The position numbers and the translations under genes were made by a program. From positions 186,001 to 250,000 of the forward strand of contig NW_025767300.1 in assembly GCF_003918875.1 (NCBI RefSeq): a stretch of 64,000 nucleotides of DNA. Reading direction: 5' to 3'. Under the pieces are notes generated by a model, which saw only the letters and a program-made list of their open reading frames with translations, had not been told where the DNA came from and did no database searches. The DNA comes from Haliotis rubra. Taxonomy: Eukaryota. Positions 1-64,000 of this stretch are shown here, one piece after another (the stretch's first letter is position 1; each line of letters opens with the position of its first letter).

Positions 1-74
1 TTATAAACTTGACAGTGTGTTCAGTTACTGTATGATAACATGAAATTAACAAGGAAGGCAACCTATCAACTCAC

Positions 75-3000
75 ATCTTCAAGTTCACCATCATCCTTTT
101 CATCATCTGACGATGACAGTTCCCCATCCTGCTGAAAGATTACATCACACAATGTAAACAATTGTAAGCTACTGATCTTACTCTTGGTTAAACAAGAAAA
201 ATACTGTTCATGTTGAGGCCTTTGGTACCGAGAATCGGAAAACTTGAACATGCACATTGGAACACTCCCTAGTTTCATGCTTCATGTAACAAAATTGGTT
301 ATCTGCCCTTGCAATAAAGTACTCATTTCTGGGTAGTTACTGAATGGACACACAGAGTTACAAGTTATCACAAGTTAGTTCAATCCTTTGAGAGTAAGTG
401 AAAGCGTTCTGTATTCATTTTCTGGTTTTGTTCACTACATAGGTGAGTTATTCTTGAGTTCACAGGTTATAAGGGCCTAAAAACATTGTTGTGGTTCCAT
501 TTACCCGACCGACAATTGAATTCTGGAGCCGACCCTATTTTTTCTCAGCGGTATGATACCACTGGTTTTTCCCGGCAATGGCAGACATCGGTCATTCTGA
601 TGGAGAAAGTCGACATGACGGCTGCAAGCTTGATTGCATAAACAATTACACACTGATAAATGTGTTATTAGTTGTGCTTTACTTCTAAAAAAAATATGTA
701 AAAACAAATTTAAAATCCTACCTACCATAACTCAATTTTAAAGAGATGTAATGGTAACCACAACATTTTTTTATTTGGCCTAGATTATTTGACAGGTTTA
801 CAATAACACAAACGTCATCATACATGGTTAGCAACTATTGAAACAGTTTGATCAACTTGTGTAAACAAATTCAATGCACTTTATACGGAACATGGAAGCA
901 CTGTCAAAATCGAGCTCTCAATTACAATGTTCATTTGTAAGCTTTGTAAAATGTCATTGTTACCAGCCAAGCGGAATTAACTTGACACGCCAAAAATAAT
1001 CCAATATGCCCATATGATTATTGTTTACTTTATCAATGTAGGCAAGGAAGAACTGTAGTTTTCAGATAAATTTTATATTTTACAGTATTCCATCAAAATG
1101 GGAGGCATACCAAAGTAGGCTTCATACATTCATTGTGCCTCATATAATCCTTTTCTTCCAACGCTTAGAGAAGAAGACAAATGATAATGGCTACCATGGA
1201 TACAGTAGTTGATAATTAACACCCCTTCAAACAGGTGTTTCACATTATGGTAGCACTACATCAGCTTAAAAAAATAGATTCAGTAGGAAGGTTTTCTATT
1301 TCTTTTCAGATTCATTACTAGACAGTATGACCCACCCTTTTGATAGCTTTTACTTTCTTCTATGTAGATATATCTTTAGAAATTAAGATTACCACACCTG
1401 CTCCACTTGTAACTAAGCTGGAGACCATTTCTCCTACAAGTGATTTAGACAAAAGATACCCAGCTATATAACTCAAAGAATGGTTGTTCAGTGTTAAGAA
1501 GACAGTAAGTCTGCAACTACAGTGAAACCTGTCTAAACCGAACCCCATGGGACCGAAATAAAATACTGGTTTAGACAGGGTGCTGGATTAGACACTCATC
1601 TTTGATCTTTTGTAATTGTTCAACAATGAATTGGATTAAGGGACCTAGATTGGGCTGCTCATATCCATGACGGTTTAGAGCGTTTGATTCATCGCGCAAT
1701 CACTACTTCCTGATTATCTAGCATGCCAAGAGGATTAATTAGTGTATTGGATTATGGATTAAATTGTGTAATGTACAAACAAAAATAACTTTTATAGTGA
1801 CAATGCATAGTGACCTTCTTGTGGTTGTTCCAAATAACAGAGAGTTGTGATCACTTCACATATAATTGAGCCAAAACGTGTAGAGTTAATACTACTAAAT
1901 GAATTTGTGAATAAAGTTAATTAAATAGATGCAACTGAATGCAACTGAATGTTTTATAACCAAACAGTGTAATAATAAGAGTGTCACTTTAACATGTTTA
2001 ATGAAGAAAAAAACATTAAAGAAATGGCTCAGTATGTTTCCGATTTGACCACACAATCAATCAAAACCAATAAAAAAATTAAAATCTAAATGTTTTCTTT
2101 CTTGGAAATGAGTTCAATAATATCCATAATACAAAAATAACTATTCAGGACCCTTAAATTTCTTCACTATTATTTGTACACAAGACAACAAATTCTTCCA
2201 CAGTTTCTTTAAGAATGTTCATGTATTCTTCTGAATGTTACAGTTATAAATCCCACATAGATAGATAATATACCTTGGACTTATAAATGTCTTTATCAGT
2301 AAACCAAGTCAAAAGTAACATGGGTCTTATGATTCTTTTAGATATAGTCAGGTTTTTGTTTGAGTTGGTCTGTGCCCTGTAACCATAGAACACGGGTAAC
2401 ATAAGTAACCTCCCCTGAACAAACAGGATTCTAGTATAGGGGCATGACAGCTGTAGAAACTCACTCACTTATCCTCATAATGAAAATATTTCAGTCAAAG
2501 TGACATCTTAAAGGTTTCAGATTGAATTAATTTCTGATATACTATCTGATACTCCTGAAACTATTTCAACTTTGGTACAGATCAACTACTTCAGGAAACT
2601 TTGCAAATTTCACAACTTAGCCATAGTAAATTCTGTTTACAACTATCAACTAGGAACTGTGCACAAGCATAAAATATTAATAAAGGTATCTTTTACCAGG
2701 TTTTATATGCTGTTCCAAATGGTGATGGTACTTATTCCTTTTACTTCAAAATGCTACATATCAAAACTAAACAAAATCTCTTCTGCATTTGCTGGCTAAT
2801 GTTGAAAAGACTATTGAAAGTTGCAGAAGTAAGAAAAAAACCTTTTCATCTCCATCCTTTTGCCTGTCCTCATCTTCTCCTGCATCCTTGGCGTCATTGG
2901 CATGCCCATGCATATCATCACCTTCCTCTTCATCATAATCTAGCTCTACATGCTCTTCATTGAAGCTGGTATTTGACTGCACCTTACCTGCCTTATCACT

Positions 3001-4323
3001 GTCTCTGTGGACAGGGGAAATATCATGACCATTAAGGATGGCTCTGGAACTGCCATTTTCACCTATCTCCTCAAATTTTCTTAGTGAATCTACACTTTCC
3101 ATGGAAATGTTCCGTAAGATATCTTTTTCAGGATCCTTTGAACTATGAACATCTGACTCTGGATCAATGTTACTTTGTGACACTTCAGAGCTACCCGATG
3201 TGTCATTAGAAGGTGCACTGCTGTGTTCTATTAATGCCCTTGGTGAGCTAGTAACAACACTACTATGTACAATGGGCACACTGGCATCGCTTTCTGAGAA
3301 TATTTGTGGTTTGTCAACACTCTGAGATACTTTGGAATCTGCATCAACCTGAGATAAAGAATGCTTGTCATCATGGAGGGAAGATTCTGATTCTTTTACA
3401 CTATCATCAGAATCTCTTGCCATTGCTTCCCTACTGCTGACTGCACTGTCACATATACCGTCCTCACTCTGTTCTGTGTTTCCTTCCATCAGGTCAAGAG
3501 AATACAAGTCTTCTTCTTCCTTTGAATCACAATGTTCCTTAGTTTGATGCTCAGCCATAGCAAGGTCCTCTGAAACCTTGTCAGTAGATGGACTCTGATG
3601 TGATGAGATGTGTCCTGAGCTGTCAGCATGTTGTTGTTCTTCTTCCTGGGCAAAAGAAGTTGATATTGCATCTCCTTGGTCAACTGTTGAGTCTGCACCC
3701 TGGTCCTCTTGTTGAAGATAAACTGCAGAGTCATTTTCTGTCATATATGATGGCTCTGGGGATGCAGGAGTGTCATCTCCCCATACATTCTGTACACCAT
3801 CAGCTTCTTCTGGAACAGACCTTGCTTCATCTTGCTCAGAACCTTCGGTGCCTTCTTTATCTTCCATTGCATCACTTGCTTCATACAAACGAGAACTTGT
3901 CCCACTCTGCAGTTCTTGAGGACTACCTGGACTCTCTTCATAATTACCTGGGCTGGGAGATGTGGGTCCTTCCACATCTTGCATATCAACAGGTGACCTG
4001 ATGTTTACATGCTGTTGTTCATCAACAACTGGAAACTCATGTTCCATAGGAGATGCATATTGAGCTGGTGGTGACTCTGGACTTTCTTCTTCACTGTCAC
4101 TCTCTTCAACACTTGCTTCATTTTCATTTAATTCAGCACTCTGAATGTCAGTTATCATAGATTCCTGACTCTTAGGATACTCTTCATCATAGCCATAGTC
4201 ACTCTGGTGTCCAGAGCTGGATGACTTATCAGGAATAAGAGCATCAATGTCAATTGTTTCACCATCTTTGTCTTGTTCGGTCACATTTTCTGGCGATTGT
4301 TCCATAAACTCCTCAGCTTCCAT
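75..4323 (-). CDS. ZC3H18: ZC3H18-like (CCCH zinc-finger protein 18), N-terminal exons only; gene continues off the left edge
   Basis: Coding exon 4323-2842 (494 codons, acidic, Ser-rich) ends at a GT donor; next exon 131(or 128)-75 encodes (Q)DGELSSSDDEKDDGELED. EEHVELDYDEE followed by DDGELED resembles the EHELDYDEE...DDGEIDD motifs preceding the CCCH finger of ZC3H18 (from memory). Acceptor before 4344 and a GTGAG donor at 4689 imply a non-coding first exon. The zinc finger itself is not in the window. Confidence 0.65.
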
Positions 4324-4689
4324 TTGGCTGGTAAGGAGTTATATCTGCATAGGAAAATATCAATACTGAGAGTTACAATTAAGCAGGTACATGCTTTCTT
4401 GTAGCAACGGGTTGATGTGAAACATGAAAAGGCGAGCATTAATAAAAGTTAAAAGTTTTAATTGGACAGCAATGACAGTAAAGTGACCATTGATTCAGAC
4501 ACACGTGTGTCGTGAATGGCATCTCGTCATTTTCCTATCCTACAACCAATCATGAAAATACTGACGCTGTTACAGTATGTCCAGGCCTGATCACATCCAC
4601 AAACCGTCTTGTCACACGTTTTCAGTGTCGACTCAAAGGAGACGCTTTGTCAGTCAAATTAAGGAATTTAAATGAAAGCAAATCCTCAC

Positions 4690-4893
4690 CCGTTGGCGAT
4701 TTCCTTAAACCTTGTCAATCTGACTCAGAAATGGCTATAATTAAATATGAATTAGTATGAAATAGTATCCAAAAAGATTAAAATCCTGTAAGGCTAGAAC
4801 ACCACAGCCTCTGGTGTAGAGGCCGCCATTGTTCTACATTGATTGGTCGAAGTAAGTCATATGATCAACCGGAAGTAATAATTTGGGTCAAAC
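4690..4893. promoter_or_regulatory. Compact bidirectional promoter, ZC3H18-like / CTNNBL1
   Basis: Head-to-head genes. YY1-like GCCGCCAT (4822-4829), reverse CCAAT (GATTGG 4841-4846), ETS-like ACCGGAAGT (4868-4876). Confidence 0.6.
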
Positions 4894-7800
4894 ATGGACG
4901 TAGGAGAACTGTTATCATACCAGGTAGTCTAATTATTATAGTAATATTTCTCCACAGATCGCATTACACGTATTGTGGATTTTAGTAAAGCCGCTTCTGT
5001 TGTAAAAAATCAAACTGCGTGTAATTTGGTTTCCCACTGAAAGTTACGATGGAATATACTCGCACGAGCACCTGTTATGTACCCTAAATTCGTCAGTCAA
5101 CGTTGTTTAACCGGCAGTGTAGTTGTCAGCTGGTATTTCCATTCATCGTTGTTCCTTAATTAGTGGGAAGGGGCCGTGTAAAGTTTAGTTAATTGGTTTA
5201 ACTCTCTGAAAAAAACACGATGGGATATATGGAGTGCATCATTGCTTCATGTGCAAGGTCCAAGTTGGAACACACAATGTGTGAAGTCCATTTCTGGTGT
5301 CCCCCGCCGTGATATTGCTGGAATATTGCTAAAAGCGGCGTAAAACTAAACTCAGTCAGCCAGTCAGTCCAAGTTTGAACAAATGTGAACAAGTTCAAGA
5401 ACCTTGTAATTCCACCATAACAATCCCATTCTGTTGAGTATTTGCACTTTAACGTGTTTAATGGAAGCACATTTTTTATTTCAGTTAAAGGTGGGGGGCT
5501 GAACTCAGGTTACCACCTTGAAGCTAATGAAGCCTAATATGTTATTCTGATAAGCCAACATCCTAGCAGTAGCAGGGGAGCATAGGCTATGACGTAGTGC
5601 TGCTTACCAAGTCATCAGCACACAAACGTTTACCTTTATGCACATGTGCAGTATCCAAATTGTTAATAAAACTTGAAACTTGATACAAACCCAACTGTTC
5701 GTAAAGGATTGCTTGATCAGAAAAGTGATCTAAGGTATAGAGTTCGGTGAACCCTACCCTATCTATGCTTAACACAAGAAACACTACCACTAAGTGTATA
5801 GAGTTGGGTGAACCCTACCCTATCTATGCTTAAATCAAAGGTGAGGTGAGGTGAAATTGGGTTTAACGGTATAGTGGTTGGGAGAATATTTACGCTATCA
5901 TATGACGACGTGCATGCGTGTGTATGAGCGGCTGCATGTACTAGCCCAGACTGAAGCTGATTTTATAGTGCTAGCCCACTGAGATACCATGCCGCAGTGA
6001 AGCATGAATACCCCACTCAGACACATTATACTGACTCGAGCCGACCAGTCCTTGTTGTACCCATTAATGCGAGCGCCAGACGAGAGGGGACCAACAAGTA
6101 CCATATTTTAACGCCTTTGGTATGATGTCTAAGGGTATAGAGTTGGGGATCGAACCCTACCCTATGCTTAACTAAGGTATAGAGTTGGGTGAAACCTTCC
6201 GCTATCACCCGGTGGATCGCTTAACTAAGGTATAGAGTTGGGTGAACCCTACCCTATCTATGCTTAACTAAGCTATAGAGTTGGGTGAAACCACTACTAC
6301 TTAACACGGAGGCGGTTTAAGAATCAAAGAGGTACAAGAGATCTGTGACGTGAGAGCCACAGTCAGCAATCTAAGTCATTTAGCGCTACAGTAAGGTGCA
6401 CTTGATAAACTGCAGTATTACACCAATCTGGGACAGGCAAATATATGGTTGATAGCAAGAACAACAATCCAAATCATCTGATCACAATGGCATACAGTGC
6501 ATCAATCAAACACTGTAGCCCAAAGTCAAATTAGTTCTGTAATCCTGGGAGATTCCAGAGTTCAAGCAACTTCATCCTATCAACCTTTTCTCTCTCTGAT
6601 CTAGTCTAGCTACAGAACACTATGATGTATAGCTGGAACAATGTAGATTGTGGTGTTAAACAGCATACACTCACTTCATGAACACTATGGTCTGAATTGT
6701 TTCTCACTTTGATTTGTCCAAGAGGCAAGATGCAAATGATTAATGATTGTTTGCAAAAGTTAATGGTGATGACCATCTGTCTGTCATGTATCATTGATGA
6801 GAGCACTGGCCATGCAGGATTATCACACAAATGAATGCTTGGGTACAATTTATTATGTCCCATTTGACACTTCTCTCCTGATAATTGATACCATACAGGA
6901 TTACACTGATAAAGTAAAGTTTTCTCTGGATCTGATGTTGTCATTGTTTCTAAGAATATGAATTATAATGGTCAGTTCTGATCAAAGTAGTATTCATATC
7001 ATTAATCAAGAAAATGGCATATGTGGGCAAATGTGGATGACCAAGTATTCTTAAGGTGGATGAGTACATCAAGGAATCATTGACCTGTCACTGATAAGTT
7101 TCATATAGTGTTTTTATTTAAGTACTAATCATCATAATTTTCAATGATTTACAGCCTGACAAACCAATTGCCAACCTAAAGAAGAGAAGAGATGACGATC
7201 GTCCTGAATATGATGTCCCTCGAAAGAGGAGGATGGGAGACGATGATGACCCTGAACGAATCCTAGAGATGGCTGATGATGACCTTCCAGTAAGTATTGA
7301 GGTTATCATCCACCACTGTAGATATTTTCTGGGGAATAAGTCTATTATATTGCATGGAATAAAATTAAGGGCATTTTAAGCATCACTGAAACATCTTAAA
7401 AAGAATACTTCATATCCATCAGCTGATAAATAGGAGTACATTAGGAGTGACAGGTTTTGGCATCAGAACATGAGACAAGAATTGACCTTACTGTTTGTAT
7501 AAATCAAAGTGTTATTTTTCAGACTGATGTCTTGGATGAGACAAATCTGAAGAAAATGTTGCTGCAGTTTGAAAAGAAAGTATACCGAAATCAGGAAATG
7601 AGGATAAAATTTCCGGACCTGCCTGAAAAGTGAGTTGTCAGTTTTGTGAAAGTGGATGACATTCACCTTTCAATGTCTTACTGGTTTTTACAGATTTCAT
7701 TCATCCATCACATTCATAAGTAATATCTGACAATGTTAGTAAGTTTTAATAAATAGGATTATTGTCAATACATCAGTGCTTCTTGGTTTCATATGTATTA

Positions 7801-9340
7801 TGTCTTGATGGACATGCATCCATAGCTTTCATCACAGTTCCTAATTGGATGACAAACAAGGCGAATCAAATTCTGGTGATGTTGCTGCTTATTTTAGTAA
7901 TTGAGTGAGTGAGGTGTGTTTAAACCTGTTTTAACAGTATTCCAGTTATATCATGGCATTTTGAGTTACTCACTTTCAGACTGGCTTGTGTGAAACTGAA
8001 CCCTTTTGGTAGCTACTGACTGACTTGTCAGCAGCCAGTCTTGATTGGTCCCAGCCAAACTAGTCTATAGAGCAGGGATTTACTTTGAGTCCTGTATTTG
8101 AGGGTCCCTGGGACTCATACTCTTGATTTTCAGGGGTCCTGAACAACAAAATGGGGGTCCCAGACACTTAAATATTATCATTAATACTATTGTTATATTG
8201 TGTATCATGATCATCACATTGTTACAGTAATTAAATTGCAAAACATACCATAACCCAGCTGGTAGCAAATTCAGTGATAACTTATTGTCACTTGATTGGA
8301 ATTTGTACAAAAAGTATTTGGACTTTTTCTGAGTCCCTGTGGGCTCGCTAATACATTTTGTTGCGTCCATTGTCAATTTTTATTTGATAGGACGCAGGAA
8401 TTCGCGTCCTGTAAATCCCTGATAGAGAATATTATATGTGATGAAATGATGTCAGTGTTACTTGTGCAACATTTGCCTCCCCATCAGATGAAGTGATAGG
8501 GTATCCAACATAGATATTTGCCAATACAACAGTGTTCCACACTGCTGACACAGGAACACTCAGCCACACTATAGAGTTATGTCCCTTGGGCGTTCTTTAT
8601 GAATATCCTACACACAACTTGTGATTGATACCAGTTTGGCAAACACCGACAACACCGCATGCGACAGTTGTCAATGTACGGAGAAATTGTTTACATTTCA
8701 TATATGGCAAGTGTTCTCTGTTTGGAAGCTGTTCTCCTCAAAGTTTCAATTATCTGTTTCAGCCAAGTCATAGTATTAAAGGGAATAATAAATCTTTAAT
8801 TGCATCAATACAAAGTTAAAAAGAGTGCGTGTATGCCCCAATATATACATTCTTATATATATATATGTATATATTGGGGCATATAAAACCACAATCAATG
8901 CTTCTTTATTTAAAATTATGATGAATATCAAGATCTCATTATTCACTTTAATCTGGATTACTTAAATACTGTAAAAATCTATCGCACAAAATGTCCAAAA
9001 GTAGTACAGGTGTTCAGTCAGGGAAATATTGCATAGATAAATAATAGGAGAAATTTATCTGGCATNNNNNNNNNNNNNNNNNNNNNNNNNNNNNNNNNNN
9101 NNNNNNNNNNNNNNNNNNNNNNNNNNNNNNNNNNNNNNNNNNNNNNNNNNNNNNNNNNNNNNNNNNNNNNNNNNNNNNNNNNNNNNNNNNNNNNNNNNNN
9201 NNNNNNNNNNNNNNNNNNNNNNNNNNNNNNNNNNNNNNNNNNNNNNNNNNNNNNNNNNNNNNNNNACTTCTCCCTGAAGATAAAAGTGAAACATGTTGGA
9301 TCAAAGATCGTGTCGTGTGATTATTTCAGAAACTTCTTCT

Positions 9341-9408
<68 letters not shown>

Positions 9409-12400
9409 AGAGAAATGCATTATTTATTTTTAGAGAAGTGTAGTGTGATGTAGTGCTTTAAGACATGCATGATAGGGCTGGGACCTATACTATTGTAATA
9501 TTCCAGAGCTCCAGATAAGATTTAGCTCATGTGGGTACTGTACCCACTGTATGCTTTTGGAGTGGGTATTATGAATGTTGAGTGGGTATTTCATTTTCCG
9601 TTACCCACTGCTTTCAAATATGTGCATTTTTCAGTCATTTTACTCACGTAAGTATTATGTCATTGAGTAAGTTTACTAAGCTGGTATGTTCTGCCTTATG
9701 TCATACCTAATCAAAACCAACTTAAATATAATGGAAATGATTTCATAAAAAATCATCCAATACTGACAGTACAACGCTTGTCCTATACTAACAGTACAAC
9801 TTGATAGCAATCGATGTCTTTTTCATTATGCAAGCGATTTTTATAAATATGTTCCGTACGCTTTTGTTTTAAACTTTTTGCGTTATCTAACATTTTAAAT
9901 GCGTAATTGGTACGCAAAAACTATTTTTCAATGCGTAATTTGAAATTTTCTATGCACATTTTTTACCTGTATACGCAGCTTATCTGGGCCTCTGATATTC
10001 AGATCTGTTCATGATGTATTTGGTCATGTGATGCTGAAAGAGATGAATACTAGTAATGTGCCTGTTTGTCCTACCTGTGACAGGTTTATGGAGTCTGAGA
10101 TTGAGCTGAATGACATCATACAGGAGATGCATGTGATTGCCACAGTGCCAGACCTTTACCATGTGCTGGTGGAGTTAAACACAGTGCAGTCACTGTTGCA
10201 GCTGCTCACACATGAAAACACAGGTATGTCGGCCATATAAAATCTTGCACACGTAGATTGAATTTGCTGGTATAATGGACATGTCAGGCAGGACACACTG
10301 GACATGGAGAAATTTCTGGTTTTTTTTTTTGTTACTTTATTTGCTTGGCCACTTTTTTGGATGGATTGCAAAAGTAAGCATATTGAACCGCAAAAGAAAT
10401 GCAACCTTTTATGAACTAGGGTTCAGACCATGGAAGAGTCCTGATGTATCCTGCTGTGGGTAATCCTATGGGAGGTCGGGGCCGTGGAATGGGTGTAGTC
10501 CAACTAAAAGACATGTTATGGTGTCAAGGATACATTTTGTCTGCAGGTTTGGTTAACATATCAGGTAACACAGATGCAATAACCTATGCCTGAACAAGCC
10601 ATCCTCCAGATAAGTCATGTTATATTCATGTTATGGTGTTAGTGGCAAGTATTTGTATGAAGTGAGTGCTAAATACTAATGTATCAAATTTGTTTTTACA
10701 GAAGAATGTTGACACTTTTGTTACTTCTCATATTTTTGCGAGTTCCATATCTTTACTGGATGTTTACCCAGACCCATCAGCAGTTGTTTACCCAGACCCT
10801 TTAGCAGTTGTTTACCCAGACCCTTCAGCAGTTGTTTATCCAAACCCTTTAGCAGTTGTTTACCCAGACCCTTTAGCAGTTGTTTACCCAGACCCTTTAG
10901 CAGTTGTTTACTCAGACCCTTTAGCAGTTGTTTACCCAGACCTTTTAGCAGTTGTTTACCCAGACCCATCAGCAGTTGTTTACCCAGACCCTTTAGCAGT
11001 TGTTTACCCAGACCTTTTAGCAGTTGTTTACCCAGACCTTTTAGCAGTTGTTTACCCAGACCCTTTAGCAGTTGTTTACCCAGACCCTTTAGCAGTTGTT
11101 TATCCAAACCCTTTAGCAGTTGTTTACCCAGACCCATCAGCAGTTGTTTACCCAGACCCATCAGCAGTTGTTTACCCAGACCCTTTAGCAGTTGTTTACC
11201 CAGACCCTTTAGCAGTTGTTTACCAAGACCCATCAGCAGTTGTTTACCCAGACCCATCAGCAGTTGTTTACCCAGACCCTTCAGCAGTTGTTTACCCAGA
11301 CCCTAAGCAGTTGTTTACCCAGAGCAGCAGTTGTTTACCCAGACCCTTCAGCAGTTGTTTACCCAGACCCTTTCAGCAGTTGTTTACCCAGACCCTTTAG
11401 CAGTTGTTTACCCAGACCCTTTAGCAGTTGTTTACCCAGACCCTTTAGCAGTTGTTTATCCAGACCCTTTAGCAGTTGTTTACCCAGACCCATCAGCAGT
11501 TGTTTACCCAGACCCATCAGCAGTTGTTTACCCAGACCCATTTAGCAGTTGTTTACCCAGACCCTTTAGCAGTTGTTTACCAAGACCCATCAGCAGTTGT
11601 TTACCCAGACCCATCAGCAGTTGTTTACCCAGACCCTTCAGCAGTTGTTTACCCAGACCCATCAGCAGTTGTTTACCCAGACCCTTTAGCAGTTGTTTAC
11701 CCAGACCCATCAGCAGTTGTTTACCCAGACCCATCAGCAGTTGTTTACCCAGACCCTTTAGCAGTTGTTTACCCAGACCCATCAGCAGTTGTTTACCCAG
11801 ACCCTTTAGCAGTTGTTTACCCAGACCCATTTGTTTTAGACCCAGTTGTTTACCCAGACCCTTTAGCAGTTGTTTATCCAGACCCTTTAGCAGTTGTTTA
11901 CCTAGACCCATCAGCAGTTGTTTACCCAGACCCATCAGCAGTTGTTTACCTAGACCCATCAGCAGTTGTTTATCAAGACCCATCAGCAGTTGTTTATCCA
12001 GACCCTTTAGCAGTTGTTTACCCAGACCCTTTAGCAGTTGTTTACCCAGACCCTTTAGCAGTTGTTTACCCAGACCCTTTAGCAGTTGTTTACCCAGACC
12101 CTTTAGCAGTTGTTTATCCAGACCCTTTAGCAGTTGTTTACCCAGACCCTTTAGCAGTTGTTTACCCAGACCCTTTAGCAGTTGTTTACCCAGACCCTTC
12201 AGCAGTTGTTTACCCAGACCCTTTAGCAGTTGTTTACCCAGACCCTTCAGCAGTTGTTTACCCAGACCCAGACCCTTCAGCAGTTGTTTACCCAGACCCT
12301 TTAGCAGTTGTTTACCCAGACCCTTTAGCAGTTGTTTACCCAGACCCTTCAGCAGTTGTTTACCCAGACCCTTTAGCAGTTGTTTACCCAGACCCTTTAG

Positions 12401-15400
12401 CAGTTGTTTACGTAGACCCATCAGCAGTCGTTAACCTAGACCCATCAGCAGTTGTTTACCCAGACCCTTTAGCAGTTGTTTACCCAGACCCTTTAGTAGT
12501 TGTTTACCCAGACCCTTTAGCAGTTGTTTACCCAGACCCCTTCAGCTGTTGTTTACCCAGACCCTTTAGCAGTTGTTTACCCAGACCCTTAAGCAGTTGT
12601 TTACCCAGACCCTTTAGCAGTTGTTTACCCAGACCCTTTAGCAGTTGTTTACCCATACCCTTTAGCAGTTGTTTACCAGCCTTGTAATGCCTTTTACCAG
12701 TGTATGAAATAAGCCAAAACCCACTTGCCGTCAGGGCTGGTAACATCCTAACATCAATTCTAAATGCCCTTCAAAGAGTTGATCATAACATTACCATCCA
12801 AAAGTGGATTTAACCGGACCAGACAGCAAGATATGGTGAATTTATTCAGATGTATCGAACATCTAAAAAAATTCACAGACCATCGGGCTGGCTAGCTGTA
12901 AATTAAGAAATCTAACCCATCTTGGGCGGTCGGATGGGCCTTATTTCATACACTGCTTTTACTCAAACCCAATAATGATTGTTTATCCAAACCCTTTAGC
13001 AGTTGTTCAGATGTCAGTGTGATGTGATTTAGTAATAACTGGACCACCAAGTAAGATTTCCTTATTTAGTGGCAATGACCATGATGATGTACTTGGGTAT
13101 TATGAGAAATAGAGTAAGAATGACTAATTGCTATCAATATAAGGAAGAAACCTTAAATTTGTCTCAGTCAAATGAAACAAAGAAATGGTCTATGTTAATA
13201 CATGCCTTTTTCACCTACTAATTTTGATCTGCATGCAGAAAATAAGTGTGTGTGGTGACTCCACATGAGCAGATTAACTGCATGTATGAATGATGTTCTG
13301 TTGCCAGATATTGCAATAGCTGTGGTTGACCTGATCCAGGAACTGACCGACGTTGACACCCTCAATGAGAGCGAAGAGGGTGCAGGTGCTGTAGTAGATG
13401 TGTTGGTGAGTCTGTGCTGTTAAGGGAAGCTCACTTAAATATCTTTCCAATCAGATGCCAAACTTTACTGCCCAGAAAACTTAATTTCTTGTGTTAAGAT
13501 TTTGTAAAGATATTTATTAAAATCACTGAAAATATATTTGGTGTGTCCCAGGAAGTGAATCTTCCATTTAATGAATTCAGAATGTCTCAATTCTGTGAAT
13601 AATTTCTTTCCCATTTAAATACCCATATACCAGCTTATCTGTTATTTAGACATTTCAATTCCTGTGTTTCTTTGCCATATTCCCTTCCTCAATACCCATG
13701 TACCAGCTGATCAGTAAATAAGCCATTATACTCCCTGTCTGTGAAGGCTGTATATTTCTGTCCTCCAGCCGTGCTAAGTTGTGCTGCAGGTGTGCCACAG
13801 GTGTGCTACAGGTGCCACCTAAATCAATTCCCTGCCTTCACTGTTGAAACAGCACATGTACTGGGGTAGTGTATAAAATGTGTTGTGCATCTCCCTTTAA
13901 CAATGTTTTGGTCTCTCAAATCCACCATTGTTCATTTCAGCAGGTATGTACATCTCTTGCCTTGCTCACGATAGCGAATGTTTGTTTGTTTCTAGTTGGA
14001 AGGGCAAGTGGTGGCAGTTCTGGTTCAGAATCTTGATCGACTTGATGAGAACGTGAAGGAGGAGAGTGATGGTGTGCATAACACTCTAGGTAAGGGAGGG
14101 GGATCATTACCTGACCATAGGGCTTGCTTTCCTGTGTGTGTCAACATCGAACCAGGGCTGGTTGTTCAGCACTAGTGGTGTGACGACGATTCATCGATAC
14201 CCATCGATGCATTGATCCATGGGCCGCGATACAGTGAATCGATACACAGTTTTACATTGTCATATATACCGATACGATGTTTCAAATGGGCCATGATACA
14301 TCAATGTTTTACTTTGAATATTGCCGAATCGCGATATCTTTCAAGAAAGACTTACTTGTGTTTGATGATTAAAATATATGCGTACTTATTTTCCATTCAT
14401 AAGTTTCTCGGAAATTCTTGCGTCAGGAACTGTGTCAAACATAGGGGTCGCATTTTATTAACATTCACAAAGTCTGTGTCTTAATTATCTCATTTCCGAA
14501 TGAACATTGAAAAACGCTGGCGGAATTTGATGAAATGCTTTAAAATAGTTTTGTTATTATCTTTTAGAGTTGGTGTTAGAATTAAAGAGTTTAGTATCGT
14601 GATATGTATCGTATCGCCACCTTTGTATCGGGATTCGTATCGTATCACAGCTTAAGTAAACAATACATTGGCAATATATCGTCGTGACTAAGATTTTAGT
14701 ATCGTGATGTATCGTATCGCAGGTTGTATGCCAATACCAGCACTATTCAGCACAAGGCCCTTGTTTGTTCTTCATCACCAAACGCAAGCTGAATGTTCAG
14801 CTACATACCTTTGCTAGGTGTTCTCCACCAAACCATGCAGGATGTTAAACACCAAACCAATGCTGGTTGTTCAGCAACATGTACACTGAGGTGACATTTC
14901 AGTGCATGAATGATGTCATTGTTTTCTTGAATACAGCTAATAAGTGCATGGAGCCCAGATTACACATCAGTTAAGCAATCAGGTCAAGTTAAGCAACGCT
15001 GGTCATGGAGAGTCCTTGGAGGGGTGACCATGTTTGGCAGCTTGACTCCTGAGAGTTTCTAGGACTTTAATCCTGCCTCACAACAAAGAACATGTAAAAC
15101 ATGTGGTCTCACCTTAGGCAAGTGAATTCAAAATTGCCTCTGTTCACCCAGCAGTGAATGGGTACCCGTTGTGATCAGTCATATGACTATTAACCTTCTA
15201 GTACCTCACAGGCAGCTTGGGTTAACTGGTGTATGAAGTAATAGTGTATTAGCAGACATGTCTTGAATATTTATATAAGTTGTACATATGTCCATTAACG
15301 GGTGACAGTGGAGTTAATATATTTCTGTTCCAGCTATAGTGGAGAATGTCACCGAGTTTCGAACTGAAGTGACCACAGAGGCAGCCCAGCAAGGCCTCCT

Positions 15401-18242
15401 GCAGTGGCTGCTGAAGAGAGTCAGGGTAGGGGAGCTTCTTCCACCATCTTATAGCACACTAGCCATATTCAGTCTGACTTGTTTGTCATATGTCAGCCAC
15501 TCCCAGCCAGAGAGACTTGTTTATTTGTCGTATTGTGTTTCTACTCTCCCAGCCAGAGAGCCGTATCGTATATTTTCGTAGATAAACCGAATTTTGAGGA
15601 CCCCAAAAAGCAGTCAGTAGAAGGGGGTCGGCTTATCTATGGGTTACGCTTTCATCAAACTTTTTTCTAGGGGTAAGAAAACATATTGCTTCGCGTGAGC
15701 AAACAACAGAAGACGACTTTGTCAGTAGAGATGTCAAATTTGCAATTAAACATCACTAGACAAGATTATTTACCTTTTAAGTTCTAAGTTGTTTTTGCTG
15801 GGCATTGTATTATTTGCAGGGATTAAGATTACCATGTGTATTTGAGCCGGAAATAGCAATCAGCTGTGCACACGTTTCCTGGCAATCAAGATCAAACATG
15901 CACAATAATATAGCGGAACGAATTCTGACGCAGTCATCAGTAAAATATAATACAGAATACTATTATTTAACCCAAAGAAATATATCCTAGCATTGTGTAA
16001 TTTTAATGTACAGTTTTTGCTCTATATATGTCAAATATATATAATCAACAGTAAGGTTATACGGACCCTCATGAACGTGGTAAGTGGAAGTTGTACGCAC
16101 ATGGAATGAGGTAAAATAAGCAAGCCATTTAAATTCACACATTTTTACCAAAGTTACTGTAAACTAGCAGTCCATGGCAAACGAGGCGGTTATCAGTCCG
16201 TGATTGTTGATGATATGATGCGAAATTGGCTATCGCGGTTGGAGTGAAAAACGTACCCTCACAAATGTGGTAAGCAGAAGTTATACGCACATGGAATGGG
16301 GTAAAATATGCAAGCCAGTTTGTTGACATGTGATCGTCCAGCAACAATAAGTATGATATTTAGTGAAACAAAATATATTATCCATTTTCTGTCAACTACC
16401 GGTACACTTCATTTCGATGTGTGAGTAGACGCAATATGATTGTGAATTCTTTGAATAATGTGGACCAAAGTTATATAATTATCGGTAACTGCCAGTTGTC
16501 TGTGTTTGCTGCGATTAGGACCCCATCGCAGGGGATCGGCTTATGTACGAAACATACCATTTTGACACTGATTTTAAGGGTCAAGTTTGGGGTCGGCTTA
16601 TCTATGCGGTCGGCTTATCTACGGTAATATACAGTATTTCATATTGTGTTTCTACTCTCCTATCCAGAGAGACTTGTTTATATGTCGTGTTGTGTTTCTA
16701 CTCTCCCTGACAGTCATATGCCAACCTCTTCCATTCTTCCATGTGTGGCATATACCAGCAGCTTGCACAAAAGGAATATTTGAAATATTTGAAATATGTT
16801 TATGCTCCTTACTCAGTGATGTCTGCAATGGTTGGTGTTTTGTTGTTTACTGCCGCACTCAGCAATATTGCAGCTATATGGCTGCGGTCTCTAAATAATC
16901 GAGTCTGGACCAGACAATCCAGTAATCAACAACATGAGCATACGATGACATGTGTCAACTAAGTCAGTGAGCCTGACCACCCTTACAATAAGCATGGGCT
17001 ACTGAAGACCAATTCTAACCCGGATCTTCACGGGGTGCTGTCTGTATTGCAAGATATGAAGTTTGTAGTGGGATTCAACGTAGATGCTCTGGTGATGTTT
17101 GTTGGGTGATGTTTTTTTATTTTTGACCTTAATTTGACATTTGCACCATGGATCACATCCTACAAGTATTTCAAAATGACTTTCATCTCACTGTAAACGG
17201 CATCTTCTCATGCAATATCCCCACATGCTCTTTCCCACCAATAATGACACACCAATTTGTGTGAGATTTCTTTTTTGTATCTGATTGTCACCATAATGAT
17301 ATTTATGGTCTGCCATTAGTCAGTTCTTTACGAGACCTGTGAATATCCAGGTTAGAATTTGTCTGCAGCAACCCATGCTTGTTGTAAGAGGCGACTAACA
17401 GGATCGGGTGGTCAGGTTCGCTGACTTGGTCGACACATGTCATTGCATCCCAATTGCGTAGTTCAATGCTCATGTTGTTGATTACTGTATTGTCTGGTCC
17501 AGACTCGATTATTTACAGACCGCTGCCATACAGCTGGAATATTGCTGAGTGCGGCATTAAACAACAAACAAACCCAACCAATCCATTCTGCTTTACAAAA
17601 TGTCTTTAAATTTGGTACATGTGTATTTACTAGTGAGGCTGATCATATATGTTCAGCCACCCATTCATTCTTGCAGATTTGGAAATATTGTAGAAAATAA
17701 GCTACTTGTTTCATATAGGTCCTCATTATTTGTAACTATTATAATGTTGGTACTTTTTTCTTTCAGGCTAAAATGCCATTTGATGGGAACAAATTGTACT
17801 CAAGTGAAATACTGGCAATACTGCTGCAAAATTCTGATGGTAAGAGAGAGGTTTATTTTTTATAAAATCGTATATTTAGTTCAATCTGAATGGAAAGTTA
17901 AAATGAGCTAATATCCTATGCACTGTCTGCTGTCTGTTTTGAAAACTAAAACAACTCTGGAAATAGCAAAAAGACAAGATAATGAAAACCATCAAATAAT
18001 ATTTTTGCAACATTTAGAGCTATCCCAATAGTAAAATAAGAAAAATACAGCATTCGAATTTCATGCTGTTTGTACCTAATGTCTAAAAGGAAATGTTTAG
18101 GAATCACTTGGTGTTGCTGTACTTTTGGGTTGTGTATTTACAGAAAACCGACAGTTACTGGGAGACATTGATGGCATCGATGTCCTGCTTCAGCAGCTGG
18201 CTGTAAGTTGACAAGTAGATATACATACCACAAGTAGTAGTA

Positions 18243-18293
<51 letters not shown>

Positions 18294-21200
18294 ATAGTGA
18301 GGTGACGTGAGGTGAAATTGGGTTTAACGTCGTGCTTGAGAATATTTCGCTCATATGACGACGTGCATGCGTGTGTATGTGTATGTGCGGCTGCTTGTAC
18401 TAGCCCAGACTTAAGCTGGTTTTATAGTGCTAGCCCACTGAGATACCATGCCGCAGTGAAGCATGAATACCCCACTCAGACACATTATACTGACTCCGAG
18501 CCGACCAGTCCTTGTTGTACCCATTAATGCCGAGCGCCAGGCAGGGACCAACAAGTACCATATTTTAGCGTCTTTTGGTATGACGCGGTCGGGGATCGAA
18601 CCCGCGACCTTACGGCTCTCGGTGGGCGGCTGCTCTAACCACTACACCGGTTAGTAGTAATAGGAGGCCGGTTAGTAGTAATAGTAGTAGACCGTGTACA
18701 AATGGTGTATGTACTTGTAGGCCTATGTTGGAAGCCACGAGACTGTACAAATGGTGTATGTACTTGTAGGCCTATGTTGGAAGCCATATGTTGGAAGCCA
18801 TGAGACTGTACAAATGGTGTATGTATGGCCTTGTAGGCCTATGTTGGAAGCCATGAGACTGTACAGATGGTGTATGTACTTGTAGGCCTATGTTGGAAGC
18901 CATGAGACTGTACAGATGGTGTGAGATGTACTTGTAGGCCTATGTTGGAAGCCATGAGACTGTACAAATGGTGTATGTACTTGTAGGCCTATGTTGGAAG
19001 CCATGAGACTGTACAGATGGTGTATGTACATGTAGGCCTATGTTGGAAGCCATGAGACTGTACAGATGGTGTATGTACTTGTAGGCCTACAAGAAGCATG
19101 ATCCTAACACTAAAGATGAGATTGAGTACATGGAGAACATGTTCAACTGTCTGTGCTCGTCCCTCATGCTGCCGGCCAACAGAGTCAAGTTCCTCAAGGG
19201 TGAAGGTCTGCAGTTGATGAATCTCATGTTGAGGTTTGTACTTGATCACTTCTTCTTACAAGTGCTCTACAATTGACGTAGTTATGTTCATTGGTATGTG
19301 TGAATACTTTTCTTGATAAATCTTAGCATTCACATCCAAGAATTGTGGGTAGTCTGACTGGCAGTGTGATTCTGTTGTTTGAAATGTTGTGTTTCTTCTT
19401 AGACTTTGCTGTTGCCCAGTTTCCTTTGAATTCTTTGAACCAGTCAGCATGGTCAATTTGCTTGTGGTGGATTGAAATGACATCAAGTTTTTTGCTGCAT
19501 ATCAACATGTCTGTCCCACCTCCATTTTAGTACAATTGATAACAACCTAAGTTTCCATGATAACTAGTTTTAGACTGAGAAATAAATATGTTTGTCCACC
19601 CACCCACCCAACCAACCAGACATTCCTGTGACACTGGAAAATAGTGAACAGGTCAGTTGAAAGCATCTCCACTCCTTCTGGTATTTAGTGACCCCCTTAA
19701 AATCTCCAGATGTCTATTTCAGAGAAAAGAAGTTATCCAGGAACAGTGCTATCAAGGTGTTGAATCATGCCATGACAGGGAACGAGGGTTTGGACAACTG
19801 TCAGAAGTTTGTGGACATCTTGGGGCTACGAACTGTCTTTCCCCTCTTCATGAAGACGCCGAAACTGGCTAAGGCTGGTCCTACACCTGACGAGCTTGAG
19901 GGTGAGAAACATGAGTACTGGATGGAAATACTTGTTTAAAACATGATCTCAGTGTCATTATTATTGTGATTTCCTCAAACAAATCTTTCATGTTGACGAG
20001 TACTGTATACTGGAGCTACAGAAAAACAAATTGGATATTACTGTGAGATTTCTACAGATATATGTGTTTTCATGCATGTGTATTTGCATTTTTGATTTGT
20101 AATATTAAGAGAAGGAAATAACTTTGACTTAGTTGACAGTTGTGTATCCAGATTAGATTATAATGCCTATTTACTGGTAAATTTCATCACCCATGTGACA
20201 CTTTTCTGTCTGTTCCAGAACACATCAGCTCTGTGATTGGTTCATTGTTACGGAACTGTTCTGGGCCACAGAGGCAGAGACTACTCAACAAATTTACTGA
20301 AAATGATCATGAAAAGGTAATATACATGTACTTCATATGAATCCTTTAGTTTTAGATAATTTGACTTGAATTAACCACACAGTAGAGATTCTACTTGTAA
20401 GTTGTAGCTGTATCATGAGGGGAATAATAACCAGAGAGATGCCTCAAACCACATATACCAGGGGATGAATCTCATAAACATTTCAGCCATACCACAGGGC
20501 TGGTTAGATGTAAAACTTGCCAGCCCAGACCAAAACTTACCTGCCCACACAAAATACTAATGTAAAATATTGAAAAAACTAATACTAACTTCATATACGT
20601 CTAAATTTGAACCCGACTGTCGGGCAGGTGAATTTAAGAATCTGGCAATCCGTGTTGAAAAGAACCTGTACATGCTGCATGTACCCCAATGATACTGCAT
20701 ATTTCTCTTGCCGACATCTTTCTGTCTGCCGATGTTAAAGAGTTAAAACAAATTGGAATTGGAGGTAAAATAATGTTTGTTATGCTGCAGGTAGAACGAC
20801 TACTTGAACTCCACTTCAAGTACCTTGATAAAGTGCGGACTTGTGATGAACAGATTGAAAAAGAAAAAAAGGTATGTTCTTAGTGCTGCTGCTTACTTCC
20901 CTTTGTGTTTGTATGATGATGACTACACAAATTAAAATGTCATACAGCCTTCTAGTTGGCCACATGGCTCAGCTGTAGTCTTATGGTCTAAGCATTCACT
21001 AATCATGCTGAAGTCAAAGGTTCGATTCCCCACATGGGTACAATGTGTAAAGCCAATTTTGGGTGTCCCCACCTTTTATATTGCTGGAATTTTGATAGAG
21101 TGGCATGAAAGCCAACTCACTCTAGTTTGCCACAGAATTTAAATAATTTAAACCTGATTAGTACCACCCATCACTACTTAAAATATCTTGTGTATGGTAA

Positions 21201-23387
21201 CTGACTTGATGCCTTTCAATTTTCGTTTTGCTATTTTAATGGAACAATTTTCCTGTAGTGTTACCTAAATTTCATTTAGATCTCTGTGCCCTAAAAAATG
21301 AACCCATCTGAATCCCTGTGTCTGTAAAACTCATGCAAAGAAGAGGTATGTGTATTGAAGCATTGCCTTCCAGAGACTGAGGCAGACAGGCGAGGACATC
21401 GATGACACAGCTGAGGAAGTGTTTTATCTGAAGAGACTGGATGTGGGACTGTTCACCTTACAACTCATTGACTACATCATGCTGGAGATCTGTGCTACAG
21501 GGGCACCATCAGTAAGTGCCTCAATTACCATATGAAAAATCTGTTCACAATTTCAGTCGATTATTACTAAATGAGCAAGTCATCAATCTTTTCTCTCTCT
21601 TTATGTCAATATGTAAAACCATGCAAGACAAGTTAGGCAAGGAGAAATAATTCTTCTGTTAATATCCAGATAATCTGAACATAGAATTATGTTCAAATCT
21701 GGCAATTGGCTAACCTATTAATAATATCACCCTAAACGAATTCATGTCTTAAATGACCAACACAATGATGAAAAACATTTATAAATTGTTTCATGAGCTA
21801 AGTTGTTCTTTCCAAGGCGTTCCGACTAGCACCTTTACCTGTCAGGTAGATGGTATTTTACCTGTCGGTATCCCGTACCTGGGATGGTGTGTCGTTACCT
21901 GAACTACGGTATACCCCCGTACTTCGGTCCTGACGATATGGGATGTGCGAGAGGTACAGTGTCAGTACCCGGGGGCCCTTGGAACTTTACCGTAGTTCAT
22001 CCAGCAAACACAAGACGATGATCTTCGTTCAATAGCTTTTATTGACACTGTGTTGCCGGTCAACCTACTCTATGGTCACTCTATAAGACTTCAGCCGCAA
22101 AGCTTCAGTCTTAAGCCAAAATGCTGGTGCTTCAAGATAATTTCTGAGACGATTCCTAGTGACCAACAGCAAGAGCAGGCCCGCACCAGACTCCCGTTTC
22201 TGAGCTTTGCTCCCGCTTAAACCTGGGTTCCTACGTCACAGCCAACACCCTTTTTCATTTTTTCTATTGGTCAATAACCCATAATTTGACTATCTATTAC
22301 TCTCCCCCACCTCTATTTCGTACCCCCACTACCATATTTGTACGACCGTGAGGTGGATTCCAGGAATCTCAGGGTCTCTCTCCCCTAACCATATATGGCT
22401 CGTAGAGTACCAGGAACTGGTGGCCAGGTCCCCGGCCACGTCGCTCCATCTTGATAGTATAGTAGTTTTTTCCTCTATCTAAGCTATGAGTCACTTCATC
22501 CTGCACTCACCAGCTCCAGCGACCTACTTTCATGTTCATTACCTACGTTACTGACTTTCTTCCTTACCTCCCACCTTACAACGTTACCAATCACTTCATA
22601 TCTTAAATATTTTATTAAATCTCTCATAATTTGTATCTTCTGCCCCCTTAATCCCCTGTCATTAATAATGTTAATTGTATATCTCTTATTATAACAAATA
22701 CCATTATCTCATGCCTATAATAGTTCATCCTTGGTCCTAGTTTATCAATACCCATCATGACAAAAACAATGTATATGTTGTTTCAGATTCGACAAAGAGT
22801 TATGCAAATTCTGAACATGAGGGGAGGTTCTATAAAGGTGATCAGGAACATCATGAGAGGTGAGCACTAGTAGTAACCAGCATCAAGGTGGGGAGATGAA
22901 CTCCTGTAGCTTGGTGTAAATGGCCGACCAAGTCATAACAGCACCAAATGGCTAAATGGGGTTTCCAGTCATTGATTGTCAATCATGAATCTTTGTTGTA
23001 CTTACACATGATCGGGGCCCTGGTTGTGGGCAATGTAGGCAACATTTCTCAAAGAACAGTTTCAAAATTTCATTATTCCCCCAAACAAATATATATATAT
23101 CTAATGACCCTGTTATAATAGAACATTTAGTTATCTTTACAAAGTAATGTTTTCCTCTCAAGATACTAGGCATCGACCACATTCCTCTTTTGATGAATGC
23201 AACTACTAGTACATTAAATACAACAAATGTGTTGCTCAGTGTACATTACGTAATGGTCCTTTCATGTATAAGCTAACTTCTTGCGTCTTCTGTGGCAGAA
23301 TATGCGGGTAATATTGGAGATGCTAAAGATGAGGAGCTGAGAGAAACAGAACAGAACAGGATTATTCAGCTGGTTGACAAATTCTAA
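4894..23387 (+). CDS. CTNNBL1: Beta-catenin-like protein 1 (Prp19/CDC5L complex), 16 coding exons, 544 aa
   Basis: GT-AG exons, all in frame: 4894-4923, 7155-7289, 7523-7629, 10084-10223, 13308-13405, 13996-14089, 15334-15425, 17767-17839, 18144-18202, 19085-19233, 19723-19901, 20219-20316, 20791-20871, 21374-21511, 22787-22859, 23299-23387 (1635 nt). Diagnostic peptides: MDVGELLSYQP, NQEMRIKFPDLPEKFMESE, HENTDIAIAVVDL, FLKGEGLQLMNLMLREKK, KFTENDHEKVERLLELH, EYAGNIGD. Confidence 0.96.
5272..5368 (+). mobile_element. 5'-truncated Meta/MESC-type SINE
   Basis: TTCTGGTGTCCCCCGCCGTGATATTGCTGGAATATTGCTAAAAGCGGCGTAAAAC plus (CAGT)n tail; imperfect TSD TCCAAGTT(G/T)GAAC. Confidence 0.8.
5730..6318 (-). 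mobile_element. V-domain-type tRNA SINE intermingled with a ~43-bp minisatellite
   Basis: Body 5839-6150 matches copies at 18297 and 27669 (GTGCTAGCCCACTGAGATACC...GACACATTATACTGACTC); flanked by repeats of TAAGGTATAGAGTTGGGTGAACCCTACCCTATCTATGC. Confidence 0.7.
8073..8421. mobile_element. hAT-like MITE (CAGGGAT termini, 6-bp TSD)
   Basis: Termini CAGGGATTTAC...GTAAATCCCTG; TSD ATAGAG on both sides; second, interrupted copy at 41318-47980. Confidence 0.85.
8832..8883. repeat. 19-bp perfect inverted repeat with AT-rich spacer
   Basis: TATGCCCCAATATATACAT ... ATGTATATATTGGGGCATA. Confidence 0.8.
9066..9265. other. Assembly gap (200 N) in CTNNBL1 intron 3
   Basis: Run of N; the CTNNBL1 frame joins across it without needing a missing exon. 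Confidence 0.99.
9340..9403. repeat. (AT)n microsatellite
   Basis: Direct observation. Confidence 0.95.
9504..9994. mobile_element. hAT-like MITE with 6-bp TSD
   Basis: CAGAGCTCCAGATAAG...CTTATCTGGGCCTCTG; TSD ATATTC on both sides. Confidence 0.75.
10760..12680. repeat. 24-bp minisatellite array (~1.9 kb) in CTNNBL1 intron 4
   Basis: Unit AGCAGTTGTTTACCCAGACCC(TTT/TTC/ATC), roughly 80 copies. Confidence 0.97.
12698..12955. mobile_element. MITE with 7-bp TSD at the end of the 24-bp array
   Basis: TIR CAGTGTATGAAATAAG / CTTATTTCATACACTG; TSD CTTTTAC; a degenerate array unit resumes after it. Confidence 0.8.
14173..14745. mobile_element. hAT MITE with 8-bp TSD
   Basis: TAGTG...CACTA termini, many subterminal CGATAC/GTATCG motifs, perfect TSD TTCAGCAC. 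Confidence 0.85.
15566..16634. mobile_element. Tc1/mariner-pogo-like non-autonomous element
   Basis: TA-flanked imperfect TIRs (T)CGTATATTTTCGTAGATAAACCGA / TCGGCTTATCTACGGTAATATACAG; repeated GGTCGGCTTAT motifs. Confidence 0.65.
16833..17035 (-). mobile_element. CORE/MESC-type SINE
   Basis: Reverse complement of the family at 17334 (GCACTCAGCAATATT...CTGGACCAGACAATCCAG...CCGGATCTTCACGGG). Confidence 0.8.
17334..17580 (+). mobile_element. CORE/MESC-type SINE
   Basis: GACCTGTGAA...CATGCTTGTTGTAAGAGGCGACTAA...GCTGGAATATTGCTGAGTGCGGC plus (AAC)-rich tail; further copies at 16833, 53600, 55850. Confidence 0.85.
18232..18296. repeat. (AGT)n microsatellite
   Basis: Direct observation. Confidence 0.9.
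18297..18650 (-). mobile_element. Near full-length V-domain-type tRNA SINE inserted in an (AGT)n tract
   Basis: B-box GGTTCGATCCC and A-box-like GTGTAGTGGTTAGAGC on the minus strand; (CACCT)n tail; flanking TAGTAGTAATAG repeats. Confidence 0.85.
18689..19090 (+). repeat. 49-bp minisatellite whose unit contains the CTNNBL1 exon-10 acceptor
   Basis: Unit GTACA(A/G)ATGGTGTATGTACTTGTAG|GCCTATGTTGGAAGCCATGAGACT, ~8 copies; the last copy supplies the in-frame acceptor (exon starts 19085). Confidence 0.92.
20966..21123 (+). mobile_element. Degenerate Meta/MESC-type tRNA SINE
   Basis: GGTTCGATTCCCCACATGGGTACAATG body; flanks CTAGTT(G/T)GCCACA on both sides. Confidence 0.7.
21787..22762 (-). mobile_element. 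Possible solo LTR in CTNNBL1 intron 14
   Basis: Begins TGTTTCATGA and ends TCATGACA (imperfect TG..CA inverted ends); reverse AATAAA near 22040; GC-richer than flanks. No clean TSD. Confidence 0.35.
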
Positions 23388-23551
23388 CTCAGATGAAAAT
23401 CCAAGGTCATACCTTGTTACAATGGTGACATGCTCTGCCTGAAATGGACAATGAGATCACATCCAGCAGATGCAACAACACCCATGAAGACTAAGTGTGT
23501 TCAGAGACCTGCAAGACCAACCATGACAGATCAGTCATGGGATGTGATACA

Positions 23552-24155
23552 CAGGCCTACCGAAGAAAACTTTCCCACTGTGCAGAAATACGCAGAAAAG
23601 CCCACATTCATCGTGGAAATAGCAACATAAACACATTACCTTGCTACTGAAACAGTGAAAACGGCAATGAAAAACTATGAAACTGCAACATTTTTATATC
23701 AGCGAACTTTGACCTTTACTGCGCATGCGCATTAGGAACCAGGCTTCTTTCCAATTTCCGAGCAACCGTGAATCGCCTCGCGTAGAAAAAGTATTAAATA
23801 TGTCGAAATAATTGCTGTCAATCGTTTCATACGAATGGAAAGTAAACTAAACAAGTGTGCACACAAGTATCATGATGATAAATGCCAAATAACACAACAG
23901 AAATACTTAAAAAGGAATGTAACTTTTGTCCAAGCTGGAAAATGTCAACATGCGGTCGAGACTTCCTCTTTCATGTGCGCATGCGCAAAATCTAAGTTGC
24001 GGACTCCTCGTTTTATGATGCAGTGTTAGCGATTTAAAGTTGACGCTTTTACTGTTTCAGTAGCGAGGTATTATGTTTATGTTGCTATTTCCTCGATTAA
24101 TGTGGGCTTTTCTGCGTTTTTCTGCACAGTGGGAAAGTTTTCTTTGGTAGGCCTG
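23552..24155. mobile_element. MITE with ~110-bp TIRs just downstream of the CTNNBL1 stop
   Basis: CAGGCCTACCGAAGAAAACTTTCCCACTGTGCAGAAA... / ...TTTCTGCACAGTGGGAAAGTTTTCTTTGGTAGGCCTG; 5-bp TSD ATACA. Confidence 0.88.
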
Positions 24156-24501
24156 ATACAGAAGGGATTTCAGTGAACCTTCATTGACTTTATGTGTCAA
24201 CCCATTGTGCAGCTGCAGTGGGTGGAAGGGACATGCTGACATGGAGGTAGAAGTCATTATGACCACCAAGACTACCACAGAACATTGCCTCATCATATAC
24301 AATACAATAGTGGTCCTAATGCTTCTCATGTTGGTTCAAACAAACTGTGACAAGGTTCTCCACATTTTCATCTCAACCAACCAAAACAATTTCAGTCACT
24401 TTTGAACAGTCAACTCTGAATGGATTGTTCTTTTCCACTGCAGTGGAGACATGACTCCACTATGATAGTAAAACATTGTATGTTTAAGAGCTGAAGAGGG
24501 G

Positions 24502-24762
24502 TAGGGGTGAAACGGTATACCACAGTATTAGTAGAACCACAGTATTTTACCTTTGGTTCGGTATGCTGTAATGCAGTCTAAAAATTCAGTATTTTCAGTT
24601 TTCTTACCATCATTTTGTTAACCTTTTTAGACCTTTTCTAAAATATCTATAAATCTAATCTTTTGTCAAAATCTTGACGGCTGCTATTTCCCCGGAAGAA
24701 AGTTCTCATGTACCGAACCGAAGGCCTTGTACTGCAATATATAGTGTACCGTTTCACCCCAA
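24502..24762. mobile_element. hAT-like MITE
   Basis: TAGGGGTGAAACGGTA...TACCGTTTCACCCCAA; degenerate 8-bp TSD (AAGAGGGG / CAGAGGAG). Confidence 0.65.
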
Positions 24763-25371
24763 CAGAGGAGACTTAACGTATTGGCCATTTTGATTCATTG
24801 TCATCATCATCATCATTATCACTGAAATAAACCATGTCTTACTTGTAAACTGTATGCTGTTTTGTGTCTGAAAAAACAAGTGAAGATTTGTCTTTGCTCA
24901 AATAAGAACAGACATCAAATTTAGACCTGAATTTTTGACACAAGATAACCTAGCTGGTCATGATTCACAAAGTGGCAGTAGCACTGTGACTGATGCAGCT
25001 CCAATAACAGACTCACCAGTCTTAAAGCAACGATCACTTTCTGAAATGGACCCCTGGTGAATCCCATGGGCAGAAAATGTCGAATGAAAATCTATTCGAA
25101 TGTCAAGACCAGTACAGTTGGACAGTACAAAGACCCACAATACAGCCACAAAAGGACAAACATGAACTGGAATATTATTTTTAATAAAACAGACTATTAC
25201 ACAGAGCAATTGTCTGCAACACAGACCTAGATGAAAGATTGTTTTTCTGAAGTTTGAAACAGATTGAAAACTGTATTCCTTTCATCCATTGAAATAACTG
25301 TACAACTGCTGAATGTCCAGACGATCACACTGCCAGTTTACATGGTTTGTCCACACTAAGCGGTACTAACA

Positions 25372-28300
25372 TCAACCAACAACTAGAGTTCCCTCATCAG
25401 GGAAGGAATAAATTGGGACCTCCAGGTTCAATGGAGCTGGTCCTTTTCTGATTCTACCAGAGGCGTCATAGTGGGAGCCATGGCAAGGACAGTAGTAGCC
25501 ACCAAAGTCACCAGCATTGGCTATTGGAACGCAACCTGCAACGGGGAATGTAAACATGATTACATGGTACGATCAAACAGAGACAGAACTGACTTGTGTA
25601 AGTCCACATACGTGGCGCTGCTGTGTAACACTGTTAACTATAGTTTGTGGCTGAAGTTTTACAAACATACACCGAACGTTTGCCATCAACTCTTATCTTT
25701 GTTCTAATGCTTGGTATTGATACTTTTCTTAAGAGTTTTAAGTACCTAACCTTTAATCTGGTAATACCTTTTCATAAATAGATCATCATTGTTTCATAAA
25801 ACTGCTATGGCCACATCCAGTGTCATGATGCATTGACTTACTAGTGCAGATCATGTTCAATTCAAGAGTTTGGGCTGTGATTCAACTGGGCTCATAATAA
25901 GCATGATAAGGGCAGAAATAATGAAGACACTTGGTCTAAACAAAATCTTAACTTTGCAACATATGCAGTAATTACATCTGTGAGAATATACATTCATTTA
26001 CAATGTGGCAACCTGAAGAAACTGGATGAATCATTTTCTTACCTAAATGTGTACAAACACCAAGTAAAACAAGCCACTCAGGATTGGTTGCTCTTTCATT
26101 GTCATGTTCTGCGTGTCGCAAAGTGCTGAGATCAACGCCTTGTTCAGCTTCTATCTCCTCAGCGGTACGGTGTCTAACAAACAGGGGCTTGCCTCTCCAC
26201 TTGAAGGTGACATTCTTTCCCTCTGGAATTTCAGCCAGCTTGATCTCGATCTGGGCCAAAGCCAATACATCAGCTGATGCGCTGAGAGTGCTGACGAACT
26301 CTGTTACTAAGTTCTTAGCAGCATATGCAGCAGACACACTGCCACCTGGAGGAGAACAACACAGTTACACAACAAGTTGTGGAGAACAATGATGTATGTA
26401 ACACACACAGAATCCTGTGTCCTTTCAACTCATAACTAGGTGCAAAGAAATGCATTACATGGGACACATACAAATTAACTCTATAACTGACTAGAGTATG
26501 TAAATATTCATGAACACAGCAGTCAGCATTATTTCAGCTACATGTATATCAAACTGACCTGTGAATAAGAGAAGTCTAGGTCTGACAAACCACTGGTTAA
26601 TGAGAAAAGTCTGTGTGACATGCTATCAACAAATGTCACCAGTTGAAACCATCTCATCCAAGTAGTGACCTCTAACAAGCTAAAGAATACTGGAAACCTA
26701 ACTCGGATCTCTAAGCTATAATACTGACTACAGATAATAAAGGGATTCCAGGTGTCTTCCCTATGGTTACATTGTGCATATCATGACTCCCTTCTTGACC
26801 CCCTCCTCAGAGTCAGTGATAATCAGTACAACAGTACACTTTTAGGAAACTTTATGCAGGGATTGGGAAAGGCAGGGGCCATTTTGCACATTAGAATAAA
26901 AAATGGCCCATTAAAATTTTGAAGTTTACTATTGATACCAGGGCAGTGGCCCATTCTAAATTCAGAAAATGGCTAATAATCCTGAAAATAGCCCATTGCC
27001 AAAGTTCTCTATCCCAATCCCTGTTTATGTCACTCAAGCTTTAGACAAGAACAGACAACACCATATAATTATCAAGCACAATCACTACTTCCAATCATCA
27101 GATCTCAAGTACACCCAACTCTGCTAAGCCTGTTACAATTCAGAAAAACAACCCTTGATGGGCTGTCAAATTTTTAATTTACAGTCAGCTGTTTATAAGG
27201 AACATGTTTATAACAAATTGACGGATATAATTATAACATTGTTTTGGTCCTGACCACTGGCTGTATACTTTAGTCAAAATGGGTATAACCAACTATGAAC
27301 TAATATTAGTGGTCCCTTGAGTTCATCATATTTATAGTAGACTGTGTATATTGACTTAAGAAGTAACCATGGTATCACTACTACCTGTAACCACAACAAT
27401 TACAGGTCATAATATTTTCTTGTTTCTTGTTGTTGAAGAAAATTCTCATTACTGTCTGCCAAAAGACAAATATTTAATTACCTCCAACCATCATGTAAGT
27501 AAATGATCGTCGAGCAACAGCTGAGTTCTGTGAGGATTGTTGACTATCCTTAACTCCATCACGACGATAGAAAGAGAAGTCTGGGACAGGGATGTCTGTG
27601 TGAGCAAATCTCACCTGATTTGAAGCTGAAATCGAAAATACAGTCATGGATTATCAACTGTTAAAGTATGAGGTGAGGTGAAATGGGATTTAACATCGTA
27701 CTTGAGAACATTTTGCTCATAGGACAACGTAAATGAATCATTGCATGTGTACGTGTGGCTGCTTGTACTACCTCAGACTTAAGCTGGTTTTATAGTGCTA
27801 GCTCACCGAGATACCATGCAGCAGTTAAGCATGAATACCCCACTTAGACCCATTATACTGACTCAGAGCAAACCAGTCCTGCTTTATCAAATAATGCCGA
27901 GTGTCAGGCAGGGACCAACAAGTACCATATTTTAACGTCTTTTGGTATGATGGGGCCGGGGATCGAACCCGGACATCAACAAATAGTACTCAAAATACCA
28001 GTCAGTCCATAATAACAGTCATTAGGGGCTTATTTCGGCTAGAATGCACTTTACTGGGCGCAGCCCTCGCTGCTCACTGCGGGGCAATAATCACACTATA
28101 GGGCTACTGCACTGTTTCAAGCCCTGTCTCACTATATCACGGTAATTGCTCCGTCCCCCTTCACTTGCATCTTTAGAGTCAAACAACCCTTTACGATCCT
28201 TCGGGTTAGGAGTTAGGGTTAGGGAACCTTTACGATCCTTAGGGTTTAGGATTAGCACCCTTTCTGATCCTTAGGGTTAGGGTTGGGAGTGGGGTAGGGT

Positions 28301-29281
28301 TAAGGACCCTTTCCGATTCTTATTTAGGGTTTGACTTTACCTTAGGGCAGTATAATCCTATCATATCCATATCACATCCTATCAAACCATTGTGCTGCGT
28401 GCGTGGTTTGATTTCATTTCTTGCGCTTCCACCTCACTTCTGTGCAAATGACCCGTTAAACGAGCACTCATTAACTGTGATGGTGCTCGTGGTCCCGAAG
28501 TAGAGCGTCCGCCAATTACGTCACTAATTAATAAAGTCAGTAATCCGGCGAAGCGTGTTTGAGCCCCAGCAGCGCTAATTAATCTAAAAAAGTGTGCCCA
28601 GTAAAGTTCAGTACTCCCCTTATTTCAACAGTGACAGCAGTATTTTGGACACTAAAAAAAGATATACTTACGATAACATTAGTCTCACATCATGTAGGGG
28701 ACAAGCCCACCCCAAACCCTGTTATTTGCCTTATTATAGCGAGGTGACTAAAAATGTAGGCGTTTTGCAGGAACTGTTGCTAAGGAAAGAGTTCGTGCAC
28801 CTTCCTTGCCAATATGGAAGGTGTTTAGACCTTACTGAAATTCGGATTCATAACAGGATTAGATACATAGTTCAATTCATATGCAAATCATATATATCTG
28901 TACTGCTAACTATATAAAGAAAGGCTTTCGAACTGCGTGACGGTTGTAGGTCAAGAAACGTTAAATGATACACGTTTGATTATCTAAGAATACTTTCCTG
29001 TTAATTGATTGTACACTTATCTTTGAATTATCCAGCCAGTGTTAAGTATATATCAACCGTAATTTCGCTCTCAGATCATACTTACATGCAAGTCCTGATG
29101 TGGCCCGTAAAGCATTTTTCGGGAGCAAGTCTGACATTGAGAAATGTGTGAGCACTGTTTTAGGTTGCTGGACAACATATTTTTCGCCTTTTTGGACAAC
29201 GCCTGGAACAGATGCTCGTATCGCGTTAGGAACTACCTGCGAAACTGCAGAGAGAACCGCAGATTTAGGGATAGATATCAT
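25372..29281 (-). CDS. UQCRFS1: Cytochrome b-c1 complex Rieske Fe-S subunit, mitochondrial; 4 exons, 268 aa
   Basis: Exons 29281-29086, 27625-27482, 26345-26043, 25535-25372 (807 nt, in frame, GT-AG). Rieske boxes CTHLGC and CPCHGSHY, plus [26 protein letters not shown] and [10 protein letters not shown]. Confidence 0.97.
26857..27023. mobile_element. Short hAT-like MITE with 6-bp TSD
   Basis: CAGGGATTGGGA...TCCCAATCCCTG; TSD TTTATG. Confidence 0.8.
27669..27973 (-). mobile_element. V-domain-type SINE
   Basis: Diverged copy of the 18297 element, including GGGATCGAACCC. Confidence 0.8.
28023..28622. mobile_element. Non-autonomous DNA element with internal TTAGGG-like repeats
   Basis: TGCACTTTACTGGGC near the left end and GCCCAGTAAAGTTCAGTACTCCCCTA at the right end; internal CCTTTACGATCCTTAGGGTTAGG repeats; partial copy at 30880-30998. 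Confidence 0.55.
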
Positions 29282-30203
29282 TTTGGTGGTGACTTTCACC
29301 CCTTCCCTAGCAATTTACGAAACTTGTGGTAAAGGACGTTTTACGTCACACATAAATCCTGCTATTTTCCTAACAACTTTTGCGCCGCCATTTACTCGAC
29401 CTCTGTTGATCTAGCTATTATTTCCTCGGTTTATTTAAATTTCGGGATAAAATTTGTAAACGTGATCGGTAATTAAAAATGGTACAACCATCAAAGTTTG
29501 GACACCATGTGCGAAATACCCATTATGTCGGAAAGCGCACGTTAAATCTCCAAATCATCTAAGGTTACGCCTCTAATCGTTGTGCAGTGAGAGGACACTT
29601 CACTATGCAATAACGCGTCATTAGAATTATGTCCGCAAATCTGCTGATAACCATTTCCAAAAACGCACGAATGACCGATAACGTGTCATCGTTCCCCGAC
29701 GGAACGAATAGCTTTCTTCACTTGACAGCTTGGTTATACCTCTGTGTGTCTTAAATGAAACGGATATGAATATATCCAACCATAACATGGTGTTGCATTT
29801 GTTTACGCCAAGATTTCCTTATAGCGCGAAACTGTCGTGCATGACCGAAAGTATAACCCAAGAACAAAGCCATGTCACCAGTAGGAAAATACCCGCATAC
29901 ACGTTTGCTCTGAAAGAAACACGACGCCTGCCTCAAAGATGAAATGTATTTGAAACTAGTCTATCGGCAAATACAATATTAATTGCCGTGCGTTGTTCAA
30001 TATGTCGCAGACTAGTCAAAGGCATATCAAAATACGTCATTTTGAAATCCATTGATATAATTATATACTATTGAATATCACATTATCTATGTTGAGTTCA
30101 ACTATTGTCAAAGAGGAACAGAAACACATTGATTGGCTGTTGCGACAATGTATTGAATTACCTATTTTGCGCGGTGCATCATGGGAGTCTGGTACTTTCA
30201 AAA
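29282..30203. promoter_or_regulatory. Bidirectional promoter, UQCRFS1 / chromodomain-TM gene
   Basis: 922 bp between divergent ATGs; YY1-like CGCCGCCATTT (29383-29393), reverse CCAAT GATTGGCT (30131), ZNF143/Staf-like TGCATCATGGGAG (~30175-30187). Confidence 0.55.
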
Positions 30204-33200
30204 ATGGCGAGCTCAGATAGCGAAAGCTCTTACGAGGTAAACCGTTATTTTCAATACTTCTTGGACAAATGATGTATTCAATCAGTGTTCAAATATGGTC
30301 CTGGTGTTATTTCTACATCATATTGTTTGAAATTCGGTATATCATATCCAATTACATGGTAGTCATGTCAATGTTTACGACAAAGTAGTGTGTGGTTTCG
30401 ATTTCCGCATTGTGTCTTCACAAAGTCAACAAAAGAAGCGTCTTGTGAAACACAGATAGTACCTGTTAATCAGATGACGAATTTAAACTTTGTAGCTTTG
30501 TGGGTATTCAGTGGTATTAATCCGATCAAATCAAAGATCAGCTGAAAGTCGATACCGATAACGCTTTACTTATCGAAGATGCCGCTACCGTGTTCCCCTA
30601 GTGTTTATACAGGCCAAGCGCATAAACAAGGGGCTTCTCGCGATCATGTGGTATCCATTTCATTAACTACTAGCCACCTGCGCTAAGAGTGTGGTGGTGA
30701 TCAAACATACATGTCAGAGGTTAGGCTCTACGTAAAGGTCAAGTAAACGCTTCATGGGATACGGAATTGCATTTTTCTCGCTAAAATTACTTTTTAGGAT
30801 TACGTGAAAGGGAAAGAATTCTGATCGTTATAGTTCACAGCTAATTCACTTTCATGTTGCTTTTAGATATGTTATGCTGCTCCCTTTACGATCCTTAGGG
30901 TTTAGGGTTAGGCACCCTTTACGATCCTTAGGGTTAGGGAACCCAAGCAGCGCTAATTAATCTGAAAAAGTGTTCCCGGTAAAGTGCAGTACTCCCTATG
31001 TTGTTTTTAATTAATAAAATAACATCAGATTTTATTAATCAAGTGTTTGTAACAATCAGAAGTTTTACCAGGTAATGTATTGTTCATGTTACCTATGATT
31101 TATTCTTTACAAAACAAGCAATGTTTCACACGAAGATAAGATCTTGCATTTGGTTACTTCCCTTTTAGACATGTAACAATATATCAATATCGTAAGGAAT
31201 ATAGCTTGCATATGGCGATGATGGTAGCAGACAGCTAAGTAAACTGACTCGCGTTCGATTCCCGAGGCTGAATACACAACCGGCAGTTGTTGAACCTCGT
31301 GTATTGTTTTTTAGACCCTGCACACTTTATTGCCCTTATATTTAGTGTGTTTTATGGGTGACAGTTCATAATCTTGGTTTTTGAGAGGGGGGGTACGGGC
31401 GGAACTCTTACCAACCAATGTATTATGTAAGTAAAACAGGTGCGTAATACTTTAGTGGAGTTACATAACCATAACATTTGGACAATGCAGAATTTGAGTT
31501 CTTCTATCAGATCCATCATGGCTAATATTTAAATGGATTCCTAAGAGGGATTTTTGTTACAGAAGAAATAGAAGAAATTTTGCTACTGTTAATCGCTGAT
31601 GATGTTGCATTAGTGGATGATTCAGTAGTTGGTTTACAGAAAGTACAGGCAATTTTAAATCCCAACATCAGTGCTCTAGATCTGTGAATGTTCACCATCG
31701 GTGAATGTGCCTGCATTCTAGGTTTGCTACTTTTCTTCCTAAATTGTAAAATATATATGTCCCTCTTCTTCAACCCTTGTTTTAATGACAAAACAATATC
31801 CAAATACATCGTGAAGATAAATGCACTTTGAAGTTTTGAATTCTGTGAAAAATTCCCTTTTCTGTGATATTGTCCACTGGTTGGGAGGCAAAATTGCCTA
31901 TTGAAATATATGTGCATTGTAATATATTGTCATTTTTGACGTATTACTAAACCATCATTAGCATAGTTTGGAGTAATTTAGTTTAGTGCAGGGCTCCATA
32001 TAACTTTTGGGGGTGCGAGTGTACTTACACATCATATTGCAAGTGGAGGTGTACTGAGAATTTTGAAGGAGTACTGACATGTTTTTGGTGATGTGGTTTG
32101 TGATGTGGTTTGTCTCGACGATTCACCGATCACTATTTCCAACCATGTATTTGTATTTGAAGACGCGTGAGAAATAACTGAGCGACGTTGTGATGCGACG
32201 AAATGTCAGGTCCGACTGGATATAAATAGGAACAGTGTAGTTTTTAGCCAATCGAAAAATAGTGACGCATATCGTTGCATGGCAATGCAAGTGATTCATA
32301 CTGTCAGCGTTTCCTCATGTGTCAAATCGTGTTTCGCAAAAGAAACTTGACAAGTATTTATCCGAAATAGATTTCCATTTGCACGATACGCAGGGAAATT
32401 AAATGTTATACGTACAAAGGTATTTTTTGCCGTACACGATACTCTTGAAATCTTATATTATGTCGTACTTAATTGATTTTGAGGCGTACATTATGCCTGT
32501 ATGCCCCTTATCTGTAGCCCTGTTTGTGTATGTTTTAATCTAAATCTTGAATTTTTACTGGAGGGATTGATTTTTTAAAACCAACTGTGTTATTGTGATC
32601 ACAGATATTTTTGTTGTTTGATCAAATCACTAATGATCATTCTGAAACTTCGATGAGGACCATAGAATTGCTGAGAATGTTGTGGAAAATACACAAACAG
32701 AACGCTGATGGGAACTTTTAGCCATGTTGCAAAGTGTTATAAAATCATGTCACATGTATGTTGGCCTACAACATTACCTATAATTCAAAATTAGTTTCCT
32801 TGTGTACTGGTCAAAATTAAATGACAATTGTTATTTGCCACCAATACCATGTGTTTTGTTAAAATCCAGCAAAAAGCTAGATGTGAAAACACAGCACTTG
32901 GAAAAGAGCACTTGTTTGAAATGTAAACAAAGCCAATTTCAGATTTTTCACTGTGTATCATTTTCTCATATTGGGAGAGATCCTTATGCCTACTCATTGC
33001 ATACACTTGCTCATAAGTTTTAGATCATGCATGGGAAGAGTATCTTAGCAAACATTAGAGAAATAAGATCAGGTGTTTTCCTATGGTTTGGTACATTCAA
33101 CACAATATATTATAGTTTCAGCAAGCAAATTCACGCTCAGCATTTACAGTACTTCTCACAAGGAAAACAAAAAGAAAATAACAACATGCCGATTTGGAGA

Positions 33201-36200
33201 ATATTTTCGATTTCTTACATGCTGCATTTATGCATATACATTGTCTGAATCAACAAAAGTCTCCCTAATGTCCTGCTTACTCATGTCACCCAACACACCA
33301 TTTTGTGAAAATCGCTTGCCGATAGCGATGTCATACGTACCTCAGCATTGTTGTACATATTTTGTATTTCCATTGAGGTCAGATTTATGAATGAAAATAC
33401 ACATGACCAATCTATCTTGCTGCTTACATTTTCAGTTATAAGGCTTCTTTCATATTTTTACATGATACTTTTTTTAATAATTTCAGTATTAGTCTGTGTT
33501 GCTTTGGGACTAGACAGGAGACCAGTCTAAATTTATTGGCACCAATTACATCATAATCAAGGGAGGGTAACTTTGGCCTGTTTAGCTTTGAAAACAAAGA
33601 CCTCATATTGGCAAACATTTCAGCACTTATATTGAGCATTCTACTTCAAAGTGAGAAAAATGAGCGTATATTTTCAAGCATTGATGTTAACTGATTCAAA
33701 ATTCCATGAGTATGAGCACAAGCTTTCAAAGCTATCAAAGTGCCTTACTTTGGGCACAACAAAATCTGAACCCCTAGCCGGAAAATACAGATCCAGTATA
33801 GGAAAAGTCGTTAAAAGACTTTGAATTTGACTAATTTGTGACAGTGGCTGCGAAATAAGGATCATGATGCTTATCATATCAAGAGATAGTTGTATCATGA
33901 CAATCCCTACTTACTTTGAACATCAATATGATGATGTATTGTTTGGTCCACTCCATCAACATGAACAATTTCAGTGTAAAAAGACAGGAAGTTGATTTTG
34001 CAGGTGGATCAGATCTTGAATCAGAGGAAGAGGAAGGGTGTTGTAGAGTACTTGGTGAGATGGCGAGGGTTTGGGAAGGAGGAGGACAGCTGGGAACCTC
34101 TCAAGAACCTCGCCAACTGTGCCGCTGCCATGGCTGCATATGTGAAGCTTACGGTAGGAGGATTTGTGTGTCATAGAAATACATTCTGTGGAGCTATTTT
34201 CAGAAATAGGTCTTGTTTAAGACCTTGGTTTCATTTGTTGGTCTTAACATACATGTATCTGTTGGATAACCCTTTTGTCAAATATATGTCGGTTTTTGCA
34301 GTTAAGTAATTCCTGTTATAATCCTATTCACTTTATCATAGTCAATCTTACATCCTTTCCCAGGCACCATCTAAAACTCAGAAGAAGTCTACAAAGTCCA
34401 GATCACGGTCAAGGTCACGATCCACCAGCCGAAGTAGAACAACAAAGACAAAGAGCAGTCGCTCACGAACCCCAAGAGCCCGCAGTCGAACTCCTAGATC
34501 CCGATCACGGTCATCATCAAGAGGTAGACAAGCAAAACAGCCAGAAACTCCACCACGCCAGTCAAGAAGAACAGAAGTTGTCACAAAATCTTCCACAAAC
34601 CGAACTCCAGGTAGAGTTGAAAGAACAACAGAAGTTGTAAAGGTGAGTTCCCAGCTGAATGCAGTTGTTTCTTGCAAGTCCTTTTGTGTTCGCGCAAACA
34701 TAAGGAGAACTTGAACTTATTTCTCAACAAAAAGTGGTCCTGGAATTGTATTATGGAAACTGTTCTTGATCTTACTCCAAAGCCTTGTTTACTTTTACTT
34801 TCACTTTTGAGATGTAGCTTCTGGCACAAATCTCATGGGAGTACTGTCATCAGAATTAGTTCAATATCATAAGCCGACATATAGCTTCATTCTGATCAGT
34901 ATTGAAAGTAGGCGATGTGGTACTGTTGAATGAATAAGTTTATTTGGTTCGCACGTAAGCAGTATCATTTATATTATGTTATGTGGTTAACTATGCATAT
35001 AAGCACATTGTACAATCTTTAAAACTGTTGCACATGACAAAGTAGTGAAATTAAGTGTTATATTTCTGCAAAAGAAAGAAAAGAAACATCGGTCCAAATG
35101 GGAATGGTATCAGGTTATCAGTGTGGCTGTTTTGAAAACTGAAGCTTATATGTGTAGAAGTAAACATAGAAATGCCTCATCTGAATTTTGAGGTGGCTAA
35201 TTGGAGTTTGGAGCGATAGTAATATGACCTTGAAACAAATTGCCCCAATGCTACCTTAGTGTGGAATCAGAGCCAAGCCATTACCCTGAAGGTTTAACTG
35301 GTTAACACCCACTTAACAGTCTTATGTGACTGATAGAAATTGTTGTTTCTAATTAAGCAAATACGAGATGAGTCAAAGCCAACTGAGGTGAAGACGACAC
35401 GGGTTGTACAATCACGGACAGAGGTGAAGACAGTGGAGGACAAAGTTGACGGGAAGCTTGTAGCTGCCAAGCCACAGGAAGGTACTGGCACCAGCCTGTA
35501 CACACTATGGCAGACAGCTGACACAGCAGTCCTCATTCTGTTTGTCTGTGTCTCCATCATCGTTCTCAGCTATGTTGTGGAGAACTACTGCAGGTATGTC
35601 CACTCACATATTATCAGGGTTTTACCCTCAGAATGGAGGGGGGTGAGGGTTGTCCATAAATAATCATTTGTGATGTTACTTGCAGTCACCATGGGCTTCC
35701 TCTGAAGTAATGAAATGGTGTAGTGTACTGTATATTTAGGTAATTACTTGAGTGAATCATTGATCATATGGACAGTGGTTTTGATTGATGGATGAAACAA
35801 GTACATTGTACATCCATTAGGGCTGCTCCTGTGTAGTAAGTACTATGAATATACTGGCTACATATGTGTGTCACGAGGACAGATTGGTGACACTGCCCTT
35901 GTTGGAGCAGGGCACATAATGCAGTGAAAGCAGCATCTGTAAACATGAAATCACAAATGGTTGATAATATAATGATTCTGAAAATATTACACTAGTCTGG
36001 ACAGGGTTATAGTTATGGTGAATTTGCTGTTTGGGGGATTTTGTTTTGTTATTCTCACTTAGCGGTATACATCAACCTTGTTGATCAACATATTGTTAGA
36101 TTGTTAAACATCCTAATGTCTGTGAATGATCTCAGAATTTTAATGTTATGTCAATATACCAAGAATAAAAAGATTTGTGCTCAGCATATTGGTCTCTACA

Positions 36201-36679
36201 TCTCTACAACAAGATGGCGGTCAAATGTGAATATCTAACACGGATATAGCTTAACTAAATTTCTTGGTTTGGAGTTCAAGTTATAGTTCTACACCTGGGT
36301 GCTGCATCTGGTACATCATAAAATGGTTTAGGTTCAAGGTCACACTTTTCTGGAGAGGTATTAGTGCATTTATCTTTCACTTGGTATATACCTTCTTCAG
36401 AATGGAGGCCTTTTTTTAAGCATTTTGGGAAAACATGGGTGTCTAGTCATAATTAGCTACCATGGTAAGTGTAGTAAATGGTTGAGGATTGTTTCACATA
36501 TAAGCACAAATTGCTATTGCAGCCCTTCTGCAATGTGGAAGTTTCTGGTTGGTCTGTACACATCTGTAGTTGGAGCTGTTGTTGCTGTGTGGCAGTGTGT
36601 GACAGCATCAACGGCAAGGGCTTTGGAGACAGCAGCAAACTTCACCCGCAACAGTTGGAAGAAGGTTACCACCAACTAG
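30204..36679 (+). CDS. Uncharacterised chromodomain + RS-rich + transmembrane protein (~284 aa)
   Basis: Exons 30204-30236, 34004-34153, 34364-34642, 35358-35593, 36523-36679 (855 nt, in frame, GT-AG). Chromodomain SYEVDQILNQRKRKGVVEYLVRWRGFGKEEDSWEPLKNL; RS tract KSRSRSRSRSTSRSR...RSRTPRSRSRSSSR; hydrophobic AVLILFVCVSIIVLSYVV and FLVGLYTSVVGAVVAVW. The last-exon choice is less certain. AATAAA at 38565. Confidence 0.82.
30880..30998. mobile_element. Truncated copy of the TTAGGG-containing DNA element
   Basis: Shares CCCTTTACGATCCTTAGGG repeats and the terminus GCAGCGCTAATTAATCT...GTAAAGTGCAGTACTCCCTA with 28023-28622. Confidence 0.65.
31540..31655 (+). mobile_element. Non-LTR (CR1/L2-like) reverse transcriptase fragment
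   Basis: Translates GIFVTEEIEEILLLLIADDVALVDDSVVGLQ, resembling the LL(F/Y)ADD RT catalytic motif. Confidence 0.55.
31989..32522. mobile_element. hAT-like MITE related to 9504-9994
   Basis: CAGGGCTCCATA...TTATCTGTAGCCCTG; near-identical 6-bp flanks TTAGTG / TTTGTG. Confidence 0.65.
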
Positions 36680-38754
36680 ACCCAAGAAGGAGCACTCTCA
36701 AGCCACGGAGGCCTCTAGTGCAGACACTCGTAGATGTGTGTACCTTAAAGCATTGATAGTGTCTACAGCAGGCAAGGGTGTAGCATCTCCACATTCAATA
36801 ACACAACACAGGAAATCACGAATGGAATTGTCAAATTGTACATTTTCACTTTTTAATGAAGTCATGAAGTTCATATTGACAGTGATTGCTCTGATACTGC
36901 AGTCTCAAATCTAATATCCTCTGATTCTTTTAAGTAGTGTCAGGTTTTAACATTCTAATATTTTTTTTAAAGTAGCTTTTGAACAGGTTGCTTATCATGT
37001 AGGAAAAAAAACTGCTCTTCTTTACATATTGTACCAGTTAAGTGTAAGCTCATGTGAGATTTTATAAGATATTCTATATTTTTCCATTCTTAACATTCCC
37101 ATTGTTTTAATCCTGCACTGACCAAAGAGTTACCTCCCCTAACATGTCAAAACAAGCTTCCATTCATGTCTCTGACTGAAAGTTTCTGTGAAATATTGAT
37201 ATGAAAAAAAAACAGATATTTTTTTTTTTCCCTTTCTAGCATCGGTTTGGATGCAGTGTTGGATATTGAATTTGTACAGTGATGACTCTTTGTATAGGAG
37301 GTATGAAATGGATGTTCATTGTTGGCCTGTGTACTGCAAATAGGCTTCTAAAAACTCTTGCATTCTTACTTGATCTAGTCTTAGTTCTTACATTACAGAC
37401 TTATCACAGTATTGCTGTATTTATGTAGTGTCTGGATTATCAGGTTTAGATTTGTGTGATTTTTGCTTTACAATGTGTTCAAAATCAGAAGTGCTATCTA
37501 TGTATTTCTTTAAAATAGGCAGCAACAAACAAATGGTAAATCATTGATACAGAATCAGGACGAACCAATCTTGAAATACTGAAGCAAAGATGAGCAGAAC
37601 GTTGCAGATGATAATCATGATAACTAAAACTGTTGACTAAAGGAAACATTTTCTGAGGAGGGTAATTGTTGTACAGTTACAAGGTTTGGAGATGAAATGT
37701 TCCTGAAAATCACTGAATATGTATGCAGACAATATGATCATTTCCACTGAATTATATCTTAGATGTTCACCAACTGTACTTTATGTAGGTAGTAGGTACA
37801 TTGTAGAAGATATTCCCAGAGTGATCCTCTTCATCTGTGCCGACATCACTGCAGCTATACAGTTCATACCCTGCAGGTTGTGTGCTGCCTGGTGACAATG
37901 GTCTTGCTCAGTTTGTCATGTTCAATCATCTTTCATTTCATTCAATCACTATAAGTGAACCTTCCTACCGATTATGTGTTCTTTTATATAAGAGTGCTCT
38001 CATGAAATACATTTAGCAATTTTTGAAACTTTTAACTTTACATTGACATGTTTTACATCATTGTATAAAATTATCCTGTATGCTCTTACTGTTAAATGTA
38101 ATACTTTTGGTCATAATGTTGTCACTGGTTTTAATGTTCAGTTTCATTTCTCATCCAAATCATCTTTATTTTCAATGAATACTGTGCCAAACATTCTGAT
38201 TTCAATTTCATTGGTTTTAATAGATTTTTAATTCATGTGTTGTGTAAACTGTGTTCAGTAGTATTCAGACAATGCATACAAAGGATATGCAATTACTAGT
38301 AGTTCAGGTTATAGCTTGTTACTTCTCCCTACATACTGCCTACTGTTGACAGTGCACATCAGTCTTGGACATTTGATCACAGCCATTTTATAAATGTAAA
38401 GAGAATTATGTATGAAAACCCTGTGCAACAAATCAGCAGCCACACATGGTATTACTAATGGGCAGCTAGGAAGTGTTTATCAGCTAATATTGTTAACCAT
38501 TTTTAGCACTTTTTCACCAAATCTCTGTATGCAGTAAAGTAACGTAGATGTACCTATATATACCAATAAAGGAAAACAACTTTGTAATTTCTTGAGTCTT
38601 GTTTCTATTTCTGAATTATACCACTTGTGTTAAATTCAGCGGAGTTGTACTTCTTTAGGACACGTTATTTCACAGATGTTGTGGTGTGCAGCCAAAAACA
38701 AGACTAGTTTGTTGTTAAAGGTACTCAAGTTTTCATATATATCCCTTTTATCAC

Positions 38755-39320
38755 TTAATACAGAGATATTTTCCCTGATATGGACCTTTTTTGCCACCCC
38801 AATATGGGTAGGATCGGCATGGTCATATCTGGCCCGGGCAAGAAATTGATATCTTGCCCGCTGAGAGGTGGGAAGATATCGATATCTTCACCATAAATTT
38901 TGTACATGACGTCACGGAACGTTAATGAATTGAATGACATCACATCAAGAATGACGTCATAGAGATGACGTCATGTTGGATCATTCTTTGATCATGGCCG
39001 GGGAAAGGACGCTAGCATCTTTATCACAGCGATTGCTTCAACTGGAAGATTTAGTGGAGAGGGAGGAGGATGGAAATATGGAAATGAAGCAGTATGCTGA
39101 AAGTATGAAGAATGATAACACGAAAAGGAAAACTGAATATGACGTAAACATTCTTCACACCTGGCTACAGTTGGAAGGCGAAGATAGGGAGATTGAGATG
39201 AAACCCAAACTAAAATCTTGATTTAGGCAGGTATGAATTGATAAAAAGATTATTACAATTCATTTTTCATATCTTGCCCGATATCATCCCGAGACACCCA
39301 TATCTGACCGAGGCCGCCAA
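38755..39320 (+). mobile_element. Crypton/DUF3504-like tyrosine-recombinase transposon remnant
   Basis: ORF 38973-39221 has KNDNTKRKTEYDVNILHTWL, like the N-T-x-R-x-T...N-x-x-x-x-W motif upstream of DUF3504 domains (from memory); GATATC-rich palindromic 5' region; no catalytic domain present. Confidence 0.45.
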
Positions 39321-39564
39321 GTGTGCCGCTGAGAACAAGACTTGTTTTGTTGTTAAAGCTACTCAAGTTTTCATATTTAACAGTGAGAAGATATAGCCCT
39401 TATATCTCGCCATAATGAATACAAGCTGTACATGGATTTCCGGAAGGGACATTATATCTGTTGCCCACTGCAATAAAGTAAAAAGCTGCACGTTGTTTTA
39501 CGAGACGCCCGACTCGGCACAGATTAACTGTGACCCAATGAAACCGCTGTTTTCTATCAACTTC

Positions 39565-40190
39565 CAGTCTTAAGTAAACTTAGGCTCAGTGTTATTCGTT
39601 ACACTGCTATACTGAGTCTAACAAAACCTCGTGGAAGGTCGCGTCAGCTGATCTTTTCAATGGACCAATCAGAACACAGCTTACCAAATCGCCAAAGTTA
39701 AAATTCGCACATACCTTTTGAACTTTTACTTTGATAAAGTTTTGTACCCAAACAATTCCGAATTCCGTATGATCGCTTCCGGGTGATGCACATGCATCAC
39801 GCCACAAGAGAGAGTAAACAGTTGCTGAAAATAGCGTTTTGTCAGTATTCAAGGATGTCAGCTTTCTGAAATATTAGCTAATGATAGCCATGTCAACAGA
39901 AACCCAAAAGTGTCTATTCTGCAGGTCATATATCTGTGTTCTATGCAGGTTTTCATTTGTTATGAGATCAGTGTTGGCGACCAGGGAAGAGAAGTAAATC
40001 CATTTTGTAAGTCCCGCCAAACCCTAAATAGTAGCGGTTGTCTGATTGGTTAAATCCGTTCGGCCGTCTCGTGTTTGATTAGACGGTCATAGGTCGCTCA
40101 AAGGTTACCTGACGCGACCTTCCACAAGGTTTTGTTAGACTCAGTATAGCAGTGTAACGAATAATACTGAGCCTAAGTTTACTTAGACTG
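39565..40190. mobile_element. MITE with ~85-bp TIRs and 10-bp TSD (Mutator-like TSD length), copy 1
   Basis: CAGTCTTAAGTAAACTTAGGCTCAGT... / ...ACTGAGCCTAAGTTTACTTAGACTG; TSD TATCAACTTC. Confidence 0.9.
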
Positions 40191-40404
40191 TATCAACTTC
40201 CGTTTTGTTTTAATTCTTTGACCAAGGCTGATTATTAATACATGTTGGCAAGAAATATTCATGGTGGCAGTATCACTCGGAGTATGTGGTATTTGCTTCC
40301 AATGTTGGGTCTTAAACCATTTGTCCCTGGCTCATAAAACCAGAAATGTAGAGGTACCGGAAGAAAAGCTTTTGCCTTAACTACCTTCAAGGAGTTGCAG
40401 ATTA

Positions 40405-40554
40405 GAGGCCCGTTTCACCAAGCTCTTGTAAGCCTAAGATCTCATAACTTTTCTTGTAGCATTCGTACCTTCTATGCTGTCACATAGGAGGTACGAATGC
40501 TACGAGGAAAGTTACGAGATCTTAGGCTCATGAGAGCTTTGTGAAATTGGGCCC
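40405..40554. mobile_element. ~150-bp palindromic MITE
   Basis: GGCCCGTTTCAC...GTGAAATTGGGCC; the whole element folds back about CTATGCTGTCACATAG. Confidence 0.75.
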
Positions 40555-41423
40555 AGGAATACATGGTGGAAGACCAGAGCCTTGGTGATGAAATTGCTCA
40601 TTCATTTACAAGGTAAAGATAATATGTAATAATTTCCCAATAGTTTTTCAAAATGGAACGAATGTGTTAAGTATTAGGGCCTGAAATGTTTGTTCCGTTT
40701 TATATGTTCCGTTATGAAATGGAGCACTGTGAAATACCATGTTTTCATAAAAAAACATTTCCTCATACACAAGTGAGCATAGGTTTTAGCATATGGTTGC
40801 TACGAAAACCAAATGATGTCAAACAAATGGTTCAGTCAATAATAGGAGAGGTTTCTGGCTGGATGCTCCAGGCAAAGTTTTGCCATGCTGTACCTATTGA
40901 TACAACTGGAGGTAAAATAGCAAAGGGTGGCAGCCATTGGTTTGAGAATTTGACAACTGTGGCAATTACCCATTGACCGGTCAAACCAAAAATGACCATT
41001 GCGTCAGCCATGAAAGGTTTGGCTAGGGACAGCAGTACAAAGAGGGGTCTCAGAAGGTATGAGGGGTGTCCCTAAAGTTTCTGGCCTCGCCATGAACGGA
41101 TCGCACAAACTCAACAAAATCGCCATGTTTCTAGAACAGTATCTTAGCATGTGCTTGACATGCAAAACATGATTTCCACATGCTATAATTTGCTATAGAT
41201 AGCTGTCAAACAGCATGACCCTATCATATGCTCTCAAAATGGAAAGAACTGAATGCAGGGCTGTAATGAAGTATCTTCATTTACAATTGAATGATGACAT
41301 GACAAACGTTAGGTGACCAGGGATTTACATGGAGTCCTGTATTTAAGGGTCCCTGGGACTCATACTCTTAATTTTCAGGGTCCTGGACAACAAAATGGGG
41401 GTCCCAGACACTTAAATATTATA

Positions 41424-44400
41424 TTTTTCTTATCCTGACTCATGCTTATTGCTTGTCTCCCTTTTCTTCCGAATGCTAGTGGAACACTTGAATCCCCCTT
41501 TTGAAGCTCCCTTAAAAAAGCGGACATAAAATCACTCACCAGGTGTTATCTCCCTTCCTAGGGTTTTGGCGGCAAACAGCGCCACCTGTCACCCATGCTC
41601 CTCACTCTCTCCTTCTTCGCCCGAGTGGGCGGTTGTGAGAGCGCCTGGGTCCCCTATACGGCATTATATCCTTTTCTAATTTAGGCTGTATTACTAAATT
41701 AGTTGTATAAGGCTTTAGGAAGCATTTACCAACAATATGGTTTGAAATAATTTGTCAATTTTGTCTGTTTATTCACGTTTTTACGTGATTGTTCAGATTG
41801 TTTACAATTGATGAAATCTTGCATTCATTGCAGGTACAGATTGTCTGATGCTGATCCACACGTACTATGGCCTAATTGCACGGCCTGTGTGCTCTTCAAG
41901 CTTTCGCTGTCAGTGTGTTTACACCTGTCCGATTTTGAAATTAACAATTATTTTCATTATTTGTTTAGACAGACGACATTTGTAAGACATTTGTCTAAAC
42001 CGGCTGAGCCTGCGGAGGACTGTCAGTTGGTGTCTGCGCAGATCCACCGTTCCAGTGTACTACCGGGGTCGTCTGCGGAGGATGTTGCTGTCGTAGACAA
42101 CAACGCTGGCTCGAGGAAGAGGGGGGCGGTGGGGTAGCCTAATGGTTAAAGCATTGGCTCGTCACGCCGAAGACCCGCGTTCAAATCCCCACATGGGCAC
42201 AATGTATGAAGCCCATTTCTGGTGTCCCCCGCCGTGATGTTGCTGGAATATTGCTAAAAGCGGCGTAAAACCAAACTCAGTCAGTCAGTCAGTCGAGGAA
42301 GAGGTCATCTACATCTGATAACTCCTCATCGCAGTCTAATAAGACTAGGTCATCATCTTCCAAGCGGAAGAAGACAGTTGCAGCTAAGACTTCGTCAAAG
42401 TCTCTACATGGGGCAACGCAGAAGACGAGGTCCTTCTCAGCTGAGATCGTCCCTCCTGAGGAAGTAGATGTCTACGATGAGCCTCCCATCCTCATCCCTG
42501 AGGTCATGGCTGAGAAGAAGACGAGGGCATCTTCTACCGTGACGTCAGCAGTCATCTCTACGCCAGACGACCTATCGACGCAGACATCGGGTTCCAGAGA
42601 GGTGCAGCGTCTCTCAGATGCGTCGTTTCTGCAGCAGCAGTCAACGCAGAACTTCAACCCGGGCACCTTTATGCAGCAGTTCACCCAGCAGATGTTGGAC
42701 CTGATGGAACAATGGTTCGCGAAGGAGAGGGCTGCGATGAAGACTCCATCAACGACGAACCTGCACGAAGGACATCCTGTCTGCACATCACGTCCCATTG
42801 AAGTCAACAACCTGCGCAAATGTACAACCTTGCGCGAAGGTTCCAGCATGTCTACGACGCCTGCGCGAAGATCTGGCAGCCCTACCAACGTGGAGCCTAC
42901 ATCAGATGCCTTGGCAGAACCTTCAAGAACCTTCAAGAAGAAGAAGACACGAATCTTCAAGACGACGCGTTCGCGAACCTTCAAGAACAAGAATACGTTC
43001 GCCGAACCTTCAAACGAGAAGACGTTCGCCGAACCTTTAAGGAGAAGACGCTCGCCGAACCTACGCAGATCTTTCTCCATCTCAGATGCTGACAGTCGTC
43101 AGGAACCTGCACGCAGGAGATCTTTATCAGAGAATAAGAGGATAAGAGAATCTACACCTTCACGAAGGCACAGAGATTCATCTCAAGATTCTAACCCTCG
43201 TCAGAGCTGTTTACCTGCGCGCAGGTGCTCATAAAGGCATTCGCGAACATCTACATATCCACGCAGATCTCCACGAAAGCATTCGCGAACGCATGGATCT
43301 CCATGAAGGTCTCCACGCACGTCTACACGCAGGTCTTCACGCACGCAGAGTGGAAGCCTGCGTGAAGGAAGAAGCCTACAAGGAGAAACCGGCGTGAAGG
43401 ATCACGCACTTGAACAGACTTAGATGTAACGGAAGATCATCCCAAAGAGCCTTCGCAAAAGGAGTAAAATAGACATCCTTCGGAACATCCCACTTCACCC
43501 TCAGACCTGGATCTTCGTTGTGAGCCTACGCAAAGGAAGAAATCTTTGCCTGCGCCGAAAGACAGAGGGATACGTCTCAAGGTTTAGAGGGTACTCTTAT
43601 CTGGATTCATCACTTGCGCACAGATCGTCATGCAGATCTTCAGGCAGGTCGTCAGGCAGATCTAAAGGCTGATCTCCAGAAAAGGATTCAGGATCTTCAA
43701 AAAGATATATCTACACCAGAAGATGGTAGCGGGATTAACAGCACACAAACACTCCTCGGCGCTGAGAACCTACACTTTCACGAAGGTTAAAGATGCTTCT
43801 TAAGAATCCAGGAGGGACTCATGTCCATATACAGATCATTCACCTGCGTGCAGATCTTCAGGCAGTCACGTCGTCAGCGGTTCAGAGCTAACAACTTGAT
43901 AGATAATACCGGAGAATTTCAGCCAGCCTTGGTAAGGCTATGAAGTTCCACAGTCAACATATCCCCGACATCCAAGCCAGGGAATTCCCGCTACTTCACA
44001 TGGAACCCTTCATGAAGGCTCCAGAGATTGATGTGAACTGCAAGATCATCAACGACTCCCGTTGTAGAACTTACACTGAAGTTGCAAGTATCAACTCTAC
44101 AAAAACCTTTGTGTATTTTACGGCGCTTCATTGAGACCGATGAATACAGTCTACAAGTAACAGCGTTAAGCAAGTATGGAATTTCAGCTGATCATCTGTA
44201 TAAGATGACGACTGCATTATCTTCAGGGATGAAGGAACAGTCACAGCAGCCAGGGAGACAGTCTACCTACATCGATATTACGCGGCGAAATCCTTCGCGC
44301 GTTTACCATTCAGCCCTCTATACACGTGGTCACTCGTGTAACTTCGGGAGGTTACGGACAAGGCCGAGTGCTGATGAAGAAATCAACGACTGCACAAGAT

Positions 44401-47400
44401 TTTACAAGGATCTTTTTCCTGCAACACCGGTGACGTCACATCGCGGGAATCTGAAAGGAATCAAAATGTTGCATTTTGATTGGTCCATGAGAGACAACAC
44501 CCTGCGCAGAAGTCGGACATCGCTCACATGTCAGGAAGTTGTCTACAGATTGTAAACAACATTTCAACGTGGCAGTAGGGCTCCATTTACAGTCCAGTTA
44601 GCAGGGTACAGGGTGATTTGACTGTCTTCACGGGATTTAGAGACCTTCCCTGTCAGCAGATTGAAGACTGTTAATCCAGCGAATTGCAGCAACATACGTT
44701 TGACGAATTTTGTTCGCGGCAGCCAGTCTACTATATATAGACTTCACAACCATGGCAGTCCCAGATTCGGAGGTTGCTTGGCTTCCTTTACGGACATGGC
44801 AAGGATTCCACTGTCTACTTTCTTACAACATAGAACATGAGCAGATTCTGGGAAGATGTTTCATCTCACCACAGAATGAAAAGGTCATCTCAGAGGATCG
44901 TTGTGTCTAGATACAAGCCATCCTATCTCAAGCACTACTCTCTCCATTACCACTATGAAGTTGGCAGAGCCTACTCAGACTTCTCACGTCAGCACAAGAC
45001 ATGACTCACAGAGGAAGACTACAATTGCGCCCACTACATGTGTTCGTGAACGCCCGTTTCAATAGTCTGTACTCCTTCGGACTACCGGACGGATTGAAAC
45101 CATATTTTCTATGGTGGACTCGGAAGTCGAATATTTGCGGAGGAATCTACTTATCAGAGCGGAGTGCAACACTCATCTCTACGTAGATGCATCACTTCAA
45201 GGCTGGGGAGCTCACCTCGACAACGAAGTGGCAGCAGGGAAATGGTCGAGTCAGGAGCAGTCTGCATATCAGCATGCTTGAGATGAAAGCAGTTGTAAAC
45301 GCCTTACTACACTGGTCCAGCATACTAAGGAATGCACAACTGATGATCCACACGGACACAGTGGCGTTCTACATCAACAAACAGGGATCAACAAGGTCAA
45401 GATATCTACTAGACCTCAGCTTTCATCTGTTCAGCATAATAGATGACTTGAACATCTACATAAGAGCATGCCACATTCTTGGAGCCAAGAATGTGATAGC
45501 AGACGCCCTATCTCGTCCAACACAACCATCCCCGACGGAATGGATGCTTCATCCAGAAGCCTTTAGATACATCATACAGACGATAGATTTCCGCTAATAG
45601 ACCTGTTTGCAACAAAATTCAACAAACAGCTACCAACATTCGTCTCTCCAATTCCGATCCACAAGCATGGGCAACAGATGCTCTAAGCTTCTCCGGGGTA
45701 GGACTAAACGCTAAGGCATTTCCACCTCCAGCTCTAATACCACAGGCGTTGCAGAAAATCAAGCAGACGAGGAAGCTGCAACTGATTTGGTCGCGCCTTA
45801 CTGGCCAGGAGAATGTGGTTTCCTATTCTCACACAAGAATTTGGAAGTCCAAAACCTGCTGATACATCCACACACCAAGCAAGCACACGGGAACTCCACA
45901 GTGTGCCAGCTACACGCATGGAGCGTATCAAGACTTGCTTGACGAAAAGAGAATACTCTGCCAGAGCAGCGAAAGCAGTTACACTAGCTCTACGCAGATT
46001 TACCTGCAACTTGTACGACGACAAGTGGCAGAGTTTGAGAAACATGCACTGAGGAAGGGCTTCACAGCTATGAAGGCAACACATCCTCAAGTGGCGGAAT
46101 ACTTTTGTCATCTAAGACAAACAAGGCGGTTAAAAGGTTCAACACTCTCTACATACCTAGCGGCCCTCAGCACAGTTATCACCTTGAAGACTGGTGTTAA
46201 GTTGACTAAGTATCAGAGATACTGGCCCTACTACGCTCCTTCAAGTTGGAAGACTGACAACAGAAGTTAGAGCACTGCTTGGGATCTCAATGCAGTGTTG
46301 CAGCATCTCACCAGTGACGCTTACGAACCACTAGAAAGGACATCCTACGAGTTTCTGACACAGAAAACTCTCTTCCTGATCGCATTGGCAACAGCAGCAC
46401 GGATTGTCAGAAATACATGCTCTGGACTTTGAACGTATACGTTTTGATGCACATCACAACATCGTTCATCTGGGATTAAGATGGGACTTCATAGCTAAGA
46501 ATCAACCCGACAGACAATTCCACGTCCCAGCATTATCAACAATCCTTGGGCCACAGGATATCCAGGACCTATCCTTATGCCCAGTCAGAGCACTGAAAAT
46601 CTATTTACAAAGGTCTAAAAACAGGAGACAAAAATTCAAACGCCTTTTCATCCCCATATCGTCGGAGACACCCACAGAGATCTCACGCACCACTCGATAT
46701 CAATCTGGATGAGAGCAATCATCCTAAGAGCCTACAAGACAGCAGGACTTGAGCCTCCACGAGCCTACAACCCTCATGAAATCAGAGCGCTGGCATCTAC
46801 ACTCGCTCTGCATGGAAACTGCTTAATATCTACAATAATGGAAGGATGTTTTTGGAAATCAGAGTCGGTGTTTGCTAACCACTACCTCGGCGGAGACATC
46901 GCTACCGAGACGTCTCCGGCATCCACCAGTTTGGGCCTCTTGTTGTAGCACAACAACTGACAGTTCCGCTATGGCGCTGAGATGGATCTCGCCCTTTTAG
47001 CACATGTCTTTCCAGCTCATACTCTGGAGAGATAGAGCTTAAAGTCCATGTACACATCTAGAACAGACTAGTATGAGTACAAACCTTGTACTTGTAAAGG
47101 ATTTACTCGTACATATAAAGGGTTACTTCTCCACTTGATACGAGCATCAAGAGTTGGAGTCGCCTAAATCCACACATATGTCAACAGAAGACAGATCTGA
47201 TAAGTTGTGGTCCCCCCAAATTCATCAGAGAAACCTGGAATATGGATCAGCAGCAGCAGCAGTGCCATCAGAAGTTCCCATGGGGGGTATATAGGACGTA
47301 AATGCATCAGTTAGGAATCCAGAAGTGGCTTGACCCACCACCATTTCCGACGGATTCTACAAGCAATAAGCATGAGTCAGGATAAGGAAAAATATGTAAT

Positions 47401-47736
47401 TTTCTGATTAAAATTGATATTTTATACTTATCCTGACTCATGAGATGAGCCCTCCCAACCTCCCCTTAAGGCACTCTGGATTTCCCTGTAAATACGTGTG
47501 TCGGGCTATGTATATATTACGGAGAGAGTGAGGAGCATGGGTGACAGGTGGCGCCGTTTCTTGCCAAAACCCTAGGAGGAGATAACACCTGGTGAGTGAT
47601 TTGACGTCCGCTTTTTTTAAGGGAGCTTCAAAAGGGGGATTCAAGTGTTCTGCTAGCATTCGGAAGAAAAGGGAGACAAGCAATAAGCATGAGTCAGGAT
47701 ATGTATAAAACATCAATTTTAATCAGAAAATTACAT
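41424..47736 (+). mobile_element. DIRS1-like tyrosine-recombinase retrotransposon, both ends intact, coding region decayed
   Basis: Left ITR ~41424-41612, right ITR plus extension ~47521-47736, internal complementary region 47359-47442. Gag-like CIHC...DPH; RNase H (DASLQGWGAH, HISMLEMKAV, NVIADALSR); methyltransferase-like (DLFA, AFPP); YR (WDLNAVL, TAARLSEIHAL, LCPVRAL, HEIRALAST, FANHY). Most of RT appears deleted. Confidence 0.93.
42123..42292 (+). mobile_element. Full-length Meta/MESC-type tRNA SINE inside the DIRS gag region
   Basis: tRNA-like head, (CAGT)n tail, 12-bp TSD TCGAGGAAGAGG. Confidence 0.92.
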
Positions 47737-48998
47737 TATTAATACTGTTATTGTATTGTGTATCATGATCATCACATTGTTACAGTAATTAAATTGCAAA
47801 TAATACCATAACCCAGCTAGTAGCAAACTCAATGAAAATTTATTGTCACTTGATTTGAATTTTTACAGAAAGTATTTGGACTTTTTCTGAGTCCCTGTGG
47901 ACCCGCTAATAAATTTGGTTGCGTCCATTGTCAACTTTCATGAGTATAGGACACAGGAATTCACGTCCTGTAAAGCCCTGGGTGACAGTGCTCCTTCCTA
48001 TAGCATGGTCAAACAGTGGTGTGCTGAATGTATAGGGGCAGGAGCAACCCTTGTGAAATGACTACCACAGATATAATTGATGCTGTTCTCGACACAATAA
48101 TGCAAGACAGGCGAGTAACTGTTAGACAATTAGCTACTGCACATGACATTAGCAAAACATCAGTGGAACAAATATTCCATGAACATTTGCATATGAACAA
48201 GGTGTCTGCCAGTTGGGTGCGCAGAATGTTATCTGAAGAACACAAACGTCAGTCATGGTTTGTTGTCAGCTTCTGGACTATCAGAGAGAATCACATGCTT
48301 TCTTGTGCCATATTGTTACTCAGGATGAAACCTGGGTTTAAAAGAACATCTGCCAGTGGCAAAGTCATGGCCTCCATTTTCTATTACTCTGAGGGCGTAA
48401 TCTTGGTAGAATATTTAAAGAAGGGTTCCAAAATAAATGGTGCATATCATGCTGATGAATTGCATAGGTGTCTGGTTTCTCCTGGACAATGCTCCAATTC
48501 ACTCAGCCCATGTGGCAGCGAGTGCTCCATAGGACTGTGGCTTCAAGATCCTCCCTCACCCAGCCTATTCTCTAGGTCTTGCCCACTCTGACTTATTCCT
48601 CAACTCAAATCTGTCCTCAGGGGCTGCAAATTTGAGACGGATGAGGTCATCACTGCTGTGGAGGAGTTTTTAGGGTCCATGACATAAAATCGTTTTCAGA
48701 CAGGTTAAATATGCTGGGGAAACGGTTTAACAAGTGCATTGAAGTGAAGGGGGATTATGTTGAAAAATAAGTACAACAATTTTCATATAGATCGAATATT
48801 AGGGAGGCCAGAAACTTTTAGGACACCCCTCGTACCTTGATCCTGTGAGCCCCAGTGAAACCCATCACTGACATTCTCATACTACTGCAACAGCGATGAA
48901 GCTGAAATTTTGCATGCTTGTTCCTTCTCTTGAAGACGTCTTATCTTGAACAAATAAATATGACTTCATTATACCAGTTTAATTAAGTTCTTCAGTAA

Positions 48999-51900
48999 AT
49001 TCGAACTAACATGTAGAGGTTTCAGATTCTTTGAATATAGTCCTCCTTGGGGTACATATAAGCATTTAAATGTCCATTTAAAATCCCTACGACAGTTGTA
49101 ACAATATTTGAATAAAAATAATAACTACGTTTTTGTCTTGTGAGACCACCCCTACAGCCAAGAGCAGGTAACTCTAGCCTATAACCTCGTACCTCACTTT
49201 CCATGCTGAACAAATCAGACAGAATGTGGGGAGGTGGGGGGCCGTACCCCAAGGAGGACTATTTTCAAAGAATCTGAAACCTCTACAGGTTAGATCGATT
49301 CTTTTTCATATATTCCTCCTTGGGGTACATATAAGCATAAGACAGACTCCTAAAGACTGAGCTAGGGAGGGGTATTCTGTCTGTATAAACACAACCCTGA
49401 CAATTCCCGAGCTAAAAATAGCAGAAAAGCTCACTTGCCTGGTCACGTGTCCACCATAGCCAATCAGGCAGGGGCATGAGCCAGGGTCAGGGGTCAAACA
49501 TATTATGTTTATGATGCGAAAAACCTCGCTAATGTAAACTGGTCAAATAATCCCCCCTCCCTCCCGTAAGTAGTCGGAAGCTAAGTTAAGGGAATTTATC
49601 AATAAACCCGAGAAATATTTTGTCGTACAATACAAGCAAAGGTTTCCAAGGCAGTAGGACTACAGCAGTACTGAGGAATGCATAGTACATGGGATAAAAC
49701 CACAACCATCAAACCCAACACCAAGGGATTAGGTTGGAAAGTTCTAGATACCCAACACCAGGTAAAATCGGCAGATAAATGGTTCATGTCTTAAATCCTC
49801 GAAAGCTCAATCGGCCAGAGAGATGGAACCCTTGACGTAGCCACTGCCCTAACCGAATGAGCCTTCAACCCTTTAGGTGGTATACGACCTTTGTGCTCAT
49901 ATCCCATACAAATGGCAGAGACAAGCCATCTAGAAATGGTTTGCTTCTTCGCCGGAAGACCAGCCTTGATACCCCTTGTTCATTCGTTTGATATAAGCCT
50001 TAAGGGTCTTACGGACATCTAAGATGTGAGCACGTCGTAGAGAGGTACCGGACAGGGAAGGCTGTGTGAAAGCCGGGAGCTCAATAGGTGCCGTTACTTG
50101 AAAGGCACTATCTCTCTTAGGACGGTAAGTATCAGGCAACCGAATGCTAACTGTCTTTATGAAAAACAGTTAGCGCGGGGTCGGCTGACATTGCATGAAT
50201 ATCGCCTACCCGCCTGCCCGAAGTTACCGCCACAACAAAAGCTGCCTTCCACGTTAACAGCTGGAGGGAAAGAGCCGACAGATTGTGAAATAGAGGACCA
50301 GACAGCCAATCAAGAACGATTGACGAGTCCCACGGGGGACTAATCCACCGGATAGTCGGACGGATTCTGCCCACGTCTGCTAAAAAACGCTGAACAAGAG
50401 GGTGCAGGAATTCCCCTCGCTTGGAGGCGATTCCGGACAGCGACCATACCACCCACTGAATCCTGGGATTCGGGTTGGGCGCTCCGTTCTGGGATAGGAG
50501 GTCCGGTCGAAAAGGTAATAGTACAGGAGGCCGAGCCAGAAACCTGAGAATTACCGGAAACCAGCTTTGAGCCGACCAAAGGGGTGCAAGGAGCACAAGT
50601 AGTCGAGTTGGTTGAGCGGCTAGCTGAGACAGGACCTTGGGAATCAGCGGTATTGGTGGGAACGCCCACAGTACCCTGCCCATCCAATCTAGCTGAAAGG
50701 AATCAGAGAACAAAACACAGGAATCTGATTTGTCACCCCAGACGCAAACAGATCCACCTGGAACGACCCGAACAACTGGGAGATAATCCTGAATATCCCC
50801 CGGTTGAGCATCCACTCGTGTGGGACTAGTATACGCAGTGAGAGAGCATCTGCACACACGTTGTCTACCCAAACAGGCAAAACCCGAATGTTGAACTGGT
50901 CGCACCACAGTAGAAACTGCCACGCCTCTTGAAGAAGTGACGGGGACAACGCCTTGCTTTAGAATGTAAGTCATGGCCGTCTGATTGTCCATTTCTAGAC
51001 GAATCACTCGACCACGGACAAATTCTAGAAAGCTCTCGAACACCCGGCGGACTGCTCTCAACTCTAACATATTGATGTGCAGGCTGACTTCCTGCTCTGA
51101 CCATAGGCCTGAGACTGAGTGGTCACCCAGGACCAGTTGTCCAGGTATGGGTAACAGCACCTGCCCTGTGACCTGGCTAACTGAGCTGGGATTAACATAA
51201 GTTTGGTGAACACCCTTGGCGCCGTGGAGATGCCGAAGGGGAGCACACGAAACTGGTAGCACATCCCGTCGAAGGAGAACGAAGGTACTTCTTGAACTCA
51301 GGGTGCATCGGTACATGGAGGTATGCGTCCTTGAGATTGATTGATGTAAGCCAATCCCCTGTCTCGACAGATGAGATCACTGACCTGAGTGTCTCCATCC
51401 GGAAGGACGGTACCTCTATTAACTTGTTCAACCCTCTGAGATTCAGAATGGGTCTGAACCCTCCGTCCTTGGTCACTAGGAAGTAAGTGGAATAAAACCC
51501 CTCTCCTTGCTGACCTTCCGGAACCACCTCGATGGCTGCCTTGTCCAGTAAGGACTGAACCTCGGCACCGAGCACGTCCGCCTTCTCTCTGTAGGCTGGC
51601 AATCCAGGGATTTGAAGTGACTGCCTCCCATTCCCTAAGGAATAGGGACAGTCGGCCACCTACTGGGATGTTTGGCAGTAAGGGCTCTGAGGGAAGAATC
51701 AACGGGAAGCTGGGGCTGCTGTGACTGAGCAGGCCTGCCCTTGCCTCATGCTCTCTTGCTACACTTGCTCCACTTTGCAGGCCGAGGCAGAAGGATACGC
51801 GGCAGCAAGAGGGGAAGGCCGTTACCGAGAAGTGGAGGGGTGTTCTAACAAGGGTTTAGAATCCTTGAAAGTTGACACCGCCTCCGTGGCCTACCCGCAC

Positions 51901-52440
51901 TACTTGTAATGCCCCAGGAAATAGGGAAGACCCCATTGTGAAAGGCAAGGAAAGTAGTGGCTGGAGAGTAACGTGCCACTGAAAGCCAAAGCCTGTGCCC
52001 ATGACAGCACCCATCATCTGGCTGGCACAGCACCTAATGCTGTCCCTAGCCAGATGAGAGTGAACGACAGTGAGCTGGCGTGCAAGCACGGGTGCCAACA
52101 AGTCGTCACCTGTAGCGCTCTGGTCCACTAGCTACCCCTGTAATGCCAACAGGTAAGCAGAGTGGACAGCCACTGCGTAATTGTTGAGCTGCACACGGTA
52201 AACCTCCTCAAAGGACCGGTATGCAGACTTCAGCATGGGTGCATTGGCTTGAAAGGGTGGTAGCCGCCTGGCTGAAGCCAGGGAGGACGAGGACGACCCC
52301 CCGAGGGTAACTGAGGCAAACACACACTCATCCACCACTGGCGGCTCGAATAGAGAATCCTCCCCCAACTGATACTCCTTGCCTATGTCCGGTAAATCAA
52401 ACCGAGACCGTGCACCAGTCACTAGATTCACAGATTCACT
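48999..52440 (-). mobile_element. Second DIRS1-like element (different family), 5'-truncated and frameshifted
   Basis: RT (YSTYFLVTKDGGFRPILNL, LKDAYLHVP, LPFGISTAPRVF, YPYLDNW), RNase H (HINMLELRAV, MDNQTA), MT-like (DLFAS, WAFPP), YR (TSGRRVGDIHAM, HSVRAVATS). Right end 48999-49070 pairs with an ICR at 49244-49338. Confidence 0.9.
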
Positions 52441-52892
52441 ACCTCACTCACCAGTGATGGCAGAATACGTAAACGTACCTCAGTGACCCGGCTAGGCGCA
52501 AATCAAGGCAAATTTAATAAACTATACAAACAAAACTTTTGTGTTGTTAAATAGTGTGTAAAAAAGATAGGTTCCTGTGACCTTAGGCTGGCTTTTGTCT
52601 AGAAGCATCTTCTAATCTGTGAAGACATGACCTATCTTTTTGAACAGCATGTCTGGGAGATGGCTTCTTATCAGCTTAGGCTGTCAGTTATCTGAAGCTA
52701 TTACTGAAAATGCTGAACTAATATTTTACATTTGTATTTTCCTAATATCCTAATATATATTTCTTGTGGATCTATAATTGATAATGAAACATGAATAAAT
52801 TGTACTCCATGATGACTATCACATGGCTGGAATAACACACAAACACTTTGAGTTACCTCCCTTTAACCTTCAGATGCAGAAGTTGATATAAG

Positions 52893-53402
52893 CAGTCTAA
52901 GTAAACTTTGGCTCAGTATTATTCGTTACACTTCTATACTGAGTCTAACAAAACCTAGTAGGTCGCGCCAGGTGACCTTTGAGCGACCTATGACCGTCCA
53001 ATCAAACGCGAGATTGCCGAACGGATTTAACCAATCAGATGACGACAAACAAAAATCTGCATAAAACACATATTTGACCTGCTGTATATACGCTTATGGG
53101 TTTCTAATGACATGGTTACTATTTGATTATATTTTCGCAAGATGACATCCTTGAATATTGACAAAAACGCTATTTTCAGCGACTGTTTACTCATTGCGTG
53201 TATCACTCGGAAGCAATCGTGGGCAAAAGAGCATTCGGAATCGTTTGAGTTTTTTACGTAAAGGTTCAAACTTTCGCGATTTGGTAAGCTGTGTTCTGAT
53301 TGGCCAGTCCAAAAGGTCATCTGACGCGACCTTCCACTAGGTTTTGTTTGACTCAGTATAGCAGTGTAACAAATAATACTGAGTCTAAGTTTACTTAGAC
53401 TG
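52893..53402. mobile_element. MITE with 10-bp TSD, copy 2 (inverted relative to 39565-40190)
   Basis: Same TIRs; interior is the reverse complement of copy 1 with deletions; TSD TTGATATAAG. Confidence 0.9.
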
Positions 53403-53599
53403 TTGATATAAGCTACTCTTTGAAAGGCATTTTTATGCCCATGGGCTTAAACACAGAAAATCCTTGTACCACTGACAATTTGCGTGCATATGTTGCATGC
53501 AGTTGAAGGACAGAATAGTTCACCAGTAACACAGTTTATCTCACTATTTTGATTGTGCTACAGAATAATTCACCAGTAACACAAGATTGTTACCCTGAC

Positions 53600-53840
53600 C
53601 TGAGTGAGTTTAGTTTTAGGCCTCACTCATCAATATTCCAGCTATATGGCAGTGGTCTGTAAATAATGGAGTCTGGACCTGACAATCCAGTGATCAACAG
53701 CATGAGCATCCATCTACGCAAATGGGATACAATGACGTGTCAACCAAGTCTCCGATTCTGACCACCTGATCCTGTTAAGTCACCTCTTACAACAACCATG
53801 GGTTACTGAAGACCAACTTTAACCCAGATCTTCACAGGTC
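53600..53840 (-). mobile_element. CORE/MESC-type SINE
   Basis: Reverse complement of the 17334 family. Confidence 0.8.
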
Positions 53841-54050
53841 CTATCGGAACTGTGGGATAGAACAGTTCACCAGTAACACAAGCTTGTCACACTATCGGAA
53901 CTGTGGGAAAGAACATGTCCCAGAAACACAAGCTGGTCACACTATCGGAACTGTGGGACGAAACAGTTCACCAGTAACACAAGCTTGTCACACTATCGGA
54001 ACTGTGGGACGAAACAGTTCACCAGTAACACAAGCTTGTCACACTATCAG
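53841..54050. repeat. 51-bp minisatellite (~4 copies)
   Basis: Unit CTATCGGAACTGTGGGACGAAACAGTTCACCAGTAACACAAGCTTGTCACA. Confidence 0.88.
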
Positions 54051-54100
54051 AACGGAACAGCTGACAAGTAACTTGCCTCACTGTGTGGACTGTGGGACAG

Positions 54101-54256
54101 GAGTGAGTGAGTATGGTTTTACGCCGCTTTTAGCACTAGTCCAACTATAAGACAGCGATGGAAACCAGAAATGGGCTTCACCCATGTGGGGAATCGAACC
54201 CGGGTCTTCGGCGTGACAAGCAAACGCTTTAATCACAAGGCTACCCCACTGCCCCC
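54101..54256 (-). mobile_element. Meta/MESC-type tRNA SINE
   Basis: GGGGAATCGAACCCGGGTCTTCGGCGTGAC head; TSD CTGTGGGACAGGA. Confidence 0.82.
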
Positions 54257-55849
54257 TGTGGGACAGGAAGGAAAACTAGTAACAAAACTAACTGTTCAGT
54301 TTGCAGAACAGAATACTTTGTGAATAACACAAGCGTGTATCTTAACTGAAGGTGTAAAGTTTCAATAATACATCACTTATTTACACCTGGCAAAATGACA
54401 TACAGGCTCTAATTCTGAATCCTTTTCCAAAAGTTATGGTTTCAAGATTCTGCATTATTTTATGCAAATAAATGCCAAAATCTCACTGCATAAAACTATG
54501 ACATTTAAATGAACCAGTGAAGCAAAATGACCACTGCGACAGACAGAAACCACATTTTGTCAGCCATGTCACATGAAACCATATCACATTATCCAATTTG
54601 TTAAAAGGATTTCAGTTATATAATGGTGTTTCAGCTGAACATTATACATAGCTACTAATGTCTCATATTTTGACTAATTAGGGTATTCAAAGCAATGTTC
54701 AGCTTATCCTGGCATGGCCAAGGAATGTAACCGTGGTACCTTTAACTAATGAGCCACCTACAAACTGCACTGGTTTGTGCAAGCAGTTGTACTATCCATT
54801 TACAAAATCATACATGGTTAGCCTAACTAATTATTAACTCGACTTACATGTAAATATACCACTCCAACTTTGCTAACGATCAAATTTTGGTGACATCCAA
54901 ACATATTCAAAACTAATCTAACATATAAAGACTGAAATACCCCTGTACACACCCTATTGATAACCTCTACAGGGCTTCAATTTGACAATGAATGGAGGGG
55001 GCATGCAGACAATAGCCTGATGTGCACCAGGATGTGCTTGAAAATCTGTGTTTTGATGTATACAGACAGAATTGCTTCATATCACTGTCAAAGAGCACAA
55101 CATTTGCTACTAAGGATTGCAACAACTTCACGGAGAGGCAGACGCATGCTTGAAACTGGGCCAACATATTACATTAGCTGAAGTGTAATGACCTAGGAAT
55201 GGAATCGACACCAGACATTTGTTCGTCTTTCCTGCAACTCTACTTAGAATTGGGCAATGCTGTTAATGAAGACTGTAACAATCCCAGATACTAACTGGTA
55301 GCAAAAGATGAGGGTACCAGGCAGGGAGATTTGGAAGGGGGCACAATGATTCTTTTCATGACTCTTTTAACATTTCAGTTTTTGATACAATCAATTTGAC
55401 AAGTTATCCGACTGATTAGTGGTCATTTTTCATGATTCTTTTTACATTTCAGTTTTTGATACAATCAATTTGACAAGTTATCTGACTGATTAGTGGTCAA
55501 GTATTGCTTACTGGCGTTGTGTGGTACATCACAATGGACCTTGGTTCATTTCACACGTCTTCACATAGTATTGTCCTTTTCAAGTGATACACAAAATATG
55601 ACATCACCTATTACAAAACTTTGAGGAGTACGAATTTTGGAACGTTTTGTGGCATATAGCCAGTTTATACTGAATTCTTTTACCACAAAGAATCTAATCT
55701 ATGCATGAATATGCACATGTACTTACATTCAGAATGTGTTACATACAGTGACATTCTACAACACTAGTCTATTACTGATGACTTATGAATGAGTTATACG
55801 TCATCATATATAATGTATCACATTACAAAGTTCAAAACACATGGTCTTT

Positions 55850-56112
55850 GAGTGAGTGAGTTTAGTTTTAAAGCACTCAGCAATATTCCAGCTATATGGC
55901 GGCAGTGTGTAAATAATAGAGTCTGGACCAGACAATCCAGTGATCAACAACATGAGCATTGATCTGAGCTATTGGGAACCGATGACGTGTCAACCAAGTC
56001 AGTGAGCCTGACCACCCGATCCCATTAGTCGTCTCTTACGACAAGCATAGTCGCCTTTTGTGGTAAGCATGGGTTGCTGAAGACCTCTTCTACCGCGGAT
56101 CTTCATGGGTCA
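55850..56112 (-). mobile_element. CORE/MESC-type SINE
   Basis: Reverse complement of the 17334 family; TSD CACATGGTCTTTGA. Confidence 0.85.
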
Positions 56113-57069
56113 CATGGTCTTTGAAGTATATGGAATATTTTTCTCCATGGACCCTTTAGTCCAACTTAACATCGGTTATGACAAGACTGACTGACTGAGT
56201 TTAGCCAATCACCGGTTATGACAAGAATCCACAGACTTTTATTTGAATTGGTTTTAACACCCCCCAGTTTTCCAGTTGTATCAGAGCATGTATGCTTGAT
56301 GTGGGAGGAAAACCTGAAGGGAAGGTCACAGATGTTTATCACCTTTGTGAAACAGGTAAACTTGGATAGTGCTGACAAGACTATTTACATGCTCAGGAAA
56401 ACCAGCATTCAAAGCACCTTGTTGGGAGAGACATTCAAGAAGGATCTGAATAAATGGTGGATGCACGTCAGGGATACATGTCTGCATACCAAGTTGCAGT
56501 TACCAAACTTGGCTGCCTGTGGTTGTTTCTGGGAACAAAGTTATATGTAAAATTATTTCAAGCCTTTAGAAACTAAGTATTCTGCAGGTTTACAACTTCA
56601 CATGGATCAAATAAACATCTTGAAAAAAAAATACACAGTTATAAGTTATGTATGTTTATTACACAGGTGAAAAAGATTTGACATCACAATGAAAGTGAGT
56701 CTCCCATCTCTGAAGTCGCATGTATTGGACAGTTTCAAATATACCAGTACAATTACATGCTTCAGTACATTAAGTTCTACTCAGGAAGAAATTCTCCTCG
56801 ACTGAAAGGTGAGAATGCATGATGTTCATTAAACATAGCCTGTATTGGATTTCTTTTTGTCCGATATACTGTTCAGGATTCTGTCCCGAACAAAATGAAC
56901 TAAGACATTAGCTTTCACAACAAAGGCTTGATGAACTTGCTCTTGAAGGTCGACAATCGTTTAGATCATATTAAAAAAGTGTCTTATTACAGGCAAACTT
57001 GCATGTTCCGGTGCGAGTTTCAAGTGGTCAAAATGGAACAGTAATCAATGTGGAATATTGTATCCTTTG

Positions 57070-57432
57070 TCAGTTCGTAAGCGCAACAAGTGCTTCCACA
57101 ATGTTCCCTTTATGTTCTCTCAGAACTCTCTCCGCCTGTATTCGTCCAATTTCAATTTCATTCACAATTAGATCTACGTCATCTTTGTTTATCTTCACTT
57201 TCGAAAGTTCTCTTTCTCGTTCCTGTCTCTCAGAAGCTTCTTTAGCTTTGCTGACATTCACAACCCGCATGGCATCACTGATGCTCTGAGCGGATATTTC
57301 TGTTTCTTCGACATAGTCAGTTACTTTCTCTAAATCGGCGGCCCCTGAGTCATGTTTGGCAACCTTCTTTGATTTGCCTTCCTTCTTATCTTCATTCTCT
57401 TCGATTTCAACGTTTTCTTCCTCCGTCGCCAT
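57070..57432 (-). CDS. HYPK: Huntingtin-interacting protein K (NatA-associated), single exon, 120 aa
   Basis: KHDSGAADLEKVTDYVEE and C-terminal UBA-like ELSKVKINKDDVDLIVNEIEI...AERVLREHKGNIVEALVALTN; intact ORF; AACATGG Kozak context; minus-strand AATAAA at 56655-56660. Confidence 0.95.
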   Translation of the reverse strand: MATEEENVEIEENEDKKEGKSKKVAKHDSGAADLEKVTDYVEETEISAQSISDAMRVVNVSKAKEASERQERERELSKVKINKDDVDLIVNEIEIGRIQAERVLREHKGNIVEALVALTN

Positions 57433-57731
57433 GTTGGAGCATGTGCGTGATTTTCTCGCTTACCTCCCCTGGTTCCTATCTGACATGTTTCACACAAACA
57501 ATGCGCGTCCGCTTAAATTGTATATGTAAGATAAGCCTTGGGAGAAGAAACATGGTCAAGAAATCAACGGAAACCATGCATCTTGTGACAGGTTATATTC
57601 CAGCAAAGATTGTGTACATTCATTGAAGATAATTGGTCTTTCAATATAATTTTGAAATATGTTTCATAAGTGAAAAATGAAAGAGGCTAGTACATACTAT
57701 ATATACTAAAAGTGTTCCAGTACTTCCAGCG

Positions 57732-57822
57732 GCCTCGGTAGCGCAGTAGGTAGCGCGTCAGTCTCATAATCCAATTGGCAAGAGCCATCTGAAGGTCGTG
57801 AGTTCGATCCTCACCCGGGGCA
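57732..57822 (+). tRNA. Elongator tRNA-Met (CAT) with an 18-nt intron (57769-57786)
   Basis: Spliced sequence GCCTCGGTAGCGCAGTAGGTAGCGCGTCAGTCTCATAATCTGAAGGTCGTGAGTTCGATCCTCACCCGGGGCA folds as a cloverleaf nearly identical to metazoan tRNA-eMet; T6 terminator 57829-57834; TATA-like element about -30. Confidence 0.93.
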
Positions 57823-58057
57823 GCATTCTTTTTTCGATATATTTTTGTTATATTGTTAAATGAATGTTTACCAAAGATACGTCACTGAGCTATGATGTAC
57901 ATCATTAAATTTATTTATCAAACTGCAATATGTATACTAGTCAGAAGAGAGAATTTATGGCATGATATACACTAAACTAAATGAAAGATCACCATGCTTA
58001 TAGAGAGTAGTTAATTTGTCAATAAAATATGTTTGAAAGCAAACAGCAAACGTTTGA

Positions 58058-58223
58058 CTGGCTGACTGAGTTTGGTTTTACGCCGCTTTTAGCAATATTC
58101 CAGCAACATCACGGCGGGGGACACCAGAAATGGGCTTCACACATTGTACCCATGTGGGGATTCGAACCCGGGTCTTCGGCGTGACGAGCCATTGCTTTAA
58201 CCTCTAGTCTACCCCACCGCCCA
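58058..58223 (-). mobile_element. Full-length Meta/MESC-type tRNA SINE
   Basis: Reverse complement of the 42123 element; TSD CAAACGTTTGA. Confidence 0.9.
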
Positions 58224-59974
58224 CAAACGTTTGAAACTGGTATACATGGACCAATGATACAGACAAGACATGGTACATGATAAAATACAATAATGTAGAT
58301 ATGTAGACATGTCTCTAACAGGATCTATTGCGCCTCCCCACCCTCACACACCCCATCTCACAGACCAGGATGATCTTGGTTACGCATGACGAGCAGTCAA
58401 GGAGTGTCAATAAATATGTGACGCACGAAGGTGTTTACGTCAAGTTGCACAACAGCAATGCATGATCCGGGATAGAATGGTCAGCCAATGTTTATTTAAA
58501 AAACAAACATTTACATACGAAGTAGTAAATTTACGTTTTCTTAGTTTTGGCTATCGGCCTTCTGTGAAAAACTATACTTCGGTTCTGAAACAATGTCGTT
58601 TATAAGCAGCCACGCTTCCAATATATTGGCAGTCGGAGTCACGTAACTTTATAGCTGTTGTGGCTCTGGATCCTGTCTGAAGGTGTCGCCTGCAGCAGAT
58701 AATTCAGGATCTACCTAGAACGGTTTATCGATGTGTGCAACAGCTGTGTACAGGGTTTGCCAACCTGCTGGTACGTCGCAGTGTTAAGGTTTATAATATA
58801 AACCGTTATTATTGATATATTCCACGACTTATTCTCCTTAATGTTTTCCAACAACATCGTCACATTCATGTTCCATACACACGAACGCATTAATCTATAC
58901 GAGAGCCCGACCGACAGAGCGTCTTGGAACCGATATCGGCGGAGGATGTGCACAGCTGGCTCTTGTCAACACACGGCCGTCTGCGAGAACACAACATTGC
59001 AAGCAGTCAGATCGAAGCGCCTGCGCCTTCTTTCTGTTTTTATTGAACCACTAAGTCGATGAAACTGGCATCTGATTCACTTATGTCTATTTTAACTCCA
59101 TATAATAAAATTCATGGATATTCCTTGCCATGGTCTTAGTCATACGTGTTATGTGTTCTGCCATCTGTGTATACAATGCCAGTATAATGGCGACCTGTTG
59201 AAGAGGAAATTGGGTGCCACTCCGTGTTAGTATGGCTTCACACCAGAACTATTTACCAAATGAAATTAAGATCGTTATCATTTTATATACGATTGATATT
59301 CTAGTACTTCATATTCTCCCTAACTGAACACGTGTTCAAATGATAGATGTTCCCAAAAAGCTGTTCTCTGCCCGAGTAGGGAGCATCAGTAAACACTACA
59401 ATGGCATGCAACACCAGGCTAATTCACAAGAACCCGTCCTACGCCGTTAGCGGCTATTTGTATGGATAGCAGATGTAGAGTATAAGAACATATGTATATG
59501 AAGAGAAATAGGGGTTTAAATATAGCATAGGTTTAGGTAGAGTAGCATGGTTTTATATAGGAGCACAAATCAATGTAAAGATGCATTCAGGTGAACACAG
59601 GTTTTGGTATAGGGGCACATGGGTTTGAATGTATGAAGATAGGGTTTGGCATGCGTAGGAGCACATAGGGTTGAATGTATGACCATGGGTTTTGGTATAG
59701 GGGCACATGGGTTTGAATGTATGAAAATAGGGTTTGGTATAGGGGCACATAGGTTGAATGGAGTAACACAGATTTAGGAAGAGTGTCTATACGTTTGAAA
59801 ATGTGAACGGGGAGTTTGGTCTCTGGGCTTATATTTTAACATAGCAGAACTTAGGTATGTAGGCATTTCAGTTCGACTAGAAGAATATAGATTGTATAGG
59901 ATCATATATAAGAGTTATATGATTGGAATTATACAACTGAATATATGAACTTAACTTGGGCATTTGGGCACATA

Positions 59975-60670
59975 TAGGAACATAACTTTAGATCTAGGGG
60001 CATACAGATTTGAATATAGGAACATGGCTTTATATGTAGGGGCATACAGGTTTGAATATTGGAACATGGTGTTAGATCTAGGGGCATACAGGTTTGAATA
60101 TAGGAACATGGCTTTAGATCTAGGGGCATACAGGTTTGAATATAGGAACATGGCTTTAGATCTAGGGGCATACAAGTTTGAATATAGGAACATGGCTTTA
60201 GATCTAGGGGCGTACAGGTTTGAATATAGGAACATGGCTTTAGACCTAGGGGCATACAGGTTTGAATATAGGAACATGGCTTTAGATCTAGGGGCGTACA
60301 GGTTTGAATATAGGAACATGGCTTTAGATCTAGGGCATACAGGTTTGAATATAGGAACATGGCTTTAGATCTAGGGGCATACAGGTTTGAACATACATAC
60401 AGGTTTTGAATATAGGAACATGGCGTTAGATCTAGGGGCGTACAGGTTTGAATATAGGAACATGGCTTTAGATCTAGGGGCATACAGGTTTGAATATAGG
60501 AACATGGCTTTAGATATAGGGCAAACAGGGTTGAATATAGGAACATGGCTTTAGATCTAGGGGCATACAGGTTTGAATATAGGAACATGGCGTTAGATCT
60601 AGGGGCATACAGGTTTGAATATTGGATCATGGCGTTAGATCTAGGGCATACAGGTTTGAATATAGGAACA
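59975..60670. repeat. 42-bp minisatellite, with degenerate relatives at 59480-59760
   Basis: Unit GAATATAGGAACATGGCTTTAGATCTAGGGGCATACAGGTTT, ~16 copies. Confidence 0.95.
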
Positions 60671-61292
60671 CAGATTTAGGTTTATTGATACATATCGGTT
60701 GTATCATTGGAACATAGGTGAAACTAAATGGACATATGCTGAATCTGCAAGTGTAGGTGTACCTGTGTTAAATGTTTAAAATAGATGAATGTGGTGTATT
60801 GTAGTTCCGTACATATTTAAGAATAGGTGCATATATTCAAATACAGGCACGTATTTTAACATGTAGGGATATGCATAAATAAGTTGTTTATCGTACATCA
60901 ACGACAGTCCTATGCTCCTACCACCAAATTCCAACTTATTTGCCTACTAAACCAGATATTCGACATATTAGGATATGTAGTTTCCCTGCACGATGGCAAA
61001 GGATGAACTAAATTTAATAGTTTGTAAATAATTTGTTAGTTCAGCAGAGAAACTGTACTGCTTCTGATTTGTCCCCACCATGTTCTCCAAACGTACAGAC
61101 TGTTGTAGCTTCTAGGGTTTGACCTCTGCTCAACCCTGATGTAGATGTTATCTCTGACTTCTGTATTCTGGCGTGATCAACACAGTCACATAGATGTCAA
61201 CACGTTGACCAAAGGCAGAGCAGCCCAGAATAGAATATGTAGTTTTGGATAAAATGAAACCTAGAATACATATCAATTTCTAATGGTTCAGT

Positions 61293-61451
61293 GGGGCGGA
61301 AGGCCTAGTGGTTAAAGCGTTCGTTCGTCACACCGAAAACCTGGGTTCGATTCCACACATGTGTACAATGTGTGAAGCCCACTTCTGGTGTCCCCCGCCG
61401 TGATATTGCTGGAATATTGCTAAAAGCGGCCTAAACTAAAAACTCACTCAC
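61293..61451 (+). mobile_element. Meta/MESC-type tRNA SINE
   Basis: Head GCCTAGTGGTTAAAGCG...GGTTCGATTCC; TSD CTAATGGTTCAGTG. Confidence 0.88.
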
Positions 61452-61721
61452 TAATGGTTCAGTGACAGATGAACAAACAATAACATTCGCAAGGTAAGGA
61501 CGGTTGCATTGACAATTCACAGTGAGCTTGTCTATGAAAGGGATTTCTAAACGTAAATGGTTAGAATGAAACAATTAATCAGAATATTTAAATCTTATTC
61601 TCAGAGAAACAGACGTTGATATAGGCTTGTCTTCTTATAGCTATGCGTCATGTGCTCAAATGTATGAGTTTGAAGGAATCCATGGATCGGAGGATGTTTT
61701 CATTTGTTGGCGTTAATTAAG

Positions 61722-63557
61722 AATGTATGTATAAACTGTCATAAGTTAAGCTGGAAGATGTGTTTGTGTAACAGAATATAGGCACATGGAGCTTCAACCA
61801 AATGTATGTATAAACTGTCATAAGTTAAGCTGGAAGATGTGTTTGTGTAACAGAATATAGGCACATGGAGCTTCAACCAAATGTATGTATAAACTGTCAT
61901 AAGTTAAGCTGGAAGATGTGTTTGTGTAACAGAATATAGGCACATGGAGCTTCAACCAAATGTATGTATAAACTGTCATAAGTTAAGTTTGGAAGATGTG
62001 TTTGTGTAACAGAATATAGGCACATGGAGCTTCAACCAAATGTATGTATAAACTGTCATAAGTTAAGCTGGAAGATGTGTTTGTGTAACAGAATATAGGC
62101 ACATGGAGCTTCAACCAAATGTATGTATAAACTGTCATAAGTTAAGCTGGAAGATGTGTTTGTGTAACAGAATATAGGCACATGGAGCTTCAACCAAATG
62201 TATGTATAAACTGTCATAAGTTAAGCTGGAAGATGTGTTTGTGTAACAGAATATAGGCACATGGAGCTTCAACCAAATGTATGTATAAACTGTCATAAGT
62301 TAAGCTGGAAGATGTGTTTGTGTAACAGAATATAGGCACATGGAGCTTCAACCAAATGTATGTATAAACTGTCATAAGTTAAGCTGGAAGATGTGTTTGT
62401 GTAACAGAATATAGGCACATGGAGCTTCAACCAAATGTATGTATAAACTGTCATAAGTTAAGCTGGAAGATGTGTTTGCTGGAAGAGCTGTGTTTGTGTA
62501 ACAGAATATAGGCACATGGAGCTTCAACCAAATGTATGTATAAACTGTCATAAGTTAAGCTGGAAGATGTGTTTGTGTAACAGAATATAGGCACATGGAG
62601 CTTCAACCAAATGTATGTATAAACTGTCATAAGTTAAGCTGGAAGATGTGTTTGTGTAACAGAATATAGGCACATGGAGCTTCAACCAAATGTATGTATA
62701 AACTGTCATAAGTTAAGCTGGAAGATGTGTTTGTGTAACAGAATATAGGCACATGGAGCTTCAACCAAATGTATGTATAAACTGTCATAAGTTAAGCTGG
62801 AAGATGTGTTTGTGTAACAGAATATAGGCACATGGAGCTTCAACCAAATGTATGTATAAACTGTCATAAGTTGCTGGAAGATGTGTTTGTGTAACAGAAT
62901 ATAGGCAATACATGGAGCTTCAACCAAATGTATGTATAAACTGTCATAAGTTAAGCTGGAAGATGTGTTTGTGTAACAGAATATAGGCACATGGAGCTTC
63001 AACCAAATGTATGTATAAACTGTCATAAAGGCACATGGAGCTTCAACCAAAGTATGTATTAACAGCCAAATGTTGTATAAACTTTTGTAAGAGCTGGAAA
63101 GATGTGTTTGTGTAACAGAATATAGGCATGGGCTTATGGAGCAATGTAAGTTAAGCTGGAAGATGTGTTTGTGTAACCAGGCAATGCTTATGTATGTATA
63201 AACTGTCATAAGTTAAGCTGGAAGATGTGTTTGTGTAACAGAATATAGGCACATGGAGCTTCAACCAAATGTATGTATAAACTGTCATAAGTTGCTGGAA
63301 GATGTGTTTGTGTAACAGAATATAGGCACATGGAGCTTCAACCAAATGTATGTATAAACTGTCATAAGTTAAGCTGGAAGATGTGTTTGTGTAACAGAAT
63401 ATAGGCACATGGAGCTTCAACCAAATGTATGTATAAACTGTCATAAGTTAAGCTGGAAGATGTGTTTGTGTAACAGAATATAGGCATATCAACCAAATGT
63501 ATGCTTCAACCAAAATGGTTTGTGTAACAGAATATAGGCACACGGAGCTTCAACCAA
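61722..63557. repeat. 79-bp minisatellite (~23 copies)
   Basis: Unit AATGTATGTATAAACTGTCATAAGTTAAGCTGGAAGATGTGTTTGTGTAACAGAATATAGGCACATGGAGCTTCAACCA. Confidence 0.97.
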
Positions 63558-63909
63558 GTGGTTCCCATCACTATCTGCAGCGCATGTTGCGATCAATACA
63601 TCCGTACAACTGACACTACTTTCCAAACAAAGACGTTGAGGGCGTGCAAGCATGTGCCACACAAATACAGATGGTATTTAATATCAGCACTTTACTTTCC
63701 TTGTATCTATAGCCTGGTCTGTCAACCGCAAACATGGACAATTACATGCAGTTCAGTGACGCATACCTTTTGAATCTGGGCAAAATCTTTTCTTAACAAT
63801 CGTAAAACAATTTCTCCTTGTTGAAGCTCATTTGAACAATACATGTGTTTAGACGTTTGTGTATTACGAGTACTGCAGCACAGGCACTGGGGATGTCCAG
63901 CGAGATGAA

Positions 63910-64000
63910 ATGAGTGAGTTCAGTTTTAGCAATATTCCAGCAACATCACGGCGGTGGACACCAGAAATAGGCTTCTCATATTGTACCCATGTGGGAAATA
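63910..64000 (-). mobile_element. Meta/MESC-type SINE running off the window edge
   Basis: TTTAGCAATATTCCAGCAACATCACGGCGG...GACACCAGAAA. Confidence 0.8.

What the first reader, a model, noticed from the sequence alone, without database searches (positions are those of the whole stretch)
30204..36679. Chromodomain-RS-transmembrane protein: candidate heterochromatin-to-nuclear-envelope tether with LBR-like architecture
Seen: five in-frame exons give an N-terminal HP1/Polycomb-type chromodomain with the aromatic-cage positions intact (Y of SYEVD, W of VRW, F of RGF, plus the DSWEP motif). It is followed by a ~60-aa basic RS/RTP tract, a linker, an 18-19-aa hydrophobic helix and a second hydrophobic/amphipathic segment. 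There is no chromoshadow, SET, crotonase or sterol-reductase domain. Established: vertebrate Lamin B receptor is Tudor + RS + TM and tethers heterochromatin at the inner nuclear membrane; C. elegans CEC-4 is a chromodomain anchor for H3K9me chromatin; RS tracts are SRPK substrates and TP sites are CDK-type sites. Inference: this protein swaps LBR's Tudor for a methyl-lysine-reading chromodomain, giving a single-chain, phospho-regulated H3K9me/K27me membrane anchor. I know of no named family with this layout. The ORF track misses it because it is split across exons.
Basis: partly seen in the sequence, partly recalled or inferred. Interest (0 to 1): 0.85.

Follow-up and report, generated by a model that had tools for sequence, protein, structure and literature searches.

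The report
Membrane-anchored chromodomain protein of molluscs
This abalone gene really does encode a histone-mark-reading chromodomain joined to an arginine/serine tract and a membrane anchor. It belongs to an unstudied family conserved across molluscs, and it is a good but untested candidate for pinning silent chromatin to the nuclear envelope.

Summary
Five GT-AG exons on the + strand (30204-36679) splice uniquely into a 284-aa protein. That protein is identical to RefSeq XP_046545026.1 of Haliotis rubra, automatically named "cec-3-like".

- **Chromodomain:** residues 10-59 score Pfam E 3.7e-15. The model superposes on H3K9me3-bound CDY1, Rhino, CBX1 and MPP8 chromodomains at 0.6-1.3 A. The Y10/W31/F34 cage is intact.
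- **Middle and anchor:** next come a conserved RS tract, a disordered linker and one strongly hydrophobic helix (residues 210-228).
- **Family:** about 40 orthologues share this layout in gastropods, bivalves and one nemertean. The five-exon structure with intron phases 0,0,0,2 is conserved in the five genomes mapped.
- **Transcripts:** dozens of spliced oyster mRNA contigs carry chromodomain and anchor in one uninterrupted ORF.
- **Selection:** dN/dS between two abalones is 0.15.

The second hydrophobic segment is not a conserved membrane span. The aromatic cage is incomplete in heterobranch snails and the nemertean. Nothing here shows nuclear-envelope localisation.

No searchable paper describes the family. 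Homology to nematode CEC-4, and whether abalone has a canonical LBR, could not be tested. The LBR/CEC-4-like tether reading is the best explanation, at about 50% confidence.

The parts
30204..30236 (+). Exon 1: start codon in a good Kozak context (A at -3, G at +4), acidic N-terminus, and first cage residue Tyr10. The intron falls between E11 and V12, phase 0.
   Evidence: The same short first exon and phase occur in H. rufescens, Patella vulgata, Dreissena and Magallana.
34004..34153 (+). Exon 2: chromodomain core (residues 12-61), including W31, F34, W41 and E42.
   Evidence: Pfam Chromo E 1.8e-14 on this exon alone. Closest solved sequences are CDYL, CDYL2 and CBX5. AlphaFold pLDDT is about 90, and Foldseek matches H3K9me3-bound chromodomains.
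34364..34642 (+). Exon 3: basic RS tract with TP sites, plus the first two 'TEVV' motifs (residues 62-154).
   Evidence: Composition. The RS core positions S77, R80 and S83 are invariant in 29 orthologues. Predicted disordered.
35358..35593 (+). Exon 4: threonine/valine-rich linker with two more TEVK motifs, then the transmembrane helix. It ends in phase 2.
   Evidence: A phmmer search with this exon recovered the full-length protein P0001 at 100% identity.
35523..35579 (+). Transmembrane helix, residues 210-228. It is preceded by the invariant Asp209 and followed by Glu229.
   Evidence: Kyte-Doolittle 2.8 and approximate insertion energy -2.8 kcal/mol. Every one of about 40 family members has exactly one such segment. 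D209 is invariant.
36523..36679 (+). Exon 5: short loop, second helix, basic amphipathic tail, and stop codon TAG at 36677-36679.
   Evidence: AlphaFold predicts helix 234-283 with pLDDT 84-93.
36542..36598 (+). Second, moderately hydrophobic helix (residues 240-258). It is a possible re-entrant or hairpin span in abalone, but amphipathic or charged in most orthologues.
   Evidence: Approximate insertion energy is +3 in abalone and above +8 in 26 of the 36 family members that have a tail long enough to score.
29282..30203 (.). Intergenic stretch between the divergently transcribed Rieske iron-sulfur protein gene (minus strand, start codon ending at 29281) and this gene. Probably a shared promoter region; this is inferred.
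   Evidence: Neighbour call; Pfam hits on its exons. The same head-to-head pair occurs in H. rufescens and Magallana gigas.

Best explanation
The locus is a genuine, expressed, five-exon abalone gene (Haliotis rubra). Its 284-aa product has four parts:
- a cytoplasm/nucleoplasm-facing HP1/CDY-type chromodomain;
- a conserved arginine/serine tract;
- a disordered Thr/Val/Glu-rich linker;
- a single C-terminal membrane anchor, with an accessory second helix in abalone.

**Shown:** the architecture, its conservation with the same exon structure across gastropods and bivalves (the layout also in a nemertean), purifying selection, and mRNA continuity in the oyster orthologue.

**Inferred mechanism:**
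1. There is no signal peptide and the anchor is near the C-terminus, so the protein inserts into the ER with its N-terminus in the cytosol.
2. The roughly 205-residue (about 23 kDa) extralumenal part is small enough to diffuse around nuclear pores to the inner nuclear membrane.
3. It is retained there because the chromodomain binds methylated histone H3 (most likely H3K9me, possibly H3K27me) and the basic RS tract binds chromatin or self-associates, as in the lamin B receptor.
4. The result is a one-chain tether that holds heterochromatin at the nuclear envelope.
5. The tether is probably loosened in mitosis by SRPK/CDK phosphorylation of the RS tract and TPxR sites.
For: **Gene and protein**
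- The spliced model is unique and identical to RefSeq XP_046545026.1.
- Chromodomain: Pfam E 3.7e-15. The AlphaFold chromodomain has pLDDT about 90 and superposes on CDY1, Rhino, CBX1, MPP8 and HP1 chromodomains solved with H3K9me3 at rmsd 0.6-1.3 A, TM-score 0.8-0.9.
- Cage residues Y10/W31/F34 align with the HP1-alpha cage positions; the W31 and F34 positions are seen directly in the alignment to CBX5.

**Family**
- About 40 orthologues in Vetigastropoda, Patellogastropoda, Caenogastropoda, Heterobranchia, several bivalve orders and Lineus share the same order of parts.
- W31, W41, E42, the RS core and Asp209 at the membrane boundary are invariant.
- Each member has exactly one strongly hydrophobic 19-mer, 5-77 residues from the C-terminus.
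- The C-terminal halves are homologous without the chromodomain: BLASTP E 1e-9 for abalone against oyster, 3e-4 for Lineus against a bivalve-like protein.
- Five exons with phases 0,0,0,2 occur in five genomes.
- The gene tree recovers the four gastropod clades sampled and several bivalve subgroups; bivalves as a whole are not recovered as one clade.
- dN/dS is 0.147 overall and below 0.27 in every part.

**Expression**
- 89 index blocks whose contigs are under 2 kb (Logan, in the places read) carry the uninterrupted M. gigas ORF; the contigs inspected have AATAAA close to their 3' end. The genomic gene has four introns.

**Established knowledge used**
- LBR combines a Tudor reader, an RS domain phosphorylated by SRPK1/CDK1, and membrane spans (PMC5617974).
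- CEC-4 is a chromodomain H3K9me anchor of the nuclear envelope whose C-terminal part gives rim localisation even in yeast (PMC4783997 and PMC5788517).
Against: - There are no localisation, binding or phosphorylation data for any family member.
- The third cage residue is Ala, Asp, Glu or Lys in heterobranch and some other sequences and Cys in Lineus. The first is Met or Leu in Mercenaria, Dreissena and related sequences. Methyl-lysine reading is therefore not a family-wide constraint.
- A C-terminal anchor does not by itself specify the inner nuclear membrane. The protein could reside in the general ER or elsewhere.
- The distribution appears limited to molluscs plus one nemertean, but the searches were limited by a word index and by length filters.
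- For abalone itself, transcript continuity is inferred from the RefSeq model and from orthologues, not seen directly.
Confidence: 0.5

Rival explanations
1. It is a nuclear-envelope reassembly or membrane-recruitment factor rather than an interphase heterochromatin tether. The basic RS tract and chromodomain would bind mitotic chromosomes and pull ER membrane onto them at mitotic exit, switched by mitotic phosphorylation.
For: The same architecture supports this reading as supports the main one. Inner-membrane proteins with basic chromatin-binding regions, such as LBR, LAP2-beta and MAN1, drive ER spreading onto chromatin according to the abstract of PMC2717638. A TPxR site next to the RS tract recurs in Haliotis, Patella, Ostrea and Lineus. 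The head-to-head pairing with a housekeeping respiratory gene, and the many oyster RNA-seq assemblies, suggest broad expression.
Against: It does not exclude the tether role; LBR does both. It would not need a methyl-lysine cage, yet the cage is retained in most lineages.
Confidence: 0.15
2. It is an ER or nuclear-envelope protein whose chromodomain reads a non-histone methyl-lysine, or has lost reading, and whose RS tract works with SR proteins, RNA or SR-kinases at the membrane. On this reading it is not a chromatin anchor.
For: The cage is incomplete in heterobranchs, Lineus and some bivalves while the RS core and anchor stay invariant. MPP8 and CBX3 chromodomains have been solved with, or reported to bind, methylated non-histone peptides (DNMT3A; G9a) as well as histone peptides (entry 3svm; title of PMC3325965). 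RS tracts are typical of the splicing machinery (weak RSRP Pfam similarity).
Against: In abalone the cage and peptide-groove residues are those of H3K9me3 readers. There is no RRM or other RNA-binding domain.
Confidence: 0.15
3. It is a membrane-tethered, releasable chromatin regulator. The protein would be stored in the ER or nuclear envelope and cut within or near the membrane, as with SREBP or ATF6-type factors. That would free a soluble chromodomain-RS fragment into the nucleus.
For: This is only circumstantial. There is an invariant Asp at the membrane boundary, and helix-perturbing Ser, Cys or Pro residues lie in or next to the helix: 'SDYP' in bivalves and 'SDIP' in Lineus. A Patella caerulea isoform lacks the chromodomain, which hints at modular use.
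Against: No protease site or regulatory lumenal domain is recognisable. Lumenal tails are short and variable, 5-77 residues.
Confidence: 0.08
4. The gene model is an artefact: a chance or chimeric joining of a chromodomain exon to unrelated downstream exons.
For: No abalone RNA data were seen here. The first exon is only 33 nt.
Against: The same joined ORF is present as uninterrupted mRNA contigs from many independent oyster runs. The exon structure and phases are identical in five genomes. About 40 species carry the same order of parts. dN/dS is 0.15.
Confidence: 0.02

Closest known systems
Lamin B receptor (LBR, vertebrates)
   Same: The order of parts matches: an N-terminal methyl-histone reader of the Royal superfamily, then an RS tract next to CDK-type sites, then membrane anchorage, with the N-terminus facing the nucleoplasm. 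LBR's RS domain is the SRPK1/CDK1-regulated chromatin-binding and oligomerisation module (PMC5617974).
   Different: It has one anchor helix (two at most) instead of eight spans. It has no ERG4/ERG24 sterol-reductase domain, no second globular HP1-binding domain and no sequence homology. The resemblance is convergent.
CEC-4 (Caenorhabditis elegans)
   Same: Both are small proteins (270-290 aa class; the CEC-4 length is from memory). Both have an HP1-like chromodomain, no chromoshadow domain, and a C-terminal part without recognisable domains. In CEC-4 that part confers nuclear-rim localisation, and the protein directly anchors H3K9me chromatin (PMC4783997, PMC5788517, PMC7111258).
   Different: [quoted passage not shown] The mollusc chromodomain is N-terminal. 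Homology of the non-chromodomain parts could not be tested because no CEC-4 sequence was obtainable. RefSeq's 'cec-1/cec-3-like' names are automatic.
HP1 / CBX and CDY / CDYL chromodomain proteins
   Same: These are the closest chromodomain sequences and structures: CDYL E 9e-11, CBX5 E 7e-10, rmsd about 1 A. RefSeq names orthologues after them.
   Different: The mollusc protein has no chromoshadow domain, Pc box or crotonase-like domain. Those proteins are soluble and have no membrane anchor.
PRR14 and LEM-domain proteins (LAP2-beta, emerin, MAN1/Lem2)
   Same: The proposed role is the same: linking heterochromatin to the nuclear envelope or lamina. Emerin and LAP2-beta are C-terminally anchored inner-membrane proteins (from general knowledge). 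Lem2 has two predicted transmembrane domains (PMC4783997), like the predicted abalone hairpin.
   Different: Those proteins reach chromatin indirectly, through HP1, BAF or lamins, and have no histone-mark reader domain. There is no LEM, MSC or PRR14-type motif here.

Membership tests
Chromodomain superfamily (Pfam PF00385) | Significant match to the Chromo profile, with the three-stranded sheet plus C-terminal helix fold | tested here: met
   56 bits, E 3.7e-15, against a cutoff of 25.1 bits, over residues 10-59. All 29 aligned orthologues match. The model has strands 12-21, 24-31 and 40-43 and helix 51-61 at pLDDT about 90. Foldseek TM-score is 0.8-0.9 to solved chromodomains.
Chromodomain superfamily (methyl-lysine readers) | Three-residue aromatic cage | tested here: met
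   Y10, W31 and F34 occupy the HP1 cage positions in abalone. Across the family, W31 is invariant. Position 10 is F or Y in 19 of 29 sequences and position 34 in 18 of 29. Binding itself was not tested.
HP1 family | C-terminal chromoshadow domain | tested here: not met
   No Chromo_shadow hit at E <= 0.01 in any of 29 members.
CDY / CDYL family | C-terminal crotonase (enoyl-CoA hydratase-like) domain | tested here: not met
   No such Pfam hit. The protein is only 284 aa, and its C-terminus is a membrane helix.
Lamin B receptor | N-terminal Tudor domain | tested here: not met
The only Tudor-type hit, Tudor-knot, scores 18 bits against a 20.8-bit cutoff and overlaps the chromodomain.
   24 RS/SR dipeptides; the RS core is invariant in the family. 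Phosphorylation was not tested.
Lamin B receptor | Eight-span ERG4/ERG24 sterol-reductase domain | tested here: not met
   No such Pfam hit. There are one strong and one weak hydrophobic segment only.
CEC-4-type anchors | Sequence homology to CEC-4 outside the chromodomain | not testable with these tools
   No CEC-4 sequence could be obtained. The profile search returned only molluscs and Lineus.
CEC-4-type anchors | Nuclear-rim localisation independent of the chromodomain, and H3K9me-dependent anchoring | not testable with these tools
   This needs cell biology. Only the membrane-anchor prediction is available.
Tail-anchored membrane proteins | No signal peptide, and a single transmembrane helix within about 30 residues of the C-terminus | tested here: inconclusive
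   The N-terminus is acidic and non-hydrophobic. Lineus (all three isoforms) and a Nucella paralogue end 6-7 residues after the helix. Abalone has 56 residues after it, including a second helix.
SR splicing factors | RNA-recognition motif plus RS domain | tested here: not met
   No RRM hit.

The most novel reading that the evidence does not exclude
[quoted passage not shown] That would make it a spiralian counterpart of nematode CEC-4 built on the LBR plan (reader + RS + membrane). Direct histone-mark-to-membrane tethers would then be a recurrent, possibly ancient protostome solution rather than a worm oddity. It would also raise the possibility that CEC-4 is a divergent member of the same family.
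Probability: 0.4. Interest if true: 0.8.

Novelty: new variant of a known kind. Interest (0 to 1): 0.65.

Why it matters
How H3K9-methylated heterochromatin is physically held at the nuclear envelope is still only partly understood. The one proven direct chromodomain anchor, CEC-4, is described as worm-specific with no obvious homologue (PMC4783997, PMC5788517). Vertebrates use a different reader (LBR's Tudor domain) plus indirect adaptors.

A family in which a canonical chromodomain is covalently joined to an RS tract and a membrane helix would be the simplest tether yet seen. It gives a directly testable candidate in oysters and abalone, which are farmed animals with genomes and RNA-seq resources. 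It would also show independent evolution of the LBR-like 'reader + RS + membrane' plan. If it is not a tether, a membrane-bound chromodomain is still an unexplored way of using this domain.

Tried and rejected
1. **Passing the whole protein.** The spliced 284-aa protein has no single reference, so it could not be sent to the search tools directly. I searched with exon 4 alone, which recovered the identical database protein, and used that id from then on.
2. **Weak exon-4 hits.** P0004 and P0006-P0008 are repeat-containing or much longer proteins, or match only a short stretch, and were set aside as unrelated without further inspection.
3. **Extending the family.**
   - A profile search with the 29-sequence alignment returned only molluscs and Lineus.
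   - A search with the Lineus protein returned only itself.
   - No annelid, brachiopod, cephalopod, arthropod, nematode or deuterostome member was found, but both searches are limited by a word index and by length filters.
4. **A truly tail-anchored clam form.** The Tegillarca model ends right after the helix, but a related ark-clam transcript has the usual tail. The truncation is therefore probably a gene-model artefact.
5. **Bacterial promoter/terminator scan** of the upstream region: not applicable to an animal genome, so ignored.
6. **CEC-4 membrane association.** I looked for a description of it and for the original 2015 paper. The paper is not held. The reviews and papers read say only 'INM-associated' or 'inner nuclear membrane protein', with a disordered C-terminal domain.
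7. **Alternative-frame ORFs** over exon 3 (34275-34640) and exon 5 (36478-36756): the first was checked and is out of frame with exon 3; the second was taken to be out of frame and was not followed up.
Full report
**1. What is in the sequence**

The window is animal DNA with about 39% G+C and one 200-base N run at 9066-9265, which was left untouched. On the + strand, five segments are bounded by canonical GT..AG sites: 30204-30236, 34004-34153, 34364-34642, 35358-35593 and 36523-36679. Together they join into an 855-nt reading frame of 284 codons.

My first trial put the exon 4 end three bases too far. An exact spliced-alignment script finds this as the only solution in the window. The start codon has A at -3 and G at +4.

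**2. The model is an existing public protein, and the organism is an abalone**

The spliced protein has no single reference, so I searched 1.84 billion representative proteins with exon 4 alone. The top hit, P0001, is 284 aa and 100% identical over residues 155-232. Its full sequence equals my spliced model.

It is XP_046545026.1, 'chromo domain-containing protein cec-3-like' of Haliotis rubra. It lies on contig QXJH01000599.1 of assembly GCA_003918875.1, and the called gene span is exactly the 6476 bases of the finding. The gene is therefore annotated, but only with an automatic name.

**3. Domain check**

- **Chromodomain.** Exon 2 alone matches Pfam Chromo at E 1.8e-14. The whole protein matches at E 3.7e-15 (56 bits against a 25.1-bit cutoff) over residues 10-59. 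The closest solved sequences are the chromodomains of CDYL, CDYL2 and HP1-alpha/CBX5.
- **Structure.** An AlphaFold model built on a 29-sequence alignment gives pLDDT about 90 for residues 10-61. Foldseek superposes it on CDY1, Rhino, CBX1, MPP8 and HP1 chromodomains crystallised with H3K9me3, at rmsd 0.6-1.3 A and target TM-scores of 0.8-0.9.
- **Cage.** W31 and F34 sit at the HP1 cage positions in the HMMER alignment to CBX5; Y10 lies in exon 1, at the spacing recalled for the HP1 cage tyrosine.
- **RS tract.** Residues 62-154 are extremely basic and Ser/Thr-rich (R22, S21, T15, K9). The protein has 24 RS/SR dipeptides and four TP sites, two of them TPxR. This part and the linker up to about residue 198 are predicted disordered.
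- **Linker.** It carries four 'TEV[VK]' motifs.
- **Other domains.** No other Pfam family is significant in this protein or in any of 29 orthologues. There is no chromoshadow, crotonase, SET, RRM, LEM or sterol-reductase domain.

**4. Hydrophobic segments**

Residues 210-228 form a strongly hydrophobic 19-mer, with Kyte-Doolittle mean 2.8 and a summed approximate Hessa-scale energy of about -2.8 kcal/mol. Residues 240-258 are only moderately hydrophobic (1.8; about +3).

AlphaFold predicts two long helices, 199-231 and 234-283, at pLDDT 84-93, arranged as a hairpin. The N-terminus is acidic and has no signal-peptide character. The expected orientation is therefore N-terminus in the cytosol or nucleoplasm. 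This is inferred from general rules of membrane-protein topology.

**5. A conserved family**

- **Members.** A search with P0001 and a profile search with the resulting alignment recover about 40 proteins of 204-350 aa. Most full-length orthologues align over 75-100% of the query; a few hits align over the chromodomain only. All come from molluscs, apart from the nemertean Lineus longissimus and a few unnamed assembly-derived sequences.
- **Taxa.** Gastropods: Haliotis, Patella, Batillaria, Littorina, Babylonia, Nucella, Aplysia, Elysia, Plakobranchus, Lymnaea, Physella, Biomphalaria, Bulinus, Candidula. Bivalves: Magallana/Crassostrea, Ostrea, Mizuhopecten, Ylistrum, Tegillarca, Potamilus, Sinanodonta, Mercenaria, Dreissena.
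- **Names.** The source names are contradictory automatic labels: CBX1/2/5-like, CDY-like, CDYL, cec-1/cec-3-like, HP1, or hypothetical. The family is unrecognised as such.
- **Invariant positions.** In the alignment these are chromodomain residues E26, L28, W31, W41 and E42, RS-core residues S77, R80 and S83, and Asp209 just before the membrane helix.
- **Homology beyond the chromodomain.** The C-terminal halves are homologous on their own: abalone against oyster E 1e-9, Lineus against a bivalve-like protein E 3e-4.
- **One anchor per member.** Every member has exactly one strongly hydrophobic segment, 5-77 residues from its C-terminus.
- **Vertical inheritance.** A maximum-likelihood tree recovers Heterobranchia, Caenogastropoda, Vetigastropoda and Patellogastropoda with 98-100% support. 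It shows one caenogastropod-specific duplication. Bivalves are not recovered as a single clade, and Lineus sits on a long, unreliable branch among them.

**6.

- **The second hydrophobic segment is lineage-specific.**
  - It is moderately hydrophobic in Haliotis, Patella, Mercenaria, Dreissena and Potamilus.
  - It is amphipathic or charged elsewhere: the approximate insertion energy exceeds +8 in 26 of the 36 members with a scorable tail.
  - It is missing altogether in all three Lineus isoforms and in a Nucella paralogue, which end 6-7 residues after the helix.
  - The conserved core is therefore one C-terminal anchor.
- **The cage is not universal.**
  - Position 10 is F or Y in 19 of 29 sequences. 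It is Met or Leu in Mercenaria, Dreissena and related unnamed sequences.
  - Position 34 is F or Y in 18 of 29. It is Ala, Asp or Glu in heterobranchs and Cys in Lineus.
  - In Lineus, an alternative first exon restores Phe at the first position in isoform X3.

**7. Is it one transcript?**

- For Magallana gigas, the genomic gene spans 3855 bp with four introns.
- 89 index blocks whose contigs are under 2 kb (Logan, in the places read) carry the complete, uninterrupted 239-aa ORF.
- Contigs from several different SRA runs were inspected. In two of them AATAAA lies 15-20 nt from the contig end, so these are spliced mRNAs.
- Exon number and intron phases (0,0,0,2) are identical in H. rubra, H. 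rufescens, Patella vulgata, Dreissena polymorpha and M. gigas.
- Between H. rubra and H. rufescens, dN/dS is 0.147 overall: chromodomain 0.16, RS tract 0.11, linker 0.13, membrane region 0.26.

It is very unlikely for abalone, though no abalone RNA was seen.

**8. Surroundings**

The upstream neighbour, on the minus strand, is the Rieske iron-sulfur subunit of complex III. Its start codon lies 923 bp from this gene's start codon. The same head-to-head pair exists in H. rufescens and in M. gigas, where the gap is 295 bp. It was not seen in Patella vulgata or Dreissena within the flank fetched.

This suggests a shared promoter and broad expression (inference). Intron 1 contains short telomere-like TTAGGG repeats. 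Downstream lie retroelement and transposase remnants.

**9. Mechanism**

What is shown is a conserved, expressed protein with a methyl-lysine-reader fold, an RS tract and a C-terminal membrane anchor. The rest is inferred.

- The anchor inserts into the ER.
- The roughly 205-residue extralumenal part is below the roughly 60 kDa limit for passage of membrane proteins past nuclear pores (general knowledge).
- The protein would be retained at the inner membrane by chromodomain binding to H3K9me, or possibly H3K27me, and by the basic RS tract.
- In LBR the RS domain is the part phosphorylated by SRPK1 and CDK1. It also drives oligomerisation and chromatin compaction (PMC5617974).
- CEC-4 gives the precedent that a chromodomain protein resident at the envelope can directly anchor H3K9me chromatin. 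Its C-terminal part is sufficient for rim localisation even in yeast (PMC4783997, PMC5788517).

I put this tether reading at about 0.5. The rivals are scored in their own section:
- a mitotic membrane-recruitment role;
- a non-histone or RS-centred role at the ER or nuclear envelope;
- a cleavable membrane-tethered regulator;
- an annotation artefact, which is effectively excluded.

**10. Comparison with known families**

The protein works like LBR in plan, but it fails two of LBR's three defining features (Tudor domain and sterol reductase), so it is not an LBR. It is not an HP1/CBX or CDY/CDYL protein, because it lacks a chromoshadow or crotonase domain.

Whether it is related to CEC-4 beyond the chromodomain could not be tested. 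No CEC-4 sequence could be obtained, and the original paper is not held. Literature searches for chromodomain plus transmembrane or tail-anchor proteins at the nuclear envelope found no description of such a family.

**11. Verdict**

- Observation: confirmed.
- Interpretation: partly supported. The architecture and its conservation are solid; the function is untested; two details are corrected.
- Novelty: a new variant of a known kind of system (chromatin-to-envelope tethers) in an annotated but uncharacterised gene family.
- Interest: 0.65.

Noticed in passing
window 25972-29281 (-) versus 30204 (+); L005:1-6001; L006:1-3001: The chromodomain gene is paired head-to-head with the Rieske iron-sulfur (UQCRFS1-like) gene. 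The start codons are 923 bp apart in H. rubra. The same divergent pair is present in H. rufescens and in the oyster Magallana gigas (295 bp apart). It looks like a bidirectional promoter conserved between gastropods and bivalves.
   Followed up: partly
P0052, P0034, P0053 (Lineus longissimus isoforms X1, X2, X3): Alternative first exons change the first aromatic-cage position. X3 starts 'MSFEV', with the cage Phe; X1 and X2 lack an aromatic residue there. All three isoforms end 6 residues after the membrane helix, so they are truly tail-anchored.
   Followed up: partly
P0005 versus P0010 (Patella caerulea, same locus tag): A 220-aa predicted isoform starts in the RS exon and lacks the chromodomain but keeps the RS tract and membrane anchor. 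It could be a real reader-less isoform or a gene-model variant.
   Followed up: no
window 35520-35582 (residues 209-229) and alignment A1: The membrane helix is bracketed by an invariant Asp (D209) on the N-side and a Glu on the C-side in most species (Gln or Met in a few). This is an unusual acidic frame for a membrane helix and is unexplained.
   Followed up: partly
window 30880-30945 (intron 1): Short interstitial telomere-like TTAGGG repeats sit inside a roughly 25-bp direct repeat ('ccctttacgatccttagggtt...').
   Followed up: no
window 57732-57822 (+): A 91-nt tRNA-like element scores 57 bits against Rfam tRNA, but ARAGORN cannot name its anticodon ('tRNA-???'). It may be an intron-containing tRNA or a tRNA-derived repeat.
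   Followed up: no
window 57070-57432 (-): A single-exon 120-aa ORF carries a HYPK-type UBA domain (Pfam E 4e-17). It is probably a HYPK orthologue or a retrocopy.
   Followed up: no
window 10666-12687 (both strands): Long overlapping ORFs on both strands lie in a repeat-rich block. They give low-complexity Pfam hits (DUF3432, Cornifin), which suggests a proline-rich tandem-repeat coding region or simple repeats.
   Followed up: no
window 42000-46300 and 48028-48591: Mobile-element remnants are present. ORFs in a G+C-rich block (about 42-46 kb) look retroelement-like on reading. There is a weak tyrosine-recombinase SAM-like hit at 45935-46270, suggesting a DIRS-type element. A mariner-type Transposase_1 fragment lies at 48028-48591.
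   Followed up: no
window 2767-4323 (-) and 50147-51316 (-): Two long ORFs, of 518 aa and 389 aa, have no Pfam match. The second lies in a block with 53% G+C.
   Followed up: no
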